Below are positions 1 to 64,000 of a stretch of 64,000 nucleotides of DNA, piece after piece; the stretch's first letter is position 1, and each line of letters starts with the position of its first letter. This DNA comes from an uncultured Alphaproteobacteria bacterium (lineage in GTDB: Bacteria; Pseudomonadota; Alphaproteobacteria; RF32; CAG-239), in contig CALXUP010000001.1 of NCBI GenBank assembly GCA_944391715.1, positions 100,676 to 164,675 on the forward strand. Direction: 5' to 3'. Both the position numbers and the translations under genes were made by a program. The notes under the pieces are model-generated. The model did not search any database. It saw only the letters and a list, made by a program, of their open reading frames with translations, and had not been told where the DNA came from.

Positions 1-1958
1 CTTAGAGCTTTGGGACCGAAATTGGCAGACAGTTCGTTGTATTTGAAGTCTAACGAATCTTTATCGAGTTTGAAACGGTAGTTTAAATCAAGGTACTGAC
101 TGGGAGAGGCGTTAATACGTCCGACATAATCGCTGAAACGGCCGCTTTGGTCATCGCTGGTGCTGAAACTGCTGGTCTTGTCGAAATTGTAGCTTTGGGC
201 AATGAAGGCTGAAGTCCGGCCGGTGCGGTTGCCGTAAGCACTCCAGTTTAATCCGTAGCTGATGCGGCTGCCGGTATCATTGCGATCATAACCGGCATAG
301 CGGTCGATATCCAAAATGTTGGTGTCGTCAAGTTCAACGTCCTGGCTGTCGTCATTGGGTATTTTGTCCAGTTTGTTTCCGCCGTTTGGGGCGGCAACGG
401 CGACAATCGTCGGCTCGATAATCTGGCGTGATGTTTCAGTGGCACGGATGAACGGCAATTTCCATTCTAAGCCCAATTGTGGGAAAACGCGAGCAACTCC
501 GCCGTCAAAGGTTTCTCCTTTGTAGTTTTTATAGTCATCTATGTTATATAAGTCGGATTTTACGGAAGCCATTAAGCGGTATTTTTCACCATATTCGCTG
601 GTATAAGGCAATACCCAGGAATTTATCATGGAAATACGCTGGCTGGAATTTTCATCGTCCCGGCTGATGACTGCACCATTGAACGTATTTTTGTTGTAAG
701 CGCCGTAAGGTCCGATTTCTCCGATATTTTCGTAATTGAACCACGGCATAATCAACGGTTTGTCGATTTCTTTTAAATCGTAGCTTAGAAGTTTATAGGT
801 GTAAGCTTCAATGGCAGCATAGTTTCGAAAATCAAAACCTTCGAGTTTGGCACTTGATGTCAGCCAGGCATCGTCTTTTTTGGGCAAAGACATATCTTTC
901 AGATATGCTCTGTCAGATGCATAGTTGATGTCAAGATTGCCGACCCAGTAATCGTTAAGTTCATAACGTCCGGTCATAAATAAACTGCCGCGCTGGCGGT
1001 CATCATCGTCATCTTTCAGGTAGGTTCCGGTCGCTTCAACTTCTCCGTTGGTAAAATACTGGCTATAGGTACCACTTTGAACAATTCCGTGGTCGCTGCT
1101 TAAAATCGGCGAGTAGAGAAAATTCTGGTTGGGGGAAATATCCCAAAAGTATTTTGGCTGAATAGCGGCTCCGAGATAAGAGTTGCTACGGAAACTTGGC
1201 ATTAAAAATCCACTGCGGCTTTTTACCGTCGGATCAGGATGCGAGAAAAACGGTGTGTAAAATATTGGAACACCTTTGAGCTCTATGGTTGCATTTTGGT
1301 AGTTAACATTTTTGGCTTCGGCATCATGTTGGACTTTGGTGGCTTTTATCTGCCAGAGGGGATCTTTGCCGGCACAGACGTCGCAAGGCGTGTAAACGGC
1401 GTTTGTCATCAGCTTGTTGTCTTTGGCAAGCCGGCGGAATTTGGTTGCGGCAATGCGGGCCTTGTTTTGCATAATAACTTTGATGTTATCCATTGACCCC
1501 TGGGTCATTTGATCCGTTAATTCAACATAATCGGAGAAAACAACGTTTCCGTCTTTTTCAACCAAAATGACGTTGCCGGTAGCAGTTACAATATCTTCTT
1601 TTTGATTGTAAATGACTTTATCGGCAATAAGGGTCAGATTGTTTCTGATGATGTTGACATTGCCTGTAGCAGTTACAACTTGCATTTCCTGGTTATTTTC
1701 AACTTCATCAGCGCTGAAATATATTTCGGTTTCTTCTTCTTTGTTTTTTTCTTCCGGTGTACTCAGTACCGACGTTATATTCATTTGAGGAGCTATGCTG
1801 GCCTGATAAGTCGGTTTTTCCGGCTTTTGCAAAACAGTTCCCGCTTCTTTTTTCAGCGGGTCTTTTTTATTTATCGAATCTTCCTCGGCAGAGGCATTGT
1901 TGCTTATGCAGGATAGTAAGGCCAGAGTGCATATCCAGAGAAGGCTTTTTTTAGGCAT
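1..1958 (-). CDS. lptD: LPS-assembly outer-membrane protein LptD (OstA), C-terminally truncated by the window edge. The ATG is at 1956-1958 on the minus strand, and the N-terminus MPKKSLLWICTLALLSCISNNASA is a signal peptide.
   Basis: Hand translation of the minus strand gives an uninterrupted ~650-aa Y/N/D/G-rich beta-barrel-like protein. It lies immediately downstream of an LptF/G-family permease (2-bp gap), the usual lptG-lptD arrangement. It is absent from the ORF track only because it runs off the window. Confidence 0.8.
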   Translation of the reverse strand, partial: MPKKSLLWICTLALLSCISNNASAEEDSINKKDPLKKEAGTVLQKPEKPTYQASIAPQMNITSVLSTPEEKNKEEETEIYFSADEVENNQEMQVVTATGNVNIIRNNLTLIADKVIYNQKEDIVTATGNVILVEKDGNVVFSDYVELTDQMTQGSMDNIKVIMQNKARIAATKFRRLAKDNKLMTNAVYTPCDVCAGKDPLWQIKATKVQHDAEAKNVNYQNATIELKGVPIFYTPFFSHPDPTVKSRSGFLMPSFRSNSYLGAAIQPKYFWDISPNQNFLYSPILSSDHGIVQSGTYSQYFTNGEVEATGTYLKDDDDDRQRGSLFMTGRYELNDYWVGNLDINYASDRAYLKDMSLPKKDDAWLTSSAKLEGFDFRNYAAIEAYTYKLLSYDLKEIDKPLIMPWFNYENIGEIGPYGAYNKNTFNGAVISRDDENSSQRISMINSWVLPYTSEYGEKYRLMASVKSDLYNIDDYKNYKGETFDGGVARVFPQLGLEWKLPFIRATETSRQIIEPTIVAVAAPNGGNKLDKIPNDDSQDVELDDTNILDIDRYAGYDRNDTGSRISYGLNWSAYGNRTGRTSAFIAQSYNFDKTSSFSTSDDQSGRFSDYVGRINASPSQYLDLNYRFKLDKDSLDFKYNELSANFGPKAL

Positions 1959-3096
1959 CGGCAATCTCCGGCGGATGGCGGCGTTTGGCAAACATTCCCG
2001 GTGTATAAAACAGCAGCAGGTAAACGCAGACGATAAAGGGAAGGATGAGGTTGATATACATCAACGGCAGCAGGCTGAGACTTTTGGCCGCAAGGTTGCC
2101 AAACGACAAATCCATAGCCTGTAGGAGAACCATGGCGATAATGCTGACGGAGATAATCCGGCTTTGTCCGCGGCGGTTGAAATTGCCGACCAGTAATCCG
2201 GTACAGCCCAAAAGAGCAAAAACGATATTATAAAAAGGGTTGATAATCCGGCGGTGTCCTTCGACAACGTAACGGCGTTGATCTTTGGGGGACAAAGAAG
2301 GATCGTTTTGGGCGTTCAAAAGTTCAAAAAAGCCTTTTTCCCGGGCGCTGGTGTCTTTGTCTTTTTTGTTGCCGCTCAATCCGAAATCTACGGAATAACG
2401 CTCAAAAGCCAAAGAAGAAAACTGGCTGCCGTTTTTGCTGAGCTCCTGGCGGGAACCGTTGACCATGATGATTTTGGGGCCTTTGTCGGTGTAAACAACA
2501 CGCCCTTTTTCAGCGGAGATGGTCGTCCGGTTTTGCGGATTACGTTCGTCATTTACCAAAATGCCGGACATTGAGCCGTCTTTTTCATGCGTGGTAATAA
2601 ATACGGTCAGGCCGTTTTGCAAATCAGTGAATTCGCCTTCGCGGAACATCAGGTGTGAAACGTCGTTTTTTATTTGCCATTCCAGTTCGTTAAAAGCCTT
2701 TTCGGCTGCCGGAATTCCGTAGTTATAGGTATAAACGTTGATGACGTATAAGAATATTCCGATTATCAGCGCCGGTTTGGCTCCCTGCCACGGGCTGATG
2801 CCGGCCGATTTGATGACAACAAGCTCCCGGTCGCCGAGCATCCGGTTATATACAAACAATACCGCAACAAAAGCGCATATCGGAGACAACAGCACAAACA
2901 AGCGCGGCATCAGCAGTGAAGTCAGTTTTACAAAAATTCCGACGGGGATGCCTTTGTTGGTGATCAAATCTACAAAGCGCAACGACTGCGTCAGCCATAA
3001 GATGGAGAGCAGCGAAAAAGTTACCAGCAGAAACCCGATAAAAATTTGTTTTACTATGTAGCGGTTTAGTTTTTTCATAAGCGGAATTATAAACAA
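1951..3096 (-). CDS. LptF/LptG-family LPS export permease (YjgP/YjgQ). Probably the lptG-like member, since it abuts lptD.
   Basis: 381-aa multi-TM protein. The N-terminus MKKLNRYIVKQIFIGFLLVTFSLLSILWL matches the family and a periplasmic beta-jellyroll insert is present. Synteny with lptD. Confidence 0.85.
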   Translation of the reverse strand: MFIIPLMKKLNRYIVKQIFIGFLLVTFSLLSILWLTQSLRFVDLITNKGIPVGIFVKLTSLLMPRLFVLLSPICAFVAVLFVYNRMLGDRELVVIKSAGISPWQGAKPALIIGIFLYVINVYTYNYGIPAAEKAFNELEWQIKNDVSHLMFREGEFTDLQNGLTVFITTHEKDGSMSGILVNDERNPQNRTTISAEKGRVVYTDKGPKIIMVNGSRQELSKNGSQFSSLAFERYSVDFGLSGNKKDKDTSAREKGFFELLNAQNDPSLSPKDQRRYVVEGHRRIINPFYNIVFALLGCTGLLVGNFNRRGQSRIISVSIIAMVLLQAMDLSFGNLAAKSLSLLPLMYINLILPFIVCVYLLLFYTPGMFAKRRHPPEIADA

Positions 3097-3154
3097 AATT
3101 ATTAATAAAAAAACAATTTTTTTTATCTTTTTTGTGTCTTTTCAGGTTTTTTTG

Positions 3155-4063
3155 CTATTTCTTGGAAACTTTTTCCGGCAAGCGGTTGTAAATCAGGCCG
3201 CTTAACCGTTCGGGAAGAACCGAAACCAGCCAGGCACCGAATCTGAGCGGCCAGGGAAAAGATATGAGTCCGATGTTTTTTTCAATCCGTTCCGCAATAA
3301 CGGCTGCGGCTTTTTCCGCCGGCATAAAAAACGGCATCGGGCAGGTGTTTTGGTCGGTAATCCGGGATTTTACGAATCCGGGGCAAATGACGCTGACATT
3401 TATGCCCAGAGGTTTCAAACGTCCCCGCAATGCAGCACCCCAAGCCTTGACGCAGGCTTTTGAGGCCGAGTAGGAAGGACAGGCCGACAAGCCGTGGTAT
3501 CCGGCAATCGAGCTGACGATTGCAATGGCTTTGCGGTCGCTTTTATATAGTTCACAACCAATGTCGCCAAGATATTTTTTGCTGAACATATCGCGGAAAA
3601 AGGCTCTTTTTTTGGCTTTTGTCCGGGCAATAAACTGATCCAGAGAAGAATTCTGGTTTTGTCTGGAAAGGCGTTCCCGACGGTCTTGATAAATTTTAAC
3701 GGCGGGAAGCACCGTGTTGATGACGCCGAAAATATTGATGTTAAATGTATTGTATATATTTTCTTCCGTTTCGGTAACGGCCGCGACTCCGGCGTTGGCG
3801 ATAACCAGATTGATGTCGGCGATTTTTTCGCATTGTTCCATCCAAGTCTTTGTTTGCAGTCGGTCGGTAACGTCTATGACGGAAGCATATACGGCAGTTT
3901 CATATTTTTGGCAAAGAACGCGAGTTTCATTGAGCCTTTCTTCGTTTCGTCCGCAGATAAAGAGGTTTTTGGCGCCGTTTTGGGCATAATAAAGCGCTAA
4001 AGCCCGGCCAATTCCGCTGCTGGCGCCGGTAATCAGAATATTTTGGCCTTTTTTAATCATATC
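3155..4063 (-). CDS. Short-chain dehydrogenase/reductase (SDR) family oxidoreductase. The likely start is the internal M at 4063 (MIKKGQNILITGASSGIGR).
   Basis: TGASSGIGR glycine-rich NAD(P) motif near the N-terminus, plus SDR catalytic signature context (S...YxASK: YSASKACV). Confidence 0.85.
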   Translation of the reverse strand, partial: DMIKKGQNILITGASSGIGRALALYYAQNGAKNLFICGRNEERLNETRVLCQKYETAVYASVIDVTDRLQTKTWMEQCEKIADINLVIANAGVAAVTETEENIYNTFNINIFGVINTVLPAVKIYQDRRERLSRQNQNSSLDQFIARTKAKKRAFFRDMFSKKYLGDIGCELYKSDRKAIAIVSSIAGYHGLSACPSYSASKACVKAWGAALRGRLKPLGINVSVICPGFVKSRITDQNTCPMPFFMPAEKAAAVIAERIEKNIGLISFPWPLRFGAWLVSVLPERLSGLIYNRLPEKVSKK

Positions 4064-4151
4064 TTCCTCAAAAAGTAAAAGCTTGTTAATGATTATCAGG
4101 TATATTATCAAAAAATTTTTAACAGGAGATTATATTTTGTATATATCCAGT

Positions 4152-5042
4152 ATGACCGGTTTTGCAAGAAAAAACAGCAGTTATTCCGCCGGTAAAATTG
4201 AATATTCCTGGATTTGGGAAATAAAGTCCGTTAACGGAAAAGCTTTGGACGTGAAAGCCAAATTGCCGGCGAATCTTGAAGGTTTGAGCCTTTTACTGAA
4301 AAATGCCGCCGGTGAGGTATTGCACCGGGGCAGTATCAGTGCCTTTTTGGAATTGTCGGCTGCCGGGAGTGAGCAGAATATCCGGATTAATAAAGATCTG
4401 ATGCGTGAGTTGGCGGCAGCAGCGGCGGATTTGTATGAAGAGAGCGAAGGCAGGCTGGAAAAGCCTTCCGCTTCGGATATTCTCGGTATTAAAGGCGTGG
4501 TGGAAATTGAGGAATATCTGCCGGATGAAGAAGAGCAGGAGAAACTGCAACAGGCTTTGCTGCAGTCTTTTACCGAAACTTGCCGGGATCTTCAAACGAA
4601 TCGGGAAGCTGAAGGAAACAGGATTAAGAATGTATTGTCGGGGATTTTGAGACAAATCCGAGAAAATGTCTTAAAAGCAGAAGAAATTGCTTCCGGTTTG
4701 CCGGATGTTTTGAAACAAAAATTAAAAGAGCAGATTTCTTTATTGCTGGAACCTTTGGAAGGAATCAGCGAAGACCGTTTGGCGCAGGAAGTTGTTTTGC
4801 TGGTGAACCGCAGTGACGTGAGAGAAGAACTTGACCGTCTGAAAGCTCATATCCGGGCGGCGGAAGAAATGTTGGAGCAAGGCGGCGTTGTCGGTCGGCG
4901 GTTGGATTTTTTATGCCAGGAACTTAACCGGGAAGCCAATACGCTGTGTTCAAAATCAGCGGATACCGGGCTGACGAATCTGGGAATGGATTTGAAGGTT
5001 CTGATTGAACAATTCAGGGAACAAGTGCAAAATATCGAATGA
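4152..5042 (+). CDS. yicC: YicC-family stress-induced protein. The ORF opens at 4083 but the family-typical start is MTGFARK at 4152.
   Basis: The N-terminus MTGFARK... is typical of YicC_N, the C-terminal half is coiled-coil, and it sits immediately upstream of gmk (classic yicC-gmk pair). Confidence 0.8.
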   Translation: MTGFARKNSSYSAGKIEYSWIWEIKSVNGKALDVKAKLPANLEGLSLLLKNAAGEVLHRGSISAFLELSAAGSEQNIRINKDLMRELAAAAADLYEESEGRLEKPSASDILGIKGVVEIEEYLPDEEEQEKLQQALLQSFTETCRDLQTNREAEGNRIKNVLSGILRQIRENVLKAEEIASGLPDVLKQKLKEQISLLLEPLEGISEDRLAQEVVLLVNRSDVREELDRLKAHIRAAEEMLEQGGVVGRRLDFLCQELNREANTLCSKSADTGLTNLGMDLKVLIEQFREQVQNIE

Positions 5043-5049
5043 GGTTAAT

Positions 5050-5715
5050 ATGTCTGAAGTTATAGAAAGATTGAAACAAGTCCGTAAGGGGGCAATGTTT
5101 ATTATTGAAGGGCCTTCGGGAATCGGCAAAGGAACGGTTGTCAAAGAGCTGTTAAAGCGTGACAGCAACATCAAGTTTTCCGTTTCGGTAACAACCCGGG
5201 AAAAACGGGTCGGAGAGCAAGACGGCGTGGATTATTATTTTATCAATGACCAGCAGTATGACGAATTTTTGGTGCAAGATGCTTTTTATGAATATGTCAA
5301 TTCGGAATACGGTCCGCGTTACGGGACGCTGCGTTCCGAAGTTGACAGTTTTATCAATGTCGGACAGGACGTGTTGTTTGACATGGACTGGCTCGGTGCC
5401 CGCCAGATGCGCGAAAAAGCCAAAGACGACGTGGTAACGATTTATCTTCTCCCTCCGTCGATTAAAGTTTTGCGTGAACGGCTGGAAAAGCGCGGGACAG
5501 ATTCAAAAGAGACAATAGAAAAGAGAATGAGCGTTCTTTTGGACAAGATGAGCCATTGGAATGAGTTTGATTATGTGATTGTAAACGAGAATCTGGAAGA
5601 TACGGTGTTTAAAATCCAAAAGATTATTTCCGGAGAAAGAATGAAGAGAGTCCGCCAGATAGGGCTGCCCGGTTTTGTTAAAGAACTGGTGGAAGAGGCC
5701 AAAGGCGGAAAATAG
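5050..5715 (+). CDS. gmk: Guanylate kinase
   Basis: P-loop EGPSGIGKGT, the TTREKRVGEQDGVDYYFI GMP-binding motif, an RBS-like GAGG 9 nt upstream of the ATG at 5050, and synteny with yicC. Confidence 0.9.
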   Translation: MSEVIERLKQVRKGAMFIIEGPSGIGKGTVVKELLKRDSNIKFSVSVTTREKRVGEQDGVDYYFINDQQYDEFLVQDAFYEYVNSEYGPRYGTLRSEVDSFINVGQDVLFDMDWLGARQMREKAKDDVVTIYLLPPSIKVLRERLEKRGTDSKETIEKRMSVLLDKMSHWNEFDYVIVNENLEDTVFKIQKIISGERMKRVRQIGLPGFVKELVEEAKGGK

Positions 5716-5718
5716 CGT

Positions 5719-6303
5719 TTATTGTCCGGTTTCTTCTTCCGGCGGAATGTATGCTTTAATCTGCTGCCGTTGTTCGGGTTTCATAACCTTATAAACAGCG
5801 GCGGCATTTTTTTCGGCTTCCGGAACTTTCAGAAAAATGGCTTGTTGATATAGATTAAATGCGTGAACCAAATCCTGAGGGATTCCGATGCCGCGGGCGT
5901 TCATCCAGGCATAAATCTCAACGGCGTGCGGGTCATTGTCGGCAACGCGCATCAGAATCTCGTCCAGCTCAACCGGTGTGACGCGGTTTTCTTTGACGGC
6001 GCGGATTGCATTGTCCCATTTACGCTGGCGGGCAATTCTGGCTTCTTCTTCAATTTTATATTTATCTATTAACGGGATTTGATAGGGTGAGATTGCCGGT
6101 TCTTCAGCTTTGATGGCAAGCGGCGTTTCGGTAATGCCGTCTTCAATTAAAACATCGGGAATTTTGCGGTTTTTTACATAAAGCGGCAGATAGCCTTCGT
6201 TATCGGATTTTACCAAGTCGCGGTAAATCTCGTCCAAACTGGTGCTGTGCGCCGGTTTGACGAACAAAAAGGCGAGAAGTGTAAGAAATGCCAGCTTTTT
6301 CAT
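5719..6303 (-). CDS. Secreted hypothetical protein with a Sel1/TPR-like repeat
   Basis: N-terminal signal peptide MKKLAFLTLLAFLFVKPAHS. The segment YAWMNARGIGIPQDLVHAFNLYQQAI resembles a Sel1 repeat. Confidence 0.55.
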   Translation of the reverse strand: MKKLAFLTLLAFLFVKPAHSTSLDEIYRDLVKSDNEGYLPLYVKNRKIPDVLIEDGITETPLAIKAEEPAISPYQIPLIDKYKIEEEARIARQRKWDNAIRAVKENRVTPVELDEILMRVADNDPHAVEIYAWMNARGIGIPQDLVHAFNLYQQAIFLKVPEAEKNAAAVYKVMKPEQRQQIKAYIPPEEETGQ

Positions 6304-6429
6304 TTTCCTTGTGTCTTTTTCCTTAATTTTATTGTAATACTACTCAAGACTTGCTACATATTAAAGCAATATTTATGGCTTATAAACAAGGCGCAATATG
6401 ATTTTTTATCAGGCCGCCGGGAGGTAAAA

Positions 6430-7359
6430 ATGAAAAAAATTTATAATTCGATTACGGAAATGGTCGGGCGTACACCGTTGCTCAAACTTTCCCGTTTGGC
6501 AAAGAAATATAAACTGAAAGCTCGTCTTTTGGGAAAATGTGAGGCTTATAACCCGGTATTTTCAATTAAAGACCGGGTGGCCAAACAAATGCTTGAAACG
6601 GCCGAAAAATCGGGAAAAGTCAATGCGGAGACCGTTTTTGTGGAGGCAACATCCGGCAATACCGGGATTGCTTTGGCGGCCATGTGTGCGGCAAAAGGGT
6701 ATAAGCTGGTGATTACCATGCCGGAGAATATGTCAAAAGAACGAATTATGTTGATGCGTCTGTTTGGAACGGAAGTGATATTGACTCCGGCGGAAGACGG
6801 AATGGCTGGTGCTATTGCCAAAGCTGATATGCTGGCGGAAAAGAATCGGAACGTTATTTTGCTGAGGCAATTTGAGAATCAGGCTAATCCGGATGCGCAC
6901 AAGTTTGGAACCGGTATTGAAATTTTTGAGGATACCGGCGGCGAAGTGGATGCGGTTGTTATTGCAGTCGGTACGGCCGGGACTTTAAACGGTGTGGCAT
7001 CAACTTTGAAGAGTTATAATCCGGAGCTTTTTGTGGCAGCTGTTGAGCCGAAAAGCAGTGCGGTATTGAGCGGAGGAGAAAAGGGCGCGCATAAAATTCC
7101 GGGTATCGGCGCCGGTTTTGTTCCGAAATTTTATGATGCGGGGTTGGTTGATGAAATTTTTGACATTTCTGATGAGGCGGCGGCCGAAACGGCCAAAGAA
7201 TGTGCCCGGACGGAAGGGCTGCCAATCGGCATTTCCGCCGGTGCGGCGCTGGCAGCAGCTCTTGAACTCGGACAGCGTGATGAGATGAAAGGCAAAGTAA
7301 TTGTTGCTATTTTGCCTGATTCTGCCGAAAGATATCTTTCAACCGGATTTTTGGATTAG
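6430..7359 (+). CDS. cysK: Cysteine synthase A (O-acetylserine sulfhydrylase). The real start is MKKIYNS at 6430; the listed ORF opens earlier.
   Basis: PLP-lysine motif SIKDR, a glycine-rich loop, full-length similarity to the CysK/CysM fold, and an RBS GGAGG upstream of 6430. Confidence 0.9.
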   Translation: MKKIYNSITEMVGRTPLLKLSRLAKKYKLKARLLGKCEAYNPVFSIKDRVAKQMLETAEKSGKVNAETVFVEATSGNTGIALAAMCAAKGYKLVITMPENMSKERIMLMRLFGTEVILTPAEDGMAGAIAKADMLAEKNRNVILLRQFENQANPDAHKFGTGIEIFEDTGGEVDAVVIAVGTAGTLNGVASTLKSYNPELFVAAVEPKSSAVLSGGEKGAHKIPGIGAGFVPKFYDAGLVDEIFDISDEAAAETAKECARTEGLPIGISAGAALAAALELGQRDEMKGKVIVAILPDSAERYLSTGFLD

Positions 7360-7369
7360 GAAGCAAAAT

Positions 7370-8296
7370 ATGTTATTTCACAGGGTTGCAATTGTCGGTA
7401 TCGGGCTGATCGGCTCGTCTTTGGCAAGAGTTCTTAAACATAACCGTTTGGCGGAAACAATAGTTGTTTACGACAAGAATCCGGAATATGGAAAAAAAGC
7501 CGTGGAAATCGGCGTTGCGGATGAAAATTCGGAAAGTGCGGCCGTAGCCGCTGCCGGAGCTGATCTTGTTGTTCTTTCAACCCCGGTCGGTGCTTATGGC
7601 GAAATCAGCAAAGAGATTATGCCGGTTTTGAAAAAAGGAACAATTGTTACCGATGTCGGTTCGGTTAAAAAATACGCCATTGCAGAAATAGAAAAGCATA
7701 TTCCGGCAGACAGAGGCATTGTTTATATTCCCGGGCATCCGGTAGCCGGTACGGAAAAATCCGGGCCGGAAGCCGGTTTTTTGGAATTGTTTGAAGGGCG
7801 CTGGTGCATTTTGACGCCCGGAAAATTTGCAACACCGGAGGCGCTGGAAAAAATTTCTGAAATGTGGCGGGCAGCCAAAATGAAAATTGATACCATGACG
7901 CCCGAACATCATGATAAGGTGATGGCGGCGGTTTCGCATCTTCCGCACCTGATTGCCTTTTCCATTGTCGGGACGGTGGCTGATTTGGAGGGCTATGAAC
8001 AGCAGGAAATTATTAAATATTCTGCTTCCGGTTTTCGGGATTTTACCCGTATTGCCGGTTCTGATCCGACAATGTGGCGGGATATTCTGCTGAATAATAA
8101 AGAAACAATTTTGGAGCTTATTCAACGCTTTGTTGAAGATTTGATTGCTTTGGAACGCAATATCCGCTGGGATGAAGGAAACAAACTGTTTGAGCTTTTT
8201 TCCCGGACGCAGAAAATCCGCAAAGAGGTTATTGAGGCCAAGCAAGACCAGCCGGAAATTGAGAAGAAGATTTTGGCCGAAATTAACCGCGAATAA
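7370..8296 (+). CDS. tyrA: Prephenate/cyclohexadienyl dehydrogenase (TyrA family)
   Basis: Rossmann motif VAIVGIGLIGSS at the N-terminus and a prephenate dehydrogenase C-terminal domain pattern (HDKVMAAVSHLPH). Confidence 0.85.
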   Translation: MLFHRVAIVGIGLIGSSLARVLKHNRLAETIVVYDKNPEYGKKAVEIGVADENSESAAVAAAGADLVVLSTPVGAYGEISKEIMPVLKKGTIVTDVGSVKKYAIAEIEKHIPADRGIVYIPGHPVAGTEKSGPEAGFLELFEGRWCILTPGKFATPEALEKISEMWRAAKMKIDTMTPEHHDKVMAAVSHLPHLIAFSIVGTVADLEGYEQQEIIKYSASGFRDFTRIAGSDPTMWRDILLNNKETILELIQRFVEDLIALERNIRWDEGNKLFELFSRTQKIRKEVIEAKQDQPEIEKKILAEINRE

Positions 8297-8360
8297 TAGT
8301 CTTGATAAATAAAAGATTATTTTATATTCTGAACAGAAACGAACTAACGATTGGATAACA

Positions 8361-9467
8361 ATGAACCCGCAGTCTATTCTTGGAAGATATCTGACCAAAC
8401 AGATTATTTACAATTTTCTTGCCGTTTTGCTGATGGTAATCGGAATTGTTATGCTGTTTGAAGTCGTTGAACTGTTGCGCCGGGCTTCCGGCCGGGACGA
8501 TGCGTCTTTCGGCCTGATTATGGAGATGGCTTTTACCAAACTGCCGAAAACCGTGGAAATGGTTTTTCCGTTTGTGATGATGATTGCGGCCATGATTACG
8601 TTTTGGAAACTCAGCAAAAGTAATGAATTTGTGATTATCCGGAGTGCGGGCGTGTCTATCTGGGGTTTTCTGGCGCCGGTTCTTTTGGCAACGTTTTTGG
8701 TCGGGGTGGTCAATGTTACGGTGGTTAATCCGATTTCTGCCCGGATGAATGAATTGTACGAGACGCTGAATTATCGTTTTAAAACACGTAATCCGAAAGC
8801 TGTTCTTTTTTCTGAAAAAGGGTTGTGGCTGCGGGAGGCAATCAGCGCCGATAAGTTTCTTTATCTGCAGGCAAAATCCGTCCGGCAGGAACAAGATACA
8901 TTATTTTTGCGCGGCGTAACGATTTTGGAGATGAGCAGGGAATCGCAGAATTTGCGCCGGATTGAGGCTTATGCCGCCAATTTGAAGGATGATGTGTTTG
9001 AACTGATTAACGTTAAAATTTATGAGCCCGGAAAGCCAACCGTGTCGCAAGACAGGCTTATGTATAAAACAACCTTGACAATAGAAAGGATAAAAGAAAA
9101 TTTTGTTGAGCCGGAATCTATCTCTTTTTGGGATTTGCCGGATACAATCCATTTTTATGAGATGTCGGGCTTTTCGGCGCAAAAACACCGACTGCGTTAT
9201 TTGTCCCTGCTGGCCTCGCCTTTTCTGCTTTGTTCCATGGTTTTGGTGGCGGCGGTTTTTGCCTTGCGGCCGAATAACCGGCGCGGCGGTGTGATGTATC
9301 TGATTGTCGGCGGGCTTTCTACCGGTTTTATCGTCTATTTTATGTCGCAAGTAATTTATGCTTTCGGAATCAATAATATTATCCCCGGTTTTTTGGCGGT
9401 TTGGACGCCGGCGCTGATTGTGATGATGATTAGCGTGTCGGTTCTCCTCCATCTCGAGGACGGGTAA
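8361..9467 (+). CDS. LptF/LptG-family LPS export permease, the second paralog
   Basis: 368 aa with the same YjgP/YjgQ architecture as 1951..3096 (N-terminal TM bundle, periplasmic domain, C-terminal TMs). Its stop codon is abutted by a MITE-like repeat. Confidence 0.85.
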   Translation: MNPQSILGRYLTKQIIYNFLAVLLMVIGIVMLFEVVELLRRASGRDDASFGLIMEMAFTKLPKTVEMVFPFVMMIAAMITFWKLSKSNEFVIIRSAGVSIWGFLAPVLLATFLVGVVNVTVVNPISARMNELYETLNYRFKTRNPKAVLFSEKGLWLREAISADKFLYLQAKSVRQEQDTLFLRGVTILEMSRESQNLRRIEAYAANLKDDVFELINVKIYEPGKPTVSQDRLMYKTTLTIERIKENFVEPESISFWDLPDTIHFYEMSGFSAQKHRLRYLSLLASPFLLCSMVLVAAVFALRPNNRRGGVMYLIVGGLSTGFIVYFMSQVIYAFGINNIIPGFLAVWTPALIVMMISVSVLLHLEDG

Positions 9468-9698
9468 AAACTGCGCAATACGGACGCCTAATACAGAAAA
9501 GGAAAATCCGGCTAAGTTACGTACGTCTATGTACGCGCCTGTCGCCGGATTTTCCTTTTCTTATTATCCGTCTTAGGTATCTAGGCGCGCTGCGGTTGCT
9601 AACGCTTTCCTAGCTTGCCAAGATGTTCCAAAGAGCTTGCAGACAAAAACAACCGGAGCAGCGGTTGTTTTTACTTAGCGCTTCTATCGCAGTTTTTA
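9465..9698. mobile_element. Complete MITE-like palindromic element, long form (R1+R2 modules, ~234 bp), bounded by the TIRs TAAAAACTGCG / CGCAGTTTTTA. Its first TAA is the lptF-like stop codon.
   Basis: Near-identical to the copy at 17832..18064. The 11-bp terminal inverted repeats are read directly. Internal hairpins sit at 9497-9558 and 9646-9673. Confidence 0.8.
9646..9673. terminator. Bidirectional rho-independent terminator-like hairpin carried inside the repeat (aaaaacaaccg-gagcag-cggttgttttt)
   Basis: 11-bp perfect stem and 6-nt loop, with A-run and T-run flanks giving U-tracts on both strands. The same hairpin recurs at ~9849-9876 and ~18017-18044. Confidence 0.6.
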
Positions 9699-10040
9699 CA
9701 GCGGCTTGAAGAGACGTTTGTTATGGAAAGTTTAAAGCTAACCTGTCGCTAAAATTCTTTTTTCTTATTATCTGACTTAGGCATCTAGGCGCGCTGCGGT
9801 TGCTAACGCTTTCCTTGCTTGCCAAGATGTTACAAAGAGCTTGCAGACAAAAACAACCGGAGCAGCGGTTGTTTTTGCTTAGCGCTTCTATCGCGTTTTT
9901 TACAGCGGCTTGAAAGGAGATTTAGTATGGAAATTTTTTAGGTGGCTAAGTTACGTACGTCTATACGCGCCTGTCGCCTTAAAGTTTTTTTCTTATTACC
10001 AGTCTCATTTTCTTTGTTTTTTACAGTGGCTTGAAGGAAG
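9699..10040. repeat. Degenerate tandem partial copies of the same element (R1 3' half, a second R2 module, then fragments of R1/R2), filling the convergent intergenic space.
   Basis: Recognisable blocks ttaggcatctaggcgcgctgcggttgctaacgc... and ggctaagttacgtacgtctatacgcgcctgtcgcc are shared with the other loci. Confidence 0.75.
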
Positions 10041-10044
10041 GTCG

Positions 10045-11412
10045 TTAACTTTCCAAAATGTTTAAGCTCTGGCTGGTTTTGGCGATATCGGTGGTTATTT
10101 TACGGGTTTCTTCAATATTATCAGCGTTTTCAAAGATATAGAGTGCATCGTGAAAATATTCCAAAGCTTCTTCCAGCAATGCTTTGTCTCCGGCGTTTTT
10201 GCCCAGGCGGTAATAGATTTCGCCGATGTGTTCCTGGCTTTTGGCCCATTCCATCGGTGCCCGCCGTTCGGTTATGACTTTTTGCTGGTTTTTATAGCTG
10301 GCAATGGCAAGTTCCGAGATTTCCTCGCTTTTGGTAAAGTTGCCGAGAAGGCCGAGCATATAGCCCAATTCGCCTTGGATTTGCGCCCAGAATTCCGGAA
10401 ACAAGGCAAGCGTATAAATTTTTTCCGCTTCCCGCAGTTGAAAAACGGCATCGCGCAAAGCCTGAATGTCTTCTTTATACAGCCAGTAGCTTAAAAACAA
10501 ATGGGATAATTTATAAGATATATAGCCGTAATCATACGGGTAATTATATTTGCTCAAATATCTTTGCGCCTGGCGGTAATAGTTAATGGCTTCCCGGAAA
10601 TGACGAGCCGATTGTTTGGGGATGTATTTGGTCGAGCAGTCATAGAGCTGTCCGAGGTGGTTGTAGATACAGCCGAGATGGATTGGTGCGGTTATCAAAT
10701 CCTGATGTTTCAGCGCCGTGTCGAAAAGGTTTTTTACGATTTTGAAGTCTTTGCCCTGGCCGCGGTCAAAACAATAACTGAGGTAAATGATACCCAGAAA
10801 GTTCATTATATAAGGCATATATTCGATGGAGAGGTTTTTGGCGGAATCGTCCTTTGAAAGAGAATTGATTATCCTTTTCAGCAAATATCTTTTTTGGATT
10901 TTCTTTTCTTTTGAAAAAGTATTGAGCGAGCTGACAACGGCGCCGTAAATCAAATTGCCGACGGCGGGCGGAATTTTGTTTCCGGAGGATAATAAATCAG
11001 CCGGGATGTATAAACTGTCCAAGAGTGAAACAAAAGCGCAGTCTTCGTTTTCATATTGTTTTTCGGTCTGAAAATTCAGACGGATCCTGCTGCCTTCGCG
11101 ATATCCCCAAATTAAAACGTCGGCCTGTGTCTTGTCCAAAATGGTTTGTCCCCGGTCAATCAGATCAAACAGTGTCCGGCTTTCCAGATTGAGAAAGGTT
11201 TTGGAGAAAGGTTCATCAAAATATGAGACTTCCAAACCGTCTTTGCCGCTTAACAGGCGTGCGATGACTTCACCGCTGTTGCTTTCTATATTTTCGGAAA
11301 ACTCAACGACGACGACCTTGAATTTTATCAAATCTATGGCATTGACCGCCAAATTCAGATTATCGGGGCGGGTATGAAAAATTTTATGAAAAAAATCGGT
11401 CAGCCGCATCAA
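10045..11412 (-). CDS. Hypothetical 455-aa protein with a TPR-like C-terminal half and an unrecognised N-terminal domain
   Basis: Long ORF with good coding texture and an ATGA start/stop overlap with the upstream gene. The C-terminal region is rich in helical repeats with Y/L/A periodicity (YYRQAQRYL, YYRLGKN). Confidence 0.6.
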   Translation of the reverse strand: MMRLTDFFHKIFHTRPDNLNLAVNAIDLIKFKVVVVEFSENIESNSGEVIARLLSGKDGLEVSYFDEPFSKTFLNLESRTLFDLIDRGQTILDKTQADVLIWGYREGSRIRLNFQTEKQYENEDCAFVSLLDSLYIPADLLSSGNKIPPAVGNLIYGAVVSSLNTFSKEKKIQKRYLLKRIINSLSKDDSAKNLSIEYMPYIMNFLGIIYLSYCFDRGQGKDFKIVKNLFDTALKHQDLITAPIHLGCIYNHLGQLYDCSTKYIPKQSARHFREAINYYRQAQRYLSKYNYPYDYGYISYKLSHLFLSYWLYKEDIQALRDAVFQLREAEKIYTLALFPEFWAQIQGELGYMLGLLGNFTKSEEISELAIASYKNQQKVITERRAPMEWAKSQEHIGEIYYRLGKNAGDKALLEEALEYFHDALYIFENADNIEETRKITTDIAKTSQSLNILES

Positions 11413-12503
11413 TTTCTTTTATCCTTATTTATATTGTCTTTAATGTCTTCAAAATTGCTTTTGATTTCGTTTATGACATTTCGGTTGATTTCGCGAAAAC
11501 TTTGATTAGCGGTTTGCCAGTGTTTCAGTTTGCTTAAATACCAGGCCGTGATTACGGCGCTTAATACCGGGATGGAATAGATATTCGGAGAATAGGCTTC
11601 GAAATATCCGAGAACAATCATGACAATTTCCAGGCGCAGAATGTTGTTGGCGATGTTATCGGGAGAAAGCCCGGAAATATTGGCCTGGAAATAAGCAGTG
11701 TTTGCCGTGATATCGGAATATTTGTCTCTTAAAGCCAGAGCTTGCAGTAAGGCCCAGGAAACTTCGATGATGAAAAACATATTGAAAATTATCAGACAGG
11801 GCGCTGCGCCTTCCGAGGCAGAGCGGAATATTAATCCGCCAAGCAAAAATCCCAGAGCCGTGCAGCCGGCGTCGGAAAGCTGCAAGCGGGCGGGATACCA
11901 GTTGAACAAGAGAAAGGCTCCCGTAACGGCAGCCAGAATCAGCGCCAGAGCGCCGAGCAGATGCGGAAGTGCAGCGGCCAGGGATAAGGTAAATATACCG
12001 AGTGCAACAGCAACCGTATGAAGACCGGCAACACTTTCGACCCCGTTTAAAAAACGGTACAAAAAGCTAAAAGCGAACCATAACAATACAGAGAGGAGCA
12101 GGCTTAACGGCGCCGGAATTTGAGGAAGCAACGGTTGGCTCTCCGGCATAAGGAAGGTCAAAACTGCCGTTCCGGACAGCACGGTCAGGGCGGCATATTT
12201 GGCTGAAAAACGTGAAGAAACATAAAAAATCAGAGCGGTTGCCGCGAGCAGAATCGGAAGTTCAAGCACGGAATATCCGCTGATAAAGTCATTGTCTTGT
12301 CTGAAAACAAATGCTGCAATCAGACCGAAAACGGCGAAAAAAACAAAAATAACGGCAAAAGGCGGAATTTGCCGTTCAAGCCGGGAAATTCTCTGTTGGT
12401 TCAGGACATAAAAACCGGCAAAGCTTAAGAAAAAGCTTGCAACAGCACAAATTGTCAAGAATGTATTGTCAAAATTCATTGCCTGTTTTCTCCGGTTTTC
12501 CAA
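11409..12503 (-). CDS. GT4-family (MraY/WecA-like) polyprenyl-phosphate sugar-phosphate transferase homolog. It is divergent, with an eroded catalytic motif.
   Basis: Multi-TM protein. LFNWYPARLQLSDAGCTALGFLLGG matches the MraY/WecA block FNxNPAKxFMGDxGSxxxGF. The upstream DGxDGL block is replaced by VESVAGL. Confidence 0.6.
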   Translation of the reverse strand: MENRRKQAMNFDNTFLTICAVASFFLSFAGFYVLNQQRISRLERQIPPFAVIFVFFAVFGLIAAFVFRQDNDFISGYSVLELPILLAATALIFYVSSRFSAKYAALTVLSGTAVLTFLMPESQPLLPQIPAPLSLLLSVLLWFAFSFLYRFLNGVESVAGLHTVAVALGIFTLSLAAALPHLLGALALILAAVTGAFLLFNWYPARLQLSDAGCTALGFLLGGLIFRSASEGAAPCLIIFNMFFIIEVSWALLQALALRDKYSDITANTAYFQANISGLSPDNIANNILRLEIVMIVLGYFEAYSPNIYSIPVLSAVITAWYLSKLKHWQTANQSFREINRNVINEIKSNFEDIKDNINKDKRN

Positions 12504-12548
12504 ACTATTGTAGTCGATTAATTTATTTGTTCAATAATCAATGTATTT

Positions 12549-13457
12549 TTATGCGGAGATATCTTTGGGAAGGATTTTTTTCAATGCCGGGATTGCAATA
12601 TCGTGGCGGCGGGCAAAATCCGAAACGGCCATATTGATGTTGTTGATTTCCCGGCGGGACGAATCTCCCGGCGTTTGAGTGTCATAAACATAATTTATCG
12701 GCGTGTTATATATTTTTTTTAATATTTCGGCGTTATCCAAAGAGACATTTTCGGCGGCGGCCAGGGAGCATATTTCATTGACGGCGTCTTCAATGTTGTT
12801 TTGTTTTTCTTTGTTCTTCAGTATGTTGAATATGCTTTGGCGGTAAAAGGCGGAAGCCAGGGCCGAGACGGCGTAGACCGAAAAAGCCTGCCAAAATACC
12901 TGGTTTTTGTCTTCGCAGGTTTGGCAGAGAATCTCGGAACTATGAAAATAACTTAATGCTTTCAGGGAATATTCCAGAGTGTTAAACGGTTTGGAAAGGG
13001 TAATCTGCGGTTCTCCGCCGAGAATGAAAATCTGGTTGTCTTTTGAGAGCAGCCAGCCGTCAAAATATGCCCGAATCGTACTGTGCCGCAACAGGCTTTC
13101 GATAATTCTGAAATCGGGGAGCATTGAAAATACAACAACCGGCGCATTTGAAAAATGAGATGACGAAAGCAGCATCAGTTCGGATTTTAAGTTGCGGCTT
13201 TGGGAGGTGATTATCAGCATTTTGGCTTTTTCGGAGGAATAATGCCGGCAGGGAACGTTTGTTTTTTGTTTTTTCAGGCTGTGTTCTTCCCGCAGGCTGA
13301 TTTCAATTTCGGAATCGCAGCTGTTTCGCGGCGCGATTATAACGGCATTTTCTCCTTTGGCGATGAATTTGGCGGCAAGATATCTGCCGAGAGGCGTGTT
13401 GCCGAGGATATATATCGGTGGTTTTGATACGGATGTTGTTTCTTGAGGTACGGGCAT
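12549..13457 (-). CDS. Ketopantoate reductase (PanE/ApbA) family protein, divergent
   Basis: C-terminal block SSRREINNINMAVSDFARRHDIAIPALKKIL aligns with the ApbA_C motif RRTEIDYINGYVVRLGRRHGVATPVNRAL. The N-terminal Rossmann glycine loop is degenerate (IYILGNTPLGRYLAA). Confidence 0.5.
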   Translation of the reverse strand: MPVPQETTSVSKPPIYILGNTPLGRYLAAKFIAKGENAVIIAPRNSCDSEIEISLREEHSLKKQKTNVPCRHYSSEKAKMLIITSQSRNLKSELMLLSSSHFSNAPVVVFSMLPDFRIIESLLRHSTIRAYFDGWLLSKDNQIFILGGEPQITLSKPFNTLEYSLKALSYFHSSEILCQTCEDKNQVFWQAFSVYAVSALASAFYRQSIFNILKNKEKQNNIEDAVNEICSLAAAENVSLDNAEILKKIYNTPINYVYDTQTPGDSSRREINNINMAVSDFARRHDIAIPALKKILPKDISA

Positions 13458-13460
13458 GGT

Positions 13461-14756
13461 TTATTTTGTCCTTTGCATTTTGGCAATGAAGAAAGAATCG
13501 GCTCCTCCGTAAGACTGCAAATGATACGGAAACGTGCGGATAAAGCCTTCGGCGGTAAATATTTCAGCAGGCATTGTACCGGAAAAATCGTTTGGCGACA
13601 ACGGAAACAGCCGGAATTCGGAATTGTTTTGCAGAAAAGCGGTTATTTGCCGTTCTCCTTCCTCTTTGGCAATGGAACAGGTGCAATATGTCAATTCTCC
13701 GCCGGGGCGCAGAACCCAGGTCGTTCGGTTGAGGATTTCTTTTTGCAGACCGGCCATTTTTTCAATATCCCGGGTATTTTTGATATGAACGATTTCCGGA
13801 TGGCGACGCAAGGTTCCGGTTGCCGAACAGGGGGCATCAAGCAAAACGGCGTCGTAACGGTCAGACGTTTCTTCCAGATATTTTGCGGCATCGGCACAAA
13901 TAATCCGCGGGGCCGGCAAGTTTAGACGACGGATGTTTTCAGCCAGTCTTTTCAAACGTTCCTCCGAAATGTCAAGCGAAACGACTTCCGCACCGGCAGC
14001 CAGAAGCTGGGCGGTTTTTCCGCCGGGTGCCGCACAAAGGTCCAAAATCTTTTTTCCGGCCGGGGCGCTTATGGTTTTGGCGGCGAGAGAGGCCGAGAAA
14101 TCCTGAACCCACCATTCGCCTTCCTTATAACCGGGAAGTTTTTCTATTTTTCCGTTGTTTTCCAGGCGGACGGAACCGTTCGGCAACAGTATTCCGTTTA
14201 ATTTTTTTGCCCACTCCGCCGCGTTTTCTTTGATCGTCAAATCAAGAGGCGGTTCATTCAGTGAGGCGGCTTCGATTAACGCCGTTTGTTTTTCGCCGTA
14301 GTCTTTTTCCAGGAGTTTTCGGAAACCGTCGGGAAAAAATATGCCGTTATCCGCTTTCAGGAGTTCTTCTTTGGCGGCGGCAATTTTGCGTAAAACGGCA
14401 TTGGCAAAACCGGCGACGTATTTGTCGTTTTGCTTTTTTATCAGGTTGACATAGCTGTTGAGTACGGCGTAATCAGGCGTATCAAGAAAAAGGATTTCGG
14501 CGGCGGCCAAAATCAGCGCATAACGGGCAAAGGCGTGTTTGGCCGGGAGTTTTTTGGCGGCAAAAGTCGAAATGACTTTTTGCAAGAAGACCAACCGGCG
14601 CAAAGCAGTGAGCACCAGCATATTTAAAAAAGCCGTATTTTGCTGTTCGGCAGGAGAAGAAATGTTTTTTATCTCGCTGAAAAAACAATGTTTTTCCAAT
14701 ATGTCCTGCAAGGTTTCGGCAGCCTGTTGACGCGGATCGATCATCCTTTTTTCCAA
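13461..14756 (-). CDS. rsmB: 16S rRNA m5C967 methyltransferase RsmB (Sun)
   Basis: NusB-like N-terminal domain and the SAM-binding motif DLCAAPGGKT, with catalytic cysteines in the PCS/TCS context (DAPCSATG, YCTCS). Confidence 0.9.
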   Translation of the reverse strand: MEKRMIDPRQQAAETLQDILEKHCFFSEIKNISSPAEQQNTAFLNMLVLTALRRLVFLQKVISTFAAKKLPAKHAFARYALILAAAEILFLDTPDYAVLNSYVNLIKKQNDKYVAGFANAVLRKIAAAKEELLKADNGIFFPDGFRKLLEKDYGEKQTALIEAASLNEPPLDLTIKENAAEWAKKLNGILLPNGSVRLENNGKIEKLPGYKEGEWWVQDFSASLAAKTISAPAGKKILDLCAAPGGKTAQLLAAGAEVVSLDISEERLKRLAENIRRLNLPAPRIICADAAKYLEETSDRYDAVLLDAPCSATGTLRRHPEIVHIKNTRDIEKMAGLQKEILNRTTWVLRPGGELTYCTCSIAKEEGERQITAFLQNNSEFRLFPLSPNDFSGTMPAEIFTAEGFIRTFPYHLQSYGGADSFFIAKMQRTK

Positions 14757-14890
14757 TATGTTTCGTTTTGTCGGTATTTTAGCGGATTGCCGCGGAAATA
14801 CAAGTGTGAAATTTTTATTTTGGACTCTTGTTTTTTGGATGATTTTATTATAACCTGAGCAAAGCTTTGTTTTTTTAAGGAATAGGACAG

Positions 14891-15325
14891 ATGAAAAAAA
14901 CGCTTTTGACTTTGTTGGCGGTTGTTGTTATGACCGGCGGCTGCTCGTATTTTTCGTGGATGAATCCCTGGGCTGACGATAAAAAACCGGAAAAGGTTAA
15001 CGAATTACCGGTAAATGAATTTTTATGGCAGGCTGCTTTGGACCGGATGAGTTTTACACCTTTAAAAACAAGGAATCCGGGAAAAGGGCTGATTGTAACA
15101 GACTGGTTCAGAATGGAAGGGTATCCGCGGGAGTTGTTTATGGTCAAAGTTCAGGTGTTGACCAAGGAACTGCGCAGCGACGGCGTTAAAGTCAGCGTCG
15201 AGAAAAGAGTGTTGCGCGACGGGAAATGGTATGACGAAGAGGCCGGCAGCCGACTGCAAAGCGGAATGGAAAACAGAATCCTCCTGAAAGCAAGGGAGTT
15301 ATACAGAGCAAGTTTATATAAATAA
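14891..15325 (+). CDS. DUF3576-like lipoprotein
   Basis: Signal peptide plus lipobox (LAVVVMTGGC). A small protein immediately upstream of leuS, the conserved position of DUF3576 lipoproteins in alphaproteobacteria. Confidence 0.65.
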   Translation: MKKTLLTLLAVVVMTGGCSYFSWMNPWADDKKPEKVNELPVNEFLWQAALDRMSFTPLKTRNPGKGLIVTDWFRMEGYPRELFMVKVQVLTKELRSDGVKVSVEKRVLRDGKWYDEEAGSRLQSGMENRILLKARELYRASLYK

Positions 15326-15356
15326 AAATTTTGAAAAACAGAATTGAGAACAAAAA

Positions 15357-17834
15357 ATGACTGACAGATATAATGGAAAAGGCTCATTTGAGGAATGGGC
15401 AAAAGAATGGGAAACGGAAGACCGCTATAATTTTAAAAAAATTGAAAAAAAGTGGCAGAGCATCTGGGATGAAAACAAGGCTTATAAGGTAGAAATCGAC
15501 AAGAATAAGGAAAAATATTATGTTCTGGTCGAATTTCCTTATCCGTCCGGCGCCGGTCTGCATGTGGGACATCCTCGCTCTTATACGGCATTGGATGTGG
15601 TAGCGCGCAAAAAGAGAATGCAGGGTTTTAACGTTTTGTATCCGATGGGCTTTGATGCTTTCGGTCTGCCGGCGGAGAATTATGCGATTAAAACCGGCGT
15701 TCATCCGGCAGTTTCCACTAAAGCCAATATTGAAAACTTTACCCGCCAGCTGAAGTCAATCGGATTCAGCTTTGACTGGGACAGAGCTTTTAATACCTGT
15801 GATCCGGAATATTATAAGTGGACGCAGTGGATGTTTATCAAACTTTTTGAAAAAGGTTTGGCATATAAAGACAAAATGGCAATCAACTGGTGCCCGTCCT
15901 GCAAAGTCGGTCTGGCTAATGAAGAGGTTGTCAACGGCTGCTGCGAACGTTGCGGTGCGCAGGTTGTTCGTAAGGACAAAGAGCAGTGGATGGTGGCAAT
16001 TACCAAATATGCCGACCGTTTGATTAACGATTTGGATGATTTGGATTTTATTGACCGGGTTAAAGCACAGCAGATTAACTGGATCGGGCGTTCGGAAGGT
16101 GCCGAGCTGGATTTTGATTTGGTTGACGTTCACGGTAATTCTTTGGACGGAAGAAAGCTTAAAGTCTTTACAACGCGTCCGGATACGGCCTTTGGCGTGA
16201 CTTATATGGTTATGGCGCCGGAGCATGCCTTTGTATCCGAGCTGATGCCGCAATTTGAAAATCCGGAAGAAATCAGAGCTTATGTGGCGGAAACGGCCAA
16301 AAAGTCTGATTTGCAGAGAACGATGGATGACAGCAAAACAGGTGTTGAACTGAAAGGGATTAAAGCAAAGAATCCGTTTAACGGAACGTTGATTCCGGTA
16401 TTTATTTCCGATTATGTGCTGACCGGTTACGGTACCGGCGCAATTATGGCGGTGCCGGCTCATGACCAACGCGACTATGATTTTGCCAAGGCTTTTAATC
16501 TGCCGATTATTCAGGTTCTGGCCGGCGGCGATATTGCCGAAAAGGCTTGGGAAGAAGACGGTGCACATATTAATTCCGGCTTTATGGACGGCATGAATAA
16601 AGATGAGGCGATGAAGGCTGCAATTGCTTTTGCCGAAAAGAACGGTTTTGGCAAATCGAAGGTTAATTTCAAACTGCGTGACTGGGTATTTTCACGTCAG
16701 CGTTATTGGGGCGAGCCTATTCCGATGGTCTATTGCGAGCATTGCGGCTGGCAGCCGGTTCCGGAAGACCAGCTCCCTCTGACTTTGCCGGAAGTTCCAG
16801 ATTATCTGCCGAATGATAACGGCGACTCTCCTTTGGCAAAGGCCACCGACTGGGTTAATACAACTTGTCCGAAATGCGGAGCTCCGGCACGCAGAGAGAC
16901 CGATGTTATGCCAAACTGGGCGGGTTCGTCATGGTATTTTCTGCGTTATTGTGATCCGCACAATGACAAAGAGTTTGCCTCTAAAGAAGCGTTGGATTAC
17001 TGGATGAATGTCGATTGGTATAACGGTGGTATGGAGCATACGACTTTACACCTGCTTTATTCGCGTTTTTGGCATAAGTTTTTGTATGACTGCGGTTATG
17101 TGCCGACCAAAGAACCCTATCAGCGCCGGACGTCGCATGGTATGATTTTGGCTGAGAACGGCGAGAAAATGTCAAAATCGCGCGGTAATGTGATTAATCC
17201 CGATGATATTGTTAATAATTACGGGGCAGACAGCTTCCGTCTGTATGAGATGTTTATCGGGCCGTTTGACCAGGTGGCAATGTGGTCCGATGACAGTCTG
17301 AACGGTGTATACCGTTTTGTCGGCAAGGTGTATAACCTGTTTAAGAAGGTTAATAAAAGTGCCAAGCCCTCGGCTAAAGATATTCAGATGATGCACAAGA
17401 CCATTCTTGAAGTTACCGAAAGAATTGATCAGATGAAGTTTAACACGGCGGTTTCTTCTTTGATGACCTATGTAAACCATTTGTCTTCTTTGGATGAGAT
17501 TGCTCCGGAGCTTTATGAAAATCTGCTGCTTTTGATGTGTCCGTTTACGCCGCATCTGGCAGAGGAAATGTGGGCAAGAATGGGGCATACGTCATTGATT
17601 ATTACGGAGCCCTGGCCGAAAGGCGATGCCAAACTGGCTGAGGAAAATACCGTTACTTATGCCGTTCAGATTTGCGGCAAAATGCGCGGTACAATCGATT
17701 TGCCGAAAGACGCACCGCGCGAAGAGGTTGAAAAAGCCGCATTATCGCTTGAAAATGTTAAGCGGCAGTTGGAAGGCAAAGAGGTTAAAAAGGTTATTGT
17801 GGTGCCTAATAAAATCATCAACCTTGTTGCGTAA
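15357..17834 (+). CDS. leuS: Leucyl-tRNA synthetase
   Basis: HIGH motif (HVGHPRSYT), KMSKS motif (KMSKSRGN), class I editing-domain context and leuS-lptE-holA synteny. Confidence 0.95.
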   Translation: MTDRYNGKGSFEEWAKEWETEDRYNFKKIEKKWQSIWDENKAYKVEIDKNKEKYYVLVEFPYPSGAGLHVGHPRSYTALDVVARKKRMQGFNVLYPMGFDAFGLPAENYAIKTGVHPAVSTKANIENFTRQLKSIGFSFDWDRAFNTCDPEYYKWTQWMFIKLFEKGLAYKDKMAINWCPSCKVGLANEEVVNGCCERCGAQVVRKDKEQWMVAITKYADRLINDLDDLDFIDRVKAQQINWIGRSEGAELDFDLVDVHGNSLDGRKLKVFTTRPDTAFGVTYMVMAPEHAFVSELMPQFENPEEIRAYVAETAKKSDLQRTMDDSKTGVELKGIKAKNPFNGTLIPVFISDYVLTGYGTGAIMAVPAHDQRDYDFAKAFNLPIIQVLAGGDIAEKAWEEDGAHINSGFMDGMNKDEAMKAAIAFAEKNGFGKSKVNFKLRDWVFSRQRYWGEPIPMVYCEHCGWQPVPEDQLPLTLPEVPDYLPNDNGDSPLAKATDWVNTTCPKCGAPARRETDVMPNWAGSSWYFLRYCDPHNDKEFASKEALDYWMNVDWYNGGMEHTTLHLLYSRFWHKFLYDCGYVPTKEPYQRRTSHGMILAENGEKMSKSRGNVINPDDIVNNYGADSFRLYEMFIGPFDQVAMWSDDSLNGVYRFVGKVYNLFKKVNKSAKPSAKDIQMMHKTILEVTERIDQMKFNTAVSSLMTYVNHLSSLDEIAPELYENLLLLMCPFTPHLAEEMWARMGHTSLIITEPWPKGDAKLAEENTVTYAVQICGKMRGTIDLPKDAPREEVEKAALSLENVKRQLEGKEVKKVIVVPNKIINLVA

Positions 17835-18064
17835 AAACTGCGCAATACGGACGCCTAATACAGAAAAGGAAAATCCGGCTAAGTTACGTACGTCTATGTA
17901 CGCGCCTGTCGCCGGATTTTCCTTTTCTTATTATCCGTCTTAGGTATCTAGGCGCGCTGCGGTTGCTAACGCTTTCCTAGCTTGCCAAGATGTTCCAAAG
18001 AGCTTGCAGACAAAAACAACCGGAGTAGCGGTTGTTTTTGCTTAGCGCTTCTATCGCAGTTTTT
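17832..18064. mobile_element. Complete MITE-like palindromic element, long form. Its first TAA is the leuS stop codon. The right TIR variant is CGCAGTTTTTG.
   Basis: About 98% identical over ~230 bp to 9465..9698. The same TIR and internal hairpins are read directly. Confidence 0.8.
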
Positions 18065-18195
18065 GCAGCGGCCTGAAGGGGCTTTGTTATTGCAGATGTT
18101 TTTCTTATTTGTGGGCTTTTCCGTAAAAAATTATGGACTTGTGGCGGAAATGCGGTTAAATTTGCTGTAAGTTAATTTTTTATAAAAGGACGAAT

Positions 18196-18744
18196 ATGAA
18201 AAAAGCAATCGGCGGGTTTTTGGCGTTATTTTGTATATCAGCCTGTGGTTTTGAGCCTCTGTATGCGCAGAGAGAAGATCCTTCGGGATGGTATTTCAGC
18301 GGAAATTTTGATACTTCAGTAACATCTGAAATGGCTAAAGTTAAAGTCGAGCCGATTGCCGATCGTTTTGGTCAGGAAATCAGAAACGAGCTTTTGGATT
18401 TGATTACGCCGAGAGGAATGCCTAAAAATCCGCAATATCGGCTGTTTGTAACCCTCCAGGATGAAGAAATCACGCAACAGGCGTTGCGTCGGGATATTAC
18501 GGCGACCCGCGAACGTGTTCGTTATTCCGTAAGATATGAACTGGTTTCGACAACAAGTAATGAAACGCTGGTAAACGGGGACAGTGTGTCTTTTGTGAGT
18601 TATGATATTTTAGCGAACCCTTATTCGACGACCATGGCGAAGAAAAAGACGCAGTCAGATGCGGCAAAAATTATTGCAAATGACATAGTTTTGCGGTTGG
18701 GTGCTTATTTTCACCGTGAAATGGGAATGCGGGGGAACTATTAG
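18196..18744 (+). CDS. lptE: LPS-assembly lipoprotein LptE (RlpB)
   Basis: Lipobox (LFCISAC), ~180 aa, and the conserved position between leuS and holA. Confidence 0.75.
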   Translation: MKKAIGGFLALFCISACGFEPLYAQREDPSGWYFSGNFDTSVTSEMAKVKVEPIADRFGQEIRNELLDLITPRGMPKNPQYRLFVTLQDEEITQQALRRDITATRERVRYSVRYELVSTTSNETLVNGDSVSFVSYDILANPYSTTMAKKKTQSDAAKIIANDIVLRLGAYFHREMGMRGNY

Positions 18745-19772
18745 TGATTTATAAACAGGCGCAAATTGAGAAATTCTGCAAAAAGCCCGATGAACAGATA
18801 AAATGTTTTCTGGTCTATGGCAGTAATGAAGGTTTGCAAGCTGAGTATGTGAAGAATCTGACCAAAAGCATTAGTCCTGATATTTATGATCCTTTTCAGG
18901 TCGTATATTTTAATTGTTCTGACATTCTTTCTGATATCGGCGCTTTGGCAGCGGAATATTCCAGCCAGTCGTTGATGGGCGGCCGGCGGGTGATTGTTAT
19001 TAAAGATGCCGATAATAACTTGACCAAACATTTGAAAGCTCTTTTGGATAATTCGGTCTCGGATACTTTGATTATTGTTTCTTCCGGAAGTTTGAATAAA
19101 AAGTCTTCTTTGGTTGCTTTGGGAGAATCACGGGAAGATATGGGGGTGATTGCCTGTTATGATGACCGGGACGAAGACGTGTTTTCTACTGTACGCGGAA
19201 AATTGAGCGAAAACGGCTACAGTATTAACAATGAGGCTTTGCAGCTTTTGTGTTCCCGCCTTTCCAATGACCGAAAAACCAATCTCGGTGAGATTGAAAA
19301 ACTGATAACTTATATGGGAGATAAAAAGGCTGTCGGCAGTGATGATGTTCGGGCGGTTATTTCGGATGCATCTGCGTCCAGCAGTGAAGATGTCTGTTAT
19401 TTTACGGCCGGCGGAGATAAGGAAAAGGCGCTGCGGGCTTATCAGAAGATGATTAATGAAGGGAATGAGCCGATTTCGATTGTGCGGACGCTGACTTATC
19501 ATTTTAATAAAATTCTGACGGCTTTGTCTTATATGGAAAGCGGCGACAGCGTGGAGCGGGCGATGGGACGGCTGATTCCGCGGATTATTTTCTTTCGTGA
19601 AGGAAGTTTCAAACGCCAGCTGAATATTTGGAACAAAAATAATGTTCTTGGTGTTATTGAGCTTTTGTATAAATGTGAACGGGATTGTAAAACGACAAAT
19701 ATGCCGGTTGAGGAGATTGTCAGTTATACGTTGATGCAGATATCTTCCAAAGCGGCAAGATTAATCCGTTAG
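18744..19772 (+). CDS. holA: DNA polymerase III delta subunit HolA (GTG start overlapping the lptE stop)
   Basis: About 340 aa with a clamp-loader delta N-terminal domain pattern (LVYGSNEGL...RVIVIKDAD), and synteny. Confidence 0.8.
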   Translation: MIYKQAQIEKFCKKPDEQIKCFLVYGSNEGLQAEYVKNLTKSISPDIYDPFQVVYFNCSDILSDIGALAAEYSSQSLMGGRRVIVIKDADNNLTKHLKALLDNSVSDTLIIVSSGSLNKKSSLVALGESREDMGVIACYDDRDEDVFSTVRGKLSENGYSINNEALQLLCSRLSNDRKTNLGEIEKLITYMGDKKAVGSDDVRAVISDASASSSEDVCYFTAGGDKEKALRAYQKMINEGNEPISIVRTLTYHFNKILTALSYMESGDSVERAMGRLIPRIIFFREGSFKRQLNIWNKNNVLGVIELLYKCERDCKTTNMPVEEIVSYTLMQISSKAARLIR

Positions 19773-19826
19773 GTTTTTAGTTCCCGGTATAGGTAAAATA
19801 TCGTTAATGTTTCAGCAGAAAAGGTT

Positions 19827-20900
19827 TTAGTTTTCTTTTCGGCAAAAACGGTTAAAAAATAAAGCCAGCTGCCGGATGAAAAAGATTGCGGCGATTGATG
19901 AAAAATGGAAGAACATAGCGCAGGCTCCAAAAATGGCCAGAACAGGGATCCATTTTCCCGAAAGTTCAAAATCCGAATAAAATACCGGAATTCCATAGCA
20001 TAAAGTTATGAATACATAAAGCATCAGCAGAAAGTAGATTATTCTTATTATCGGGCGGAGAATAAATTTTTTGAATTTTCCGCAGGGCTTGTTTTTTATG
20101 AATTTGCGTATTTTTTGCCACTGATACGGGGCAAAAATGTTTCCGCCGTATATTAAAAACATAATGCAAATAATATTGAGGAACATAAAATTTAGAAAAG
20201 CCTGACTACTGAAGGAAGGTGAGGCAAAAAAGGCGTCATTTATGAAATTAACAACGGCATTTTTATGCTCTATTCCCGGATTGCTGAGGTAAAGCGCATT
20301 TTGGCAATAAAGGATTATGTAAGCGAAGAACCCCAGAAAAAGAAGAAAACGGTCAATGAATACCTGATCGACAAATTTTCTGATTTTTAGAAGATGCTTT
20401 TCTTCTTCCGTGGAAAGCCGTTCAATTTTTCCGATGTTGGCAATGATGAAGAATTTATTGAAAAAAGTTTGTTTTATTTTTCTTCTGAATGAGATTTTTG
20501 TGCCGGTGTTTTGCTCTTTTGCTTGTTTCAGGGCACGGTTTATTACTGAATAAGTTTTGAAAAATAAAGTTATCTGCGGCAGGCAGTAAGGGGTAATTGG
20601 AGATTTTTTCCAGGTGATAACGGCAAAGGCATATACGGAAAACAGCATAATCATCATTGCCGGTGCCGAAGGATGTTTTTGGTACAGGGCGGATCCGGCA
20701 AAAAATGTCAGATAGGCAAGCCAGGCAAGGCATATTAATTTGAAAAGGATTCCGTTGTTTTGTTTGTTTTCAATATGTCTCAGCAGTTTTTTCAGCGGAT
20801 TGCCGGCCGCCAGCCGATCGGAGATTCTTAGTCCCGGAATCTGTTTTTGGAATTGTTCAAAATTTTCGGGCAGAAAGTCTTCGGGTGTTATGTCGGTCAT
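19827..20900 (-). CDS. Hypothetical polytopic membrane protein (357 aa) with no recognisable family, in a low-GC islet
   Basis: At least 8 predicted hydrophobic helices and an ATGA overlap with the upstream ORF. AT-rich codon usage distinct from the flanking genes. Confidence 0.55.
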   Translation of the reverse strand: MTDITPEDFLPENFEQFQKQIPGLRISDRLAAGNPLKKLLRHIENKQNNGILFKLICLAWLAYLTFFAGSALYQKHPSAPAMMIMLFSVYAFAVITWKKSPITPYCLPQITLFFKTYSVINRALKQAKEQNTGTKISFRRKIKQTFFNKFFIIANIGKIERLSTEEEKHLLKIRKFVDQVFIDRFLLFLGFFAYIILYCQNALYLSNPGIEHKNAVVNFINDAFFASPSFSSQAFLNFMFLNIICIMFLIYGGNIFAPYQWQKIRKFIKNKPCGKFKKFILRPIIRIIYFLLMLYVFITLCYGIPVFYSDFELSGKWIPVLAIFGACAMFFHFSSIAAIFFIRQLALFFNRFCRKEN

Positions 20901-21862
20901 TGCGTTTTTCCTTTTCCGTTTGTTGTTCGGAGATCGACGGCAAAAATCCTGTTATAAAGTTTGACGTAGAGTTTTGACGGATTTTTTCTCCGGTCGGCGC
21001 TCAGATGAAGAATTTGTTCCGGGTGTTCCGGGGCGGAGGATATTGTAAATTTTTGCGGATAAGGCGGGCAGCCTTCGTAAAAGCCTTTTTGTTTTTTATA
21101 TTTTTCCGGAATGTCTGCCAGTTTTATAGTATCTGAGAACTTTGGATAGGTGTCAATAAAACGGATGTAATTGGTTCCGCAATAGGTAAAGCGGTCTTTT
21201 TGCGGGCAGAAGTTCATTATGGAAACCGTGAAGAACCCTTTTTTATCTTTTAACGGAACGACCTCGTAACCGGCAGCATAAAGCCTGTAGTCTTTCTGGT
21301 CTTTGGTAATGAGCAGGTCAGAAGAGAACATCGGTCTGAAGAAAGGATATTTCCAGTAAGAAACGGCAATCGGAGATAAAATATTTTCGATTTTCGGCTG
21401 GCATTTATTTTTTGAATCAGGAAAGGTGATTTTTTGCAGTGAAAAAAACGGAAATTCCGTTTGGGGAAGATGCAGTTTTAATTTTTCGTACTGATCCGTG
21501 CGGGTAAGTGTGCCGGCAAAACCGCTGTTGATGATGCCGAAATTGTTTTCTTTTTTCAAATTTGTAAAGTCGGAGATTTCCGTATATGTGTTGGTTAATG
21601 TTATGGGCGATATGGACGTTGTTTCTTTTGTTGACGGCCGTTGTTGAAGTAATTCCGAGCTTTTTCGGGCATAATGGGAATCTTTATATTGATTGTCGAT
21701 GCAGGCGGTCAATTTATCTAAGGAAAGAGTGCTGCTGCACCAGAAAAGCGGTTGGGCTTCGAAAAAAAATTTATAATATTTGTTGTACAATTTGACATTT
21801 ATGACAATAAGCACGAGGACAAATATGAGAATAAGGATGCGGCGGAAATTGCTCAGAGGCAT
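20897..21862 (-). CDS. Hypothetical protein (321 aa), N-terminal membrane anchor plus an extracytoplasmic domain, unknown family
   Basis: TM helix ILILIFVLVLIVINV followed by a soluble Cys-containing domain. Translationally coupled to 19827..20900. Confidence 0.55.
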   Translation of the reverse strand: MPLSNFRRILILIFVLVLIVINVKLYNKYYKFFFEAQPLFWCSSTLSLDKLTACIDNQYKDSHYARKSSELLQQRPSTKETTSISPITLTNTYTEISDFTNLKKENNFGIINSGFAGTLTRTDQYEKLKLHLPQTEFPFFSLQKITFPDSKNKCQPKIENILSPIAVSYWKYPFFRPMFSSDLLITKDQKDYRLYAAGYEVVPLKDKKGFFTVSIMNFCPQKDRFTYCGTNYIRFIDTYPKFSDTIKLADIPEKYKKQKGFYEGCPPYPQKFTISSAPEHPEQILHLSADRRKNPSKLYVKLYNRIFAVDLRTTNGKGKTQ

Positions 21863-21964
21863 ACATTTCTCCTTTTTATAAAGGCGTTATATTGTTTGTA
21901 GTATAAAAAGGAGCTTATTTAAAAACAGTTAAAGGTTGTAAAAGGATAAGATTTTGATTGTAAT

Positions 21965-21999
21965 AAAAAAGCCCGCCGGGAAAATTCTCGGCGGTTTGT
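21965..21999 (-). terminator. Rho-independent terminator downstream of the DUF378 gene (hairpin ccgccg/cggcgg, then a T-run on the minus strand)
   Basis: 6-bp GC stem, 10-nt loop, U-tract on the minus-strand transcript. Confidence 0.55.
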
Positions 22000-22002
22000 T
22001 TT

Positions 22003-22209
22003 TTATTCTCCTATTTTTTCCCGACAATAAGGTAAATCCAGAATTGCAATAACAGCCGAAATTCCGACCAGCATATAAATAATCTGGGTCAGAATACCGG
22101 CCTCTCCAAAGATGAAAGAAACAAGATTAAATCCAAAGAACCCGATCAGTCCCCAGTTGATCCCTCCGATGATGGTTAAAATTAGAGCGATTTGCCGTAC
22201 AATGTTCAT
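22003..22209 (-). CDS. DUF378-family small membrane protein (68 aa from the internal start MNIVRQ at 22209; the ORF as listed opens at 22314)
   Basis: The GGINWGLIGFFGFNLV motif is typical of DUF378. An RBS GGAGAA precedes the internal ATG. Confidence 0.65.
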   Translation of the reverse strand: MNIVRQIALILTIIGGINWGLIGFFGFNLVSFIFGEAGILTQIIYMLVGISAVIAILDLPYCREKIGE

Positions 22210-22291
22210 TTTGCTTCTCCTGTAAATAAAAGTTGGCATTTTCTGCCAGTATGATATATATGCCATAAATGTTTTTTCAACGGAGAGAACC

Positions 22292-22990
22292 ATGTACAGC
22301 GAAAAATTTGCCAAAGCGGTTGAGATGCTGCAAAAAGATTTTGCTTTGGAAAGATCTATTGATGAAAAAATTTGTGCCGATCGGGACGGAAGGCCAATTC
22401 CCTGGTATACATTTCCGGCGATTGAGTATTTATCGCAATTTGATTATCGAAACAGAAAAATTTTTGAATACGGCTGCGGTTCTTCTTCGCATTTTTGGGC
22501 GGAGAGAGCCGAAAAGGTCATTAGTATTGAAGATAATCCGAAGTGGTTTGAGAAATGGCAGGCAGAAATGACGGAATCTAATCTGGAGGTTCGCTGGCGG
22601 GATGAAGGCGAGATTTATGAAAATGCCATTTTTGAACAGGAAGATTTGTTTGATGTTATTGTGGTTGACGGTAAAAGACGGGCGGAATGTTGTGCGGCGG
22701 CGGTGCAAAGACTGACTAAGGGCGGAATGATTATTCTTGATGACAGCGACAGGGTTAATACCAGCCAGGAATATCGAAAAGCGATTGCCATTCTTCGGGA
22801 AAGCGGATTGATTCAGGTGGATTTTTATGGTTTTTGCCCAATGAATTGTTATACCAAAACAACCAGTCTGTTTTTGAGCCGGGATTTTGATTTTGAATCA
22901 AAATATGAGGTTCAGCCGATAAACGGATTGGGAAATTTATGGTCGATGAGCCGACGAGAAAGAAAGGATTTTTATAAGAAAATGGCATAA
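22292..22990 (+). CDS. Putative class I SAM-dependent methyltransferase
   Basis: Motif I-like IFEYGCGSSSHFWA and an acidic motif II/post-I (VISIEDN), followed by VIVVDG...GGMIILDD, typical of the Rossmann MTase fold. A terminator follows. Confidence 0.55.
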   Translation: MYSEKFAKAVEMLQKDFALERSIDEKICADRDGRPIPWYTFPAIEYLSQFDYRNRKIFEYGCGSSSHFWAERAEKVISIEDNPKWFEKWQAEMTESNLEVRWRDEGEIYENAIFEQEDLFDVIVVDGKRRAECCAAAVQRLTKGGMIILDDSDRVNTSQEYRKAIAILRESGLIQVDFYGFCPMNCYTKTTSLFLSRDFDFESKYEVQPINGLGNLWSMSRRERKDFYKKMA

Positions 22991-22992
22991 AA

Positions 22993-23031
22993 AACAGGAT
23001 TGCGGTTTTTTACCGGAATCCTGTTTTTTTT
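22993..23031 (+). terminator. Rho-independent terminator after the methyltransferase gene
   Basis: Hairpin caggattgcgg/ccggaatcctg followed by TTTTTTTT. Confidence 0.6.
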
Positions 23032-23316
23032 GTATCAGTCATCATATCTGTTAACATTGCGGTATTTGTATATATCATACCACATTATCAGATATACAAA
23101 CACTGTAAATACGACCCAAATTAATCCTGTAATTTGCCAGCCGTTTAATGAAGCTAAAAAGTCGACCATAGTATTTTTTTATTTAATGGTTAATGAATTC
23201 AAAAAATTTATAAAAAAATGTATGCGAATTTTTGTTTCATAAAAGCAATATAATTAAAGTTAATAATAAATTTTGTGCTTTCCAATATATGCCAGAACGT
23301 CTTTGTAGTCAACAGA

Positions 23317-23961
23317 TTATTGAGCAAGGCCGGCAATCTCGGCCCGGAGTTCTTCCAGACCCAGCTTTTTTTCAGAGCTGGTTGCCAAAAGCCGGATATG
23401 AGCAGCACCGTGCTTTTTGATGTTTTCCTGAGTATCAAAAATAACTTTTTGCAGCTCTTTGGCGGAAATTTTATCTGTTTTGGTTAAGACAATCTGATAT
23501 GTAACGGCAGCGGCATCGAGCATTTTCATAATTTCTTCATCGACTTTTTTGATTCCGTGGCGCGAATCTATCAGCAGAAAAACGCGTTTCAGGTTTACCC
23601 GTCCCTGCAGATAGGCAAAAATCATTTTCTGCCATTGTCTGACCATATTTTCCGGCGCCTGGGCAAAGCCATAACCAGGTAAATCTACCATCAGCAGTTT
23701 GTTACCGAGATTAAAATAATTCAGCTGTTGGGTACGACCGGGTGTGTTGGAGGCTTTAGCCAGATTTTTTTGGCCGGTCAGGGCATTAATCAGGCTTGAT
23801 TTTCCAACGTTTGAACGTCCGGCAAAGGCAATTTCACCGAGTTCGGAAACCGGAAGCTGGTCTAAACGGGCTGCACCGAGCATAAAAGTGCAGGGGCCGG
23901 AGAGAAGCTTTCTTCCGGCGTCTATTTGTTCAGGGCTCAATTCTTCTGTTTTTGTTTCCAT
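23317..23961 (-). CDS. engB: Ribosome-biogenesis GTPase EngB/YihA
   Basis: G1 motif GRSNVGKSS, G3 DLPGYG, G4 TKTD, and the conserved position upstream of yidC. Confidence 0.9.
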   Translation of the reverse strand: METKTEELSPEQIDAGRKLLSGPCTFMLGAARLDQLPVSELGEIAFAGRSNVGKSSLINALTGQKNLAKASNTPGRTQQLNYFNLGNKLLMVDLPGYGFAQAPENMVRQWQKMIFAYLQGRVNLKRVFLLIDSRHGIKKVDEEIMKMLDAAAVTYQIVLTKTDKISAKELQKVIFDTQENIKKHGAAHIRLLATSSEKKLGLEELRAEIAGLAQ

Positions 23962-23964
23962 AAA

Positions 23965-25659
23965 TCAGACTCCGACTTTGCGCATAATGGCTTTTTGCTG
24001 GATGATGGAGAGCAGGTTGCTCAATGTCCAGTATATAACCAGTCCTGAAGCAAAATGTCCGAGCATAAAGGTGAAGATTAACGGAAGCAGAGCAAAAACG
24101 CGCGCTTGATCTTTATTGGCCGGTGCGGGATTCAGCTTTTGCTGGATATACATGCTGATGCCCATCAGAATCGGCCAAATGCCAATGTCCAGGATTCCGG
24201 GAATCGGAAGATGCGACCAAACCGAAATTGTCAGCGGATCCGGTGCGGAAAGGTCTTTAATCCAGCCGATAAACGGTGCGTGGCGAATCTCGATAGAGAT
24301 ATTCAGTACTTTATACAGAGAGAAGAATACCGGAATTTGGATCAGAACCGGCAGGCATCCGGCAGCGGGATTGATTTTTTCTTTGCGATAGAGGTTCATA
24401 ACTTCTTGCTGCATTTTTACCTTATCGTCTTTATATCTTTCTTGAATTTCCAGCATTTTAGGCTGAACTTTTTTCATTTTAGACATACTTTCGTAAGACT
24501 TGTTGGCAATCGGATACATCAGCAGCCGGAGCAGGGCGGCAAAGAGCAGAATCGCCCATCCCATATTGCCGATAATATGATATAAAAAGTCCAGAATGTA
24601 GAAGAACGGTTTGGTCAGGAAGTAGTACCAGCCGAAATCAACTGCCAAATCGAATTTGTCGATATTATATTTTTTGGTGTAGTTATCCAGCAGTTTGATT
24701 TCTTTGGCGCCGGAATAAAAGCGAATATTCTGGGTTCCGATGGAGCCCGGAGCGATGTTGGCAGCATCGCCGAGGTAGTCAACCTGATAAACGTTGTCCG
24801 CGGTTTTGCCGAACTTGACTTTGGCGTTTTGATTGTTGCCGAAGACCAGAGAACTGAACCAGTACCGGTCGCCGAATCCGACCCAGCCGCCGTTGGTTTT
24901 GAATTCTTCCTTTTCTCCTTGTTTTTTTAAGGAGGAGTATTTGATTTCTTTCAGCGAAGAATCGATGACGCCGAGCATTCCCTCATGAACAACGGCGTTT
25001 TGGGAACTTTGGTTTTGGTCGATTGTCCGGCTGATCAGCCCGTAAGGATAAAGGGTGATTTCTTTTCCGGTGTTGTTCTCGACAGACTGCTCAATATTGA
25101 ACATATAGTTTTTATCGAGGCTGATTTTACGGATAAAGCGCAGGCCCTGTCCATTGTTATATTCCAATACAAGCGGGGTTTCCGGTGTCAGTTCTTTGGT
25201 TTTGGCCTGCCATTCGGTTGAGTTGTCCGGTAATTTTAAATTCCGGTCATTGGAGAGCCAGCCGAACTCAGCATAATAGGGTTCGATTGTCCGGGTCGGA
25301 GACAAAAGTTCAACATCCGGGCTGTCTTTTTCCAGTCCGACTTTGTACTTGGAAAGGTAAAGTTCATCAAAACGGGCACCTTTCAAGCGGATGCTGCCGT
25401 GAACGGCATCATTGGAAAATTTTATGCGTTTTTCAGAAGCGACGGCTTCGGCCGTGGTCAGGGGCTTTTCATCAATTATGATTTTGCCTTCGTTTTGCGA
25501 ATCAGACAGTTTTTCTTCTGCAAGGCTGATTTCCGGTTCTGCTTTGTTTTGCGGGGCTGCAGGCGTTGTCGGAAACAGATAGTTGGTAACGAAAATGGCA
25601 ATAACGGATAGTATAACGGCGAGAAACAAGCCTCTGGTTTCTTCTTTCATAATGTGCAA
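23965..25659 (-). CDS. yidC: Membrane protein insertase YidC
   Basis: About 560 aa, a large periplasmic P1 domain, then the conserved C-terminal 5-TM core (PxxxKMQ...YKxxKINPxxGCLPxLIQIPVF). Confidence 0.95.
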   Translation of the reverse strand: MHIMKEETRGLFLAVILSVIAIFVTNYLFPTTPAAPQNKAEPEISLAEEKLSDSQNEGKIIIDEKPLTTAEAVASEKRIKFSNDAVHGSIRLKGARFDELYLSKYKVGLEKDSPDVELLSPTRTIEPYYAEFGWLSNDRNLKLPDNSTEWQAKTKELTPETPLVLEYNNGQGLRFIRKISLDKNYMFNIEQSVENNTGKEITLYPYGLISRTIDQNQSSQNAVVHEGMLGVIDSSLKEIKYSSLKKQGEKEEFKTNGGWVGFGDRYWFSSLVFGNNQNAKVKFGKTADNVYQVDYLGDAANIAPGSIGTQNIRFYSGAKEIKLLDNYTKKYNIDKFDLAVDFGWYYFLTKPFFYILDFLYHIIGNMGWAILLFAALLRLLMYPIANKSYESMSKMKKVQPKMLEIQERYKDDKVKMQQEVMNLYRKEKINPAAGCLPVLIQIPVFFSLYKVLNISIEIRHAPFIGWIKDLSAPDPLTISVWSHLPIPGILDIGIWPILMGISMYIQQKLNPAPANKDQARVFALLPLIFTFMLGHFASGLVIYWTLSNLLSIIQQKAIMRKVGV

Positions 25660-25750
25660 CAGCTCCTTTTGACTTTATCTTTCAGTTTTTTGCAATAAAA
25701 AATATTTTATAACATATTTAATCTATATTCCGGCGCAAAGCAAGCAATTA

Positions 25751-25996
25751 TCAATGATTATGCGGTTTTTCTTTTGGCGGAACAGGGTCGTATCCGCTGC
25801 CGCCCCAGGGGTGGCAGCGCAGTATTCTTTTTGTTCCGAGCCACAGGCCCTTGAAAATGCCGTGAATCCGAAGTGCCTCAATCATATATTGCGAGCAGGT
25901 CGGACGATAGCGGCAAACCCCGGGAAAAAGCGGAGAAATGAGGAATTGGTAAAGCTTAATCAGCAGAATCAGCGGCAGGGTCAGGAGTTTTTTCAT
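25751..25996 (-). CDS. yidD: Membrane protein insertion efficiency factor YidD
   Basis: 81 aa with the family motif YQxxISPLxxxxCRYxPTCSxY. Confidence 0.9.
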
Positions 25997-26369
25997 TGGC
26001 CGACTTCTCTTTTTTTAATATTTTATTGATGCGTTTCAGCGCGATAATCATTTCTTCTTTAAGCTTGGCAAAATTGCAGGAGGCCGTATTATGACGTCCG
26101 ATCAAAACATAAGAAACGCCGGGCAGGGAATGGCGGGGAAAAATCTCCCGGGCAGCGGCGCGCAGACGGCGTTTGGTCCGGTTGCGGACATGGGCTTTGC
26201 CGATTTTTTTTGTTACGGTATATCCCAAACCGGCGCCGCCGGAAATTGGTTTTACGGCAGGAATATGAAAAGCCGCCTGCAGAATCAAAGAAGATGATAC
26301 CATTTTTTGACCTTGCGAGGCGACTTTTACAAAATCTTTGCGTTTTTTTAAGATAAAAACTTCAGTCAT
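25956..26369 (-). CDS. rnpA: RNase P protein component
   Basis: Basic ~120-aa protein with the RNR-like motif ([13 protein letters not shown]), positioned between rpmH and yidD. Confidence 0.85.
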
Positions 26370-26388
26370 AGTTTGCTTTCAAAGAAAA

Positions 26389-26523
26389 CTAAGCAGAAAG
26401 TCTTTTACGTCCTTTCAAACGACGGGCAGCCAGAACTTTGCGGCCGCCGACAGTTGCCATACGGGTACGAAAGCCGTGACGGCGTGCTCTTACCAGCTTG
26501 CTGGGTTGATATGTACGTTTCAT
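26389..26523 (-). CDS. rpmH: 50S ribosomal protein L34 (44 aa)
   Basis: Hand translation gives [44 protein letters not shown], the canonical L34 sequence. It is below the 60-aa cutoff of the ORF track. Confidence 0.95.
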
Positions 26524-26740
26524 TTTGTTTCTCCGGTTTTTTAGTTATTTATTTAAAATTTTCAAAGCAAAACGCAGTGAAAATTCTCGGGTTACAGCCT
26601 CTTATAGACAGTTTTTGCCGGCAAGTCAATGATTTTTTTGAAAAAATTTGTTCTTGGTCTGGATATGCGAAAGTTTTATATATTTTGTTTTGTCGAGAAA
26701 ATGATTTACATTTTTTTATTTTCTGTTATCTGAAAATATT

Positions 26741-27670
26741 ATGAGTAAAGGTTATCTGCAAAAATTTATAAAAGTTGATGAAGTTCATACAGTTGCTTAC
26801 AGAGAATATGGCAGACCTGATGGAATTCCGGTTCTTATGCTGCATGGCGGACCAGGCGGCAAAATTGATTTTCGTATTTTGGATTTGATTGATTTAAATT
26901 TCTTTCGGGTCTTTACGATTGATCAGAGAGGTTGCGGGTTAAGTACTCCTAAAGGTGAGTTGCGTGCCAATACATTATTTCATCTCATATCTGATATAGA
27001 GAATATCCGGCAAAAGGAAAAACTAGGAAAATGTATTATTTTTGGACGTTCTTGGGGAACGGTGCTGGGATTAATGTATGCGTTAAAATATCCTCAAAAT
27101 TGTTTACATTTAATATTGCGTGGAATTTTTTTAGGACGAAATACGGATGAATTGTGGACGTTTGAACAATCAAAAGTTAAGTTTCCGCAACAATGGGCTG
27201 AATTTAGTGATGGTTTGACTTCTTTTAGGCCTTTGAATGAACAATTTTATGAAAAGGTTTTTTCGGAAAATAAAAAAATTGCATTATTTTATAGCTCTAA
27301 AATGACGCATTATTTTGATATCTTGGCGACTAATAATGTTGATATTCCGGTAGAACCTGAATCTGAAGAGAATTTAATTGCTAATAAAATTTTTCTTCAT
27401 TATAGTGTGCATCATTATTTTTTTGACGATGTTTTTTGGGAACAACATCTTGGAGAGCTTGATGTTAATGGTATTCATGGCGTTATTCTTCACGGTGGTA
27501 AAGACAATGATTGTTTGGTGGAGCAGGCTTATTATTTGCATAGCAAATGGAAAAAATCTACTTTGATTGTTGAACCTGATGTTTCCCATTGTGATAATCA
27601 ACCAGAAATTAGAAAACAAATTCAGAATATTTTTACGACATTAAAAATTTATTTTAGCCATCGTCTATAA
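26741..27670 (+). CDS. pip: Proline iminopeptidase (S33 prolyl aminopeptidase, alpha/beta hydrolase)
   Basis: LHGGPGG oxyanion motif and the GRSWGTVL nucleophile elbow (GxSxG). Very AT-rich compared with its neighbours. Confidence 0.8.
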   Translation: MSKGYLQKFIKVDEVHTVAYREYGRPDGIPVLMLHGGPGGKIDFRILDLIDLNFFRVFTIDQRGCGLSTPKGELRANTLFHLISDIENIRQKEKLGKCIIFGRSWGTVLGLMYALKYPQNCLHLILRGIFLGRNTDELWTFEQSKVKFPQQWAEFSDGLTSFRPLNEQFYEKVFSENKKIALFYSSKMTHYFDILATNNVDIPVEPESEENLIANKIFLHYSVHHYFFDDVFWEQHLGELDVNGIHGVILHGGKDNDCLVEQAYYLHSKWKKSTLIVEPDVSHCDNQPEIRKQIQNIFTTLKIYFSHRL

Positions 27671-27686
27671 ATACTTTTCAAAAAGA

Positions 27687-27733
27687 ATCAGTCTCTTGGG
27701 ATTTTTTTATCCGGTGGGAGACTGATTTTTTTA
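27687..27733. terminator. Bidirectional terminator-like hairpin between pip and the BI-1 gene
   Basis: 9-bp stem atcagtctc/gagactgat with a long loop, followed by TTTTTTT. Convergent gene ends flank it. Confidence 0.4.
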
Positions 27734-27758
27734 TCTTCATTAAAATGCTTGATGCAAA

Positions 27759-28487
27759 TTATTTTCTGTCGCCGATTAGCTGCAACAGGTGAATAAAGAT
27801 GTTGATGAAATCAAGATACAAAGACAAAGCACCGGCAATAGCTTTTTTGGAGGCTGTTTCGCTGTCTTCGTAATCAACGTACATGGCTTTGATGTTTTGA
27901 ATGTCATAAGCCGTCAGTCCGGTAAAGACCAAGACGCTTATGAAAGAGATGGCATAGGACATTCCGGTGCTTTTCAAAAAGAAAGCATTTACCAGTGAGG
28001 CAATGATTATGCCGATCAAGCCCATGAACAAAAAGCTTCCCATTCCGCTCAAGTCGCGTTTGGTTGTGTAGCCGTAAAGGCTCATGGCGCCAAAAGTTGC
28101 AGCCGTAATCAGGAAAACGCGGGTGATGCTTTCTCCGGTATACAACAGCAGAATCGGGCAAAGAGATACGCCCATCAGTGCGGAATAAAGCCAAAATACC
28201 CCTTTAACCTGGGCGGCAGTGCCGCGGTTGATGACCCAGCCAAAGGCAAAGACGATAACCAGCGGCGCGAGAAAAGCAAGCCATCCGAATCCGGAAAGGC
28301 TGGCGCCTTGCGGCGTGATGTTATAAAAAATGCGCAAAATCGAGGGATTGCTGATCATCAGCCAAGAGACCAGAGCCGTAATGCAGAGGCCGCCGGCCAT
28401 ATAATTGAATACCTTCATCAGGTATTGACGCAGACCTTCATTGACAACTGTCGTTTCGACAGGGGCAGTGTAAATTTTGTTTTCCAT
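27759..28487 (-). CDS. Bax inhibitor-1/YccA-family membrane protein
   Basis: 7-TM ~240-aa protein with a BI-1 family pattern (conserved C-terminal region and an acidic tail). Confidence 0.8.
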   Translation of the reverse strand: MENKIYTAPVETTVVNEGLRQYLMKVFNYMAGGLCITALVSWLMISNPSILRIFYNITPQGASLSGFGWLAFLAPLVIVFAFGWVINRGTAAQVKGVFWLYSALMGVSLCPILLLYTGESITRVFLITAATFGAMSLYGYTTKRDLSGMGSFLFMGLIGIIIASLVNAFFLKSTGMSYAISFISVLVFTGLTAYDIQNIKAMYVDYEDSETASKKAIAGALSLYLDFINIFIHLLQLIGDRK

Positions 28488-28567
28488 TAAGATATTTCTC
28501 CATGTTAAGTTATATCTGTTTTTAAATATAGAAATTCTTTACGGATTAATCAAGCTTGGCGGGAGAG

Positions 28568-29278
28568 TTATTCGTATATATACAATTCTTTGCCGTGTTC
28601 TTTCAGCCAGGCGCGGCCTTTCTCGCAACGAGGATTCAAAAAAGCGACGCAGTTCCAGAATTCTTCGGAATGATTCGGGTGGCGCAAATGGGCGACTTCG
28701 TGTGCAATCAGATATCTGATGACATAATCGGGAGCCAGAGAAATCCGCCAGTTGTAGTTGATGTTATTACGGTTTGAGCAGCTGCCCCAGCGGCTTTTGG
28801 TGTCTTTGATGCTCACGTCGTTGACCCGGCAGCCGATTTTTGCCGCCAGGCGCTGGGAGGCCTGATAGAATTTTTTTTGAGCCTGTTCTTTGATAAAATC
28901 GCGCAAGCGGCGGTGCAAAAATTCCCTTCCGCCGGAAACACAGACGGAATCGCCGTCAAAGAAAACGCCGGCGCGGGCTTTGGGCATGTGTCTGATTGTG
29001 TAGGTTTTGCCGAAAAGAGAGATTTGCTCGCCGTTTTGAAATTTTCTTATCTGCGGAAGCTTTTCTAAGCAGGAATCTATCCATCCCTGATTGCTGCGGA
29101 CAAATTCCAATGCGCGTTTGCTTGAACAATAGCGCGGAATGGTTAAAACAGGAATCCGTTCCTTGTTGTCTATTTTTAATATTAATTTGCTGGCGCGGGG
29201 CGACTTGACGACTTTGATGTCGTAGCCCAGAGCTTCGGCATAATTAAAGGTCCGGCCAGTCAATAATGTAATTTTCAT
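28568..29278 (-). CDS. YgjP-like metal-dependent hydrolase (DUF45 / M48 superfamily)
   Basis: WGSCS...HEVAHLRHPNHS..FW signature (HExxH zinc motif). Confidence 0.8.
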   Translation of the reverse strand: MKITLLTGRTFNYAEALGYDIKVVKSPRASKLILKIDNKERIPVLTIPRYCSSKRALEFVRSNQGWIDSCLEKLPQIRKFQNGEQISLFGKTYTIRHMPKARAGVFFDGDSVCVSGGREFLHRRLRDFIKEQAQKKFYQASQRLAAKIGCRVNDVSIKDTKSRWGSCSNRNNINYNWRISLAPDYVIRYLIAHEVAHLRHPNHSEEFWNCVAFLNPRCEKGRAWLKEHGKELYIYE

Positions 29279-29783
29279 AATCTTCTATTCCTGTTTCGGA
29301 GACGGTTTCTTTATCTTTTAACGACATTTTGGCCTGATGGACGCTGTCGGCGCGGCCGGTTTTCAGCGGATGCCAGTCCGGCAAATCGAATCCGTTGTCC
29401 AACAGCCAGTAAGCGCAGGTTTTGGGCAGCCAGCGGGGTTTTTCTCGAATGGCAGCGAGGTCAATGTCGCGGCAGTCGGGGACTTTTTCAAAGCGGTGAT
29501 AATAAATCCGGCACAAACAGCTTTGACAGTCCAAAAAGCGGCAGCGGGTGTTGGTAAACTTTATTTTTCCTTTTATTTCCAATTTGTTCAGACAGCATTT
29601 TCCGCAGCCGTCGCACAAAAGTTCCCATTCTTCTTTGCTCATTTCCGATAGTTTTTTCTTTTTCCAGAACTCAGGCTCGAATCGGGAAAGGTCTTCGTAT
29701 CGGGATTGAGGATCATAGCTGTTTTCTAAATTGTAATCTTTATTGCTCATTTCCGTCCTCGATAATATGGTCTTCAAGCTCAT
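29244..29783 (-). CDS. YcgN/UPF0260-family Cys-cluster protein, paralog 1 (possibly starting at the internal M at 29750)
   Basis: WELLCDGCGKCCLNKLE...CRFLD...C motif set diagnostic of UPF0260. Confidence 0.75.
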   Translation of the reverse strand: MSLKTILSRTEMSNKDYNLENSYDPQSRYEDLSRFEPEFWKKKKLSEMSKEEWELLCDGCGKCCLNKLEIKGKIKFTNTRCRFLDCQSCLCRIYYHRFEKVPDCRDIDLAAIREKPRWLPKTCAYWLLDNGFDLPDWHPLKTGRADSVHQAKMSLKDKETVSETGIEDYENYIIDWPDL

Positions 29784-30177
29784 CTTCTTTGACTTCGGTT
29801 TCCGGAATGCAGTGGTTTTTGATTGTATATTCGTCGGGAAGCCGTCCGTTGTTCAATAACGGATGCCAGGCCGGCAGTCCTTTGCCTTCTGCCAGGCAGC
29901 GATAGGCGCAGGTTTGCGGCATCCAGCTGATTTTATCGACATTTTCTTTGGTCAGTTTCAGGCAGGTCGGAACCAGTGTACAGCGCTCCTGATAGCGGGT
30001 GCAGCGACAGTTGCTCCGGTCAAAGTAGCGGCAGACGACATCCGTATAAAAGATTTCTCCGCTGTCTTCATCTTCCAGTTTGAGCAGGCAGCATTTTCCG
30101 CAGTTCATGCAAACGGCTTCCCACTCTTCTTCCGTAAAATCGGCGAGTTTTTTATGTTCCCAAAAGCGTTCCTGCAA
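29740..30177 (-). CDS. YcgN/UPF0260-family Cys-cluster protein, paralog 2
   Basis: WEAVCMNCGKCCLLKLE...CRYFD..C..C, the same family as the neighbouring gene (tandem paralogs). Confidence 0.75.
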   Translation of the reverse strand: MQERFWEHKKLADFTEEEWEAVCMNCGKCCLLKLEDEDSGEIFYTDVVCRYFDRSNCRCTRYQERCTLVPTCLKLTKENVDKISWMPQTCAYRCLAEGKGLPAWHPLLNNGRLPDEYTIKNHCIPETEVKEDELEDHIIEDGNEQ

Positions 30178-30242
30178 ATTTTTTCCTCTTTTTTAATGAA
30201 TTTCCGCTATAATACAATAAATGATTTCAAGGAGAAAGCAAA

Positions 30243-30626
30243 ATGTTCGGATGGCTGGCAAAAATGTTAATCTCTACCCCGATACAAGGCTCGGGATGCG
30301 CCTGTTGCGAAGGAAAAAAGAAAAGACTTGAAAAAATGCAGGAGGCGATAGCGGAAAGGCGGATTTTGGAAGAACCGGTTGCCGAATCGGGGAAATTGAG
30401 TTTTAGCTCCGGCAGTTTTTCGGCGCATTTTAATCCGGACGGCAGCGGCGAGTTTGAATATTATGCTAAGCCTCAGGCCGAAGATTCCTGTTGTTGCGGT
30501 GGCGGGGACGGATGTTCGTGCGGCGGAAACTGCGGAGATGACGATGTTTGCCATTGCGGGCGCGGCGATGACTGTTGCAAGAAAACCGGCAAAAAGCATG
30601 CCGTCTGCAAATGCGGAAAGCATTGA
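30243..30626 (+). CDS. Small protein with a Cys/Gly/Asp-rich metallothionein-like C-terminal tail
   Basis: C-terminal 45 aa: CCCGGGDGCSCGGNCGDDDVCHCGRGDDCCKKTGKKHAVCKCGKH (15 Cys). A GGAG RBS lies 8 nt upstream and a TATAAT -10 is nearby. Confidence 0.6.
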   Translation: MFGWLAKMLISTPIQGSGCACCEGKKKRLEKMQEAIAERRILEEPVAESGKLSFSSGSFSAHFNPDGSGEFEYYAKPQAEDSCCCGGGDGCSCGGNCGDDDVCHCGRGDDCCKKTGKKHAVCKCGKH

Positions 30627-30647
30627 TGACAAATTGAGGGCGAATTT

Positions 30648-32123
30648 TTAATCTCGTGCCTGTTCAGGTAGGTATTCGTCTTTGGCAAGGTTGCCGAATT
30701 GGGCAAATTCTCCGTTCCAGAAAAGCTGGACGGTTCCAGTTGAGCCGTGGCGCTGTTTGCCGATGATGACTTCACCGATATTTTTGGTACGGCGAACGCG
30801 TTCTTCCCATTCTTCCTGACGTTTTTGGAAATGTTCCGGCGTTTCTCCGGCTTTTTGTTTGGGTTCTTCGTTTTGAATGTAATAATTTTCGCGGTAGACA
30901 AACATAACGATATCGGCGTCTTGCTCAATAGAACCGGATTCACGCAGGTCGGACATGACGGGGCGTTTGTCGTCACGCTGCTCGACTCCGCGGTTTAACT
31001 GCGAAAGAGCGATAACCGGCACATTTAATTCTTTGGCGAGAATTTTTAAACCGCGGGAGATTTCGGAAAGTTCCTGAACGCGGTTGCCTTCGTTCTTTTT
31101 GCTGCCGGAACCGGTAATCAGCTGGATGTAGTCTATGACGATTGCTCCGAGCCCTTTGTTGCGGCGCAGGCGACGGGCACGTGTCCGGATGGTGTTGATG
31201 TTTAAACCCGGGGTGTCGTCAATATAAAGCGGAATTTGTTCCAGTTCCTGTACGGCGGCGGCAATTCGCATAAATTCGGCCTTGTCGAGTTCACCGTTGC
31301 GCATTTTTTTGCCGTTGGTCTGGGTAACGGTGGAAAGAATACGGCTGGCCAGCTGGTCAGCGGACATTTCCAGCGAAAAGAAAGCGACTCCGCGCATTTT
31401 GGGATCCAGGTTTTTATTATTGGCCATATATTCGGCAACATTATAAGCGATATTGGTAGCCAGAGCGGTTTTGCCCATGGCCGGACGGCCGGCGATGATT
31501 ATCAGGTCTGATTTGTTCAAGCCGCCGATCATATAGTCCAAAGCATCCAAAGAAGTCGGGAGTCCGGAGATTTTTCCGTCTTTTTCATAGGCTTCGGCAA
31601 TCAGGTGCAGAGAGTTGTTCAAAGCTTCGGAAAAGTCGATAAAACCACCGCGGGTATCGCCCTGATTGGAAAGCTCAAACAGTTTTTTCTCCGCGTTTTC
31701 TATTTGCTCAAATGCGTTGGTGTCCAGGTCTTCTTTGGTCGCTTCGTTTACGATTTCAAAACCGGTATTGATGAGTTCCCGGCGTAGGTATTTGTCGTAA
31801 ATAAACTGGGCATAATATTCGGCATTGGTCAGCGGAGAGGAACTGTCGGCCAACTGTATCAGATATTTGTAGCCGCCGACTTCGTCCAGTAATCCTTCCT
31901 GTTCGAAGTAATTTTTTAATGTGATGACGTCGGCGATGTGGCCTTTGCTGATGAGCTTGGAAATAATGTCATAAATTTTGGCATGGACAGGGTCGGCAAA
32001 ATGTTCTGGCCTTAAAAATTCGGAAACTTTTTCAAAGGCTTTGTTATTGGCGAGCAGGGCACCGAGCAGAGCTTGTTCGGCTTCAATATTCTGCGGCAGT
32101 TTTGCGGTATCAATGTTTTCCAT
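30648..32123 (-). CDS. dnaB: Replicative DNA helicase DnaB
   Basis: Walker A GRPAMGKTA, the DnaB N-terminal domain and the RecA-like C-terminal motifs. Confidence 0.95.
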   Translation of the reverse strand: MENIDTAKLPQNIEAEQALLGALLANNKAFEKVSEFLRPEHFADPVHAKIYDIISKLISKGHIADVITLKNYFEQEGLLDEVGGYKYLIQLADSSSPLTNAEYYAQFIYDKYLRRELINTGFEIVNEATKEDLDTNAFEQIENAEKKLFELSNQGDTRGGFIDFSEALNNSLHLIAEAYEKDGKISGLPTSLDALDYMIGGLNKSDLIIIAGRPAMGKTALATNIAYNVAEYMANNKNLDPKMRGVAFFSLEMSADQLASRILSTVTQTNGKKMRNGELDKAEFMRIAAAVQELEQIPLYIDDTPGLNINTIRTRARRLRRNKGLGAIVIDYIQLITGSGSKKNEGNRVQELSEISRGLKILAKELNVPVIALSQLNRGVEQRDDKRPVMSDLRESGSIEQDADIVMFVYRENYYIQNEEPKQKAGETPEHFQKRQEEWEERVRRTKNIGEVIIGKQRHGSTGTVQLFWNGEFAQFGNLAKDEYLPEQARD

Positions 32124-32231
32124 AATTTATGACAGTCCTGATGTTTTTTAATCTGACTTTTTATAGCGGAGATTTTTGCAAAATACAAAGAATTTTGGCG
32201 GAGATTTTGCACAGCCTGTTAATTATGGGGA

Positions 32232-32258
32232 TAAAAAAAGAACCTCCGGAGAGGTTCT
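32232..32258 (-). terminator. Rho-independent terminator downstream of rpmB
   Basis: Hairpin gaacctc-cgga-gaggttc followed by a U-tract on the minus-strand transcript. Confidence 0.6.
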
Positions 32259-32284
32259 TGTCTGAAATCTTCTGAGAGAAGCGT

Positions 32285-32578
32285 TTATTCAGCAGCAGCT
32301 GCCTTGCTTTTTGCAATTGATTTTTTGATTTTGATTGCTTCTTCAGTCAGTTTTGTATTAGAAGTAGCTTCCAAGTAAGCATCCAGACCGCCGTTGTGCT
32401 CAATAGAGCGCAGCGTTTTGGAGCAAACTTTAAGTTTGAAGATTTTGCCCAATGTTTCACTCAGCAAGGAAACATTCTGCAAATTCGGCAAAAAGCGGCG
32501 GCGGGTTTTGTTGTTAGCGTGGCTAACGTTGTTTCCGCTCATAGCGCCGGTTCCTGCGATATCACATTTTTTAGCCAT
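32285..32578 (-). CDS. rpmB: 50S ribosomal protein L28
   Basis: N-terminus MAKKCDIAGTGAMSGNNVSHANNKTRRRFLPNL matches the L28 signature. Confidence 0.85.
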   Translation of the reverse strand: MAKKCDIAGTGAMSGNNVSHANNKTRRRFLPNLQNVSLLSETLGKIFKLKVCSKTLRSIEHNGGLDAYLEATSNTKLTEEAIKIKKSIAKSKAAAAE

Positions 32579-32727
32579 TGTTATAATCCTTTGTCTTAAC
32601 CATAAAATAAACCTGTTGGCTTGTTAATAACTACAATTTTGCTAGAAGTCAAGAAAAAATTGAGATAAATGACTTTTTTTGTAGAATTATTGAAAATTTT
32701 GTTGTAATACTATTCGCGACAGTTTGT

Positions 32728-32804
32728 GTACCCGTAGCTCAGTTGGATAGAGTATCGGCCTCCGACGCCGAGAGTCGTGGGTTCGAATCCCTCCGGGTAC
32801 GCCA
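32728..32804 (+). tRNA. tRNA-Arg, anticodon CCG
   Basis: Cloverleaf read by hand: a 7-bp acceptor stem GTACCCG/CGGGTAC, the D-arm GCTCAGTTGGATAGAGT and the anticodon loop CU-CCG-AC with U33 and A37. The T-loop is TTCGAAT, with discriminator G and an encoded CCA. It closely parallels E. coli tRNA-Arg(CCG). One U-U mismatch sits in the T-stem. Confidence 0.85.
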
Positions 32805-32809
32805 TAAAT

Positions 32810-32841
32810 AAAAGCCACTCCTTTAGTGAGTGGCTTTTATT
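32810..32841 (+). terminator. Rho-independent terminator after the tRNA
   Basis: aaaagccactc-ctttagt-gagtggctttt hairpin followed by a T-run. Confidence 0.7.
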
Positions 32842-32899
32842 TATGTTGGGTGCCGGCGGATTTGAACTTACAGTTTTGTTTTCCGGTATCTTGTCTATA

Positions 32900-33406
32900 T
32901 TAAACCGGAAAATTGTTCAGATAAAAACTGGCAAGGAGCAGGAGGATGAGCGGTAAAACAACTTTTTCAAACGGAAAATGAGCATGTCCGCCGTTTCCGG
33001 CCTTCATCCACTGATAAAATTTTTGCGAATAAATATAAATGAGCATCCCGAGCAGAGCGCTGAACAAAATCGGATCAAGATAAAAAACATACCAGATAAT
33101 ATGCGGCTGATAATTGACCTCGCTAATATAGATAAAGCCAATCATCCCCACGGAAATCAGCATTAAAAGAAAATCACGCCCCCAAAAATGCCAGTTTTTA
33201 CTGTCGAAAAATTTGATGCACCAATAGCCGAGAAGTGTCAGCAGAGCTCCTGCCCACAAGCCGACGACAGAGTCTTCTATACCAAGTTTCCGGGCAATGC
33301 CGATTGATGCGCCAATGGCAACGGTACAGACGGCGCAGGCCGGATTAGCAAAGGCCTGTACCGGATACAAGATAAAAGCCAATAAGGATAATGTAAGATT
33401 TTTCAT
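32900..33406 (-). CDS. Hypothetical membrane protein (168 aa) with a signal peptide and a CxxC pair near the N-terminus
   Basis: A signal-like N-terminus (MKNLTLSLLAFILYPVQAFA) and four hydrophobic segments. No family recognised. Confidence 0.5.
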   Translation of the reverse strand: MKNLTLSLLAFILYPVQAFANPACAVCTVAIGASIGIARKLGIEDSVVGLWAGALLTLLGYWCIKFFDSKNWHFWGRDFLLMLISVGMIGFIYISEVNYQPHIIWYVFYLDPILFSALLGMLIYIYSQKFYQWMKAGNGGHAHFPFEKVVLPLILLLLASFYLNNFPV

Positions 33407-33566
33407 AATTGCCTCTTTTGTAATATATCAATTATAATACATATATTATATGCTATATATTATAATTGTCAAGATATAATTTTGTGACGCTTTCTCCTTG
33501 ACTCTTATGCAAAGAGCGGTAATTTTGTAATGTTTAACAGAATTATTAATTAACAAAAGTATCATT

Positions 33567-34277
33567 ATGGAAATTTATAAGGAAAATTTACCGCCTTGTT
33601 GGTGGGACGGGCGTTTTGGGAAATTTAACATAAAATGTTCTCTGTCGTATAGGATTTTGGCATTGGAAAAGGGTGCGGAAACTATGTGGCAGGAACGGCA
33701 ATGGTTTATTTTTACGGATAAGCTGACGCGAGTTTCTCTGCGTTCTTTTGTCATGATTGAAAAAGAAACTTTTACCGGGCATCCTTTTTTCAAACTGGTT
33801 ATTGAAAATGAGCCGGTTTCTGAAAGCGATTTTCCGGAAGATTCTTTGGTGTATGAAAGTTTTTATCAAGATCCGGTCGGATACGGTGCAACAGTCGGCA
33901 AGAACTTCTACAGCAGCTTTAGCGCCTTAATGCTTCCGCCCTTTCAAAATCAAACGGGATATTGTATTGGCGGTATATATTTTCGAACGGAACTTGATGA
34001 AGATTTTCAAAAAAAGAAAACAGATCGTTATCTGGTTACTCCGAAAGAATTTTGCGCAAAGGTTTCATGGAAACATCTGGTGAAATATGCCAAGCCGTAC
34101 AATGCTTGTTTTGCTGCAGCGCGGGTAAAGAAATATCCGGACAAGATTTTTGCCGGACGGAGAGTTGTTCCGTTGTATATTGCGGATATTTGTGTCGGGG
34201 CAGAGCTCCTTGGCAGTAAGGGAAAGCCAAATTGCCGAGAGTATATGTCTTTTGAAGACTATTTGTCCTTATTGTAA
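33567..34277 (+). CDS. Hypothetical protein (236 aa), no recognisable domain, low GC
   Basis: Long ORF with coding-like composition, AT-rich relative to its neighbours, preceded by a very AT-rich promoter-like region. Confidence 0.5.
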   Translation: MEIYKENLPPCWWDGRFGKFNIKCSLSYRILALEKGAETMWQERQWFIFTDKLTRVSLRSFVMIEKETFTGHPFFKLVIENEPVSESDFPEDSLVYESFYQDPVGYGATVGKNFYSSFSALMLPPFQNQTGYCIGGIYFRTELDEDFQKKKTDRYLVTPKEFCAKVSWKHLVKYAKPYNACFAAARVKKYPDKIFAGRRVVPLYIADICVGAELLGSKGKPNCREYMSFEDYLSLL

Positions 34278-34321
34278 ATAAAAAAAAGCCGGGAGTTTTT
34301 TACTTTCCGGCCTTTTTATTT

Positions 34322-35179
34322 TTAAGACAATTTTCGGAGGAGGATTTTGAGCTTTCCTTTTAACGTCAACCTTGCTTTCTCCCATTGGACAAACGAATAA
34401 AGAACCGGATAGAGCTTGTCATTGATCTGAAAAACACAATGATAATTTTTCAGTTTATATTTTCCTTCGTCAACCAGGTCAGCACATCCCTTAGATACAG
34501 CATAAAGCTTGGCATTGCCGCTTTCATCCAAAAGAAGATAAGCATTGTCAAAAGTAATAATGTTTTTTCCTTCTGCAAAAAATTTATAAGCCCCGACTTT
34601 GGGAACAAAACCGTAAATTTTCATCTTGTTATTACAATCATCAACGGTTATCAACTCTGCTTTAGCAGGACTGTCGTAACGATAAATATCAAAATATCCA
34701 TCACTTCTTTCAATAACAATCGTTTCATCACAGATAAAAAACGGTTTGCTATACTGTTTTTGAATAAGTTTAAAAGGGTCTGCTGTTAAAAAAGACATAG
34801 TATAATTTTCTTCCGGATAACTTTTCAGATAGAAACATTGTTTCGTTTTAAAAGAACCATAATTTTCGGCTTTTCCCAGACATTCATCTTTGCCCGAAAC
34901 GTTTTTCCGTCTCAGATACCAAAGCCCGTCTTTTTGATATATCAGGCATTTGTCATATTTTTTGATATCAGAACAGTACTGCGGGGTTTGATGCAGTTTG
35001 TCATCCTCAATCCAGAAAAAGCGAAAATTTTCCTCTGAATCTCCCGCTTTTGCCTCCGTCAAAGATTGATCAACCGTAACAGTAATACCCTCGTCCAGCT
35101 TTTCAAACTTTTCCAATTTACTGTCCCATAGCCACAAAATATTCAGGCCGGCAGCTTTTGTAATAATAAAATGTTTCAT
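34322..35179 (-). CDS. Hypothetical protein (~286 aa from MKHFII at 35179), no recognisable domain, low GC
   Basis: Long ORF convergent with 33567..34277. Cys-containing soluble protein. Confidence 0.5.
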   Translation of the reverse strand: MKHFIITKAAGLNILWLWDSKLEKFEKLDEGITVTVDQSLTEAKAGDSEENFRFFWIEDDKLHQTPQYCSDIKKYDKCLIYQKDGLWYLRRKNVSGKDECLGKAENYGSFKTKQCFYLKSYPEENYTMSFLTADPFKLIQKQYSKPFFICDETIVIERSDGYFDIYRYDSPAKAELITVDDCNNKMKIYGFVPKVGAYKFFAEGKNIITFDNAYLLLDESGNAKLYAVSKGCADLVDEGKYKLKNYHCVFQINDKLYPVLYSFVQWEKARLTLKGKLKILLRKLS

Positions 35180-35310
35180 GACATAAAAATATTTAATTTG
35201 ACATAATTTTATTTTGCCCGATGAAAGTAGCATAACGTGCCGGAGAAGTCAACAGATGCTTGAAACCGGAGAAGCGGGGGCTATATCTTTGTTGTTTTAA
35301 GGAGGGGAAA

Positions 35311-36285
35311 ATGAAAAAATTGTTTCTGATGAAAGGGGTTCGGGAGTTTATTGACAAGCTGGAAACCGGTAACGGCAAGCCGCTTTACGAACTTACGCCA
35401 GAAGAGGCCAGGAAAGTTTTGCTTGTGGCTCAGGATATTGACGTTGAAATTCCGGAAACCGATATTGAAACGTTTGAGATAACGTTGGAGAACGATCATC
35501 GGATTTTGGTAAAAATCGTGCGTCCGAAAGGGTGCGGGGAGAGATTGCCGGTCGTGTTTTATATTCACGGCGGGGGCTGGGTTATGGGAGATGATCACAC
35601 CCATGCCCGTTTAGTGGCGGAGTTGGCGGTGAAAATCCGGGCTGCCGTTGTTTTTCCGGTTTATACGCCTTCTCCGGAAGCGCAATTTCCCGCAACGACG
35701 GACGACTTGTTTGCCGTATTGCAGCGTATTGTCCTTTCTGCCGCTGATTATAATATTGATGCATCCCGCCTAGCCGTGGCCGGGGACAGCGTTGGCGGCA
35801 ATATGGCTATAGCCATGTGTCTGCTGGCAAAGGATAACGGAAATAATCCTAAAATTGCGTGTCAGGCGTTGTTTTATCCGGTAACGGATGCTGCTTTTGA
35901 AACAGAATCGTACTTAAAATTTGCCGATGGTCCCTGGCTGACCAAGAAAGCGATGGAATGGTTTTGGATGCAATATGCTCCGAATGAAAAAGACCGGCAG
36001 AATATTCTGGCCAGTCCGTTGCGGGCAAAGCCCGATGAGCTGGAAGGTCTGCCTCCGACTCTGGTTATTACGGATGAAAATGATGTTTTGCGCGACGAGG
36101 GCGAGGCTTTTGCTCATCGACTTAACACGGCCGGTGTTGATGTCGTTTCTTTGAGATTTGCCGGAACGATTCATGATTTTATGATGTTGAATGCGCTGGC
36201 AGATACCGCGCCGTCGAAAGCAGCGGTTTTGATGGCGGCGGCTTATTTGCGGCAAGGATTGGAGAATGAACCGGCAGAAAAATAA
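35311..36285 (+). CDS. Alpha/beta-hydrolase fold-3 esterase/lipase
   Basis: HGGGW oxyanion motif, the GDSVGG nucleophile elbow, and a GGAGG RBS 6 nt upstream of the ATG at 35311. Confidence 0.85.
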   Translation: MKKLFLMKGVREFIDKLETGNGKPLYELTPEEARKVLLVAQDIDVEIPETDIETFEITLENDHRILVKIVRPKGCGERLPVVFYIHGGGWVMGDDHTHARLVAELAVKIRAAVVFPVYTPSPEAQFPATTDDLFAVLQRIVLSAADYNIDASRLAVAGDSVGGNMAIAMCLLAKDNGNNPKIACQALFYPVTDAAFETESYLKFADGPWLTKKAMEWFWMQYAPNEKDRQNILASPLRAKPDELEGLPPTLVITDENDVLRDEGEAFAHRLNTAGVDVVSLRFAGTIHDFMMLNALADTAPSKAAVLMAAAYLRQGLENEPAEK

Positions 36286-36300
36286 ATATATTATTTTCTT

Positions 36301-36330
36301 AAAAAGCTCCCTTTTGCAAGGGAGCTTTTA
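36301..36330. terminator. Bidirectional rho-independent terminator between convergent genes
   Basis: agctccc-ttttgcaa-gggagct hairpin flanked by an A-run and a T-run. Confidence 0.7.
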
Positions 36331-36332
36331 TG

Positions 36333-36902
36333 TTATTGCAGGGTTATGATTTTTTTGGAAATTTGTTCTGCCATTTCTGCCAAAAGCAGGCTTTGAGCAG
36401 AGACAAATTCTTCATAGTTGTCTCCGGCCGGCCGAGACAGGCTTGTCTGTCCTCGGTAGATGATTTGTCCGTTACGATTTAGAATATACCACCAGGCTTC
36501 CAGTGTGGCATTTTTATCAAATTCGCCGTCCAGTCGGTTGATTTCCAGCGATATGGTGTAATTGTAGTTGTCGCTTATGATGCTGCTCGGTTTTATGAAC
36601 GATTTGGGCAGCAGATAAGCCATATCGGAGGCCAGTGTCCGACGGACGATGCCTGATAAGGGTGAACTCCAGCGGTTGAATTCCGATATATTGTATTCGA
36701 CCGTGTTTTCAATTGTTACAATTTGCGGACGCTTGATATATTCGGGAATCTGGACTTCCTGAATGCCGATGTTTAAGCGTGTCTGGCTTATCGGATCGGC
36801 CGGGACGGTTTTGAGCATGTAAAACTGAGACGGCGGGCTTTCCGTGAACCCGATACAGCCGCAAAGAAGAAAAAAGGCACACAGGCTTATTAATCTTTTC
36901 AT
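36333..36902 (-). CDS. ABC-transport auxiliary lipoprotein (DUF330/YmbA/PqiC-like) of the MCE operon
   Basis: Lipobox LLCGC, ~190 aa, last gene of the permease-ATPase-MCE operon. Confidence 0.65.
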   Translation of the reverse strand: MKRLISLCAFFLLCGCIGFTESPPSQFYMLKTVPADPISQTRLNIGIQEVQIPEYIKRPQIVTIENTVEYNISEFNRWSSPLSGIVRRTLASDMAYLLPKSFIKPSSIISDNYNYTISLEINRLDGEFDKNATLEAWWYILNRNGQIIYRGQTSLSRPAGDNYEEFVSAQSLLLAEMAEQISKKIITLQ

Positions 36903-37675
36903 TTCTCTTTTCCTTTCAAAAGGGCTTCCGGATGGCGTTCCAGGTAGTCTGTCAGGTTGCGGAAAGAATCGGACGCCTCGCGAATGCTGGTCATGGTTTG
37001 GTTGAGGTTATACAAAGTTCCGGTTACGGCGCGCGGGTTGTTGCCCATTAACGTATCAATTTTGTCAATGATGCTTTCAACCTGCGGCATTTGAGCGTTC
37101 AGGTTTGTAAAGAATTTGTTGAAGTTGTCAATGCTTTGTTTGACCGGCAGGCTTTGCAGGTCTCTGGACAGTTCGGCCAGCGACGACAAGGTTGTCGGTA
37201 CGACCAGATAACCCTGGCGGTTGGTTTGAGCAAAAGCCGAAGCATTGGGTAAAATGGTGAACTCGATCATCAGCTGGCCGGTTACGTAACTTTTGGTGGT
37301 TAAGCGGGCGCGGAGGCCTTTTTCTATCATTTTTTCGAGAAGTTTTTTCTTGTCGCGGTATTCTGCAATGGCTCTGATGTTCTGGTTACTCAGTTCAGCG
37401 TAGACGGCAATGCTGAAATCCATTGAATCCGGATTGGCAAAAATGCCGATTTTGGTGACGTTTCCGATTTCTACTCCTTTAAATATAACAGCGGAGCCAA
37501 CGTTTAGACCTTTAACGGATTCCTCAAAATACATTACGACGGTGTTTTGCTTATTACCGGACAGGCGGGTTTTGACATATATGCCGGCCGTGATGACAAT
37601 GATGGCAATACCGGCGGCAATAAAAAGGCCGATCAGGGGTTTGTTGGGTTGTTTAGGCATTTTTTTCTCCTCCAC
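36899..37675 (-). CDS. MCE-family substrate-binding protein (MlaD-like)
   Basis: N-terminal TM, then an MCE domain (VKGLNVGSAVIFKGVEIGNV). Confidence 0.8.
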   Translation of the reverse strand: MEEKKMPKQPNKPLIGLFIAAGIAIIVITAGIYVKTRLSGNKQNTVVMYFEESVKGLNVGSAVIFKGVEIGNVTKIGIFANPDSMDFSIAVYAELSNQNIRAIAEYRDKKKLLEKMIEKGLRARLTTKSYVTGQLMIEFTILPNASAFAQTNRQGYLVVPTTLSSLAELSRDLQSLPVKQSIDNFNKFFTNLNAQMPQVESIIDKIDTLMGNNPRAVTGTLYNLNQTMTSIREASDSFRNLTDYLERHPEALLKGKEK

Positions 37676-38417
37676 GCGTTAAAAATTCGCGAAGTTTGGG
37701 GTTTTGGGTGTTTTTTAATAGTTCTTTGGGATTGCCGCGGCCGGAGATCCCTTTGGTATCGGCATCCAGAAAGATTGAATTGTTACCAATGGCGAATATT
37801 GAATCGAGTTCGTGCGTAACAACGACAATGGTTGTGCCCAAGCTTTGATTGAGGTCCAAAATCAGATCGTCAAGCAGTTTGGAGCTTATCGGGTCAAGCC
37901 CGGCAGAAGGTTCGTCAAAATAAACGATTTCCGGGTCGAGAGCCAGGGCGCGGGCAAGTCCGGCGCGCTTTTTCATACCGCCGCTGATTTCCGAAGGGTA
38001 GTAGTCTTCAAACCCGGTCAGTCCGACAAGTGCCAGTTTCAAAGATACAAGTTCGTTGATTAATTTTGGCGAATAAGCGGTGTAGCGTTGCAGCGGCAAA
38101 GCGATGTTTTCTGCCAAAGTCATTGAACTGAACAAGGCTCCGCTCTGGTATAATATACCGCAACGTTGCATAATTTGGTTACGTTGCTGCGGCGAAGCTT
38201 TGGTAAAATCAGTGCCGCCGATGCGAATTTGTCCGCTAAACGGCTCCAATAATCCGGTCAGGGCTTTCAACAGGGTGCTTTTGCCGCCGCCGCTGGCACC
38301 CATAATGATGAAGATGTCGCCTTTGTTGACTTGAAAACTGATATCTTTCATCAGGGTAAAGTTTCCGTATCCCAAAGTCAGGTTGTTTACTTCTATTTCC
38401 GGCTGCTGTTTACTCAT
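37653..38417 (-). CDS. ABC transporter ATP-binding protein (MlaF-like)
   Basis: Walker A GASGGGKST, the signature LSGGMKKR and Walker B IVYFDE. Confidence 0.9.
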   Translation of the reverse strand: MSKQQPEIEVNNLTLGYGNFTLMKDISFQVNKGDIFIIMGASGGGKSTLLKALTGLLEPFSGQIRIGGTDFTKASPQQRNQIMQRCGILYQSGALFSSMTLAENIALPLQRYTAYSPKLINELVSLKLALVGLTGFEDYYPSEISGGMKKRAGLARALALDPEIVYFDEPSAGLDPISSKLLDDLILDLNQSLGTTIVVVTHELDSIFAIGNNSIFLDADTKGISGRGNPKELLKNTQNPKLREFLTRGGEKNA

Positions 38418-39520
38418 ATTCCCAAAACCTTAAAGATAAATGTAAGTATGCCGGTAACAACAATCATCCAGACGATTGCCGAAACAACGGCTTTGGTGGC
38501 GGCCATACCGACGCTGTCAGCATTGCGGCCGCTGTTGACGCCGTAATAACAGCCACAAAGCGAGATAATCATTCCGTATAAAAAACCGTGGAAGACGCCG
38601 ACCAGAAAATTGTCCAACTCAAAAGTATCAACCGAGTATTTGATATATTCCTGCAGAGAGATGTCAAGCATGACAGTTCCGACGAAAGTTCCGCCGAAGA
38701 TACCCATAAAATCGGCCAGAACCGTTAATACCGGCATGGTAATAAGAAGGCTTAAAGTGCGGGGCAGAACAAGAAAATCGGTAACCGGGATACCCATGGT
38801 TTTTAGGGCGTCTACTTCTTCGTTTACCTGCATCGTGCCGATGGCTGCGGCATAAGAAGCACCGGTGCGGCCGGCCATGATGATTCCGGCCATGATGGCA
38901 CCCATAATTCTGGTCATGCCGATGGTTACCAGACTGGCAACATAAATCTGCGCACCGAAAGTTTGCAGTTGGATGGCGCCGACAAAGGCCAGGATCAGCC
39001 CGACCATAAAACTGACCAGAGAAACAATTGCAACGGCGCGGTAACCGCAGTCTTCCAGGGCGAATAAAAAGTCTACCGGGCGCATAACGGCTTTTCCGGT
39101 CAGAAAACGCCCGATAGAGCTTAAAAGTCGTCCGAGAAATTTTAAACCGCTGACAAAACCCGTATATATGTTCAGTCCCCAACCGCCCAAGGCTTCCAGC
39201 CATGGTGTGGTACGGTCTGGCGGTGAAGGCGGGTTGCGGTCAACTTCCAAAGCCAGGGAAACCAAACGATGCAGGTTTTCGGGGAGAGAAGAGAAGTCAT
39301 AAGATATTTTCTGTCTTTCTGCACGTTTGGCAAGTTCATACAAAATTACGACCAGCGTGGAGTCCCAGCGTCCCAGACCGGATGTTTTTACCAAAATGTT
39401 TCTGGCTTTGGCAGCAGCGTTAAACAGAGCAGTTTTTTCAGTTTCATTGTCATAGCCCGAAAAATTTCCGCTGAGTTCCAGTTCCAAAGTTTGTTTTGTT
39501 AAATTAAATGTTAACGGCAT
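38414..39520 (-). CDS. MlaE-like ABC permease with a fused N-terminal STAS (anti-sigma-antagonist-like) domain
   Basis: The C-terminal 260 aa match the MlaE/TGD1 permease pattern. The N-terminal ~110 aa are a soluble alpha/beta domain with STAS-like features. Confidence 0.75.
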   Translation of the reverse strand: MPLTFNLTKQTLELELSGNFSGYDNETEKTALFNAAAKARNILVKTSGLGRWDSTLVVILYELAKRAERQKISYDFSSLPENLHRLVSLALEVDRNPPSPPDRTTPWLEALGGWGLNIYTGFVSGLKFLGRLLSSIGRFLTGKAVMRPVDFLFALEDCGYRAVAIVSLVSFMVGLILAFVGAIQLQTFGAQIYVASLVTIGMTRIMGAIMAGIIMAGRTGASYAAAIGTMQVNEEVDALKTMGIPVTDFLVLPRTLSLLITMPVLTVLADFMGIFGGTFVGTVMLDISLQEYIKYSVDTFELDNFLVGVFHGFLYGMIISLCGCYYGVNSGRNADSVGMAATKAVVSAIVWMIVVTGILTFIFKVLGI

Positions 39521-39608
39521 TTTGTTCTCTGAAAAAATTTTTTATTAGTATAAGATAATTCTTGGCAGGAATTTATCAAGACAGTATAATTTCTGGGGAT
39601 AAAAAGGT

Positions 39609-40301
39609 ATGAAAGCATATAAAGAACAAATCAGGGAAAATTTGGAGCAGCTGGCAGAAGACGGATATCGGAAATTTTCGGCGGCGCTGCTTCCGGGGGT
39701 TGAAAACGTTTTGGGTGTCAGACTTCCCAAATTGCGGAAACTGGCGCAGAAAATTGCGGCTGACGATTGGCAAGGCTATTTGGCCGACCCGGACGGGACT
39801 TATATGGAAAGTCTTATGCTGCAAGGAATGGTTATGGGATATGCCAAAGCGGAATGGGAGATTGTCCGGCCGTATATTGAAAATTTTGTGCCCAAAATTA
39901 ACAGTTGGTCTGTGTGCGACTGTTGTTGCTCGAGTTTTAAAGTTTTGAAGAAAAATCAAGAGGCCGGATGGATATGGCTGCAAAAATATCTGCTTTCGGA
40001 CAAAGAATTTGAAATCCGTTTCGGCCTGGTGGCGTTGCTTTGGTTTTTTATTGAAGAAAAATATCTCGGGCAGATATTTGAGATATTGGATAAAGCTGAG
40101 CCGGCAGGATATTATGTGAAAATGGCAAAGGCCTGGCTGGCGGCGGAATGTTTTATCAAATTTCCGGTACAAACGGCAGATTATTTGGAGAAATCAGGCC
40201 TGGATGACTGGAGTTTTAACAAAACTCTGCAAAAAATCTGCGAATCTTTCCGTGTTTTGCCGGAGGTTAAAGAACGAATCCGCAAAATGCGCCGAAAATA
40301 A
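39609..40301 (+). CDS. DNA alkylation repair enzyme (AlkD/AlkC-like HEAT-repeat glycosylase family)
   Basis: Size and helical-repeat pattern, with the conserved RLPKLRKLAQKI...DW motif region of pfam08713. Confidence 0.6.
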   Translation: MKAYKEQIRENLEQLAEDGYRKFSAALLPGVENVLGVRLPKLRKLAQKIAADDWQGYLADPDGTYMESLMLQGMVMGYAKAEWEIVRPYIENFVPKINSWSVCDCCCSSFKVLKKNQEAGWIWLQKYLLSDKEFEIRFGLVALLWFFIEEKYLGQIFEILDKAEPAGYYVKMAKAWLAAECFIKFPVQTADYLEKSGLDDWSFNKTLQKICESFRVLPEVKERIRKMRRK

Positions 40302-40343
40302 TCCGAATGAACTGCCGCTTTTTTTCGGCGGGAGAGACCGTGT

Positions 40344-40982
40344 TTATGTTAAATGAAACGGAAATGAAGACTGCGGGCAGAGCATTTCAACGTGTTTTTC
40401 CTGATTTAGTGTTTTAAGGGCTTTGTATTTTGTCATTGCCTTGAAGTATCCGGAGAACATTCCGGTAACCAGTACAGCAATGATAAGAAGTAAAGGAACG
40501 ACGTACATCAGGGTGAAAATAATCCGGGCGCCGACAGTGGCTTTTTCTGCCGTTTCAGGATGTTCTCTGGTGTCGCGGAGTAAAATATACAAGATATATA
40601 AGCTTATTAAAAGTTGAATAGTTTTAGCGCCGACGGCAGGTAAGACAAAAGGAACGCCGAAAGAGATTATTTGTAGCAGAAAAAGCGTCCAAATACTTTT
40701 GCCGGCATCATTGAAACGCCGGATTGTTATCGCGGCCATCGGAATCAGCATGAAAAGGCCATAGAGAACAGCTATGATAGTTAAAAGGGGAACTGTACGA
40801 GCGAAATATATTAATAAGAAGATAAATAAAATGTTTATCAGTGTGAAAGACCAAAATTCTTTACGGGCAGCATAACCGGAAATGTTAAAATAGCGGCGAA
40901 AAGCGTTTAGATAAGATTGCCATATTCCAGTTGGAACAGAGGTTGTCATTAATCGTCTCCCTATAACTATTTGTTTTACCAT
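40344..40982 (-). CDS. DUF805-family inner membrane protein
   Basis: ARKEFWSFTLINILF matches the DUF805 signature (RKEYW...L), and hydrophobic helices follow. Confidence 0.65.
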   Translation of the reverse strand: MVKQIVIGRRLMTTSVPTGIWQSYLNAFRRYFNISGYAARKEFWSFTLINILFIFLLIYFARTVPLLTIIAVLYGLFMLIPMAAITIRRFNDAGKSIWTLFLLQIISFGVPFVLPAVGAKTIQLLISLYILYILLRDTREHPETAEKATVGARIIFTLMYVVPLLLIIAVLVTGMFSGYFKAMTKYKALKTLNQEKHVEMLCPQSSFPFHLT

Positions 40983-41067
40983 ATGATAAAAGGATTGGGA
41001 GAAATGTCAATTTTTTTTTAAAGTAAGGGGAACTTTTTGATATATTTTAATTTTTAGAAATTTATGG

Positions 41068-41328
41068 TTATAATTTCAGACAATTGTTTATGTTTATGCC
41101 TTTGCTGCGGCAGATGGTTTCGCGGTCGCTGTCGGGCAGGTCTTCAAAGTCGCCGTAATTGAGCATATCTTTTTCAAATTCTTCTTCATCGTCCAGGCCG
41201 GCGGCCGTATCAATCAGTTTTTCTTCGGCAATGGTTTTTACAAAAAAGTTTTTTTCGTCGTCTTCCTGAAACGGACGGTTGGAAACATCTTTGATTTCTA
41301 CTTTGTCTCCCGGAGCCGGTGTGTACAT
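41068..41328 (-). CDS. Small acidic hypothetical protein (86 aa)
   Basis: ORF only; D/E-rich; no family recognised. Confidence 0.35.
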   Translation of the reverse strand: MYTPAPGDKVEIKDVSNRPFQEDDEKNFFVKTIAEEKLIDTAAGLDDEEEFEKDMLNYGDFEDLPDSDRETICRSKGININNCLKL

Positions 41329-41423
41329 TTTATTCTCCTTTTATTTGGGGTTATATTGGCTATATAGGGGCCGGAAGTAGAATCTCAACCTGTCTTTCCG
41401 GTCAGTATGGAGGATTAAAAACG

Positions 41424-42131
41424 TTATTTGTTTAAATCAAACAACAAAATATTGCTTTGCCGGTCAATGCCGTGGATTTGAATTTCGGTATTTTCGTCCC
41501 ATATGGCATAGCCGTCGCCGGCTACCAGCGGTTTGTTGTTCAAAGCAACGGAACCGGAGGCGATTTGCAGCCAGACGGCGCGGTCTGCAGAAATTTTGTA
41601 GCTGACGGATTGTTTTTCATCAAGCAAAGATTGCCAGATGCGGGCGTCCTGATGAATTTGGATTGAATTGTTTTCTTTATCTGGCGATACAATTAAGCAC
41701 AGACGGTTTTTTAATTCAGGTTCGGAGAAATTTTTTTGTTCATAATCCGGCCGCAAATCCCGTAAGTCCGGCATAAGCCATATTTGCAGAAAATGCGACG
41801 GTTCCGTGGCGGAAGGATTGAATTCACTGTGCAAAATGCCGCTTCCGGCTGTCATCTTTTGGATTTCTCCCGGGCGGATAACCGAGCCAGAGCCCAGGCT
41901 GTCTTTATGTTCCAAAGCACCGCTCAGTACGACCGTGATGATTTCCATGTTGTTATGCGGGTGCATTTCAAAACCCCGCCCGGGCTCAACAATATCGTCA
42001 TTAATAACGCGGAGGTCGCTGAACCCCATAAATTGCGGGTCATAATAGTTTCCGAAAGAAAAACTGTGATAACTGTCGAACCATTCGGTTTGAGTATGGC
42101 CGCGTTCGTCGGCCGGTCTTAAAAAATGCAT
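41424..42131 (-). CDS. Pirin-family protein (bicupin). The start is at the internal MHFLRP.
   Basis: HPHxxxE metal motif (HPHNNMEIITVVLSG) and pirin N/C cupin pattern. Confidence 0.8.
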   Translation of the reverse strand: MHFLRPADERGHTQTEWFDSYHSFSFGNYYDPQFMGFSDLRVINDDIVEPGRGFEMHPHNNMEIITVVLSGALEHKDSLGSGSVIRPGEIQKMTAGSGILHSEFNPSATEPSHFLQIWLMPDLRDLRPDYEQKNFSEPELKNRLCLIVSPDKENNSIQIHQDARIWQSLLDEKQSVSYKISADRAVWLQIASGSVALNNKPLVAGDGYAIWDENTEIQIHGIDRQSNILLFDLNK

Positions 42132-42211
42132 CTCTTTCTCCTTTGTTTTTGACGGATATAAGACGAGGATGAACTTTTTCAAGCTTATAACCATAAAGAC
42201 TATTGACTTTT

Positions 42212-42228
42212 ATACCGTGCCGGGGTAT
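42212..42228. promoter_or_regulatory. CsoR-type operator-like inverted repeat 1 (ATACCGTGCCGGGGTAT), lying in the spacer of a sigma70-like promoter (TTGACT at 42204-42209, TATATT at 42226-42231)
   Basis: 5-bp arms ATACC/GGTAT around a G/C core. A -35/-10 pair with a 16-bp spacer is read directly. Confidence 0.55.
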
Positions 42229-42238
42229 ATTGTAATTG

Positions 42239-42253
42239 TACCCTATGGGGGTA
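42239..42253. promoter_or_regulatory. CsoR-type operator-like inverted repeat 2 (TACCCTATGGGGGTA), just downstream of the -10
   Basis: Closely resembles the G/C-rich pseudo-palindromes bound by CsoR-family repressors. Positioned at about +1. Confidence 0.6.
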
Positions 42254-42276
42254 TGTGTCAAAATAAGGAGAAAAAG

Positions 42277-42462
42277 ATGAGAAACTGCAATAATCCGAAA
42301 TGTAAAAATCCGAACTGTACCTGCGGCGATAACTGTACATGTGATGAAACGCATCAGTGCGGAGAAGGCTGCGGATGCAACGAGCATTGTACCTGTGGCG
42401 ATGACTGCCATTGCAATGAAGAGCATAAATGCAGCGAGAAATGCTCTTGTCATAAGGGGTAA
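42277..42462 (+). CDS. Metallothionein-like Cys-rich small protein (61 aa; true start MRNCNNPK at 42277)
   Basis: 17 Cys in 61 aa in repeated CxCG[DN]xC units, AAGGAG RBS 8 nt upstream. Directly followed by a csoR-family gene. Confidence 0.75.
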   Translation: MRNCNNPKCKNPNCTCGDNCTCDETHQCGEGCGCNEHCTCGDDCHCNEEHKCSEKCSCHKG

Positions 42463-42466
42463 AAAG

Positions 42467-42757
42467 ATGACGGAAGGTCAAAGTTTTTCGGAACATCCGA
42501 ATCACGAATCCGAATTGCCGCGGCTGAACAGAATCCTCGGTCAGTTGGAAGGCGTAAAAAAAATGATTGCCGAACACCGGTATTGTCCGGAGATTTTAAT
42601 TCAGCTAAAGGCAATCCGGTCGGCAATCCGCGCCGTGGAAAGCAATATTCTGAACCGGCATTTGCAGGCTTGTGTGACACAGTCGTTTGACAGCGAAGAG
42701 GCCAAGGCCGAAAAAATTGCGGAATTGAAAATGCTTTTTGACCGTTTTGAAGAATAA
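42467..42757 (+). CDS. csoR: CsoR/RcnR/FrmR-family metal-sensing transcriptional repressor (96 aa; true start MTEGQ at 42467)
   Basis: LNRILGQLEGVKKMIAEHRYCPEILIQLKAIRSAIRAVESNILNRHLQAC carries the family W-X-Y-Z ligand positions (Cys in the RYC motif, then His and Cys downstream). Confidence 0.8.
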   Translation: MTEGQSFSEHPNHESELPRLNRILGQLEGVKKMIAEHRYCPEILIQLKAIRSAIRAVESNILNRHLQACVTQSFDSEEAKAEKIAELKMLFDRFEE

Positions 42758-42852
42758 TTACCGGGGCTGCGGCGGCAGCCCTTTTCTATTGATTCCCGTT
42801 AAGCTTTTTGCTATAATATTTCTAATATAAGCGAACAGCGGAGAAAGATTTT

Positions 42853-44424
42853 ATGAGCAAGAATGCCAAAGATATTCCCAATGATGCGGTCTCCCGTTTT
42901 TTGGCACAGGAGTATGCCAGATATAATATGACGCCGCAGGTTATTAAAATTAATAACCGGTCGGTGATTATTCCGTGTTTTTATATCAGAAATTTTTTAA
43001 CAATAGCCGATGCAAAGGAAAATTTTATCAGAGGCTATTTTAGCCGGCAATACAGGGATATTAAACGTTATAAAGAAGAGGGCATTACACCGCGTAAGAT
43101 TTTGTTTAACGGCGGAACTTTTGTTGTCCCCTTTAATAATCGTGACAGTGATAAAACGGACAGTGAGATGGTCGGCGAGATTATGCGTGCGGCTCATCGC
43201 GATTATCGGCGGGCGGCGGTTTATACCCGAAAGACAAACGAATGCGGAATCGGGGATGAGCGCCTGACTGAGCTCGGTTTGGACAATATTGAGGCAATGT
43301 CGGAAGCTTATAACCGTTATCTTGTGGAAAATGCAAAAGAAAAAGCTGCCGCATTTGCCGCGTTTTTGGCCAAAGGTGCCAGGTCGGCGTTTAACGGTGC
43401 AAAAATTTTGCTGGAAAATTCCGGCGGAACACGGAAAGTCAGACTTGAAACCCGGCGTTTTTGCGATTTGGCCAAGAAGACGGTTGTCGGAGCCGCTTTG
43501 ACAACTTTGACGCTGGGCGGCGGAATGTATGCAAGCCAGCAGTTGCAATCCAAACAAAAAGAAAAAGACAAGACGGAGAACTTCATCAGAGCTGAGAATC
43601 TGCCAGAAAATGAGGATATGGCAGAGTTTGCCGGGACAGAAGAGCTTTGGGAGGAAGAAGAAATTGTTCCGGAAACGAAGGAAGAGGCCAAACCGGTTGA
43701 AAAAGCCGTAGAAACCCCGAAAGCAAAAGAACATAAAAAGCCTGTGGCGGATGTTTCAAAAACGGGAAGACTTCCGGAAGAAATCAGAAAAAAATACGGT
43801 TTGGATGACGAAAAATTTCAGCGCTTTATGGGGATTATTTTCAAGCACGAAGGCGGTTATCGTAATGTGCCGTGGGATTATCCGACGCAGATGGGGATTA
43901 CCAGCGTTACGTTGAACAGCTTTTGGCGGAATAATAAGGAACTGGCCAGAAAACTTGATTTTCCGACGGCAAAAAATATTAAAAATCTGAATAAAGAGCA
44001 GTGTGAGCTGATTTATAAACGCGATTTTTATGACCATTACCGAATCGGCGATTTTAAAAATGAAAGCATAGCCTTGTTGTTGTTTGACATCCGGGTTAAC
44101 CATTCGTCAAAGACGGCGGCGGAAATTATTGCCAACGGGATTTATCAGGCGCGCGGACGCAAAAATGTTCGCAGTACGGATAAAATTCTGGAACTGGCCA
44201 ACGGTATTTCTGACAAGGCTTTGAATGAACAGTATTTTTATGACCATATGGTCAAAGCCCGGGTCGATTTTATTAATAAGAATCATAAAAAGAACGGCAG
44301 AAAAAGTAATGATTATAACGGGTTGATGAACCGGGCCAATAAGTTTAAGGGCAAATTTATGGCCACAAACCGCCAAAACAAAAACAGTTTGCGACTGGCG
44401 ATGAACAATGTGCGCGGCAGATAA
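42853..44424 (+). CDS. Membrane-anchored protein with a C-terminal GH108 lysozyme-like plus peptidoglycan-binding (PG_binding_3-like) module. The N-terminal 230 aa are unknown.
   Basis: HEGGYRNVPWDYPTQMGIT matches the GH108 N-terminal signature (EGGYxNxPxDxGGxTxxGIT). A hydrophobic segment TVVGAALTTLTLGGGMYA and an E/K-rich linker precede it. Confidence 0.7.
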   Translation: MSKNAKDIPNDAVSRFLAQEYARYNMTPQVIKINNRSVIIPCFYIRNFLTIADAKENFIRGYFSRQYRDIKRYKEEGITPRKILFNGGTFVVPFNNRDSDKTDSEMVGEIMRAAHRDYRRAAVYTRKTNECGIGDERLTELGLDNIEAMSEAYNRYLVENAKEKAAAFAAFLAKGARSAFNGAKILLENSGGTRKVRLETRRFCDLAKKTVVGAALTTLTLGGGMYASQQLQSKQKEKDKTENFIRAENLPENEDMAEFAGTEELWEEEEIVPETKEEAKPVEKAVETPKAKEHKKPVADVSKTGRLPEEIRKKYGLDDEKFQRFMGIIFKHEGGYRNVPWDYPTQMGITSVTLNSFWRNNKELARKLDFPTAKNIKNLNKEQCELIYKRDFYDHYRIGDFKNESIALLLFDIRVNHSSKTAAEIIANGIYQARGRKNVRSTDKILELANGISDKALNEQYFYDHMVKARVDFINKNHKKNGRKSNDYNGLMNRANKFKGKFMATNRQNKNSLRLAMNNVRGR

Positions 44425-44427
44425 AAT

Positions 44428-44458
44428 AAAATCCCGTTGAAACGGGATCTTATTTTTA
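44428..44458. terminator. Bidirectional terminator hairpin between convergent genes
   Basis: atcccgtt/aacgggat stem followed by CTTATTTTT. Confidence 0.55.
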
Positions 44459-44460
44459 AT

Positions 44461-44727
44461 TTATTGCGGACGTCTGTTTTCCTGTTTTAAGAAAACACTT
44501 TGGTTGCTGTCCTGACGGCCTTCGATTTCCAGTTTGGGGTTAACGAAAGAAGTTGATCCTTTTTCATAAAAGTAAAAATCGCGGCGAATGGCGGCTTTAT
44601 CTTTTATAGAAAGTTGATTCCATTCTTTTTCGTTCATGCCGTAGGGATAGGTTTCTTTGACTTTGGTTTCGGAAACAGCGCAGGCACTGACGGCAAACAG
44701 TAATCCCAGCATTAATAATTTTCTCAT
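44461..44727 (-). CDS. Small lipoprotein, hypothetical (start MRKLLMLG)
   Basis: Lipobox AVSAC after a signal peptide; ~88 aa. Confidence 0.45.
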   Translation of the reverse strand: MRKLLMLGLLFAVSACAVSETKVKETYPYGMNEKEWNQLSIKDKAAIRRDFYFYEKGSTSFVNPKLEIEGRQDSNQSVFLKQENRRPQ

Positions 44728-44956
44728 CTTTTCTCTCCTCAAAATCATACATTAATTATATTAACACGCCGGAGGGTTGATTCCAAAATAAATCTTTTTC
44801 TTTTCCAACAATATTTTTATAACCGGCCGAAAGAATGATATTTGCCGATTCTTAACCTATTGTTTAGAAAGAAATAATAAGATAACGGGCAGAACCACGG
44901 CGGGAATCCGTTTGGTTTCCGTTGGTTTGTTGGTATCAATCTATAAGGAAAATCAT

Positions 44957-47368
44957 ATGTTTGGTTTGAAAAATTTTAAGACTTTCGCCGGTGCCCTGAT
45001 GCTGGCGCTGGTCGGGGTGGTTCAAGGGGCGTATGCTTCAGAAATCGACCTCAAAATTCCGTCTTTGGACGTGGAATACAATATCTTCGGTTATTCCGTC
45101 CTGGGATCGCAGATTTTGTTTTATGGTATGAGCATCTGTGTTCTCGGTATGCTTTTTGGTTTGTATGAATTTCTTAAAATCAAAAAAATGCCGGCTCACG
45201 AAGCCATGCTGAAAGTATCGGAACTGATTTATGCGACCTGCAAAACCTATATGAAACAACAAGCTAAACTGCTTTTGCTTCTGGAATTGTTTATTGCGGT
45301 TTGTATTTTCTACTATTTCTATTATCTCAACGCAACGCCGATGCCGAAAGTGCTGACAATTCTTTCCTGGTCGGTTCTCGGTATTCTCGGGTCTTATTCG
45401 GTGGCCTGGTTCGGTATGCGCATTAACAATTATGCCAATGCCCGCACAGCCTTTTCTTCTTTGGAAGCCAAGGCTTATAAGGTTATGAGCCTGCCGCTGC
45501 GTTCCGGCATGTCTATCGGTGTTTTGCTGATTTGCGTTGAGCTGATTATGATGATTGCCATTCTTTTGTTTGTGCCGAAAGAAAGCGCAGGCGCCTGCTT
45601 TATCGGATTTGCCATCGGTGAATCTTTAGGTGCGGCGGCTTTGCGTATTTGCGGCGGTATCTTTACCAAGATTGCCGATATCGGTGCGGATTTGATGAAG
45701 ATTATTTTCAAAATCGGTGAAGATGATGCCCGCAATCCGGGTGTGATTGCCGACTGTACCGGTGATAATGCCGGCGACTCCGTCGGTCCGACCGCCGATG
45801 GTTTTGAGACTTACGGCGTTACCGGTGTGGCTCTTATCAGCTTTATCGTTCTGGGTGCCGGTATGATGTATGCCCCGAACGGTGATTTGACCCTGATGCC
45901 GAACGGTGTTGATTTTCAGGCTCGTCTGATTGTCTGGATTTTTGCAATGAGACTCCTGATGATTATTACTTCGCTGGTTTCTTACTGGCTTAATAACAAA
46001 GTTTCTTCCGCCCTTTACGGCAAAAAGGAATTTTTTGATTTTGAAAAACCGTTGACCAGCCTGATTTGGTTTACTTCCATTATCTCGATTGCCGTTACTT
46101 TCGGCGTTTCTTATGTGATGATCGGTGATCTCAGCCCGGATTTGTGGTGGAGACTTTCTCTGATTATCAGCTGTGGTACTTTGGCTGCGGCTTTGATTCC
46201 GGAATTTACCAAAATCTTTACTTCGTCAAAATCCCAACATGTTCAGGAAATTGTCAAATCCAGTCGTGAGGCCGGTGCTTCTCTGAACATTATTTCCGGT
46301 ATCGTTGCCGGTAATTTCTCGGCTTTTTGGCAGGGTATAGTTATGGTCGGCCTGATGGTGGTTGCGTTCTTTACCGCCCAATCCGGTTTGGACAGCTTTA
46401 TGGTTTATCCGACAGTCTTTGCTTTCGGTCTGGTAGCTTTCGGTATGCTCGGCATGGGGCCGGTTACGATTGCCGTAGACAGCTATGGCCCGGTAACCGA
46501 TAATGCCCAGTCTGTTTTTGAGCTTTCTCAGATTGAAGGTATTAAGAACGTTGACAAAGATATTGAGAAAAAATACGGCTTTAAACCGAATTTTGAGCAG
46601 GGCAAACATTTGCTCGAGGCCAATGACGGCGCCGGAAATACCTTTAAAGCAACGGCTAAGCCGGTGCTTATCGGTACGGCCGTTATCGGTGCTACAACGA
46701 TGATTTTCTCAATTATCCTGTTGCTTAACCTGAAACTGAATCTGCTGGATCCGCAAGTCCTGTTCGGCCTTATTCTCGGCGGTGCGGTGATTTACTGGTT
46801 CTCCGGCGCTTCAATGCAGGCGGTTTCGACCGGGGCTTATCGTGCAGTTGATTTTATTAAAAAACATATCAAACTGAGCGGTAAGAAAGCGGCTTCGCAG
46901 AAAGACTCTCAGGAAGTGGTCAAGATTTGCACAATTTATGCGCAAAAGGGTATGTTTAATATCTTTATCGTAATCTTTTCCTTTACGATTGCTTTTGCCT
47001 GCTTTGATGCAAATCTGTTTGCAAGCTATCTGATTTCAATTGCCGTATTTGGTTTGTTCCAAGCGCTGTTTATGGCAAATGCCGGCGGTGCATGGGATAA
47101 CGCCAAGAAAGTGGTTGAAGTTGATTTGAACGAGAAAGGTACGCCGCTGCATGACGCTACCGTTGTCGGCGATACGGTCGGTGATCCGTTCAAAGATACG
47201 TCTTCCGTTGCTCTCAACCCGATTATCAAATTTACAACCTTGTTTGGTTTGTTGGCGGTTGAGATGGCCGTAGCGGCTCCGAGATGTGTATCTCTGGGGC
47301 TGGGTATTTTCTTCTTATTGTTGGGGTTGGTATTTGTATATCGGTCTTTCTACAAGATGAAAATATAA
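44957..47368 (+). CDS. hppA: Membrane-bound proton-translocating pyrophosphatase (H+-PPase)
   Basis: About 800 aa and 15+ TM. The conserved GDNAGD and DxxGDxxGD motif region (CTGDNAGDSVGPTADGFETY) is present, and an AAGGAAAA RBS precedes the ATG at 44957. Confidence 0.9.
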   Translation: MFGLKNFKTFAGALMLALVGVVQGAYASEIDLKIPSLDVEYNIFGYSVLGSQILFYGMSICVLGMLFGLYEFLKIKKMPAHEAMLKVSELIYATCKTYMKQQAKLLLLLELFIAVCIFYYFYYLNATPMPKVLTILSWSVLGILGSYSVAWFGMRINNYANARTAFSSLEAKAYKVMSLPLRSGMSIGVLLICVELIMMIAILLFVPKESAGACFIGFAIGESLGAAALRICGGIFTKIADIGADLMKIIFKIGEDDARNPGVIADCTGDNAGDSVGPTADGFETYGVTGVALISFIVLGAGMMYAPNGDLTLMPNGVDFQARLIVWIFAMRLLMIITSLVSYWLNNKVSSALYGKKEFFDFEKPLTSLIWFTSIISIAVTFGVSYVMIGDLSPDLWWRLSLIISCGTLAAALIPEFTKIFTSSKSQHVQEIVKSSREAGASLNIISGIVAGNFSAFWQGIVMVGLMVVAFFTAQSGLDSFMVYPTVFAFGLVAFGMLGMGPVTIAVDSYGPVTDNAQSVFELSQIEGIKNVDKDIEKKYGFKPNFEQGKHLLEANDGAGNTFKATAKPVLIGTAVIGATTMIFSIILLLNLKLNLLDPQVLFGLILGGAVIYWFSGASMQAVSTGAYRAVDFIKKHIKLSGKKAASQKDSQEVVKICTIYAQKGMFNIFIVIFSFTIAFACFDANLFASYLISIAVFGLFQALFMANAGGAWDNAKKVVEVDLNEKGTPLHDATVVGDTVGDPFKDTSSVALNPIIKFTTLFGLLAVEMAVAAPRCVSLGLGIFFLLLGLVFVYRSFYKMKI

Positions 47369-47492
47369 AAACTGCGCAATACGGACGCCTAATACAGAAA
47401 AGGGAAATCCGGCTAAGTTACGTACGTTTATGTACGCGCCTGTTGCCGGATTTTCCTTTTCTTATTATCCGTCGCGTCTATCGCAGTTTTTA
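47366..47492. mobile_element. Complete MITE-like element, short form (R1 module joined directly to the right TIR, 127 bp). Its first TAA is the hppA stop codon.
   Basis: TIRs TAAAAACTGCG / CGCAGTTTTTA. The body is ~95% identical to the R1 module at 9465 and 17832. Confidence 0.8.
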
Positions 47493-47760
47493 CAGGGGTT
47501 TGAAAGGGCGTTTAGTATAGAAAGTTCTTAAGGCTAATCATGTACCACTACGTACACTCCTGTCGCTTTAAAGGTTTTTTCTTATTACTAGCCTCATTCT
47601 CCGTGATTTTTGGTAAAAACAGCGCTCTGTGGTCACCTAATACAGAAAAAAGAATTTTAGCTAAGTCATGTATGCTTTTATACACTCCTGTCGCTAAAAT
47701 TCTTTTTTCGTATTATCCGTCTTAGGTATTTAGGCGCGCTGCAATATGTTCCGAAGATAC
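47493..47760. repeat. Degenerate and partial copies of the same family, including a second left arm TAAAAACAGCGCTCTGTGGTCACCTAATACAG at 47614 and a truncated R2 5' end
   Basis: Shared blocks cctaatacagaaaa, cctgtcgc...cttattatccgtcttaggtat. Confidence 0.7.
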
Positions 47761-47775
47761 GGGGTTAATTATTAT

Positions 47776-48288
47776 TTATTTTGTCTGATGCTGATATTCG
47801 TTTAAGGCGTTGCGGAGAATATTGACAATCTCTTTGGGATCATCTTGAAAAATAAAGGTAGGAATTCGAATATGGTTTCCGAATAACGGCTTGTCTATTT
47901 TTTTATAAAATTGTTGGAATTTTGATAGTCTTTGTAAAATATTACTGAGGTCATAAACATTAATTTCTATCATTTTATTATTTTTATAGGTTATCAGTTC
48001 TATATTTATAATTTCGGAATAGTGGATAAAGCCATATTTGCAAAGGTTATCGATAATTCCTTGCGGGGTTATGCTTAAGATAGATTTTTTTTGATTTCCG
48101 AACTGTAAAAATTTTAAGCACTGATATGAGGAAAATAAACAAATAACGCCACAGAAAATGATATCTATGTTTTTTTTAGGATTTCCCGCGTAAAGAAAAA
48201 GAAGGATGCCACAAGAAAGAGCTGCTAAAAATGTTATAAAACTGATAGTGTAACAACGGAATTTAGAAACTTTGAATTCTCTCGTCAT
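47776..48288 (-). CDS. Hypothetical small membrane protein (170 aa; two N-terminal TM helices plus a soluble domain, possibly a bacterial PH-like domain)
   Basis: ORF with an AT-rich composition and two hydrophobic helices. No confident family. Confidence 0.45.
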   Translation of the reverse strand: MTREFKVSKFRCYTISFITFLAALSCGILLFLYAGNPKKNIDIIFCGVICLFSSYQCLKFLQFGNQKKSILSITPQGIIDNLCKYGFIHYSEIINIELITYKNNKMIEINVYDLSNILQRLSKFQQFYKKIDKPLFGNHIRIPTFIFQDDPKEIVNILRNALNEYQHQTK

Positions 48289-48323
48289 TGATTTTTCCTT
48301 GTTATTGGGATTGAAAAGTCGGA

Positions 48324-50609
48324 TTATCCTTCCAGAATTTCCCGTTTGCCGGCATGGTCGGGGGCGCTGATAATGCCGTCTTCTTCCATGCGTTCAATTA
48401 ATGTTGCCGCTTTGTTATACCCAATTCTCAGACGGCGTTGGACATAGCTGATGGAGGTTTTTTTATCGTTTTTGACAAGGGCAACGGCCTGAGCGTACAA
48501 ATCGTCTTCCCCGCCGCCGGCGCCTCCGCCGAAACTGCCTTTGTCAAAAACGGCACCGCTGTCTTTTTCGTTCAGCTGTCCTTCGGTTACGCCTTCAACA
48601 TATTCCGGTGCTTTTTGCGCTTTTAAGAACTCGACGATGCTTTCAATCTCACTGTCTTTAACGAATCCGGCGTGAACGCGCAACGGGCGTTGGCCGGCCG
48701 GCATATAGAGCATATCGCCCATGCCGAGCAGTTGTTCGGCGCCTTGTTCACCCAGAATGGTGCGGCTGTCGATTTTGGAAGTAACCTGAAAACTGATGCG
48801 GGTCGGGAAGTTGGCTTTAATCGTACCGGTGATGACGTCGACGGACGGCCTCTGGGTGGACATAATCAAATGCAGTCCGGCAGCACGCGCCATTTGAGCC
48901 AGGCGCTGGATAGCCGCCTCAACTTCTTTGCCGGCAACGAGCATCAGGTCGGCCATTTCATCAACAATGATAACAATATATGGCAGCGGCGTGAGATCCA
49001 GGTCTTGCTCTTCATAAATCGGAGCGCCGGTTTCGGCATCGAATCCGGTTTGTATCGTCCGCTTAATCTTTTGTCCGCTGGCTTTGAGCTCGCGCAGTTT
49101 CTGGTTATAACCGGAGATGTTGCGGACATTGAGCTGAGCCATGGCACGGTAGCGGTCTTCCATTTCCTTAACAGCCCATTTTAAGCCGATAACGGCCTTG
49201 GCCGGATCGGTTATCACCGGCGTCAACAGGTGCGGAATTCCGTTATATAACGAAAATTCAAGCATTTTCGGGTCAATCATAATGAGTTTGCATTCATCCG
49301 GGCGCATTTTGTAAAGCAGTGATAAAATCATCGTGTTAACACCGACGGATTTTCCGGAACCGGTTGTTCCGGCCACCAACAAGTGCGGCATTTTGGCCAG
49401 GTCGGCATAAATATTTTTGCCGCCGATGTCTTTGCCGAGCGTAACGGTTAATGCCCCTTTGGCATTTTTGAATTCCTCGCAGTCAAGCAATTCTCTTAAA
49501 TAAACAATCTCGCGGGTCGGGTTCGGCATTTCTATTCCGATGGTGTTGCTGCCCGGAACAACGGCAATACGAACGGAAACGGCGCTCATTGAGCGGGCAA
49601 TGTCGTCTGCCAGGCTGATGACGCGAGCGGTTTTGGTGCCGGGAGCGGGCTCCAGTTCATAAAGGGTAACGACCGGTCCGGGGCGGATTTTGACGATTTT
49701 GCCGTTAATGCCGAATTCCTGCAAAACGTTTTCCAAATCGAGTGCAATCTTGTCCAGTTCTTTCTGGCTGACATTATGGGTGCTCTTTTCTTTGGGTTTG
49801 GAAAGGATTTCCAGGCTTGGATACTGATAATCATCGCCGGCGGGCTCCGGTGTGTAGGGTTTGGACTTTTCAAAGCCCGGTTCCTTTTTATCTTCTTTGT
49901 CCTTGGTTGTTTTTTCTTTTTTGCGGCGCGGAGCTTTGTCTTTTGCCGTTTCTTTCAGTTTTTCTTCACGGCGGTGCGGCGCAAAGCTGAAAATGTAACG
50001 GAAGGCAGCGGCTGTCCATAAAGCGCCGGTTTTAATCCAGCCGGCCAGGCGGCGGCCGAAATCCAGCCAGTTGCGGCAGGTAATGCCGGCAGCAAAGTTG
50101 AAGAAAAAGACGGAGAACAGCAGCAAAACCGTGCCGAAAATCCAATCGGCATAGCCGTAGACGTAAAACTTTTTGAAGAGGGTCAGAATATGGCTGGCAA
50201 AAAGCGCGCCGACGGTTCCGCCGAGCCGGAAAGTGCCGGTAAAATCAGGCAGCAGGCTTAAGAACATGGAAAAGCTCAAAATGCCGAAAAGGAGAGAGAA
50301 AGTACGGTAAACCGGAAATTCTAGTTCTTTGGCGCGCACCAACTGCCAGCCCCAGATTATTATTGCACAGAGAAACGGAAAAAGCGCAATGCCGAAGTAG
50401 TTGAAAATAAATGCGGCCGTGTTTGCCCCGCCGCTTCCCAACAGGTTTTTGACCGGTGTGGCAGAGGCGGACAAAAAGGAGTTGTCGCCGATGTGGCAGA
50501 AAATGCAGCTGAGAAAAGCGTAGAGCGGGAAAATAATTAATGCCGCTCCGAAAATGCGCCACAAAATTCTGACGATAATGTTTTTTTCTTTTTTCTTTTT
50601 TCTTGCCAT
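48324..50609 (-). CDS. ftsK: DNA translocase FtsK
   Basis: N-terminal 4-TM domain, a Pro/Lys/Glu-rich linker, the FtsK motor with Walker A GTTGSGKS and a C-terminal gamma (winged-helix) domain. Confidence 0.95.
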   Translation of the reverse strand: MARKKKKEKNIIVRILWRIFGAALIIFPLYAFLSCIFCHIGDNSFLSASATPVKNLLGSGGANTAAFIFNYFGIALFPFLCAIIIWGWQLVRAKELEFPVYRTFSLLFGILSFSMFLSLLPDFTGTFRLGGTVGALFASHILTLFKKFYVYGYADWIFGTVLLLFSVFFFNFAAGITCRNWLDFGRRLAGWIKTGALWTAAAFRYIFSFAPHRREEKLKETAKDKAPRRKKEKTTKDKEDKKEPGFEKSKPYTPEPAGDDYQYPSLEILSKPKEKSTHNVSQKELDKIALDLENVLQEFGINGKIVKIRPGPVVTLYELEPAPGTKTARVISLADDIARSMSAVSVRIAVVPGSNTIGIEMPNPTREIVYLRELLDCEEFKNAKGALTVTLGKDIGGKNIYADLAKMPHLLVAGTTGSGKSVGVNTMILSLLYKMRPDECKLIMIDPKMLEFSLYNGIPHLLTPVITDPAKAVIGLKWAVKEMEDRYRAMAQLNVRNISGYNQKLRELKASGQKIKRTIQTGFDAETGAPIYEEQDLDLTPLPYIVIIVDEMADLMLVAGKEVEAAIQRLAQMARAAGLHLIMSTQRPSVDVITGTIKANFPTRISFQVTSKIDSRTILGEQGAEQLLGMGDMLYMPAGQRPLRVHAGFVKDSEIESIVEFLKAQKAPEYVEGVTEGQLNEKDSGAVFDKGSFGGGAGGGEDDLYAQAVALVKNDKKTSISYVQRRLRIGYNKAATLIERMEEDGIISAPDHAGKREILEG

Positions 50610-50671
50610 GTTTTTTATGTCCGTTTCTTTTCCCTCGGCCGGATTATATGCCTGAAATCCTCAAAGAATTC

Positions 50672-51100
50672 TTAATTTTGGCAATAAATTTCGTTGGTTT
50701 TTTCTTTTTCTATTGCGGCTTTGATGCGGGAAATTATCTTTTGTTTTTCTTCCGGAGCGTAGGGTTCCGAATGGTTGTTCCAAACGGTGGTCGGCCAGTC
50801 GGGATCACCTTCTTTGCGGCAGAGAATGTGGATGTGAAGCTGCGGCGTTTTATTGCCGATCATTGCCACGTTGGTCTGGTCATGCGGAAACAGTCCGGCC
50901 ATAACCTTTTCACAGAGCGCCATCTCGCGCATCAGCTGCAGGCGGTCTTCCATGCTCAGAAAGGTCATATTTTTGACGTTTTCCCGTTTGGGAACCAGAA
51001 AGATCCACGGATAAAAGCGATTGTCTTCAAACAAAACGGTGCAGAGTTTCAGGTCGGTAATGTGGGCTTTTTGCGCCAGTCCGGGAACGAGCTTGAACAT
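50672..51100 (-). CDS. HIT-family (histidine triad) protein
   Basis: HxHxHxx motif (QLHIHIL) near the C-terminal third; ~140 aa. Confidence 0.8.
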   Translation of the reverse strand: MFKLVPGLAQKAHITDLKLCTVLFEDNRFYPWIFLVPKRENVKNMTFLSMEDRLQLMREMALCEKVMAGLFPHDQTNVAMIGNKTPQLHIHILCRKEGDPDWPTTVWNNHSEPYAPEEKQKIISRIKAAIEKEKTNEIYCQN

Positions 51101-51202
51101 ATTATGTCTTCCTTTGCGATAGTATAAAATGGGTTTTTGTCTTGACTTTATGACAATAATCGATAAACCTTAACGCGATATTAATAGAATAAAGAGGTTT
51201 TA

Positions 51203-52147
51203 ATGAAATATGCTTTTGTGTTCCCGGGCCAAGGCTCGCAATTTGTGGGCATGGGCAAGGAATTAGCAGAGAATTTTAAATCGGCCAAAGATGTTTTTCA
51301 GGAAGTCAACGAAGCCCTTTCGCAGGATTTGTTTAAGATTATGTCTGAGGGGCCGGAAAGCGATTTGACGCTGACGACCAATGCTCAGCCGGCGTTGATG
51401 GCTCATTCTATGGCCGTGGTCAGAGTTTTGGAAAAAGAATTTGGCGTTCAGCTTAAAGATAAGGCCAGTTTTGTGGCAGGACATTCACTGGGTGAGTATT
51501 CCGCAGCCTGTGCTGCCGGCGTATTCTCACTGGCAGATACGGCCAGACTGCTCAGAACGCGCGGTGATGCCATGCAGAAGGCCGTGCCGGTCGGTGTCGG
51601 CGGAATGGCCGCCGTTATCGGCGTTTCTTTCAAGGACGTTGTGGCTCTGGCAGAAGCTTGTTCCGAGGGCGGATATACCTGTGTGGCGGCAAATGATAAT
51701 GCCGACGGACAGGTTGTGTTGAGCGGGCATATTCAGGCAATTGAAAAAGCTGTTGAAATTGCACCGGAATTTGGTGCCAAAAGATGTATCAAGCTGCCGG
51801 TCAGCGCACCTTTTCACAGCCCGTTGATGGGGCCGGCTGCTGAGGTTATGGCAAAGGCATTGGCCGAAGTAGAGGCTCATAAACCGCAGATTCCGCTGAT
51901 TGCCAATGTTTTGGCCGAGGCCGTTACGGACGAAAAAGAGATTGTCAAACATTTGGTTGAGCAGGTTACCGGATCTGTCCGTTGGCGCGAAACCGTTATT
52001 TATATGAAAGAGCAAGGCGTGACCAATGCCGTTGAGCTTGGCGCCGGTAAGGTTCTTTCGGGAATTATTAAGAGAAGCGACAAAGAAATCAGCGCTGTAT
52101 CGGTCGGTTCGCCTGCCGAAATTGAAGAACTCGCAAAAAGTTTTTAA
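51203..52147 (+). CDS. fabD: Malonyl-CoA:ACP transacylase
   Basis: GQGSQ and GHSLGEYSA active-site motifs. Confidence 0.95.
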   Translation: MKYAFVFPGQGSQFVGMGKELAENFKSAKDVFQEVNEALSQDLFKIMSEGPESDLTLTTNAQPALMAHSMAVVRVLEKEFGVQLKDKASFVAGHSLGEYSAACAAGVFSLADTARLLRTRGDAMQKAVPVGVGGMAAVIGVSFKDVVALAEACSEGGYTCVAANDNADGQVVLSGHIQAIEKAVEIAPEFGAKRCIKLPVSAPFHSPLMGPAAEVMAKALAEVEAHKPQIPLIANVLAEAVTDEKEIVKHLVEQVTGSVRWRETVIYMKEQGVTNAVELGAGKVLSGIIKRSDKEISAVSVGSPAEIEELAKSF

Positions 52148-52168
52148 CTCGTTATATGGAGAAAACAA

Positions 52169-52906
52169 ATGTTTAGATTAGATGGAAAAATTGCCCTGAT
52201 TACCGGTGCTGCCGGCGGTTTGGGGGATAAAATCGCCCGGACGCTGCATGCTCAGGGGGCAACATTGGCTTTGACCGATATGCGCGAAGAGCCGATGCTT
52301 AAACTGAAAGAAGAGCTCGGTTCCAATGTTGAGGTCTTTACGGCCAACCTGACGAATCCGGATGATGTTAAGTCTTTGGTAGAAAAAGTTGAGGCAAAAC
52401 TCGGCCGGATTGATATTTTGGTTAACAACGCCGGTTTGACCCGCGATAACCTTTTTATCAGAATGAGCGACGAAGACTGGCAGCTGGTTTTGGATGTTAA
52501 CCTTTCCGCCGGTTTCAAATTGGCAAAAGCTGCCGTTCGCGGTATGATGAAACGCCGTTACGGTCGTATTATCGGCATTGCCTCGGTTGTCGGCGTTACC
52601 GGAAATGCCGGTCAGGCCAACTATTCTGCCTCCAAGGCCGGTATGATTGCCATGAACAAATGTCTGGCTCAGGAAGTCGGCTCACGCGGCATTACCGTAA
52701 ACTCGATTGCGCCGGGCTTTATCCGCACGCCGATGACTGATGTTTTGCCGGAAGATGTTAAAAAAGCTCTGTTGGCGAAAATTCCGGAAGGCAAACTCGG
52801 TGAAGCTCAGGATATTGCCAATGTTGTAGCATTTTTGGCTTCCGATGAGGCGCAGTATATTACGGGACAGACTATTAATATCAATGGCGGAATGGCCATG
52901 ATTTAA
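52169..52906 (+). CDS. fabG: 3-oxoacyl-ACP reductase
   Basis: TGAAGGLG cofactor motif, the NNAG motif and the YSASKAG catalytic tetrad context. Confidence 0.95.
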   Translation: MFRLDGKIALITGAAGGLGDKIARTLHAQGATLALTDMREEPMLKLKEELGSNVEVFTANLTNPDDVKSLVEKVEAKLGRIDILVNNAGLTRDNLFIRMSDEDWQLVLDVNLSAGFKLAKAAVRGMMKRRYGRIIGIASVVGVTGNAGQANYSASKAGMIAMNKCLAQEVGSRGITVNSIAPGFIRTPMTDVLPEDVKKALLAKIPEGKLGEAQDIANVVAFLASDEAQYITGQTININGGMAMI

Positions 52907-52917
52907 AACTTGCAAAA

Positions 52918-52996
52918 GGCCGGTCATGCTTGTTTCTTTTCTCCTCGTGTACCTTTTTTGTACACGTCGTCGAAAAAAAACGGCGCAGCACCGGCC
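52918..52996. repeat. R3 palindromic module copy a (~79 bp; outer stem GGCCGGT/ACCGGCC, inner stem CGTGTAC/GTACACG)
   Basis: Directly repeated ~85% at 53149..53228; nested inverted repeats read directly. Confidence 0.7.
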
Positions 52997-53010
52997 TTTA
53001 TCAAGTTTTT

Positions 53011-53136
53011 TAAAACCGCGCTCTGTGGTCACCTAATACAGAAAAAGGAAATCCGGCTAAGTTATGTACGTTTATGTACGCGCCTGTCGCCGGATTTCCT
53101 TTTTCTTATTATCCGTCGCGTCTATCGCGGTTTTTA
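53011..53136. mobile_element. Complete MITE-like element, short form, with covarying TIR variant TAAAACCGCG / CGCGGTTTTTA
   Basis: Body ~90% identical to 47366..47492. Both TIR arms carry a compensatory T->C and A->G change relative to the other copies. Confidence 0.8.
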
Positions 53137-53148
53137 CAGCGGCTAAAA

Positions 53149-53228
53149 GGGCTGGTCATACTTGTTCCTTTTCTCCTCGTGTATCTGTTTGGTACACGTT
53201 GTTGGAAAGTAACTGCGTAGCACCAGCC
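53149..53228. repeat. R3 palindromic module copy b, followed by a degenerate left-arm fragment (aaaactgtgttttgtggttacctagtatat)
   Basis: Sequence similarity to 52918..52996. Confidence 0.7.
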
Positions 53229-53261
53229 TTTTATAAAACTGTGTTTTGTGGTTACCTAGTA

Positions 53262-53296
53262 TATAAAAAACTCCGGAAGTGTTTTCCGGAGTTTTA
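53262..53296 (-). terminator. Rho-independent terminator downstream of grpE
   Basis: actccgga/tccggagt hairpin with a U-tract on the minus-strand transcript. Confidence 0.6.
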
Positions 53297-53315
53297 CATT
53301 CTGAATTATTAACAG

Positions 53316-53915
53316 TCAGTTGCCGCCTTTGGTAACGACGACCATTGCCTCGCGCAAAATGCGGTCATTAATCATATACCCGGTTTGCAGTTCGGCAACA
53401 ATGGTACCGGCCGGTTTTTCTTTGTCTTCAACTTCCTGAATAACTCTTTGGTAATTTGGGTCAAAGACTTTTCCCAGGCTTTCTACTTTTTGAATGCCGA
53501 ATTTCTTAAAGACTTTCATTAACTCCGTTTCGGTCAGTTCAACACCTTTCAGCAGGTTTTTTGCCTCTTCGCATTTGGACTTTTCTGCATCCGGCAAGGC
53601 TTCAATCGCGCGGTGCAGGTTGTCGGCAACGTTCAGAAGGTCTTTAGCAAAAGATGAAATGGCATATTTGGTGTTTTTTTCAATTTCCTGAGCGCAGCGT
53701 TTTTTGGTATTTTCCGCATCGGCGTAAGCTCTTAAAAACTCATTTTTCAAAGAGAGGTTTTCGGCTTTCAGTTTTTCAATTTCCTGACTGAAATCAATGG
53801 CTTCTTCCTCTTGTTCTTCAATGTCTTTTCCGGTGGTTTCTTCGGTGTCTTCAATATCTTCCGGAGCTTGGATTTCCTCAGGATTTTGGTTATCAACTAT
53901 TTTTTCTTTTTTCAT
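53316..53915 (-). CDS. grpE: Nucleotide exchange factor GrpE. The start is at the internal MKKEKIV at 53915, with a GAGGAAAAG RBS.
   Basis: Acidic N-terminal tail, a coiled-coil, and the C-terminal GrpE signature (FDPNYQRVIQEVEDKE...TIVAELQTGYMINDRILREAMVVV). Confidence 0.9.
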   Translation of the reverse strand: MKKEKIVDNQNPEEIQAPEDIEDTEETTGKDIEEQEEEAIDFSQEIEKLKAENLSLKNEFLRAYADAENTKKRCAQEIEKNTKYAISSFAKDLLNVADNLHRAIEALPDAEKSKCEEAKNLLKGVELTETELMKVFKKFGIQKVESLGKVFDPNYQRVIQEVEDKEKPAGTIVAELQTGYMINDRILREAMVVVTKGGN

Positions 53916-53971
53916 CTTTTCCTCTTTAAAATTTAGGATATTGATTGTATATATAAGATATTTAGTAATTA

Positions 53972-56083
53972 TTGGCAGACAAGTCAATAGCAGAAGTCTC
54001 TGATGTCCAAAATATGGGGGATAAGCTGCATTGTGTCTGCCGGGTTGAGAGAGTAAAAATGAAGCACAAACCTGTGAAAGGAAAAATGGGTTCAAGTTTG
54101 TTGTCTAAACATAATTATCAGGACTATTTGAAATTTTTGCCGGAGCGCGTTGATAAGATTGAAGAATATCTAAAAGGGGTTGCAAAAGAGCAATGTATGT
54201 CTTTGAAAAAATGGCCGCAGATTGAAAAAATCGAAGCCTGGATGATTTCTTCCGAGACGGCAACCTTTATGAAAGTCGGGGGGCTTGGTGTTGTCGCCAC
54301 CGAACTTCCGGAAGCTTTTAACCGGGTGTTTGCTCCCGGAGGCGACAGAATTAGCGTTGTTACCCCCCTTTATACCGGCGATACTTCTCACAAAAAAGCC
54401 ACTCTCCGCAAAAATGTTTATACAGGTGCCGAAAATCGTTCGGTCAATATCACAAAAATTGGTGAAATTAATGTGCCGTTTGTCGGCAAAAACCGAGTTG
54501 TCCGCCGGTTTAGCGTGAAGGTTTATTCCGCTGACGACGGACGCTGCAGTTATATCTTTCTGGCTAACCGGCGCTTTTTTACCATTACAACGGATTATCG
54601 GAATCCGGGATGTCTGGACGGCTGCTATGTTTTTAATAAGCTCGGCGTTAATGAGGTTGAGCGTTTTGCATTTTTTTCAAAATGTGTTTTTGTTTTGCTT
54701 GAAAACATTTTGTCGGGAAAATTTCCGCAGCTTAATGTGCCAAACATTCTGATAGCCAATGACTGGCATAGCGGCGCGTTGGCCGGTTTGTGCAAATATC
54801 TGGCGGCTTATCGCGGTGCACAGGGACGGATGGATAAAGTTTTGGCAGACAAAATCTGCAATATTCCGATTATTCATCTGATTCATCATATGGGATATCA
54901 GGGCTGGGATTATGAAAATACCGTCAAAATTCTTAATTCCCTTTACGAAGACGCTGTTAAACCAATCCTTTTGTCGGCAGAACCTTGTCTGAAAAACAAT
55001 CCCCGCATTGAGAAAACTCTGGTTGTCAGCGATACTTATAATCAGGCCGGCTGCAATCTTCAACTGGCCGACCGCTTGGTGACGGTTTCAAAGAATTATG
55101 CGCAGGAGGTTTCTAAAAAAGAGTTTGGTTATGATTTTGCCGAACTGCTTGCTCAGCGTCAGAAAAACGGAAATTTCTTTGGCATTGTCAACGGGTATGA
55201 CAAAAAGCTGATCGCTCCGCTGGCCGATAAACTTGAGCGGATTAACCGTTATTTTGACGGAACCGATTTCAGATGTTATAGCGAAAAGGATGTCGGGGTC
55301 AAAAAGCATAATAAAAAAGAGTTTATCAAGCTGATTTCCAAGTTGGCGGCAGATGACGGATTTAAGCAGAAGACGTTGCCGCTGGTGGATTTTTATAAGT
55401 TTGACGATATTTCATCTTTGGCTGACAAATGTGCCGATATTCCGATGTTTTGCGCGACCAGCCGTTTGGTAGAACAAAAAGGTTATGATATTGCCGCGGA
55501 AGCGATTATCAAATTTTTGTCCGCGCGTAAATACCGGGAAGCGCCGATTTGGGTTTTGGGCGGTGCCGGAGATGCTCGTTATTTTGAATATTTGATCAGG
55601 TTGAAGGACTATGTGGCGGCGAAGGATCCGGAAGCGGCAAAGCGGATTTTTGTTTTTCGCGGTTATAAAGACGAATTTGCCTATGTTATTCAGCTGGCCA
55701 GCGATTTTTATATGATGCCCTGCCGTTTTGAGCCTTGCGGGCTTACCCAGATGGAAGCAATGGCAAAAGGAACATTACCGGCTGCAATGTCAACCGGCGG
55801 ATTGGTCGATACGATAGAAGACGGGGTTGACGGTTTCCGGACGCTGGTATTTTACGGCGAAAACGAGCAGGTTTTCGGGACGGAGAAAGATGCCAAAAAA
55901 CTCAAAAACAATGTTGACGCTTTTGCCGACGTTTTGAAAAAAAGTACGGAGGTTTTTGAACACGAGGCGGATAAGCTGCAGCAAATGGCTGTCAGAGCTA
56001 TGGAAAAAGATTTTAGCTGGGATGTGGAGAACGGCAGCGTATATAAATATTATCATTTGTTTAAAACCGGCAAGATAGCATAG
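53972..56083 (+). CDS. GT5-family glycogen/starch-synthase-like glycosyltransferase (GlgA-like), atypically long at 703 aa. The start is uncertain (alternatives at ~54059 or ~54196).
   Basis: N-terminal KVGGLGVVATELPEAF (GlgA KxGGL motif), NDWHSGALAG (GlgA DWH motif) and a C-terminal GT1 domain EPCGLTQMEAMAKGTLPAAMSTGGLVDTI. Large insertions between the motifs. Confidence 0.7.
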   Translation: MADKSIAEVSDVQNMGDKLHCVCRVERVKMKHKPVKGKMGSSLLSKHNYQDYLKFLPERVDKIEEYLKGVAKEQCMSLKKWPQIEKIEAWMISSETATFMKVGGLGVVATELPEAFNRVFAPGGDRISVVTPLYTGDTSHKKATLRKNVYTGAENRSVNITKIGEINVPFVGKNRVVRRFSVKVYSADDGRCSYIFLANRRFFTITTDYRNPGCLDGCYVFNKLGVNEVERFAFFSKCVFVLLENILSGKFPQLNVPNILIANDWHSGALAGLCKYLAAYRGAQGRMDKVLADKICNIPIIHLIHHMGYQGWDYENTVKILNSLYEDAVKPILLSAEPCLKNNPRIEKTLVVSDTYNQAGCNLQLADRLVTVSKNYAQEVSKKEFGYDFAELLAQRQKNGNFFGIVNGYDKKLIAPLADKLERINRYFDGTDFRCYSEKDVGVKKHNKKEFIKLISKLAADDGFKQKTLPLVDFYKFDDISSLADKCADIPMFCATSRLVEQKGYDIAAEAIIKFLSARKYREAPIWVLGGAGDARYFEYLIRLKDYVAAKDPEAAKRIFVFRGYKDEFAYVIQLASDFYMMPCRFEPCGLTQMEAMAKGTLPAAMSTGGLVDTIEDGVDGFRTLVFYGENEQVFGTEKDAKKLKNNVDAFADVLKKSTEVFEHEADKLQQMAVRAMEKDFSWDVENGSVYKYYHLFKTGKIA

Positions 56084-56089
56084 CCGTAA

Positions 56090-56821
56090 TTGTTAGGACT
56101 AAAAATTATGAGACATTCACAAAGAAAAAATGACGAAATCAGAGATGTGGAAATTATTCCGAATTTTAATCCGTATGCCGAAGGCTCCTGTTTGATAAAA
56201 TGCGGCGGGACGCATGTGGTTTGTACGGCCAGCGTGCAGGATAAGGTTCCGGCCTGGCTTAAGGGACAAAACCGCGGCTGGATTACGGCAGAATATGGTA
56301 TGCTGCCGCGTTCTACCCAAGTACGCGTGCCCCGGGAGACAACCAAACCGTCCGGGCGGACGCAGGAGATTCAGCGCCTGGTCGGCAGAGCGCTGCGTTC
56401 GGTGGTGGATTTGGAAAAATTAAAAGATATGTCCTTTTGCATTGACTGCGATGTTATTCAGGCTGATGGCGGAACCCGGACGGCTTCGATTACCGGCGGT
56501 TTTGTTGCTTTGTATCTGGCAATTGAGAAACTGCGCAAAGAGGGCAAACTTTTGGTTAATCCCATCAGGGAGTTTGTTGCGGCTATTTCTTGTGCCATTC
56601 ATAACGGAGAAGAAATTCTGGATGTGGATTATCTGGAAGATTCTTCGGCGCAGGCGGATATGAACTTTGTTTTGACCGAAAGCGGAAAAATTGTTGAAAT
56701 TCAGGGAACGGCAGAGGAAAAGCCTTTTGACGAGGCGCAATATGCCAAACTTTTCGGTCTGGCGAAAAAGGGAATTGCCGAGCTGATTGTCAAACAAAAA
56801 GAAGCTTTGGAGATTAAGTAA
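56090..56821 (+). CDS. rph: Ribonuclease PH
   Basis: [16 protein letters not shown] and the conserved PH-domain pattern, with rph-rdgB synteny. Confidence 0.9.
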
Positions 56822-57430
56822 ATGAATTTGCAAAAAATTGTCATTGCCTCGCATAATCAGGGCAAGGTTGCCGAGATTCGCAAGATGCTGGCACCTTTTC
56901 GGGTTGAGGTTGTTTCAGCCGATGAACTGAATCTGCCGGATGTTGAAGAGACCGGAACGACTTTTGAAGAAAATGCACGTCTGAAAGCGGAAACACTGGC
57001 AAAAATTTCCGGTTTTCCATGTCTCGGCGATGATTCCGGTTTGTGCGTTGATGCTCTGGACGGACGTCCGGGCGTCTATTCAGCCCGTTATGCTCCGAAA
57101 GATGCTAACGGTAAACGTGATTTTGACAAAGCGATGGACAAGCTTGTCGGCGAGTTGCAAAGCTGCGGAACGTCTGACTGGTCGGCACATTTTTCCTGTG
57201 TTCTGGCTTTGGCCGTTCCCGGGCAGGAAACAAAATTTTTTGAAGGCAGGGTTAACGGCAGAATCGTTCCCGAAAAAAGCGGTGACAAAGGGTTTGGTTT
57301 TGATCCGGTGTTCGTGCCTGATGGTTTTGACAAGACTTTTGCCAATTTTTTGCCCGATGAAAAAGCCAAAGTTTCTCATCGCGGTCGGGCGTTTGACAAG
57401 ATGATAGCAGCGTGTTTTGCGAAGGAATAG
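56822..57430 (+). CDS. rdgB: Non-canonical purine NTP pyrophosphatase (dITP/XTP pyrophosphatase, Ham1 family)
   Basis: IASHNQGKVAE N-terminus, DDSGLCVDALDGRPGVYSARY and FGFDPVF motifs. Confidence 0.9.
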   Translation: MNLQKIVIASHNQGKVAEIRKMLAPFRVEVVSADELNLPDVEETGTTFEENARLKAETLAKISGFPCLGDDSGLCVDALDGRPGVYSARYAPKDANGKRDFDKAMDKLVGELQSCGTSDWSAHFSCVLALAVPGQETKFFEGRVNGRIVPEKSGDKGFGFDPVFVPDGFDKTFANFLPDEKAKVSHRGRAFDKMIAACFAKE

Positions 57431-57433
57431 AAA

Positions 57434-58171
57434 ATGCCGGAAAAAATTATTCAAGCTTTTATTTTAGCGGCCGGGCGCGGCAAAAGAATGTTGCAACTGA
57501 CGGATGACAAGCCTAAACCGCTGGTCGAAGTTGCCGGAAAGGCTCTGATTGATTATAATGTCGAGCGTTTGCAGGAAGCAGGGATAAAAGATTGTATTGT
57601 TAATCTCTGTTATAAAGGCGAGATGATTAAAAATCATTTGCGGCAAAAGGGAGGCTTGAATTTTATTTTTTCGGAAGAAGAAGAGGCTTTGGAAACCGGC
57701 GGCGGTATAAAACATGCTTTGCCGAAAATGCGGCGGGAGGCCTTTGTGGTCGTTAACAGTGATGCTTTGTGGACAGAGGCGCCGGGGCATTGTCTGATTC
57801 AAGATATGATGAATGCCTGGGATGGTGAAAAATATGATATGATGTTAATGCTGCAACCGCTAGAAAATGCTTATGATACGGCCAGAAACGGCGATTATAA
57901 CATTAAAGCCGACGGCTCTTTGGAACGTCGGCGCGACCGGGAAGCTAAAGCCGCATATTTATACGGCGGTGTTTTGATTGTTCATCCGCGGGTTTTTGAT
58001 AATGAGCCGGAGGGGCGTTATTGGCTGATAGATATTTTTGACCGTTTGGAACGGGAAAAACGGCTGGGGTATTATATTCATCAGGGAAAATGGTTTCATG
58101 TCGGCAATCCGGAAGCGACGGCAATTGCCGAGGATTATTTTACCAAACTAAAACGGCGCTCCTGTGCGTAA
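57434..58171 (+). CDS. Nucleotidyltransferase (MurU / sugar-1-phosphate NTP-transferase-like)
   Basis: N-terminal LAAGRGKRM motif and KPLVEVAGKALIDY, typical of the NTP_transferase fold. Confidence 0.7.
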   Translation: MPEKIIQAFILAAGRGKRMLQLTDDKPKPLVEVAGKALIDYNVERLQEAGIKDCIVNLCYKGEMIKNHLRQKGGLNFIFSEEEEALETGGGIKHALPKMRREAFVVVNSDALWTEAPGHCLIQDMMNAWDGEKYDMMLMLQPLENAYDTARNGDYNIKADGSLERRRDREAKAAYLYGGVLIVHPRVFDNEPEGRYWLIDIFDRLEREKRLGYYIHQGKWFHVGNPEATAIAEDYFTKLKRRSCA

Positions 58172-58884
58172 GCATATTGGTTGGGAAGCAGAAAGATTGT
58201 GATTGTGCCGTTGGTGTGTTTGGTCAGGTCAAATTCATCGGCAACGATTTTTTCAACGTCAATGCCGAATTTGTCATCGAAATAGTCTCTTAAGGCAAAA
58301 GCTTTGTCTTCGTAGGAGAGTTTTTTTATCTTGTAAAATTGTTTGTTTTTATCAAGCCGCTGGCGGATACTGAGGATTTCTTTTCCGCGGGAGAACAAAT
58401 CGCCGAGCTGAATCAGCCGGTCATAATCGTTATATTCGATTTGTGACAGAAAGCCTTTGGTCTGGTTGAATAATGCCGGGCTGTAAGTCGGATAATCTCC
58501 CGGTTTGATGTCTTTATCGATAAAATTGTGGGTTAAACATATCGGAGCAGCTCCCGGATAACCGAGTTTGGTCAGGTAGCGGTAGCCTTCAATGCCGTGC
58601 GGCACCATGGTTACCGTTTCATCTTTAACACGTCCGACATCATGCAGGAGGCCCAAAATATAGGCTGTTTCGGGGTTTATTTCGCCGCCGGTTTCACGGG
58701 CGATGGCGCGGGCGATTTTGGCAACGTTGAAAACATGAACGCCGTGCTCATAAATGATTTTCGGGTTTGAGCCGTTGCGGATGCGTGTCTGCAGATATTC
58801 TCCGGCAATGCGAAGAGCCGCCAGCTTGGACGGGAGGCGGTTGTTTTCATAGTCGTTTATTTTTGAGTTGAAATCTTGTTGCAC
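58135..58884 (-). CDS. HD-domain phosphohydrolase
   Basis: H...HD motif (LGLLHDVGR) with downstream His/Asp ligands; ~250 aa. Confidence 0.75.
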   Translation of the reverse strand: MQQDFNSKINDYENNRLPSKLAALRIAGEYLQTRIRNGSNPKIIYEHGVHVFNVAKIARAIARETGGEINPETAYILGLLHDVGRVKDETVTMVPHGIEGYRYLTKLGYPGAAPICLTHNFIDKDIKPGDYPTYSPALFNQTKGFLSQIEYNDYDRLIQLGDLFSRGKEILSIRQRLDKNKQFYKIKKLSYEDKAFALRDYFDDKFGIDVEKIVADEFDLTKHTNGTITIFLLPNQYAYAQERRFSLVK

Positions 58885-59028
58885 TTAACTTTCCTTATCT
58901 GCTTTTTTTTATTCCATTCTTGCGGCAAAGGCAACCCTTTGTTTGGAAATTTTAATAAATTGTGCAGTATATTCAGGTTTTTTGTGTTTGGGGTTGACTA
59001 ATCGGGAATCTGTCTTAAACTTGCCGGT

Positions 59029-61908
59029 ATGAAAAGAAAAATTTATAATATTCCCGCCAGCTGCGGCTTTGTTGACGTTCTTGCTCGAAAATTTTTGCAA
59101 GAATATCAAAATGACAGAACGGCTTTGGCCGATGTCTTGTTTTTGCTGCCAAACCGCCGGGCCGTTAAGGCTCTGGCTGAGGCTTTTGTGCGGGAAGAGG
59201 GGCTCTCTCCGATGCTTTTGCCGCGGATGATGCCGCTCGGCGAGGCAGAAGAAGACGAGTTGTTTTTGACCGGTGGCGGCGGCCGGCAGTATTTGGCCGG
59301 GATGTTTCCGGCAGTCAGCGCAACAGAACGCAATCTTTTGTTTGCCAAGATTATTATGGTCAAGCCCGGCGATTTCGGAATGGAAAAAATGTCTTTGAAC
59401 CAGGCCTGTTATCTGGCGCAGGAACTTTCCGGGCTGATTGATCTGGCTGAAAATGAACAGCTTGACTTTTTGGAGCTGGAAAAGCTTGTGCCGGCGGATT
59501 ATGCCGAGCATTGGCAGGAAACTCTGAAATTTTTAAAGATTATTACCGAATATTGGCCGTTGATTTTACAAGAAAGGCAGGTTATTGACCCGGCCGAGCG
59601 ACGCAATCGGTTGTTGGAGGCGCAATGCGACATCTGGCAGCAGAACCGTCCGGCAAAAAGGATTGTTATTGCCGGAACAACGGCAACTTACCCGTTGATG
59701 AAAAAGCTGGTTAAGACGGTTCTTGATTTGCCGAACGGAGAACTCTGGTTATCGGCGCTGGACAGGAAACTTGACGATGAAAGCTGGAATGCCGTTGATG
59801 AAACACATCCGCAGTTTGAGCTTAAGCAGCTGTTGGAATATCTGGATATGCCGCGGGAATTGGTTGTTGACGTTTGCCCAGCCGAAAATACGCAACGGGA
59901 ATTATTTGTTTCAGAAGTTATGCGTCCGGCAAAGGTAACGGAGCGTTGGCTTGACATCGGGCAAAAAGGGTTGGACCGGCAGGCCTGGGAGCAGGTTAAT
60001 CTGTTAAATTGCACGGACTTGCGCGAAGAGGCACTGGCGATTGCTCTGATTATGCGCGAGGTTTTGGAAACGCCGGGAAAAACGGCGGCACTGGTTACGC
60101 CGGACAGAAATTTGGCCCGACGGACAGCGGCGGAATTGGAACGTTGGGATATTCAAGTGGATGATTCCGCCGGCCGGCCGTTAAGCCTTACGCCTGTCGG
60201 TATTTTTCTGCGGCTGGTTATTCAAGCGGCCGAAAACAAATCGCGGCTTAAGTTGTTAGCGTTGCTGAAACATCCGTTGCTTCGAATGGGCAGAGAAGCG
60301 TCGGATATCCGTCTTTACGTCAGAGATTTGGAAAAATGGTGGCGGAATGCCATAGCCGATGACGGCAGGCTTGAGGCTTTTCTTCATGAAACGTCTGAGC
60401 AACTGGCAGATTTGTCAGAGATGCTGAAAAATACAAAGAGCTCTTTGAAAGATTTGCTGGCATGTCATATAAAAACGGCTGAATTGTTGGCCCGGACGCC
60501 GGAGCAGGACGGTGAGCAGATTTTATGGCGGGGAGATGACGGTGAGGCGGCCGCACAGTTTGTTGCCGATTTGTATGAAAATGCCGAAGTTTTAGGCGAG
60601 ATTGAGACTTCTGATTACAGCGGTCTGCTGGAGGCTTTGATGACCGGGGTTAACGTTCGTCCGAAATTCGGAGGGCATCCGCGGTTGAAAATCCTCGGCC
60701 CGATAGAGGCACGGTTGAACAGTTTTGATGTTGTCATTGTCGGGGAGGTCAATGAAGGAAGCTGGCCCCGGCAGGTTTCTTCCGATCCGTGGATGTCCCG
60801 TCCGATGAAAAAAGATTTTGGCTTTCCTTTGCCGGAAAAGGCAATTGGGATTGCAGCGCTGGATTTTGCCCGTTTGTTATGCGGCAAAGAGGTTTATCTT
60901 ACGCGTGCCGAACGAGTCCAGGGAACACCGATGGTTAAATTGCGCTGGTGGCTGCGTTTGGAAACGGTGTTGAAGGCCTTAGGGCAGAAAATCGTTGAGC
61001 GGGAGCTTAAACCTTATGGCTATTGGGCAGAAAAACTTGACGAACCTGATGAATTTATCCGATTGAGACCGCCGGCTCCGCGGCCTCCGGTCAGACTGCG
61101 GCCGGATGCTTTGTCGGCAAGCGCGATTGAAAAATGGATGCGCGATCCTTATGAAATTTATGCCCGCTATATTTTAAAGCTTAAACCCTTGGAAGAAGTG
61201 GAGCAGAAACTTGATTTTTCCGATTACGGAACAATTGTTCATGCCGTTTTGCAGGCTTTTAACGAAAAATATCCCGGCCAGTTGCCGGAAAATGCCCGTG
61301 AAGAGCTGATGAGTCTTGGGGAGACTTATTTTGCCGAAAATCAGGTTGCACAGGAAACAAGGGCTTTCTGGTGGCCTAATTTTGAAAAATCGGTTGACTG
61401 GTTTTTGCGGCAGGAAAAATCTTACCGGCCGCAGATTGTGCAGGTTAATACCGAGGTTCCCGGTGCTTTGACGATTAAAACGGCCGGACGGGATTTTACG
61501 CTGAAAGCGATTGCCGACAGGGTGGACATTACCAAAGACGGAAAATTTAACATTATCGATTATAAAACCGGCCGGGCCAGAAAAGCAAAAGAAGTGCGAA
61601 CCGGAAAGGCGCCTCAGCTGCCGATAGAAGGCATTATTGCAGAGGGCGGCGGTTTTGAAAATCTTTCTGCCCGGAAAGTGGATAAATTGCTTTATTGGCA
61701 GCTCGGGCGGCAGGAAACGGAAATTTCCGGCGATACAGAGCAGGTTCTGAGCGATAATCTTGAAATCCTCCGCCAATATATCAGTGATTTTGAGTTTGAA
61801 ACAACAGCCTATGTCTGTCAGCCGAATCCCAAAAATATCCCGGAATATTCGGATTATGAGCATTTGGCAAGAATAAAAGAATGGTCGGTGAAAGACAATG
61901 ATGATTGA
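59029..61908 (+). CDS. addB: Double-strand break repair nuclease AddB (alphaproteobacterial type)
   Basis: 959 aa. C-terminal RecB-like PD-(D/E)xK nuclease motif (NIIDYKTGRA...QLPIE). The downstream gene overlaps by 11 nt and is addA. Confidence 0.85.
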   Translation: MKRKIYNIPASCGFVDVLARKFLQEYQNDRTALADVLFLLPNRRAVKALAEAFVREEGLSPMLLPRMMPLGEAEEDELFLTGGGGRQYLAGMFPAVSATERNLLFAKIIMVKPGDFGMEKMSLNQACYLAQELSGLIDLAENEQLDFLELEKLVPADYAEHWQETLKFLKIITEYWPLILQERQVIDPAERRNRLLEAQCDIWQQNRPAKRIVIAGTTATYPLMKKLVKTVLDLPNGELWLSALDRKLDDESWNAVDETHPQFELKQLLEYLDMPRELVVDVCPAENTQRELFVSEVMRPAKVTERWLDIGQKGLDRQAWEQVNLLNCTDLREEALAIALIMREVLETPGKTAALVTPDRNLARRTAAELERWDIQVDDSAGRPLSLTPVGIFLRLVIQAAENKSRLKLLALLKHPLLRMGREASDIRLYVRDLEKWWRNAIADDGRLEAFLHETSEQLADLSEMLKNTKSSLKDLLACHIKTAELLARTPEQDGEQILWRGDDGEAAAQFVADLYENAEVLGEIETSDYSGLLEALMTGVNVRPKFGGHPRLKILGPIEARLNSFDVVIVGEVNEGSWPRQVSSDPWMSRPMKKDFGFPLPEKAIGIAALDFARLLCGKEVYLTRAERVQGTPMVKLRWWLRLETVLKALGQKIVERELKPYGYWAEKLDEPDEFIRLRPPAPRPPVRLRPDALSASAIEKWMRDPYEIYARYILKLKPLEEVEQKLDFSDYGTIVHAVLQAFNEKYPGQLPENAREELMSLGETYFAENQVAQETRAFWWPNFEKSVDWFLRQEKSYRPQIVQVNTEVPGALTIKTAGRDFTLKAIADRVDITKDGKFNIIDYKTGRARKAKEVRTGKAPQLPIEGIIAEGGGFENLSARKVDKLLYWQLGRQETEISGDTEQVLSDNLEILRQYISDFEFETTAYVCQPNPKNIPEYSDYEHLARIKEWSVKDNDD

Positions 61909-64000
61909 GCAGGAAAGAGAAAATCGCGGCAGACGGGCGACCGAACAGCAACGCCGGGCGGCGAATCCGCAAAAGTCTGTCTGGGTGCAGGCTTCGGCCG
62001 GTACCGGAAAGACCAAAGTGCTTTCCGACCGGGTTTTGCGTATTTTGCTGGGCGGCGGGAATCCGGGGCGGATTTTGTGCCTGACTTATACCAAAGCGGC
62101 GGCGGTCGAAATGAGTTCGCGTATTTCCGAAAGATTGAGCAAGTGGGCGGTTATGCCGCAGAAAGAGCTTTTTGCGGAATTGGAGGCCTTGCTCGGCAAA
62201 CTGCCGGAAGATAAAGAAAAGCTTGAAAAACTGGAGGCTTCCGCCCGTCGGTTGTTTGCTGTTTTGCTGGATACGCCGGGCGGGATGAAAATTCAGACCA
62301 TTCATTCTTTTTGTCAGGAAATTTTAAAGCGTTTTCCGCTGGAGGCTCATATTTCTCCTTATTTTGAGGTGATGGACGACCGGGCGGCGGCGGAAGCACT
62401 GGCAGATATTCAGTCGCAGCTGCTGAAGAAAATCGAGGCGGAGCCAGACAGCCGCGCCGGTCAGGCATTGAGCTTTTTGACCCGGAAAGTCAGCGAATTT
62501 TCTTTTCCGGAGATTATGAATACGATTGCGGCGAACCGGAATAAAATTGCCCAAATGTTTGAGCAATATAAAAATGCGGAAAATGTTTTTGCAGAATTGA
62601 TGACGAGGCTTAATCTGCCGGAGAATTGCAGCGAGGAAGCGGTTAAAAGGGAATTTATTGCGGGGTTTGAGCGTGATAAAGCCGTCCGGTTAATGCAGGG
62701 TTGGGCAGTCGGCGGAGTAAAGGAAAAAGAAAAAGCCGAAACTTTGGCCGGGCTGTTGGAACGGCCGTTGCAGGAAGACGATTTTGACGCGTATGCCGGA
62801 TGTTTTTTTAACAAAGACGGAACCATTCCGGCGAAAGCGGCAACAAAAGCGGTTTTGGCGGCGGATCCGGAGTTTGAGAATGTCTTTTTGGGTGAGGCGG
62901 ACAGGCTTGACGGGCTCAAAAGAAAGATGGCGGCCGTGCGTCTGGCTTCCAGCACAAAAGCGATTTTGTTTTTGGCAGAAGATTTGATTTCGGCCTATAC
63001 CCATTTTAAACGCGTCCGTTCCAAGATGGATTATGAAGATCTTATTGTTACGGCCCGGCGGCTGCTGGAGAATAAAGGTGTGCCGCAATGGGTGATGTTT
63101 AAGCTGGACGGCGGTATTGACAATATTTTAATTGACGAAGCACAAGATACTTCGCCGGATCAGTGGGCTATTATCCGGGCATTGACGGAACAGTTTTTTG
63201 ATGATGTCGGTGCCGGAAATGTTCGGAAAACGGTGTTTGCCGTCGGGGATAAAAAACAGTCGATTTACAGCTTTCAGGGAGCCGATCCCAAAGGTTTTGC
63301 CGAGATGCAGACATATTTTTCCGAAGCAGTAAACCGTGAAATTCCGGGCGGCTTTGATAAGATAAATCTGGAGGTTTCTTTCCGGTCAACGGCGGCAGTT
63401 TTAGAGACGGTTAATCATATTTTCCGCAATTCTCCCGGACGAGACGGCGTGGCAGACGAGGGTGAAGATATTACGCATATTCCTTTTCGGGCAGGAGAGG
63501 CCGGCAGGGTTGAACTTTGGCCGCTGACTGAGCCGGAAGAGGGTGAAAACCGCGATGTCTGGCTGCCGTCCATGGAACGTATCAGTGTCGAATCGACCAG
63601 TTCCCGTTTGGCCAGGCAGATTGCCGAACGGATTAAAACAATGGTGGAAAGCCGGCAAGAACTGAAGTCTCAGAAACGTCCGGTCAGATACAAAGATTTT
63701 ATGATTCTGGTGCAACGCCGCAACAGCTTTGTCGAAGAACTGGTCAGAGCCTGTAAAAATGCCGATGTTAATATTGCCGGGGTTGATAAGATTAAGCTGC
63801 TGGAGCAAATTGCCGTGCAGGATTTGGTTTCTCTCGGCAAGTTTCTGCTGTTGCCGACAGATGATTTGACACTGGCTGAAGTATTAAAATCTCCGTTGTT
63901 CGGTCTGGATGACAAGGATTTGGAAAAATTGTGCTGCGAACGGGGAAAAGGAGTCAGTCTGTGGAGCCGGCTGAAAGATGAGCCGGAATATGCCGAAACT
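61898..64000 (+). CDS. addA: Double-strand break repair helicase AddA (UvrD/Rep superfamily 1), truncated at the window end
   Basis: Hand translation from ATG 61898: MMIEQERENRGRRATEQQRRAANPQKSVWVQASAGTGKTKVLSDRV (Walker A ASAGTGKT), plus the later motifs TIHSFCQ and IDEAQDTSP. It runs off the window and is therefore absent from the ORF track. Confidence 0.85.
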   Translation, partial: MMIEQERENRGRRATEQQRRAANPQKSVWVQASAGTGKTKVLSDRVLRILLGGGNPGRILCLTYTKAAAVEMSSRISERLSKWAVMPQKELFAELEALLGKLPEDKEKLEKLEASARRLFAVLLDTPGGMKIQTIHSFCQEILKRFPLEAHISPYFEVMDDRAAAEALADIQSQLLKKIEAEPDSRAGQALSFLTRKVSEFSFPEIMNTIAANRNKIAQMFEQYKNAENVFAELMTRLNLPENCSEEAVKREFIAGFERDKAVRLMQGWAVGGVKEKEKAETLAGLLERPLQEDDFDAYAGCFFNKDGTIPAKAATKAVLAADPEFENVFLGEADRLDGLKRKMAAVRLASSTKAILFLAEDLISAYTHFKRVRSKMDYEDLIVTARRLLENKGVPQWVMFKLDGGIDNILIDEAQDTSPDQWAIIRALTEQFFDDVGAGNVRKTVFAVGDKKQSIYSFQGADPKGFAEMQTYFSEAVNREIPGGFDKINLEVSFRSTAAVLETVNHIFRNSPGRDGVADEGEDITHIPFRAGEAGRVELWPLTEPEEGENRDVWLPSMERISVESTSSRLARQIAERIKTMVESRQELKSQKRPVRYKDFMILVQRRNSFVEELVRACKNADVNIAGVDKIKLLEQIAVQDLVSLGKFLLLPTDDLTLAEVLKSPLFGLDDKDLEKLCCERGKGVSLWSRLKDEPEYAET

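Follow-up and report, generated by a model that had tools for sequence, protein, structure and literature searches.

Two genes lie in tandem in the 64-kb window (the whole stretch of DNA that was analysed), one for a small Cys-rich, metallothionein-like protein and one for a CsoR-family repressor, and both follow a sigma70-like promoter that is overlaid by two putative CsoR operators (Table 1). The coordinates and the peptide quoted for this cassette in the initial annotation all agree with the sequence. The proposed promoter matches 10 of 12 consensus positions with a spacer of 17 nt, and a TTGAC[AT] −35 hexamer is found at the equivalent position in nearly all csoR-linked relatives.

Table 1. 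Features of the metallothionein–csoR cassette, in positions of the window.
Feature	Position	Strand	Remarks
−35 hexamer TTGACT	42203..42208	+	Consensus scan
Operator 1 (putative), ATACCGTGCCGGGGTAT	42212..42228	+	TAC-N9-GTA; in promoter spacer
−10 hexamer TATATT	42226..42231	+	Consensus scan
Operator 2 (putative), TACCCTATGGGGGTA (42239-42253), extended GTACCCTATGGGGGTAT	42238..42254	+	At predicted transcription start
Ribosome-binding site AAGGAG of small ORF	42265..42270	+	From sequence; 6 nt 5′ of the ORF
Metallothionein-like gene	42277..42462	+	61 aa; 16 Cys, 5 His
Ribosome-binding site AAGGGG of csoR	42454..42459	+	From sequence; within last codons of metallothionein gene
csoR	42467..42757	+	96-aa CsoR-family repressor; PF02583
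Intrinsic-terminator-like hairpin (42763-42782) with T-run to 42792	42763..42792	+	Closes the two-gene operon

Both palindromes are TAC-N9-GTA pseudo-palindromes with G/C tracts and, in line with their initial description as tandem CsoR-type operators, fit the rule for type-2 CsoR operators, 5′-TAC-N9-GTA-3′ around G-tracts (PMC3902906). Operator 1, whose TAC-N9-GTA core spans 42213-42227, starts 3 nt past the −35 hexamer and reaches 3 nt into the −10 hexamer. Operator 2 begins 7–8 nt past the −10 hexamer, so that its proposed placement at about +1 is reasonable. The motif TACC-N7-GGTA occurs four times in the 64-kb window, where 0.17 occurrences are expected (four or more in 0 of 100 shuffles); the sites at 6211 and 28410 were rejected as operators and taken as chance occurrences because they are within ORFs and lack G/C tracts. 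The GGAG 5′ of the small ORF is kept in all relatives. The csoR ATG lies 4 nt past the TAA of the small ORF, a gap that suggests translational coupling of the two genes. An Rfam scan of 41800-43100 found no riboswitch or leader RNA, the sole match being a chance microRNA.

The downstream product had been described as a CsoR/RcnR-family repressor with Cys, His and Cys ligands, and the HMM search suggested for it bears this out: it matches PF02583 (Trns_repr_metal) over residues 16–92 (85.7 bits, cut-off 22.8; E = 2.9e-24). Its ligand set, C40/H65/C69, has the spacing C-x24-H-x3-C and the x-C-H-C fingerprint (for the definition of the fingerprint and for the M. tuberculosis CsoR ligands Cys36, His61 and Cys65, see PMC4235346). 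In the second shell, Y39 (position 'A') directly precedes C40, and E86 (position 'B') lies in helix 3, aligned with Glu98 of InrS. The RLxR DNA-binding motif is present as R19-L-N-R22, and Gln46 stands six residues past C40; an RLxR motif on helix 1 and a conserved Gln are features of CsoR proteins (PMC3902906). Eleven residues (P11, H13, R19, N21, R22, Y39, C40, Q46, H65, C69 and E86) are invariant in 16 diverse CsoRs of the clade, in which the N-terminal His13 is often part of an HPCH motif. Among solved structures, its best matches are InrS (5FMN) and Geobacillus CsoR (4M1P), with FrmR matched as well, and the best NCBIfam match is the RicR model with 62 bits, far under its cut-off of 175. 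Binding of the protein to DNA and its release by metal are predicted.

The small Cys-rich protein

The upstream gene encodes the peptide NPNCTCGDNCTCDETHQCGEGCGCNEH, in which 16 Cys were counted rather than the 17 initially reported (positions 4, 9, 14, 16, 20, 22, 28, 32, 34, 38, 40, 44, 46, 52, 56 and 58; 26% of residues). CxC occurs six times, and A, V, L, I, F, W and Y are absent. Two 24-residue repeats stand behind a CNNPKCKNPNC cap; residues 14–37 and 38–61 are identical at 13 of 24 positions, a level of internal duplication reached in 0 of 10,000 shuffles. The low mass, the abundance of Cys in CxC and CxxxC motifs, and the scarcity of aromatic and hydrophobic residues are those of the operational definition of a metallothionein, and we infer that the protein binds metal. 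Its AlphaFold2 model (pLDDT 57) has no secondary structure, which is what an apo-metallothionein would give and is no evidence of metal binding.

The reading of the small ORF as protein-coding holds. Its pN/pS is 0–0.2, with pS at 0.37–1.0 and synonymous sites near saturation, and comparison with its homologues shows a protein-coding sequence under strong purifying selection. The non-Cys positions N-P-K and G-D-N do not vary between phyla. Stand-alone genes of the family exist as well, the same protein being encoded with no gene downstream and ahead of a terminator and a tRNA, and the Cys-rich module is part of fusions with GrpE, ferredoxin and SIMPL proteins.

The composition thus fits the label metallothionein-like, and no curated family was matched. 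Neither Pfam nor NCBIfam, prokaryotic metallothionein models included, holds a family that the window protein matches above threshold; its sole Pfam match is Metallothio_5 (E = 7.1; 7.3 bits, cut-off 25). The best matches for any of 25 family members are Metallothio_5 (E = 0.003) and Metallothio_6 (E = 0.045), and only four Pfam families, all eukaryotic, were matched at E up to 10. A 6-sequence profile matched no solved structure, and a 25-sequence profile matched only the beta domain of sea-urchin MTA (1QJL; E = 5.5). A literature search for the peptide motifs matched only a mammalian metallothionein review.

Profile searching retrieved 50 clusters among 5.8 billion, with labels never beyond 'hypothetical' or 'unknown', and 7 representatives among 1.84 billion; a tblastn search of 72,556 plasmids with the metallothionein gave no match. 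Gene callers run csoR through the small ORF in another frame and miscall it as a 137-aa protein, and the small-protein family is therefore largely missing from protein databases, in which it is almost invisible: an annotation blind spot. At least 87 species genomes carry the family, and many gut metagenomes from humans, rodents, rabbits and ruminants contain it as well.

Conservation and spread of the cassette

Of 88 loci (Alphaproteobacteria, Gastranaerophilales and others), 52 have a csoR gene after the small ORF. Strict operators were found in 44 of 50 csoR-linked loci, compared with 1 of 25 unlinked loci (Fisher p = 5e-13). Among 44 loci scored, 39 have an ATACC-N7-GGTAT operator 2–4 nt past the −35 hexamer, and in relatives the GGTAT of the operator merges straight into TATAAT or TATATT. 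In 26 csoR-linked loci, a second operator follows 24–34 nt 3′ of the first. A separate scan of metagenomes located a Cys-rich ORF 5′ of 47 of the 49 CsoRs with at least 57% identity, compared with 2 of 22 more distant ones. By comparison of the loci, the gene pair, promoter and operators are shown to be co-inherited across phyla.

The cassette was found in about 100 or more uncultured bacteria. The pairing of a CsoR with a dedicated Cys-rich protein had been called uncommon, which stands for characterised systems, among which RicR–MymT is a precedent (PMC3944814), but not for gut metagenomes, in which the cassette is common. A recent mobile-element insertion in this genome is unsupported, as the GC content is not anomalous and the flanks are syntenic in genus-level relatives (L009–L016). 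On a wider scale, cassette contexts differ among distant lineages.

Metal specificity and proposed mechanism

Cu(I) is our best guess for the effector, and is favoured because CsoRs that share the HPxH motif of the window CsoR control copA, multicopper oxidase and cusCB elsewhere. A plasmid csoR of Legionella pneumophila, with an HPSH N-terminal motif and a two-operator promoter as in the window cassette, lies directly 5′ of a copper-translocating P-type ATPase. Plasmid CsoR homologues of Criblamydia (60.6% identity) and Asticcacaulis are in copper loci, and that of Criblamydia includes a Csp-type copper-binding protein. CsoRs of the clade at 51–54% identity adjoin a multicopper oxidase, CusC/CusB, an HMBD P1B-ATPase and an HMA protein. 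As for the metallothionein family itself, one member lies directly 5′ of a gene for a Cu-type P1B ATPase (L082), and a CusRS-type two-component system adjoins another (L035).

In the roughly 100 metallothionein–csoR operons observed, copA, copZ and copper oxidases are all missing, and copA/copZ were found neither in the 64-kb window nor adjoining the cassette in any csoR-linked locus. The sole P-type ATPase near a csoR-linked cassette, about 2 kb upstream in L032, is ZntA-like rather than copper-type. The only transporters within metallothionein–csoR operons are ZitB-like CDF proteins (L140, L147, L149, L057) and NicO with DUF1007 (L092), which are movers of divalent cations. The leaning of the initial annotation toward copper is retained as the best guess, with some doubt cast on it by the CDF or NicO genes of some sister operons.

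The cassette is probably an autoregulated, self-contained metal-sequestration operon for which Cu(I) is the most likely effector. In the metal-free state, CsoR tetramers would occupy both TAC-N9-GTA operators, operator 1 filling the −35/−10 spacer and operator 2 covering the transcription start, and would thereby block RNA polymerase. A thiophilic metal, most likely Cu(I), would then bind at Cys40′/His65/Cys69, and the signal would pass via the Tyr39–Glu86 second shell to release CsoR from DNA. A single mRNA would yield the 61-aa metallothionein and CsoR. The 16 Cys of the former, with its His residues, would form metal–thiolate clusters in the two repeated modules and buffer excess metal in the cytoplasm; as the protein has no hydrophobic core, it would fold only around such clusters. 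Judged by its Cys content, it would take up roughly 8–12 Cu(I) or 5–6 Zn/Cd. When free metal drops, newly made apo-CsoR would shut both operators again, which would make the response self-limiting.

The same architecture could instead respond to a divalent effector (Zn, Cd, Ni or Co), which is unlikely but is a real rival because ZitB-like CDF or NicO transporters stand in some sister operons. The metal would then be held in a Cys2His2 site, His13/Cys40/His65/Cys69, and the metallothionein would be a Zn/Cd-type buffer beside CDF or NicO efflux. This is consistent with the gene orders metallothionein–CDF–csoR (L140), metallothionein–csoR–CDF (L149) and csoR–CDF (L147), with the ZitB-like CDF gene of L057, which stands behind a ATACCCATTGTGGGTAT operator of its own in a promoter of the same layout, and with the order metallothionein, membrane protein, csoR, NicO, DUF1007 in L092. 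The top solved relative of the window CsoR is the nickel sensor InrS, and His13, which is invariant, could be a fourth ligand. Alphaproteobacterial members of the small-protein family have conserved His, a residue more typical of zinc metallothioneins. The ligand fingerprint also leaves room for a divalent metal, since it does not predict the metal sensed (PMC4235346). However, Tyr39 and Glu86, the second-shell pair of Cu(I)-CsoRs, are invariant, and InrS has no Tyr at 'A'; the HPxH motif and the operators recur in csoR–copA loci of cultured bacteria; the same CsoR clade adjoins multicopper oxidase and CusCB; and CDF or NicO genes are limited to about five lineages and are both absent from the window.

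A wider reading, held only tentatively and considered doubtful as a whole, is that the small proteins form an unrecognised bacterial metallothionein family with a beta-domain-like Cys pattern, which spread horizontally through gut Alphaproteobacteria, Melainabacteria and others and was missed by annotation, and that a CsoR subclade has been re-tuned from Cu(I) to Zn, Cd, Ni or Co. The hint of re-tuning comes from sister operons with genes for CDF and NicO. If true, this sensor would be the first in the CsoR family to drive, in nature, a metallothionein-plus-CDF response to zinc or cadmium.

A CstR-type role for the CsoR-like protein, as a sensor of reactive sulfur or of oxidative thiol stress, with the Cys-rich protein as a thiol/persulfide or redox buffer, is very improbable. 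The CsoR family does have non-metal sensors, FrmR is among the PDB matches, the host bacteria live anaerobically in the gut, where they encounter sulfide, and a CsoR-family regulator of sulfur oxidation is reported (PMC10318464). Against this, the H65 ligand does not vary, nor does the Tyr/Glu pair that typifies Cu(I) sensors, and all the accessory genes nearby encode metal transporters or metal proteins, none being for sulfur oxidation. Finally, the reading of the small ORF as a Cys-rich leader that attenuates csoR by cysteine supply, or as a RiPP precursor, rather than as a functional protein, is scarcely credible and was rejected: the ORF is immediately 5′ of csoR, and polycysteine short ORFs of mycobacteria are reported to be cysteine-responsive attenuators (bioRxiv 10.1101/834739), but a length of 61 codons, the invariant N-P-K and G-D-N positions, strong purifying selection, the copy followed only by a terminator and tRNA, the fusions, and the lack of modifying enzymes, a leader/core split or export genes nearby all argue against it.

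As a self-contained sequestration operon, with Cu(I) as the likely effector, the cassette would place a sensor and a sponge on one transcript behind two operators within about 600 bp, and would offer a simple, testable circuit. It bears on how uncultured gut bacteria handle dietary and host-imposed copper and zinc, and the sister operons with CDF, NicO or MerT-like genes provide a natural series on changes of metal specificity in the CsoR family.

Comparison with known systems

The CxC-x3-CxC spacing of the window protein, with Gly after the second Cys, is shared with the Drosophila Mtn family, C. elegans MT and sea-urchin MTA. This resemblance may be a convergent, low-complexity similarity, as all scores are far under the family thresholds. 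No eukaryotic counterpart was found for the invariant N-terminal C-x-N-P-x-C cap.

The closest solved structure to the window CsoR is that of InrS, the nickel sensor of Synechocystis (E = 7.6e-15), which also binds a CsoR-type inverted repeat overlapping the Pribnow box (PMC3320959). InrS-type traits in the window CsoR include the C-H-C core and the N-terminal His13, but Tyr39 is present, where InrS has Pro at 'A', and no nrsD-like gene is linked to the cassette; NicO occurs in one sister operon. DmeR–DmeF and RcnR–RcnA are sensor–transporter pairs, like the sister operons with CDF or NicO, and the ligand set of DmeR is H-C-H-H. To our knowledge, neither InrS nor these two pairs control a metallothionein. 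RcnR likewise has the set H-C-H-H, whereas the window CsoR has Cys at 'Z' (PMC4235346).

Bacterial metallothioneins are called rare in reviews and are essentially limited to SmtA/BmtA and MymT (PMC7558416; PMC11672702); the 61-aa family would be a third one, unrelated in sequence, with MymT compared by description only. Like SmtA/BmtA and the Csp1/Csp3 proteins, the window protein would be a small, Cys-rich, cytoplasmic metal buffer. In contrast to them, it matches no bacterial metallothionein model, has neither a zinc-finger fold signature nor a four-helix bundle, and lacks hydrophobic residues and predicted helices. Csp-type genes lie near related csoR genes on Criblamydia and Legionella plasmids. 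Whereas csp3 is rarely regulated by copper (PMC11672702), the metallothionein gene of the window stands behind two putative operators.

The CsoR–copZA systems of Bacillus subtilis, Streptomyces lividans, Listeria and Staphylococcus resemble the cassette in repressor family, ligands, the RLxR motif and a type-2 operator over the promoter (PMC3902906), and the Legionella plasmid csoR–copA locus also has the HPSH motif in common with it, as well as the tandem two-operator promoter. The CsoR–copZA systems regulate an efflux ATPase and a chaperone, whereas the gene regulated here would encode a sequestration protein.

The closest precedent is RicR–MymT of Mycobacterium tuberculosis, in which a CsoR paralogue represses a copper metallothionein, a small, cytoplasmic, Cys-rich protein that binds metal, through a TACCC...GGGTA-type palindrome (PMC3944814). 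The ORF of MymT is small and had also gone unannotated, and the predicted capacity of the protein is up to six Cu(I) (PMC7558416). The likeness to storage of the MymT/Csp type with a different protein, as first suggested, accords with this precedent, and the window protein matches no curated family. The systems differ in hosts, which are actinobacterial for RicR–MymT and gut Alphaproteobacteria and Melainabacteria here, and in layout: mymT is a separate locus in a five-locus regulon, whereas the pair in the window is bicistronic, with two putative operators, and would be autoregulated.

Operon anatomy and the two products

With a promoter ahead of both ORFs and a G+C-rich hairpin plus T-run 3′ of csoR, the cassette is predicted to be an operon of two genes that has a promoter and a terminator of its own and encodes a 61-aa metallothionein-like protein (the small ORF) and a 96-aa CsoR-type repressor. 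The TTGACT-17-TATATT promoter matches 10/12 consensus positions, and operator 2 lies at the predicted transcription start. Both palindromes conform to the type-2 CsoR operator rule, 5′-TAC-N9-GTA-3′ (PMC3902906). TACC-N7-GGTA occurs four times in the window (0.17 expected); the two further copies lie within ORFs, lack the G/C tract and were rejected as operators. The initial annotation of 42200-42757, which described tandem CsoR-type operators over a promoter followed by a Cys-rich gene and csoR, matches the sequence exactly on re-reading, except that the 17 Cys counted in the 61-aa peptide are 16.

Features of the cassette and of related genes (L-numbered loci come from the DNA scans and have their own coordinates)
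Feature	Locus and position	Strand	Remark
Pirin gene	window 41424-42131	-	left flank, divergent
-35 TTGACT	window 42203-42208	+	consensus scan
Operator 1, ATACCGTGCCGGGGTAT	window 42212-42228	+	starts 3 nt past -35; overlaps first three -10 bases
-10 TATATT	window 42226-42231	+	consensus scan; spacer 17 nt
Operator 2, (G)TACCCTATGGGGGTA(T)	window 42238-42254	+	starts 7-8 nt past -10
AAGGAG		+	6 nt 5′ of small-ORF ATG
Small ORF	window 42277-42462	+	ATG 42277, TAA 42460-42462
AAGGGG		+	5′ of csoR, within final small-ORF codons
csoR	window 42467-42757	+	ATG 42467
G+C-rich hairpin and T-run	window 42763-42792	+	3′ of csoR
GH108-domain gene	window 42853-44424	+	right flank; own promoter-like site
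GrpE with Cys-rich extension	L055 3092-3790; L056 3929-4651; L060 3935-4624; L081 3378-4070		GrpE domain confirmed in L055 and L056
Ferredoxin fusion	L059 3791-4129
SIMPL/DUF541 fusion	L062 1080-1949
193-aa protein	L043 4016-4594
Small membrane protein, 108-120 aa	L092 1436-1795; L094 3184-3507; L057 4174-4518; L115 about 379-693
262-267-aa protein 3′ of csoR	L031 4492-5280; L036; L039; L054; L071 4479-5264
Homologue of the preceding	L046 5392-6192
Putative FeoAB	L032 4581-6941; L031, L036, L039, L054		downstream in the last four
Exported Cys-rich ORF pair (putative)	L164 1990-2247 and 2397-2624
ORF pair similar to that of L164	L175 about 1205-1733
Second Cys-rich ORF	L077 3655-3930
CDF gene	L140 4017-4982; L149 5267-6157; L147 about 327-1220; L057 1615-2517
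CsoR-type operator of CDF, ATACCCATTGTGGGTAT	L057 2558-2574
NicO and DUF1007 genes	L092 2127-3587

The 61-aa protein contains 16 Cys (26%) and 5 His, and has no aliphatic or aromatic residues save the initiator Met. Behind a cap (C4-NNPK-C9-KNPN) come two repeats of 24 residues, CTCGDNCTCDETHQCGEGCGCNEH and CTCGDDCHCNEEHKCSEKCSCHKG, which are identical at 13/24 positions, a level equalled in 0/10,000 shuffles. The core C-x-N-P-x(n)-C-x-C-G-[DE]-x-C-x-C is invariant across the family. At E up to 1 the 61-aa protein matched nothing in Pfam or NCBIfam; when 25 family members were compared with Pfam at E up to 10, the four families touched were all eukaryotic metallothioneins, all below threshold, and the sole match of a PDB profile search was the sea-urchin MTA beta domain (E = 5.5). 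The AlphaFold2 model has a pLDDT of 57 and no secondary structure, the appearance that would be expected of an apo-metallothionein.

The 96-aa protein scores 85.7 bits against PF02583 (cut-off 22.8), and the closest solved structures are InrS (5FMN, E = 7.6e-15) and Geobacillus CsoR (4M1P, E = 1e-13). Cys40, His65 and Cys69 form a C-x24-H-x3-C arrangement with the spacing of Cys36/His61/Cys65 in M. tuberculosis CsoR; Tyr39 occupies second-shell position 'A', and Glu86 aligns with the 'B' glutamate. An R19-L-N-R22 motif and Gln46, of the type tied to operator binding (PMC3902906), are also present. Pro11, His13, Arg19, Asn21, Arg22, Tyr39, Cys40, Gln46, His65, Cys69 and Glu86 are invariant in 16 diverse clade members. 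The N-terminal P-x-H motif, often HPCH and in many relatives preceded by a CC pair, is a hallmark of this clade.

The genes flanking the cassette are conserved only among genus-level relatives, and the GC content of the cassette is not unusual. The pirin gene is present in the window, L010-L013 and L016 and absent from the close relatives L009 and L014; the left flank is therefore variable even within the genus. The GH108 gene, which has a TTGATT-17-TATAAT promoter-like site with an extended TG, encodes 523 aa with the lysozyme-like domain confined to residues 328-417 and a long Lys/Glu-rich middle; its synteny is kept in relatives despite fast divergence (65-91% identity).

An overlooked gene family and its linkage to csoR

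Protein databases hold few copies of the small protein: a single-sequence search found 6 clusters among 5.8 billion, a profile search 50 clusters (best label 'hypothetical') and an exhaustive HMMER search of 1.84 billion representatives 7 matches, and the CAG:484 copy is labelled 'unknown'. A DNA scan of species-representative genomes gave 87 confirmed loci, most in gut-derived uncultured Alphaproteobacteria and the remainder in Gastranaerophilales, Fimbriimonadaceae, an actinobacterium and Firmicutes; the window protein is about 98% identical to those of L009 and L010. The near-absence from databases arises because csoR is over-called through the metallothionein gene in another frame. The database entry for the window CsoR, P0071 (100% identical), is 137 aa long and corresponds to the ORF that begins at GTG 42341 (42341-42757, + strand), which crosses the metallothionein gene at 42277-42462, and similar over-extension (123-154 aa) is seen in many homologues. 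Judged by codon comparisons, the small ORF is a real, conserved gene: pN/pS against L009-L016 is 0-0.2 at pS 0.37-1.0, and the N-terminal 25 residues of the protein are nearly constant in distant lineages in which synonymous divergence is saturated.

The gene pair, promoter and operators travel together. csoR lies 3′ of the small ORF on the same strand at 52/88 loci, mostly with a gap of 4-100 nt. Strict TACC-N7-GGTA occurs at most 130 nt upstream at 44/50 csoR-linked loci and 1/25 unlinked loci (Fisher p = 5e-13, a value that overstates independence, as the loci are phylogenetically related). The six csoR-linked exceptions carry a relaxed TACA/TACT version, and for L057, the sole unlinked locus with a strict operator, the csoR is evidently encoded at another site. 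The first operator begins 2-4 nt past TTGAC[AT], its GGTAT merging into the -10, in 39 of the 44 loci scored, and a second follows 24-34 nt downstream of the first in 26. Across 617 kb of related loci there are 79 strict motifs, of which only 9 fall outside regions upstream of metallothionein genes. A metagenome scan that started independently from the CsoR clade agreed: a Cys-rich ORF preceded csoR for 47/49 CsoRs of at least 57% identity, versus 2/22 more distant ones.

Related modules occur in other contexts. In Clostridia, Bacilli and Erysipelotrichaceae MAGs, GrpE bears a 60-90-residue N-terminal extension of CxCG[DE]xCxC metallothionein-like repeats, which would be a Cys-rich, putatively metal-binding module fused to a chaperone co-factor. 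The Cys-rich module is likewise fused to a 4Fe-4S ferredoxin domain and a SIMPL/DUF541 protein, and stands at both termini of a 193-aa protein without family match. In a Fimbriimonadaceae MAG, a second Cys-rich ORF of another kind (91 aa, beginning MCATLNPSCACQ) closely precedes the family member. On a freshwater metagenome contig (L164), a more distant same-clade csoR precedes two ORFs (76-86 aa) without Pfam match. Each of them starts with a hydrophobic signal or anchor and has a Cys-rich tail, so that the pair may encode exported metallothionein-like proteins; a pair similar in size and position follows such a csoR on another freshwater contig (L175).

Accessory genes accompany some loci. 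A small membrane protein without Pfam or NCBIfam match is encoded between metallothionein gene and csoR at L092, L094 and L115, and right after the metallothionein gene at L057; its first helix carries FHF[VI]-C/F-CGLP, and of the three copies read, those of L092 and L094 end in PACH. Its vicinal Cys pair recalls MerT/MerC-type transporters. Within about 15-30 nt past csoR, alphaproteobacterial loci and one Gastranaerophilales MAG encode a protein of about 262-267 aa, whose L046 homologue matches the metallo-beta-lactamase fold (Lactamase_B_2). The next ORF in alphaproteobacterial loci was recognized by eye as a putative fused FeoA-FeoB ferrous-iron transporter.

Identity of the metal

Cu(I) is moderately likely to be the effector of this CsoR. 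The Tyr/Glu second shell is invariant in the clade, and InrS lacks this Tyr. The nearest homologues from cultured organisms occupy copper loci. On a Legionella pneumophila plasmid (NZ_CP021280; L178 3900-4000), csoR (N-terminus MTHHPSHEKE, with an HPSH motif) has the same tandem-operator layout, TTGACA-G-TATACCCATGAGGGTATA-TACCTATATGGGTATA, and sits immediately 5′ of the gene for a copper-translocating P-type ATPase, with a four-helix-bundle copper-binding (Csp-type) protein nearby. The Criblamydia plasmid homologue (L177 3900-3960), which has 60.6% identity and a CC...HPSH motif, is oriented divergently to a P-type ATPase gene and adjoins a copper oxidase and a Csp-type four-helix-bundle protein. 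Both plasmid genes would control a copper ATPase, and Asticcacaulis has csoR-copA. Downstream of environmental members with 51-54% identity lie a multicopper oxidase (L157), CusC/CusB-HMBD (L150), an HMBD P1B-ATPase (L173) or an HMA protein (L165). Metallothionein family members also lie directly upstream of a P1B ATPase whose top score is the copper subtype (L082) and beside a CusRS/CopRS-type two-component system (L035).

The metal identity is uncertain mainly because CDF and NicO/DUF1007 transporters accompany some metallothionein-csoR operons. A divalent effector, which is rather unlikely, would fit the orders metallothionein-CDF-csoR (L140), metallothionein-csoR-CDF (L149) and csoR-CDF (L147), as well as L092, where the metallothionein, small membrane protein and csoR genes precede NicO and DUF1007. 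The L057 CDF, whose top score is ZitB-like, has a CsoR-type operator of its own, with -35, operator and -10 arranged as in the cassette, and copA/copZ was found in no operon of the metallothionein-linked subclade. The C-H-C core is shared by InrS, a nickel sensor, and the fingerprint is not predictive of the metal (PMC4235346).

Proposed mechanism and relation to known systems

Anatomy and comparative linkage support the initial annotation's interpretation of the whole as a metal-responsive cassette; further steps we infer from homology to CsoR systems that have been characterised (PMC3902906) and to RicR-MymT (PMC3944814). Apo-CsoR on both operators would block the promoter, and CsoR that binds metal would leave them, so that a bicistronic mRNA yields metallothionein and additional CsoR. 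As metallothionein lowers free metal, fresh apo-CsoR would re-close the promoter. Two operators may make repression tighter and more switch-like, a reading that we offer because a 26%-Cys protein costs sulfur and its needless synthesis could deprive other proteins of their metals.

In function, the cassette has a precedent in the RicR-MymT regulon. There, a CsoR paralogue and a palindrome are likewise combined with a copper metallothionein (PMC3944814), and MymT too was an unannotated ORF (PMC7558416). The 61-aa family is not among the cytoplasmic Cu(I)-sequestering proteins of a 2024 review, namely MymT, CutC, CopZ and Csp (PMC11672702), and literature searches for its motifs, and for CsoR with Cys-rich small proteins, found no description. 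The cassette differs from RicR-MymT in its small-protein family, which matches no curated model, in the joining of sponge and sensor in one autoregulated operon, and in its hosts; we therefore rate its component and architecture as new and its logic as known.

Follow-up and report, generated by a model that had tools for sequence, protein, structure and literature searches.

A predicted inner-membrane-tethered GH108 muramidase of gut Alphaproteobacteria and the N-domain family to which it belongs

Bacteria must restrict potentially lethal wall hydrolases in space and time, and the mechanisms known to connect the cytoplasm with glycosidases in the periplasm are few. MltG (YceG family) is a housekeeping, bitopic N-in/C-out glycan-cleaving enzyme, with a sizeable cytoplasmic N-terminal region in some species. 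Another membrane-anchored protein, SpmX of Caulobacter, is the product of an alphaproteobacterial core gene and carries a co-opted GH24 phage-type lysozyme domain; this muramidase domain, which serves as a localisation module, is N-terminal, and the TM segments are C-terminal. Among the GH108 enzymes, SagA of Brucella abortus (PDB 7DNP) is an autolysin of the VirB T4SS, and its authors argued that the tether, composed of linker and TM segment, confines activity locally (PMC8334348). In TtsA, which acts in the typhoid-toxin T10SS of Salmonella Typhi, substrate specificity and localisation are set by the C-terminal lobe (PMC6996933).

The gene considered here lies at 42853..44424 on the + strand of a 64,000-nucleotide window, by which the whole stretch of DNA analysed is meant, and all features below are given in the coordinates of that strand. 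It is a complete CDS of 523 amino acids plus stop with an ATG start, exactly the ORF that a sequence-only reading had picked out for its GH108 signature. The start codon is supported by a GGAG ribosome-binding site (42840..42843), 9 nt upstream of the ATG and invariant in seven genomes, as well as by an MSKNA N-terminus conserved among the same genomes. The exact protein is present on 57 contigs, and in comparisons among the orthologues (n=7; 66-99% identity) dN/dS is 0.02-0.30 in every region of the protein, lowest in the GH108 module and the tail that follows it, so the ORF is more than chance; judged by these ratios, the gene is real and under purifying selection.

Upstream lies a metal cassette composed of a Cys-rich ORF and CsoR. 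The gene does sit just after this cassette, as had been pointed out earlier, but the two are separated by a hairpin and a promoter. A terminator-like hairpin with a T-run, found by pattern scan, ends the Cys-rich ORF/CsoR unit (42763..42782), its stem being maintained by compensatory changes and its T-run invariant in the seven genomes, and it is followed by a site resembling a sigma-70 promoter, TTGATT-17-TATAAT, with the TG of an extended -10 (42789..42817; 10/12 matches), both hexamers of which are invariant in 7/7 genomes. Because this conserved terminator and the gene's own promoter intervene, co-transcription with the metal cassette was rejected, and the hairpin delimits the transcription unit of the muramidase on its 5' side. 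At the other end a second terminator-like hairpin (44431..44448; pattern scan) is common to the muramidase gene and a convergent gene for a 95-aa lipoprotein, which is conserved in the clade of the present protein. The lipoprotein gave no MliC/PliC/PhiA-like or any other match, and a role as lysozyme inhibitor is accordingly unsupported.

The GH108 catalytic lobe occupies residues 328-417 (43834..44103) and evolves with a dN/dS of 0.02-0.05. The motif HEGGYRNVPWDYPTQMGIT, on which the earlier assignment relied, is located at residues 332-350, and the profile search then proposed bore the assignment out: PF05838 Glyco_hydro_108 matches residues 328-417 (E 6.8e-14; 52.6 bits versus a cutoff of 21.2) over profile positions 3-84 of 85. 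The putative catalytic triad, E333/D342/T345, is invariant in 14 GH108-type family members and maps, via an alignment with NMB1012, to Glu17/Asp26/Thr31 of SagA; in GH108 enzymes the catalytic Glu belongs to an EGGY motif, and the Asp and Thr are on the alpha1-alpha2 loop. The Glu-to-Asp spacing of 9 equals that in NMB1012 and SagA, and the Asp-to-Thr spacing is 3, not 5, the catalytic loop being two residues shorter than in NMB1012 and the phage endolysins (D-Y-P-T versus D-P-G-G-x-T). NMB1012 was matched in a sequence search of the PDB (E 2e-6), and its structures 2IKB and 2IS5 were the best Foldseek matches (probability 1.00; TM 0.66-0.71 normalised to target; ~180 aligned columns), in a superposition that covers the whole two-lobed 162-residue chain; the modest Foldseek E-values (2e-3) reflect the use of a full-length, medium-confidence model as query. 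By sequence and predicted fold, the last ~200 residues make up a whole GH108 enzyme whose Glu-Asp-Thr triad is intact, a predicted N-acetylmuramidase.

The helical tail at residues 418-505 (44104..44367; dN/dS 0.03-0.11) takes the position of the PG-binding or substrate-specificity lobe. It had been called PG_binding_3-like, and of that claim the likeness survives only in indirect form: PF09374 PG_binding_3 gave no match in the tail at E<=1, nor any in 29 family members at E<=0.01, while the coverage of the NMB1012 fold, together with alignments to the PHROG 315 endolysin profile and to phage GH108 endolysins that extend up to residues ~505-509, lends the tail indirect support as a candidate divergent second (PG-binding) lobe, strongly conserved. 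The protein closes with a peptide at residues 511-523 (44383..44421), ...SLRLAMNNVRGR, which has a hydrophobic patch and a terminal [KR]-x-R. The terminal Arg is found in 13 of the 20 cluster representatives, against 1.2 expected, and the [KR]-x-R motif is common to the GH108 and GH24 branches of the family described below.

Attachment to the membrane is assigned to residues 210-233 (TVVGAALTTLTLGGGMYASQQLQS; 43480..43551), a putative signal-anchor/TM segment recognised from hydrophobicity scales and family conservation. The single TM helix of the sequence-only reading is thus upheld as a prediction, this being the sole hydrophobic segment of a protein with no signal peptide at its N-terminus. 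The segment is 54% Gly/Ala/Ser/Thr and is preceded by a Lys/Arg cluster, the flanking charges being +4 on the N side and +1 on the C side. Its Kyte-Doolittle score is low (1.08, under the usual cutoff of 1.6), but it forms a unique GES peak of 26.4 kcal/mol, compared with 8.6 for the next best. The position of the hydrophobic segment is conserved across the family, in whose distant members the Kyte-Doolittle value reaches 1.6-2.0, and a basic N-flank is common to most of 22 full-length relatives, the N-flank seldom being less positive than the C-flank; the exceptions in topology are P0013 (flank charge) and P0019 (no clear peak there). Within the core of the segment, residues 210-227, 11 of 18 positions are invariant among orthologues, the dN/dS of the whole segment is 0.06-0.21, and a helix at 198-235 is present in the full-length AlphaFold model, whose confidence is low in the TM segment, in the linker, in the catalytic loop and at the C-terminus. 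The predicted orientation is N-in/C-out, which would make the segment a type II signal anchor.

A disordered, presumably periplasmic linker follows at residues 234-305 (43552..43767; pLDDT <50). It is E/K-rich, as described earlier, with 18 E and 12 K in the 75 residues from 231 to 305, and is the least conserved region of the protein (47% mean identity), varying in length among orthologues. Across the family the linker ranges from 18 to 106 residues, the minimum coming from P0019, whose hydrophobic-segment assignment is unclear.

On the other side of the segment lies the N-domain, residues ~1-190. The earlier description of an N-terminal domain of ~230 aa with no recognisable family was right as to the family and too generous as to the size, which is about 190-205 aa: sequence and fold searches yielded no relative in Pfam, NCBIfam, PHROG, PADLOC, the PDB or BFVD. 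Its core is an internal tandem repeat (hhalign, 95% probability). Repeat 1, residues 12-62 (42886..43038; modelled by AlphaFold at pLDDT >90), consists of a helix ending in E20-Y21, P28, a beta-hairpin at 29-40, P41, Y44 and a further helix, and a 21-sequence alignment shows no variation at Y21, P41 or Y44 and at least 90% conservation of P28. Repeat 2, residues 63-130 (43039..43242), was delimited from the AlphaFold model, the same alignment and hhalign, and comprises a helix with Y73, P80, a beta-hairpin at 82-91, P93, and a helix at 103-130 with Y118/A121. From this cytoplasmic core a long stalk helix, residues 143-189 (43279..43419), leads in the AlphaFold model towards the membrane, with pLDDT dropping from 95 to about 60 along its length. 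The family alignment contains no ligand-binding or enzymatic signature, the invariant residues being Tyr and Pro. The 'hhhP..[YF].R' hairpins suggested swapped-hairpin domains of the AbrB/MraZ/MazE kind, an assignment that was rejected on hhalign probabilities of 2% and 0.2% in comparisons with AbrB and MraZ.

A search for the N-domain in other proteins, proposed in the sequence-only reading, yielded the most informative fact about the protein, which that reading had missed. A profile search recovered 29 clusters among 1.84 billion representatives, with E 1.3e-120 for P0001, the 99%-identical cluster representative of the present protein, and 4e-30 to 8e-4 for the 28 other clusters. The N-domain is always N-terminal and was found only in proteins with the layout N-domain, TM segment, linker and muramidase: the tandem-repeat N-domain (Y21/P28/P41/Y44, Y73/P80/P93), a single hydrophobic segment at ~165-230, and either GH108 or GH24 at the C-terminus. 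GH108 is the partner in 9 clusters and GH24 phage-type lysozyme in 11, the rest being short fragments. The GH24 partner is a T4-type lysozyme (Pfam 'Phage_lysozyme'), unrelated to GH108; this branch retains its E/D/T triad and has an extension past the lysozyme domain with partly conserved cysteines, which fit a periplasmic location. In trees of the N-domain a clean GH108/GH24 split was obtained in just 6 of 100 bootstraps. A word-indexed homologue search with a diverse N-domain alignment returned five fragments only, one of them on an uninformative 1.8-kb contig. Pfam matches in single members (Sigma70_r4, SpoIIID and others) were not reproduced when 10 members were rescanned and were rejected as a family property. 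As delimited by these searches, the N-domain plus TM scaffold constitutes a separate, rare family whose catalytic partner is GH108 or GH24.

It is probable, on the whole of this evidence, that the protein is a constitutively expressed, chromosomally fixed N-acetylmuramidase, tethered to the inner membrane, of a narrow group of uncultured gut Alphaproteobacteria. The linker would act as a leash, allowing the enzyme to reach the sacculus, but only close to its anchor point. The N-domain, with its tandem-repeat alpha/beta core and stalk helix, would be the family-defining part and probably sets where or when the enzyme acts; it may dock to a cytoplasmic or membrane partner, oligomerise via the stalk and the small-residue-rich TM helix, or both. 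That the same N-domain is borne by proteins with the unrelated T4-type lysozyme suggests control of where or when the wall is cut, the catalytic 'warhead' being seemingly exchangeable between GH108, as here, and GH24 in relatives. The role would be routine local remodelling of peptidoglycan rather than phage lysis, be it for growth, for septation or for the insertion of an envelope-spanning structure, and the most likely description is of a housekeeping muramidase that is restricted by its leash and whose position or gating is governed from the cytoplasm.

An alternative is that the enzyme opens the sacculus for a machine encoded elsewhere, be it a T4SS, a flagellum, a pilus or a T10SS-like toxin exporter, with the N-domain docked to that machine on its cytoplasmic side. 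This is how the chromosomal GH108 enzymes that have been characterised work (SagA for a T4SS, TtsA for typhoid toxin), and FlgJ and VirB1 likewise act for their machines; a tether and a cytoplasmic docking domain would suit the role, and the conservation of the TM helix points to a specific partner in the membrane. The sequence-only reading had accordingly offered a dedicated enzyme for a secretion or flagellar apparatus, which the surroundings of the gene do not favour. T4SS, T6SS, flagellar or pilus genes were absent from the ~50 large ORFs of the 64-kb window that were scanned (the majority of those of >=150 aa), from the 10-kb flanks of six orthologous loci and from the surroundings of seven more distant family members, the neighbours at these loci being housekeeping genes, and no holin or toxin genes were found in these contexts either. 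Moreover, the promoter is of near-consensus sigma-70 type, and the gene neighbourhood differs between subclades, with no conserved partner gene common to them; no pathway can therefore be named. We regard a machine-dedicated enzyme as unlikely.

It is also conceivable, though quite improbable, that the protein is a regulated autolysin, its cytoplasmic domain sensing a cue and switching the muramidase on through the stalk and the TM helix. The purposes that such a device might serve would include release of cell contents, vesicle formation, abortive infection or a single-chain form of FtsEX-type control. In the model the rigid stalk helix is continuous towards the TM segment, whose residues are conserved beyond the needs of a simple anchor; the conserved basic C-terminal peptide could be an autoinhibitory or targeting element, and an exchangeable warhead on a constant scaffold would be in keeping with a switch. 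Against this, the N-domain lacks a ligand-binding or enzymatic signature, the ~70-residue disordered linker is ill-suited to relay a conformational change, and the locus has neither a defence-island context nor a PADLOC match.

The sequence-only reading had also put forward a domesticated prophage lysin. A phage-derived lysis protein of this kind, a prophage endolysin now domesticated or cryptic, perhaps SAR-like and kept inactive in the membrane until released or activated to lyse the cell, is very improbable. Its kinship with phage enzymes is real and distant: complete phage GH108 endolysins can be aligned with the catalytic module (36 phage records, <=29% identity, 85% coverage), as can PHROG 315, the TM segment is SAR-like in its composition and weak hydrophobicity, and the alternative partner domain is Pfam's 'Phage_lysozyme'. 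Yet no prophage genes occur near the gene or near seven relatives, there is no holin or spanin, synteny among housekeeping genes is identical in seven genomes, and purifying selection is strong over the whole length. The N-domain gave nothing in tblastn searches with two N-domains against 50,697 phage genomes (INPHARED), nothing in three pattern scans of IMG/VR, narrow tests that required exact peptide words, and no match in BFVD. SAR-type release into the periplasm would in any case be impossible because a folded domain of ~200 residues precedes the hydrophobic helix, which is internal. Finally, a protein that is not membrane-inserted at all, its segment a buried or amphipathic helix and the whole cytoplasmic or exported by another route, would account for the low Kyte-Doolittle maximum but is barely credible given the unique GES peak, the higher values in relatives, the basic N-flank of most members, the cysteines of the GH24 branch and the need of an intact-triad muramidase under strong selection to gain access to the periplasm.

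A more specific reading can be offered, tentatively and against the odds: N-domain, stalk, TM helix and [KR]-x-R peptide may together constitute an undescribed transmembrane control scaffold for peptidoglycan glycosidases, whose cytoplasmic tandem-repeat domain recruits or gates an exchangeable periplasmic muramidase, GH108 or GH24. If so, the protein would be a single-polypeptide counterpart of FtsEX-EnvC/PcsB or of machine-docked autolysins, and it might be a principal spatially controlled glycan-cleaving enzyme for growth or division in these reduced gut Alphaproteobacteria. What is of interest at present is a small family, so far unannotated, whose cytoplasmic domain, modelled with confidence but of no known fold, is joined by a conserved TM helix and a leash to either of two unrelated muramidase folds; the constancy of the scaffold with either fold speaks for the scaffold rather than the enzyme as the bearer of the specific function. 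Since membrane-tethered muramidases are already known, the principle is not new. New here, as far as predicted from sequence and models, are the N-domain family, its GH108/GH24 pairing, the internal tandem repeat and the C-terminal [KR]-x-R common to both types, and the family offers a testable handle on wall remodelling in uncultured gut Alphaproteobacteria.

Among described systems, NMB1012 (Neisseria meningitidis, PDB 2IKB/2IS5) and the PHROG 315 GH108-PG_binding_3 endolysins provide the best matches to residues ~320-505 and have the two-lobed all-helical architecture in common with them. These proteins are soluble, of ~165-180 aa, and lack anchor, linker and N-domain; their identity to the present protein is <=29%, and its second lobe, unlike theirs, no longer matches PF09374. 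The SAR endolysins (P1 Lyz, R21 of phage 21) likewise have a weakly hydrophobic Gly/Ala/Ser/Thr-rich segment before the lysozyme domain, but SAR domains form the very N-terminus and come out of the membrane, whereas the segment here starts at residue 210 behind a folded domain, with no lysis cassette. The present protein has the opposite polarity to SpmX, and its catalytic residues show strict conservation. In overall logic the closest analogue is MltG, whose catalytic fold (YceG) is unrelated and whose chemistry is that of a lytic transglycosylase; MltG lacks a long disordered linker, and its cytoplasmic region is unrelated as well. SagA shares with it a chromosomal GH108 lobe plus helical PG-binding lobe, the Glu/Asp/Thr triad and an inner-membrane tether made of a linker (~50 residues in SagA) and a single TM segment. 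In SagA the TM segment is C-terminal (residues 223-245) and there is no cytoplasmic domain, while here the order is N-domain, TM, linker, enzyme; sequence similarity between the two is marginal (E 0.72), and T4SS linkage is lacking in the 64-kb window and in 13 related loci. TtsA, a non-lytic chromosomal GH108 enzyme, offers a precedent for the conserved divergent tail, although it is soluble, belongs to a toxin islet and owes its targeting to its own C-terminal lobe, with neither TM segment nor cytoplasmic module. Beside SagA and TtsA, the tethered muramidase described here adds a third chromosomal use of GH108 enzymes.

The 523-aa protein encoded at 42853-44424 (+) represents a small family of membrane-tethered muramidases, new and without annotation, whose members combine a novel tandem-repeat domain on the cytoplasmic side with a catalytic module that can be exchanged. 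Its reading frame, whose position and length the sequence-only reading had described correctly, is a real gene. The identical protein occurs on 57 contigs of public collections, and the six further clusters (66-99% identity) all derive from MAGs of uncultured gut Alphaproteobacteria or proteobacteria, from human, Hadza, mouse and water-deer sources. Both an invariant GGAG and the conserved N-terminal MSKNA speak for the ATG start, and all parts of the protein are under purifying selection (pairwise dN/dS 0.02-0.30 in all regions).

An exhaustive profile search with the N-terminal domain (N-domain, residues ~1-190) against 1.84 billion cluster representatives matched only 29 proteins. In nearly all of these the domain lies at the extreme N-terminus, followed by a hydrophobic segment and a linker; the internal match in the one clear exception, the LysM-repeat protein P0029, is probably spurious. 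The catalytic partner is GH108 in nine of the 29 and Pfam Phage_lysozyme (GH24) in 11, the latter with the T4-lysozyme E/D/T context intact, while the proteins with neither are, P0029 excepted, short fragments. Because the same scaffold carries either enzyme, and a C-terminal [KR]-x-R motif is common to both branches, it was concluded that the N-domain and transmembrane scaffold is constant and the muramidase exchangeable; the N-domain tree yielded no count of exchange events. In the GH24 branch, relatives such as P0015, P0018, P0019, P0022, P0031 and P0034 extend ~120 aa beyond the lysozyme domain; the partial conservation of cysteines there (G-C-Y...D-C..C), alongside a 'v..lP' motif, fits a disulfide-bonded periplasmic module. 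Pfam matches to Sigma70_r4 (E 3.8e-5) and SpoIIID (E 1.1e-4) occur in a single member of the 29 and are absent from ten family members rescanned.

The N-domain was modelled confidently by AlphaFold2 with a 21-sequence alignment (pLDDT 86, pTM 0.74) as helices at 12-23, 42-47, 51-62, 64-76 and 103-130, a long helix at 143-189, and beta-hairpins at 29-40 and 82-91. Y21, P41, Y44, Y73, P93 and Y118 are invariant in 21 diverse members. Since its two halves, 12-62 and 63-130, are homologous (hhalign probability 95.3%, E 2.4e-8), the core consists of a 'helix-Y-x6-P-hairpin-P-aromatic' unit duplicated in tandem. No described relatives were found, and a supposed likeness to the AbrB/MraZ hairpins was not borne out by a profile test.

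The protein has a single hydrophobic stretch, at residues 210-233 (TVVGAALTTLTLGGGMYASQQLQS). It scores weakly by Kyte-Doolittle (1.08) and forms the unique GES peak (26.4 kcal/mol, the runner-up reaching 8.6), with a net flanking charge of +4 on the N side and +1 on the C side. Among 22 full-length members of the family that were analysed, most have a segment at the equivalent position with a basic N-flank, scoring up to 2.0 on Kyte-Doolittle. Together with the lack of a signal peptide at the N-terminus, these features make N-in/C-out the best reading of the topology. Within the core of the segment (210-227), 11 of 18 residues are invariant among orthologues, a conservation that exceeds the needs of a passive anchor and hints at helix-helix contacts. 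The E/K-rich linker that follows (residues 234-305; the stretch 231-305 has 18 E and 12 K among its 75 residues) is disordered in the model (pLDDT <50), is the least conserved region (47% identity), and differs in length between family members, from 18 to 106 residues.

The C-terminal half is a GH108 enzyme on profile, triad and fold. Residues 328-417 match PF05838 (E 6.8e-14), and the triad E333/D342/T345, assigned from alignment with the solved Neisseria meningitidis protein NMB1012 and from the work on the Brucella abortus autolysin SagA (Glu17/Asp26/Thr31; PMC8334348), is invariant in 14/14 GH108-type members; the catalytic loop falls two residues short of its usual length. The tail (residues 418-505) is not matched by Pfam's PG_binding_3 model, yet the lobe appears topologically equivalent. 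It probably takes the position of the PG-binding/specificity lobe, because the C-terminal half superimposes on the whole two-lobed NMB1012 chain (TM 0.66-0.71) and alignments extend through residue ~509 with PHROG 315 'endolysin' and through ~505 with phage GH108 endolysins (<=29% identity). The tail is constrained like the catalytic lobe (dN/dS 0.03-0.11); in the Salmonella Typhi muramidase TtsA, the corresponding lobe determines substrate specificity and localisation (PMC6996933). The last ~13 residues comprise a hydrophobic patch and the terminal [KR]-x-R. Arginine is terminal in 13/20 cluster representatives versus 1.2 expected from composition (maximum 6 in 2000 shuffles), an excess that carries no formal probability, the sequences being phylogenetically non-independent.

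The order acidic 86-aa ORF, pirin, Cys-rich ORF, CsoR, muramidase, convergent 95-aa lipoprotein, H+-PPase and, farther, FtsK is conserved in the six related genomes compared, pirin lacking a match in two of their loci (L001, L004). A terminator hairpin after the CsoR stop codon, its stem preserved through compensatory substitutions, precedes an invariant TTGATT-17-TGnTATAAT promoter-like site and an RBS, and a second hairpin lies 3' of the gene; thus the muramidase is its own transcription unit, outside the metal cassette. In that cassette a ~61-aa Cys-rich ORF with repeated CxC/CxxC and no Pfam match (42277-42462, +) directly precedes a CsoR-family metal-sensing repressor (42467-42757, +; PF02583, E 2.9e-24). 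The pair, kept in 6/6 related genomes with its terminator and the compensatory stem changes, appears to be a metallothionein-like protein paired with a dedicated regulator. The predicted lipoprotein (44461-44748, -; lipobox LFAVSAC) faces the muramidase gene in convergent orientation in 7/7 genomes, at 81-96% identity, and has no match in Pfam, PADLOC or PDB; nothing supports a role as a lysozyme inhibitor like PhiA/MliC. The very acidic ORF (41068-41328, -), of no family, is 91-98% identical in the six related genomes, where the muramidase is only 66-91% identical, and its product is unusually constrained. The membrane H+-pyrophosphatase (44957-47368, +; PF03030, E 1e-184) is conserved far above any neighbour, with 95.8-99.8% protein identity in these genomes. 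ORFs of 160-455 aa without a Pfam match lie at 10045-11412 (-), 19827-20900 (-), 20897-21862 (-), 32900-33406 (-), 33567-34277 (+), 34322-35233 (-), 47776-48288 (-), 50603-51127 (+) and 58909-59511 (-); some (32900-35233) are likely real lineage-specific genes, since they show 44-94% identity in related genomes. In several distant family members, small co-directional ORFs (143-217 aa, no Pfam match) adjoin the muramidase gene (L016:9252-9905, L010:209-850, L018:1412-1843, L014:3204-3764).

The protein has an intact GH108 enzyme on the C-terminal side of one anchor-like helix, and before that helix a folded domain that cannot cross the membrane; the predicted promoter of the gene is of a strong, constitutive type. 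The muramidase would be type II-anchored and periplasmic, its disordered linker allowing reach to the sacculus and limiting it to the vicinity of the anchor; such confinement by linker and TM segment has been argued for SagA (PMC8334348). The cytoplasmic domain, because it stays constant while the catalytic module changes, would supply positioning or gating. This general reading, a tethered, leash-limited periplasmic muramidase positioned or gated from the cytoplasm, is the favoured one and reasonably probable. A hydrolase dedicated to a machine encoded elsewhere is unlikely, although it fares best among the rivals: all window ORFs with a Pfam match are diderm housekeeping genes (LptF/G, LptE, YidC, LeuRS, DnaB, a Mla-type ABC system, FabD/G, GrpE, RNase PH, AddB), seven more distant family members also have housekeeping surroundings, with no neighbour common to different subclades, and neither the window nor the relatives' contexts examined contain flagellar, pilus, T4SS, T6SS, prophage or holin/spanin genes. 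PADLOC gave no matches. A cue-regulated autolysin is improbable, and a remnant of phage lysis slightly more so, given the lack of lysis genes nearby and the absence of the N-domain from collections of phage genomes, viral contigs and viral structures, as far as the searches of them reach. The sequence-only description of the protein is confirmed, and local evidence lends nothing to the earlier suggestions of a secretion or flagellar enzyme or a domesticated prophage lysin. A protein without membrane insertion is very improbable indeed.

The family gives an entry point for studying how wall hydrolases may be controlled from the cytoplasm in uncultured gut Alphaproteobacteria. The protein is no SAR endolysin, as its hydrophobic segment lies within the chain and a lysis cassette is absent, and in genetic linkage the muramidase is unlike both SagA and TtsA. 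In logic it is similar to the MltG-type bitopic glycan cleavers. The nearest likeness in working is SagA, also a tethered GH108 enzyme, but here the polarity is inverted and a cytoplasmic domain is added.

Follow-up and report, generated by a model that had tools for sequence, protein, structure and literature searches.

Complementary ends are maintained in a mosaic intergenic hairpin repeat of uncultured gut Alphaproteobacteria

REP sequences are imperfect palindromes of 20–40 nt that have a conserved GTAG on the 5′ side of the hairpin foot, REPINs are two REPs in inverted orientation, and RAYTs are Y1 HUH transposases encoded by single-copy genes. REPIN hairpins are reported to show frequent compensatory changes between their two sides (PMC3116915), and base-pair compensatory changes are described for bcr1 (PMC3184786). 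REP/BIME sequences form tandem mosaic arrays in which the number of units per locus varies between strains (PMC3333891). CIR is an alphaproteobacterial intergenic repeat of about 110 nt from Caulobacter (listed in PMC3184786), and SPRITE is a described terminator-like repeat (PMC3184786, PMC10969869). Of the known systems, REPIN/BIME sequences and hairpin MITEs such as ERIC, bcr1 and CIR come closest to the repeat described here (PMC3184786, PMC3333891, PMC10969869). The repeat is best classed as an undescribed family within a familiar general kind, the structured intergenic palindromic repeats, in a clade of uncultured gut Alphaproteobacteria.

The stretch of DNA that we analyzed, hereafter the window, is 64 kb long, has 44.7% G+C and carries ordinary housekeeping genes; those beside repeat units encode LptG, LeuRS, LptE, H+-PPase, FabD/FabG and GrpE. 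The unit at 53011–53136 (+ strand, 126 nt) folds at −50.7 kcal/mol (z −6.6) and is 77% identical to its own reverse complement. Its left terminus, TAAAACCGCG (53011–53020, + strand; columns 3–12 of alignment A1, described below), is the 5′ strand of a basal helix. The right terminus, CGCGGTTTTT (53126–53135, + strand; A1 columns 119–128), is the 3′ strand and is followed by an A at 53136 and then the linker ACAGCGGCTAAAAG. The core, defined by an nhmmer core model, runs from CCTAATACAG to TTCTTATTA (53032–53111, + strand) and forms a helix of about 27 bp round a conserved 31-nt apical region; a covarying variable stem is part of this helix. Within that region lies the mini-hairpin GTAC-N6-GTAC (53066–53081, + strand), a motif common to the D6 and C-type modules described below. 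The unit is a chimera, with a B-type left end and arm joined to an A-type core and right arm.

Three other copies in the window have the ends AAAAACTGCG/CGCAGTTTTT. A short A-type unit at 47366–47492 (+ strand), which differs from the 53011 unit at about 11% of positions, gives the H+-pyrophosphatase gene its TAA stop codon through its left end. Two long A-type units lie at 9465–9698 (+ strand; insert module at 9573–9682), where the left end is the lptG stop codon, and between leuS and lptE at 17832–18065 (+ strand; insert at 17940–18049), where it is the leuS stop codon; they are about 98% identical over 248 nt. The AAAAACTGCG left ends occupy 9466–9475, 17833–17842 and 47367–47376, and the CGCAGTTTTT right ends 9688–9697, 18055–18064 and 47482–47491. 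An initial annotation of the window had noted that, relative to these three copies, a T>C change in the left end of the 53011 unit is matched by an A>G change in its right end, and the sequences do read that way. The termini it gave for the copies at 9465 and 17832 are also as given, but these two are 233-nt long forms with an insert of about 110 nt between inner hairpin and right end. Their right ends lie about 220 nt downstream, compared to about 115 nt in the short form.

The same annotation took a further left arm at 47614 (AAAAACAGCG, 47615–47624) as showing that the termini drift. The B-type unit to which it belongs is cut off within its insert module at the end of the array and has no right end, and such an orphan arm provides no test of drift. 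Overlooked was a fifth complete unit at 52903–53009 (+ strand), of a second module type with its D6a hairpin at 52914–52999, whose ends TTAAAACTTG/CAAGTTTT are complementary too; the fabG stop codon (52904–52906) lies inside its left terminus.

Units occur in arrays together with C-type units, D6 hairpins (52914–52999 and 53146–53231) and the insert module, and a conserved linker, ACAGCGGCYTGAARG, connects the modules. In the fabG array, the 53011 unit is followed by D6b (53146–53231, + strand), a second copy of the D6 hairpin module that is 83% identical to D6a, and by the leftover of a B-type left end, TAAAACTGTGTTTTGTGGTTACCTAGTATA (53233–53263, + strand), which is kept in the related locus L042 as well. 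A native bidirectional intrinsic-terminator-like hairpin, AAAAAACTCCGG...CCGGAGTTTT (53265–53295), adjoins the grpE stop codon. The remainder of the pyrophosphatase array (47493–47745, + strand) consists of linker, a C′-type unit and the B-type unit from 47614. The lptG array continues over 9699–10036 (+ strand) with two more partly deleted units, one of which has the right end CGCGTTTTTT at 9892–9901.

D6 is a second hairpin repeat family (copies 83% identical, z about −6.5) with its own conserved tail, TTATCAARYTTTTTAAT; it has only the apical GTAC-N-GTAC motif in common with the main units and has copies in many related loci (e.g., L009, L026 and L053). The insert module (TTAGGYATCTAGGCGCGCTGCGG...GCTTAGCGCT, about 110 nt) occupies a constant position within the right arm (9573–9682, 9777–9886 and 17940–18049, with a truncated copy from 47722) and holds a canonical terminator-like hairpin, AAAAACAACCGGAGCAGCGGTTGTTTTT. 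It varies at orthologous sites: behind leuS, the window has the long form and L017 and L027 the short form.

On either strand, the units fold into one long irregular hairpin (−50 to −64 kcal/mol, z −6.6 to −9.6), and the long form keeps this fold with its insert as side branches (z-scores about −6 to −9 across folded units). The basal helix of 10–12 bp is composed of T, an A-run and a GC-rich pentamer on the left and of a pentamer, a T-run and A on the right. Inward of it follow an asymmetric internal loop, a short arm helix, a conserved TAATACAGAAAA/TTTTCTTATTA helix, a variable stem of about 10 bp, and the 31-nt apical region with its mini-hairpin, such that about 105 nt of structured sequence separate the 5′ and 3′ strands of the basal helix. 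The termini, rather than standing apart as a feature of their own, form the base of a single hairpin of about 125 nt.

Taken alone, the window offers one compensated pair at about 11% divergence between copies, which would be suggestive but weak evidence for constrained pairing. Related loci were collected with an internal pattern that does not include the termini. This search returned 41 loci from a species-representative genome collection, three of them chance matches, and 13 from a metagenome collection; the viral contigs scanned gave one match, which was spurious. Seven loci (L013, L031 and L041 from the genome scan; L043, L045, L050 and L054 from the metagenome scan) were set aside as unrelated or incomplete and hold zero complete units. 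The host loci belong nearly all to MAGs of uncultured gut Alphaproteobacteria, whose gut sources include human, mouse and ruminant. From the window and 52 related loci, the core model recovered 59 full cores, and 46 complete units were used. Ends were taken as 10-mers at fixed offsets from the core, with the insert of long forms cut out first, and units were kept when the A-run and T-run stood at these offsets, ignoring the variable bases. The 13 excluded units are array-internal or truncated, with no recognizable end.

The 46 units carry 25 distinct end haplotypes, 12 of which are perfectly complementary at 10/10 positions. Mean end complementarity is 9.24/10, compared to 7.36 (sd 0.21) when right ends are shuffled among units, and none of 100,000 shuffles is as high. 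An alignment of all genomic copies had been proposed in the initial annotation as the way to check for covariation; with 46 complete units, terminal complementarity turns out to be far above chance.

We aligned 42 distinct units with MAFFT on sequence only, in a fixed register with gap-free end columns (alignment A1). In the terminal helix (11 pairs), 92.9% of cells are paired compared to 77.2% after shuffling, and nine pairs have changed on both sides. Its covariation score of 0.394 is reached by none of 500 shuffles (shuffled score 0.130), and slid controls score at most 0.067. Across the whole hairpin (45 pairs), 97% of cells are paired, 24 pairs have changed on both sides, and the score is 0.391 (shuffled 0.124, 0/500; slid controls at most 0.117). 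Helix 2, the core, is 98% paired with both sides changed in 13/27 pairs, and the apical mini-hairpin also covaries, from GTAC/GTAC to GTAT/ATAC in other units (pairs 58–73 and 62–69). We note that cells are not independent: the 80 cells counted correspond to about 10 independent compensatory pair replacements, because much of the variation spreads by recombination or homogenization among units and not by point compensation at each site.

These results support the proposal that the termini pair and that selection or a transposition requirement holds the pairing: 9/11 terminal pairs have changed on both sides without loss of pairing, and covariation extends to the remainder of the hairpin. These data show that complementarity of the basal helix and of all other helices is maintained across many different sequences. 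There is good support both for pairing of the ends within a folded single strand and for constraint on that pairing.

The units carry at least nine different types of complementary ends, some of them in distant species: CTGCG/CGCAG, CCGCG/CGCGG, ACGCG/CGCGT, ATGCG/CGCAT, GTGCG/CGCAC, GTTCG/CGAAC, CTTCA/TGAAG, CTTG/CAAG and ACGTG/CACGT. Changes inside the runs are matched as well (TGAAAAT/ATTTTCA, TAAGACAG/CTGTCTTA). The majority of ends are variants of one consensus, A4–6 [CAG][TC]GCG.

Could such complementarity arise with no constraint on pairing? It might be produced mechanically, by template switching in quasi-palindromes, arm-to-arm repair or fold-back copying, or be left by recent descent from a few perfect masters. 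We consider this quite improbable. Copies within a genome are near-identical, end types tend to be genome-specific at three orthologous sites (CTGCG in the window, ACGCG in the MAG CAJUCZ), and mismatched units such as that in L029 are visibly recombinant, all as this explanation would have it. However, the asymmetric internal loops and the asymmetric 31-nt apical region are conserved in all lineages; arm-to-arm correction would erase them, and their persistence makes mechanical correction unlikely. Common descent accounts for the joint inheritance of two ends but not for the self-complementarity of each of at least nine end types, distant species included. The single clearly old copy observed, at the lptG site of L060, is decaying, which fits a loss of constraint after inactivation.

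The paired cells comprise 1815 Watson-Crick pairs, 19 G·T and 23 C·A, with no G·U enrichment; the terminal helix by itself has 14 C·A and 3 G·T (about 7 vs 2 independent cases). We tried the balance of G·U and C·A mismatches as a strand test and discarded it, since 19 vs 23 is uninformative and the terminal-helix skew comprises too few cases to rest on. Young copies, or a role for both transcripts as in bidirectional terminators, would leave no G·U excess either. As a separate observation, all seven independent single internal mismatches of the terminal helix (A1 columns 8–11/120–123, e.g., L030, L037, L018, L024 and L006) have C on the left and A on the right of the + strand. Read on the opposite strand, these are G·T wobbles; the inner helices have no such bias (16 G·T vs 9 C·A).

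Two regularities of the family are notable, its replication polarity and its anchoring to stop codons. With regard to anchoring, the first unit of an array lies 0–10 nt after a co-oriented gene at 18/18 independent sites, and in 13 cases the left end supplies the stop codon with its T-A-A. The right end of units reads CGCRG followed by T4–6. Native terminators in the window likewise consist of an A-run, a GC stem and a T-run, some starting at the stop codon (e.g., TAAAAAACAGGATT...AATCCTGTTTTTTTT after 22990). Related loci without an array behind leuS have a native terminator there: GGCCCCGCAG-TTATC-CTGCGGGGCTTTT in L060 and A7-CACGCTGAAT...ATTCAGCGTG-T7 in L062. As predicted from sequence, the units present the GC-rich stem followed by a U-run at the 3′ end of a gene that defines intrinsic terminators. 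A compact terminator hairpin (stem about 5–14 bp, loop 3–8 nt) was rejected as a description, given the roughly 105 nt between the strands of the basal helix, and a simple consensus terminator scan does not call the units, as their loop exceeds 8 nt. Native bidirectional terminator-like hairpins also stand between convergent genes of the window at 22988–23036, 27671–27758, 34278–34321, 36286–36332, 40302–40343 and 53265–53295.

This likeness raises the question of whether the termini are simply each gene's native terminator stem, site-specific and naturally self-complementary, with an inner module inserted in the terminator loop. This account would explain the fabG site, where the ends AAAACTTG/CAAGTTTT flank a D6 module in the window and one of core type in L042, and native terminators open with TAAAAAAC-like runs at stop codons. 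Nevertheless, the same ends recur at three unrelated window sites, behind lptG, leuS and the pyrophosphatase gene, and orthologous sites of other genomes have different ends; on these grounds we rejected the account, which is very improbable. Further against it, most ends fit one consensus, identity between dispersed copies starts at GTAAAAAC, and the vacant leuS sites (L056–58, L060) show no simple hairpin made of the two termini.

As for polarity, the + strand of the unit lies on the G-rich strand at 20/20 independent sites, and the unit itself is C-rich on that strand (skew −0.16). The + strand of the window has a GC skew of +0.13 overall and of +0.09 to +0.20 per 8-kb bin, with 27 genes on + and 32 on −, and the whole window appears to belong to a single replichore, its + strand being the leading one. 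About 56% of genes point the same way as the units. Of the 20 sites, ten lie between convergent genes; the gene on the G-rich strand anchors the array at all ten, and the lagging-strand gene at none. "Leading strand" is assigned here from GC skew alone, by the usual rule that the G-rich strand is leading, and we infer that this is the strand exposed as the lagging-strand template. IS200/IS605 elements have the same kind of orientation bias (PMC5027513).

This strict polarity points to a strand-specific single-stranded form, either ssDNA at the replication fork, a sense transcript, or both. The initial annotation had offered a DNA cruciform or an RNA stem; its paired ends stand, but a symmetric double-stranded cruciform is the least likely form in view of the strict polarity at 20/20 sites. 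Alternatively, polarity could result from selection against inversions between recombining copies.

We hypothesize, with about even confidence, that the family is a REPIN/BIME- or MITE-like mosaic intergenic hairpin element whose active form is a folded single strand, probably ssDNA at the replication fork. Pairing would be kept because units are copied or inserted as the folded strand, most likely as ssDNA exposed on the template of the lagging strand, in the manner of IS200/IS605 elements and REP/RAYT systems. A unit would then propagate or act as a conversion donor only while its ends can pair. Once inserted, a unit would be transcribed from the upstream gene, and its base of A-run, GC stem and U-run, shaped like that of native bidirectional terminators, probably ends or stabilizes the upstream mRNA, such that arrays could replace native terminators. 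We think that both hold: propagation needs a folded strand with paired ends, and the inserted unit serves, or is tolerated, as a terminator. Watson-Crick pairing, polarity by GC skew at convergent sites, fast turnover and the insertion of units into one another favor a DNA stage. An RNA role is favored by the location of units at stop codons, by a hairpin base that resembles a terminator and by the exchange with native terminators among relatives; the unpaired conserved loops and the fixed stop-codon position would fit such a role equally well.

A possible, if on the whole doubtful, alternative dispenses with the DNA stage. The units would then be terminator or 3′-UTR stabilizer modules, with the basal helix kept by selection on the upstream transcript and spread by recombination or gene conversion only. 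Consistent with this, first units abut a co-oriented upstream gene at 18/18 sites and overlap its stop codon at 13, the hairpin base (A-run, GC-rich stem, T-run) has the design of the window's native terminators, arrays and native terminators are mutually exclusive at the leuS site among relatives, and SPRITE provides a precedent (PMC3184786, PMC10969869). However, there is no excess of G·U over C·A (19 vs 23 cells overall, 3 vs 14 in the terminal helix), and the A-run/T-run pairs covary too, although a terminator needs no pairing there. Transcription alone does not predict leading-strand anchoring at 10/10 convergent sites. The interior of about 105 nt, moreover, is far beyond a normal terminator loop and leaves the unit uncalled by a simple scan, and one array lies within the leuS–lptE junction, which is uninterrupted in relatives.

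We compared genomes at orthologous sites whose flanks are 85–98% identical and found that the number and type of units differ. The site behind leuS carries one long A-type unit in the window, one short unit in L017, two units in L034, three or four in L027 and in L012, and a C-type unit in L059. Behind the pyrophosphatase gene, L037 (flanks 98% identical) has a B-type first unit with the stop context TAGGGTAAAAC; in the window, an A-type unit is joined directly to the stop codon. End type follows the genome more than the site: CTGCG/CGCAG stands behind lptG, leuS and the pyrophosphatase gene in the window, and ACGCG/CGCGT behind the same three genes in CAJUCZ. At the fabG site, the same ends enclose different modules, as noted above for the window and L042.

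Units with mismatched ends are visible recombinants. In L029, one has the left end of one unit and the right end of the next, and in L016 and L036 the left end of the first unit is the same as that of the resident unit behind it. Together with the chimeric 53011 unit, these recombinants indicate that units are exchanged and homogenized as blocks, with matched ends marking intact units. These comparisons show that units are gained, lost, swapped and homogenized quickly. We also looked for single insertion events between the window and L042, L029 and L037 (flanks 95–98% identical) and found no clean filled/empty pair for a single unit, the differences being multi-step replacements in which no target-site duplication could be read; the T...A that flanks units is compatible with a TA duplication, yet also belongs to the helix.

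In distant relatives (LeuRS 82–83% identical), the leuS–lptE spacer is 11–66 nt, with no units within 22 kb, and the vacant leuS sites of L056–58 and L060 are too diverged to define a junction. L060 keeps one decayed unit behind lptG, from which we conclude that the family is old at that site. In L022 (4447–5930), the fabG–grpE spacer measures about 1.45 kb compared to 0.41 kb in the window, with an additional C-type unit exactly at the fabG stop codon, before the resident unit, and more than 1 kb of extra sequence downstream. In L015 (about 960–1065, minus strand), and similarly in L046, an insertion of about 75 nt is nested in the apical loop (GCTAAGT/GTCCTCGACAAGC...CGACTC/CATGTAC, with slashes at the junctions).

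Going beyond the mosaic-element reading, the family may be a new type of non-autonomous element, moved or copied as a folded single strand at the fork, with its substrate defined by end-to-end pairing and not by end sequence. Integration would target either the T/TAA and A-run junction where a leading-strand gene has its stop codon or the left end of a unit already in place, and arrays would grow from the stop codon into the terminator slot. We advance this bolder version tentatively and rate it as rather unlikely.

In comparison with known systems, the family resembles REPIN/BIME sequences in being extragenic and high-copy, in its long hairpin of about 100 nt, in its compensatory changes and in its strain-variable tandem clusters, and an ssDNA mechanism linked to the lagging-strand template has been proposed for REPINs. 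Unlike them, it has no conserved GTAG at the hairpin foot (A1), its arms belong to one continuous hairpin of about 125 nt in place of short REP palindromes, it is stop-codon-anchored with fixed strand polarity, it has no sequence similarity to described REPs, and no RAYT gene was seen in the loci searched. Having neither GTAG nor a REP doublet, the units are not REPs at the sequence level.

With the hairpin MITEs (ERIC, Correia, bcr1, RPE, Nezha and CIR; 100–250 nt), the family shares terminal inverted repeats, the lack of an ORF, an intergenic or 3′-UTR location, longer variants with internal inserts and nested insertions. At 126 or 233 nt, with no conserved ORF and a terminal inverted repeat of 10–12 bp, the units have the small size, inverted ends and lack of coding capacity of a MITE. 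The family differs in that no target-site duplication could be read, no parent IS with the same ends was found among 30 window ORFs scanned, and the ends vary in sequence yet stay complementary, which recognition by a sequence-reading transposase does not predict.

SPRITE and native Rho-independent terminators share with the units the A-run, GC-rich stem and T-run directly after a stop codon, and at leuS the units take the native terminator's slot; the units differ in having about 105 nt of structured, conserved sequence in place of a 3–8-nt loop and a polarity set by replication and not by transcription. IS200/IS605 elements and PATEs are likewise strand-specific and hairpin-dependent, and the orientation bias of the former fits an active strand that is the lagging-strand template (PMC5027513); the units show such a bias at 20/20 sites, with the strand taken from GC skew. 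Insertion beside a short specific sequence with no duplication, as in IS200/IS605, would fit the T/TAA junction of the units. However, those elements have a subterminal hairpin at each end and pairing between guide and cleavage site, whereas unit ends pair with each other, and we rejected this end architecture accordingly. No TnpA or TnpB was seen here by tblastn with approximate probes, a weak search.

The attC sites of integrons (e.g., VCRs of about 125 nt) are also imperfect palindromes of similar length directly after stop codons, are recombined as folded single strands and conserve complementarity rather than sequence. Their R″/R′ boxes read RYYYAAC/GTTRRRY, in contrast to RRRRAAC/GTTYYYY (TAAAAAC/GTTTTTA) or non-AAC ends such as AAAAGTGCG in the units. 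On the basis of this box consensus and of neighbors that are dispersed housekeeping genes and not cassettes, we rejected an attC identity; no integrase is present in the 30 window ORFs scanned.

These 30 ORFs include no mobile-element gene, IS or integrase, and about 0.6 Mb from many genomes yielded no transposase, RAYT or other enzyme. The best tblastn match of approximate RAYT-like and IS200-like probes in about 470 kb of partial genomes had E = 0.16. Rfam at gathering score matched only a tRNA in the whole window (32728–32801); at E ≤ 10, two arrays gave only chance miRNA-like hairpin matches far under threshold. A literature search returned nothing relevant on the repeat sequence itself.

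The family provides a clean, well-populated natural case of kept base-pairing in a bacterial repeat, from an uncultured, abundant gut lineage, and leaves the general picture of REP-, REPIN- and MITE-like repeats unchanged. Covariation, GC-skew polarity and stop-codon anchoring together constrain the mechanism, and the choice between ssDNA and RNA could be put to the test with existing metagenomes and metatranscriptomes. Such arrays break assemblies and mark strain-level variation at fixed loci, and essential genes, leuS, lptG and fabG among them, may have their 3′ ends set by the arrays.

Two features of the leuS–lptE region deserve mention. In L062–L064 (12540–13346, minus strand), relatives with 37% G+C and no repeat arrays, an ORF of 268 aa with no Pfam match lies between leuS and lptE. 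In addition, about 100 nt upstream of lptE (window 18065–18195; ..TTATGGACTTG..GGAAATGCGGTTAAATTTGCTGTAAG..TTTTTTATAAAAGGA) are conserved in all array-bearing genomes (L017, L027, L034, L012 and L059) as well as in L060. This stretch may be a promoter or leader for lptE and would in that case allow expression of the gene despite a terminator-like array behind leuS.
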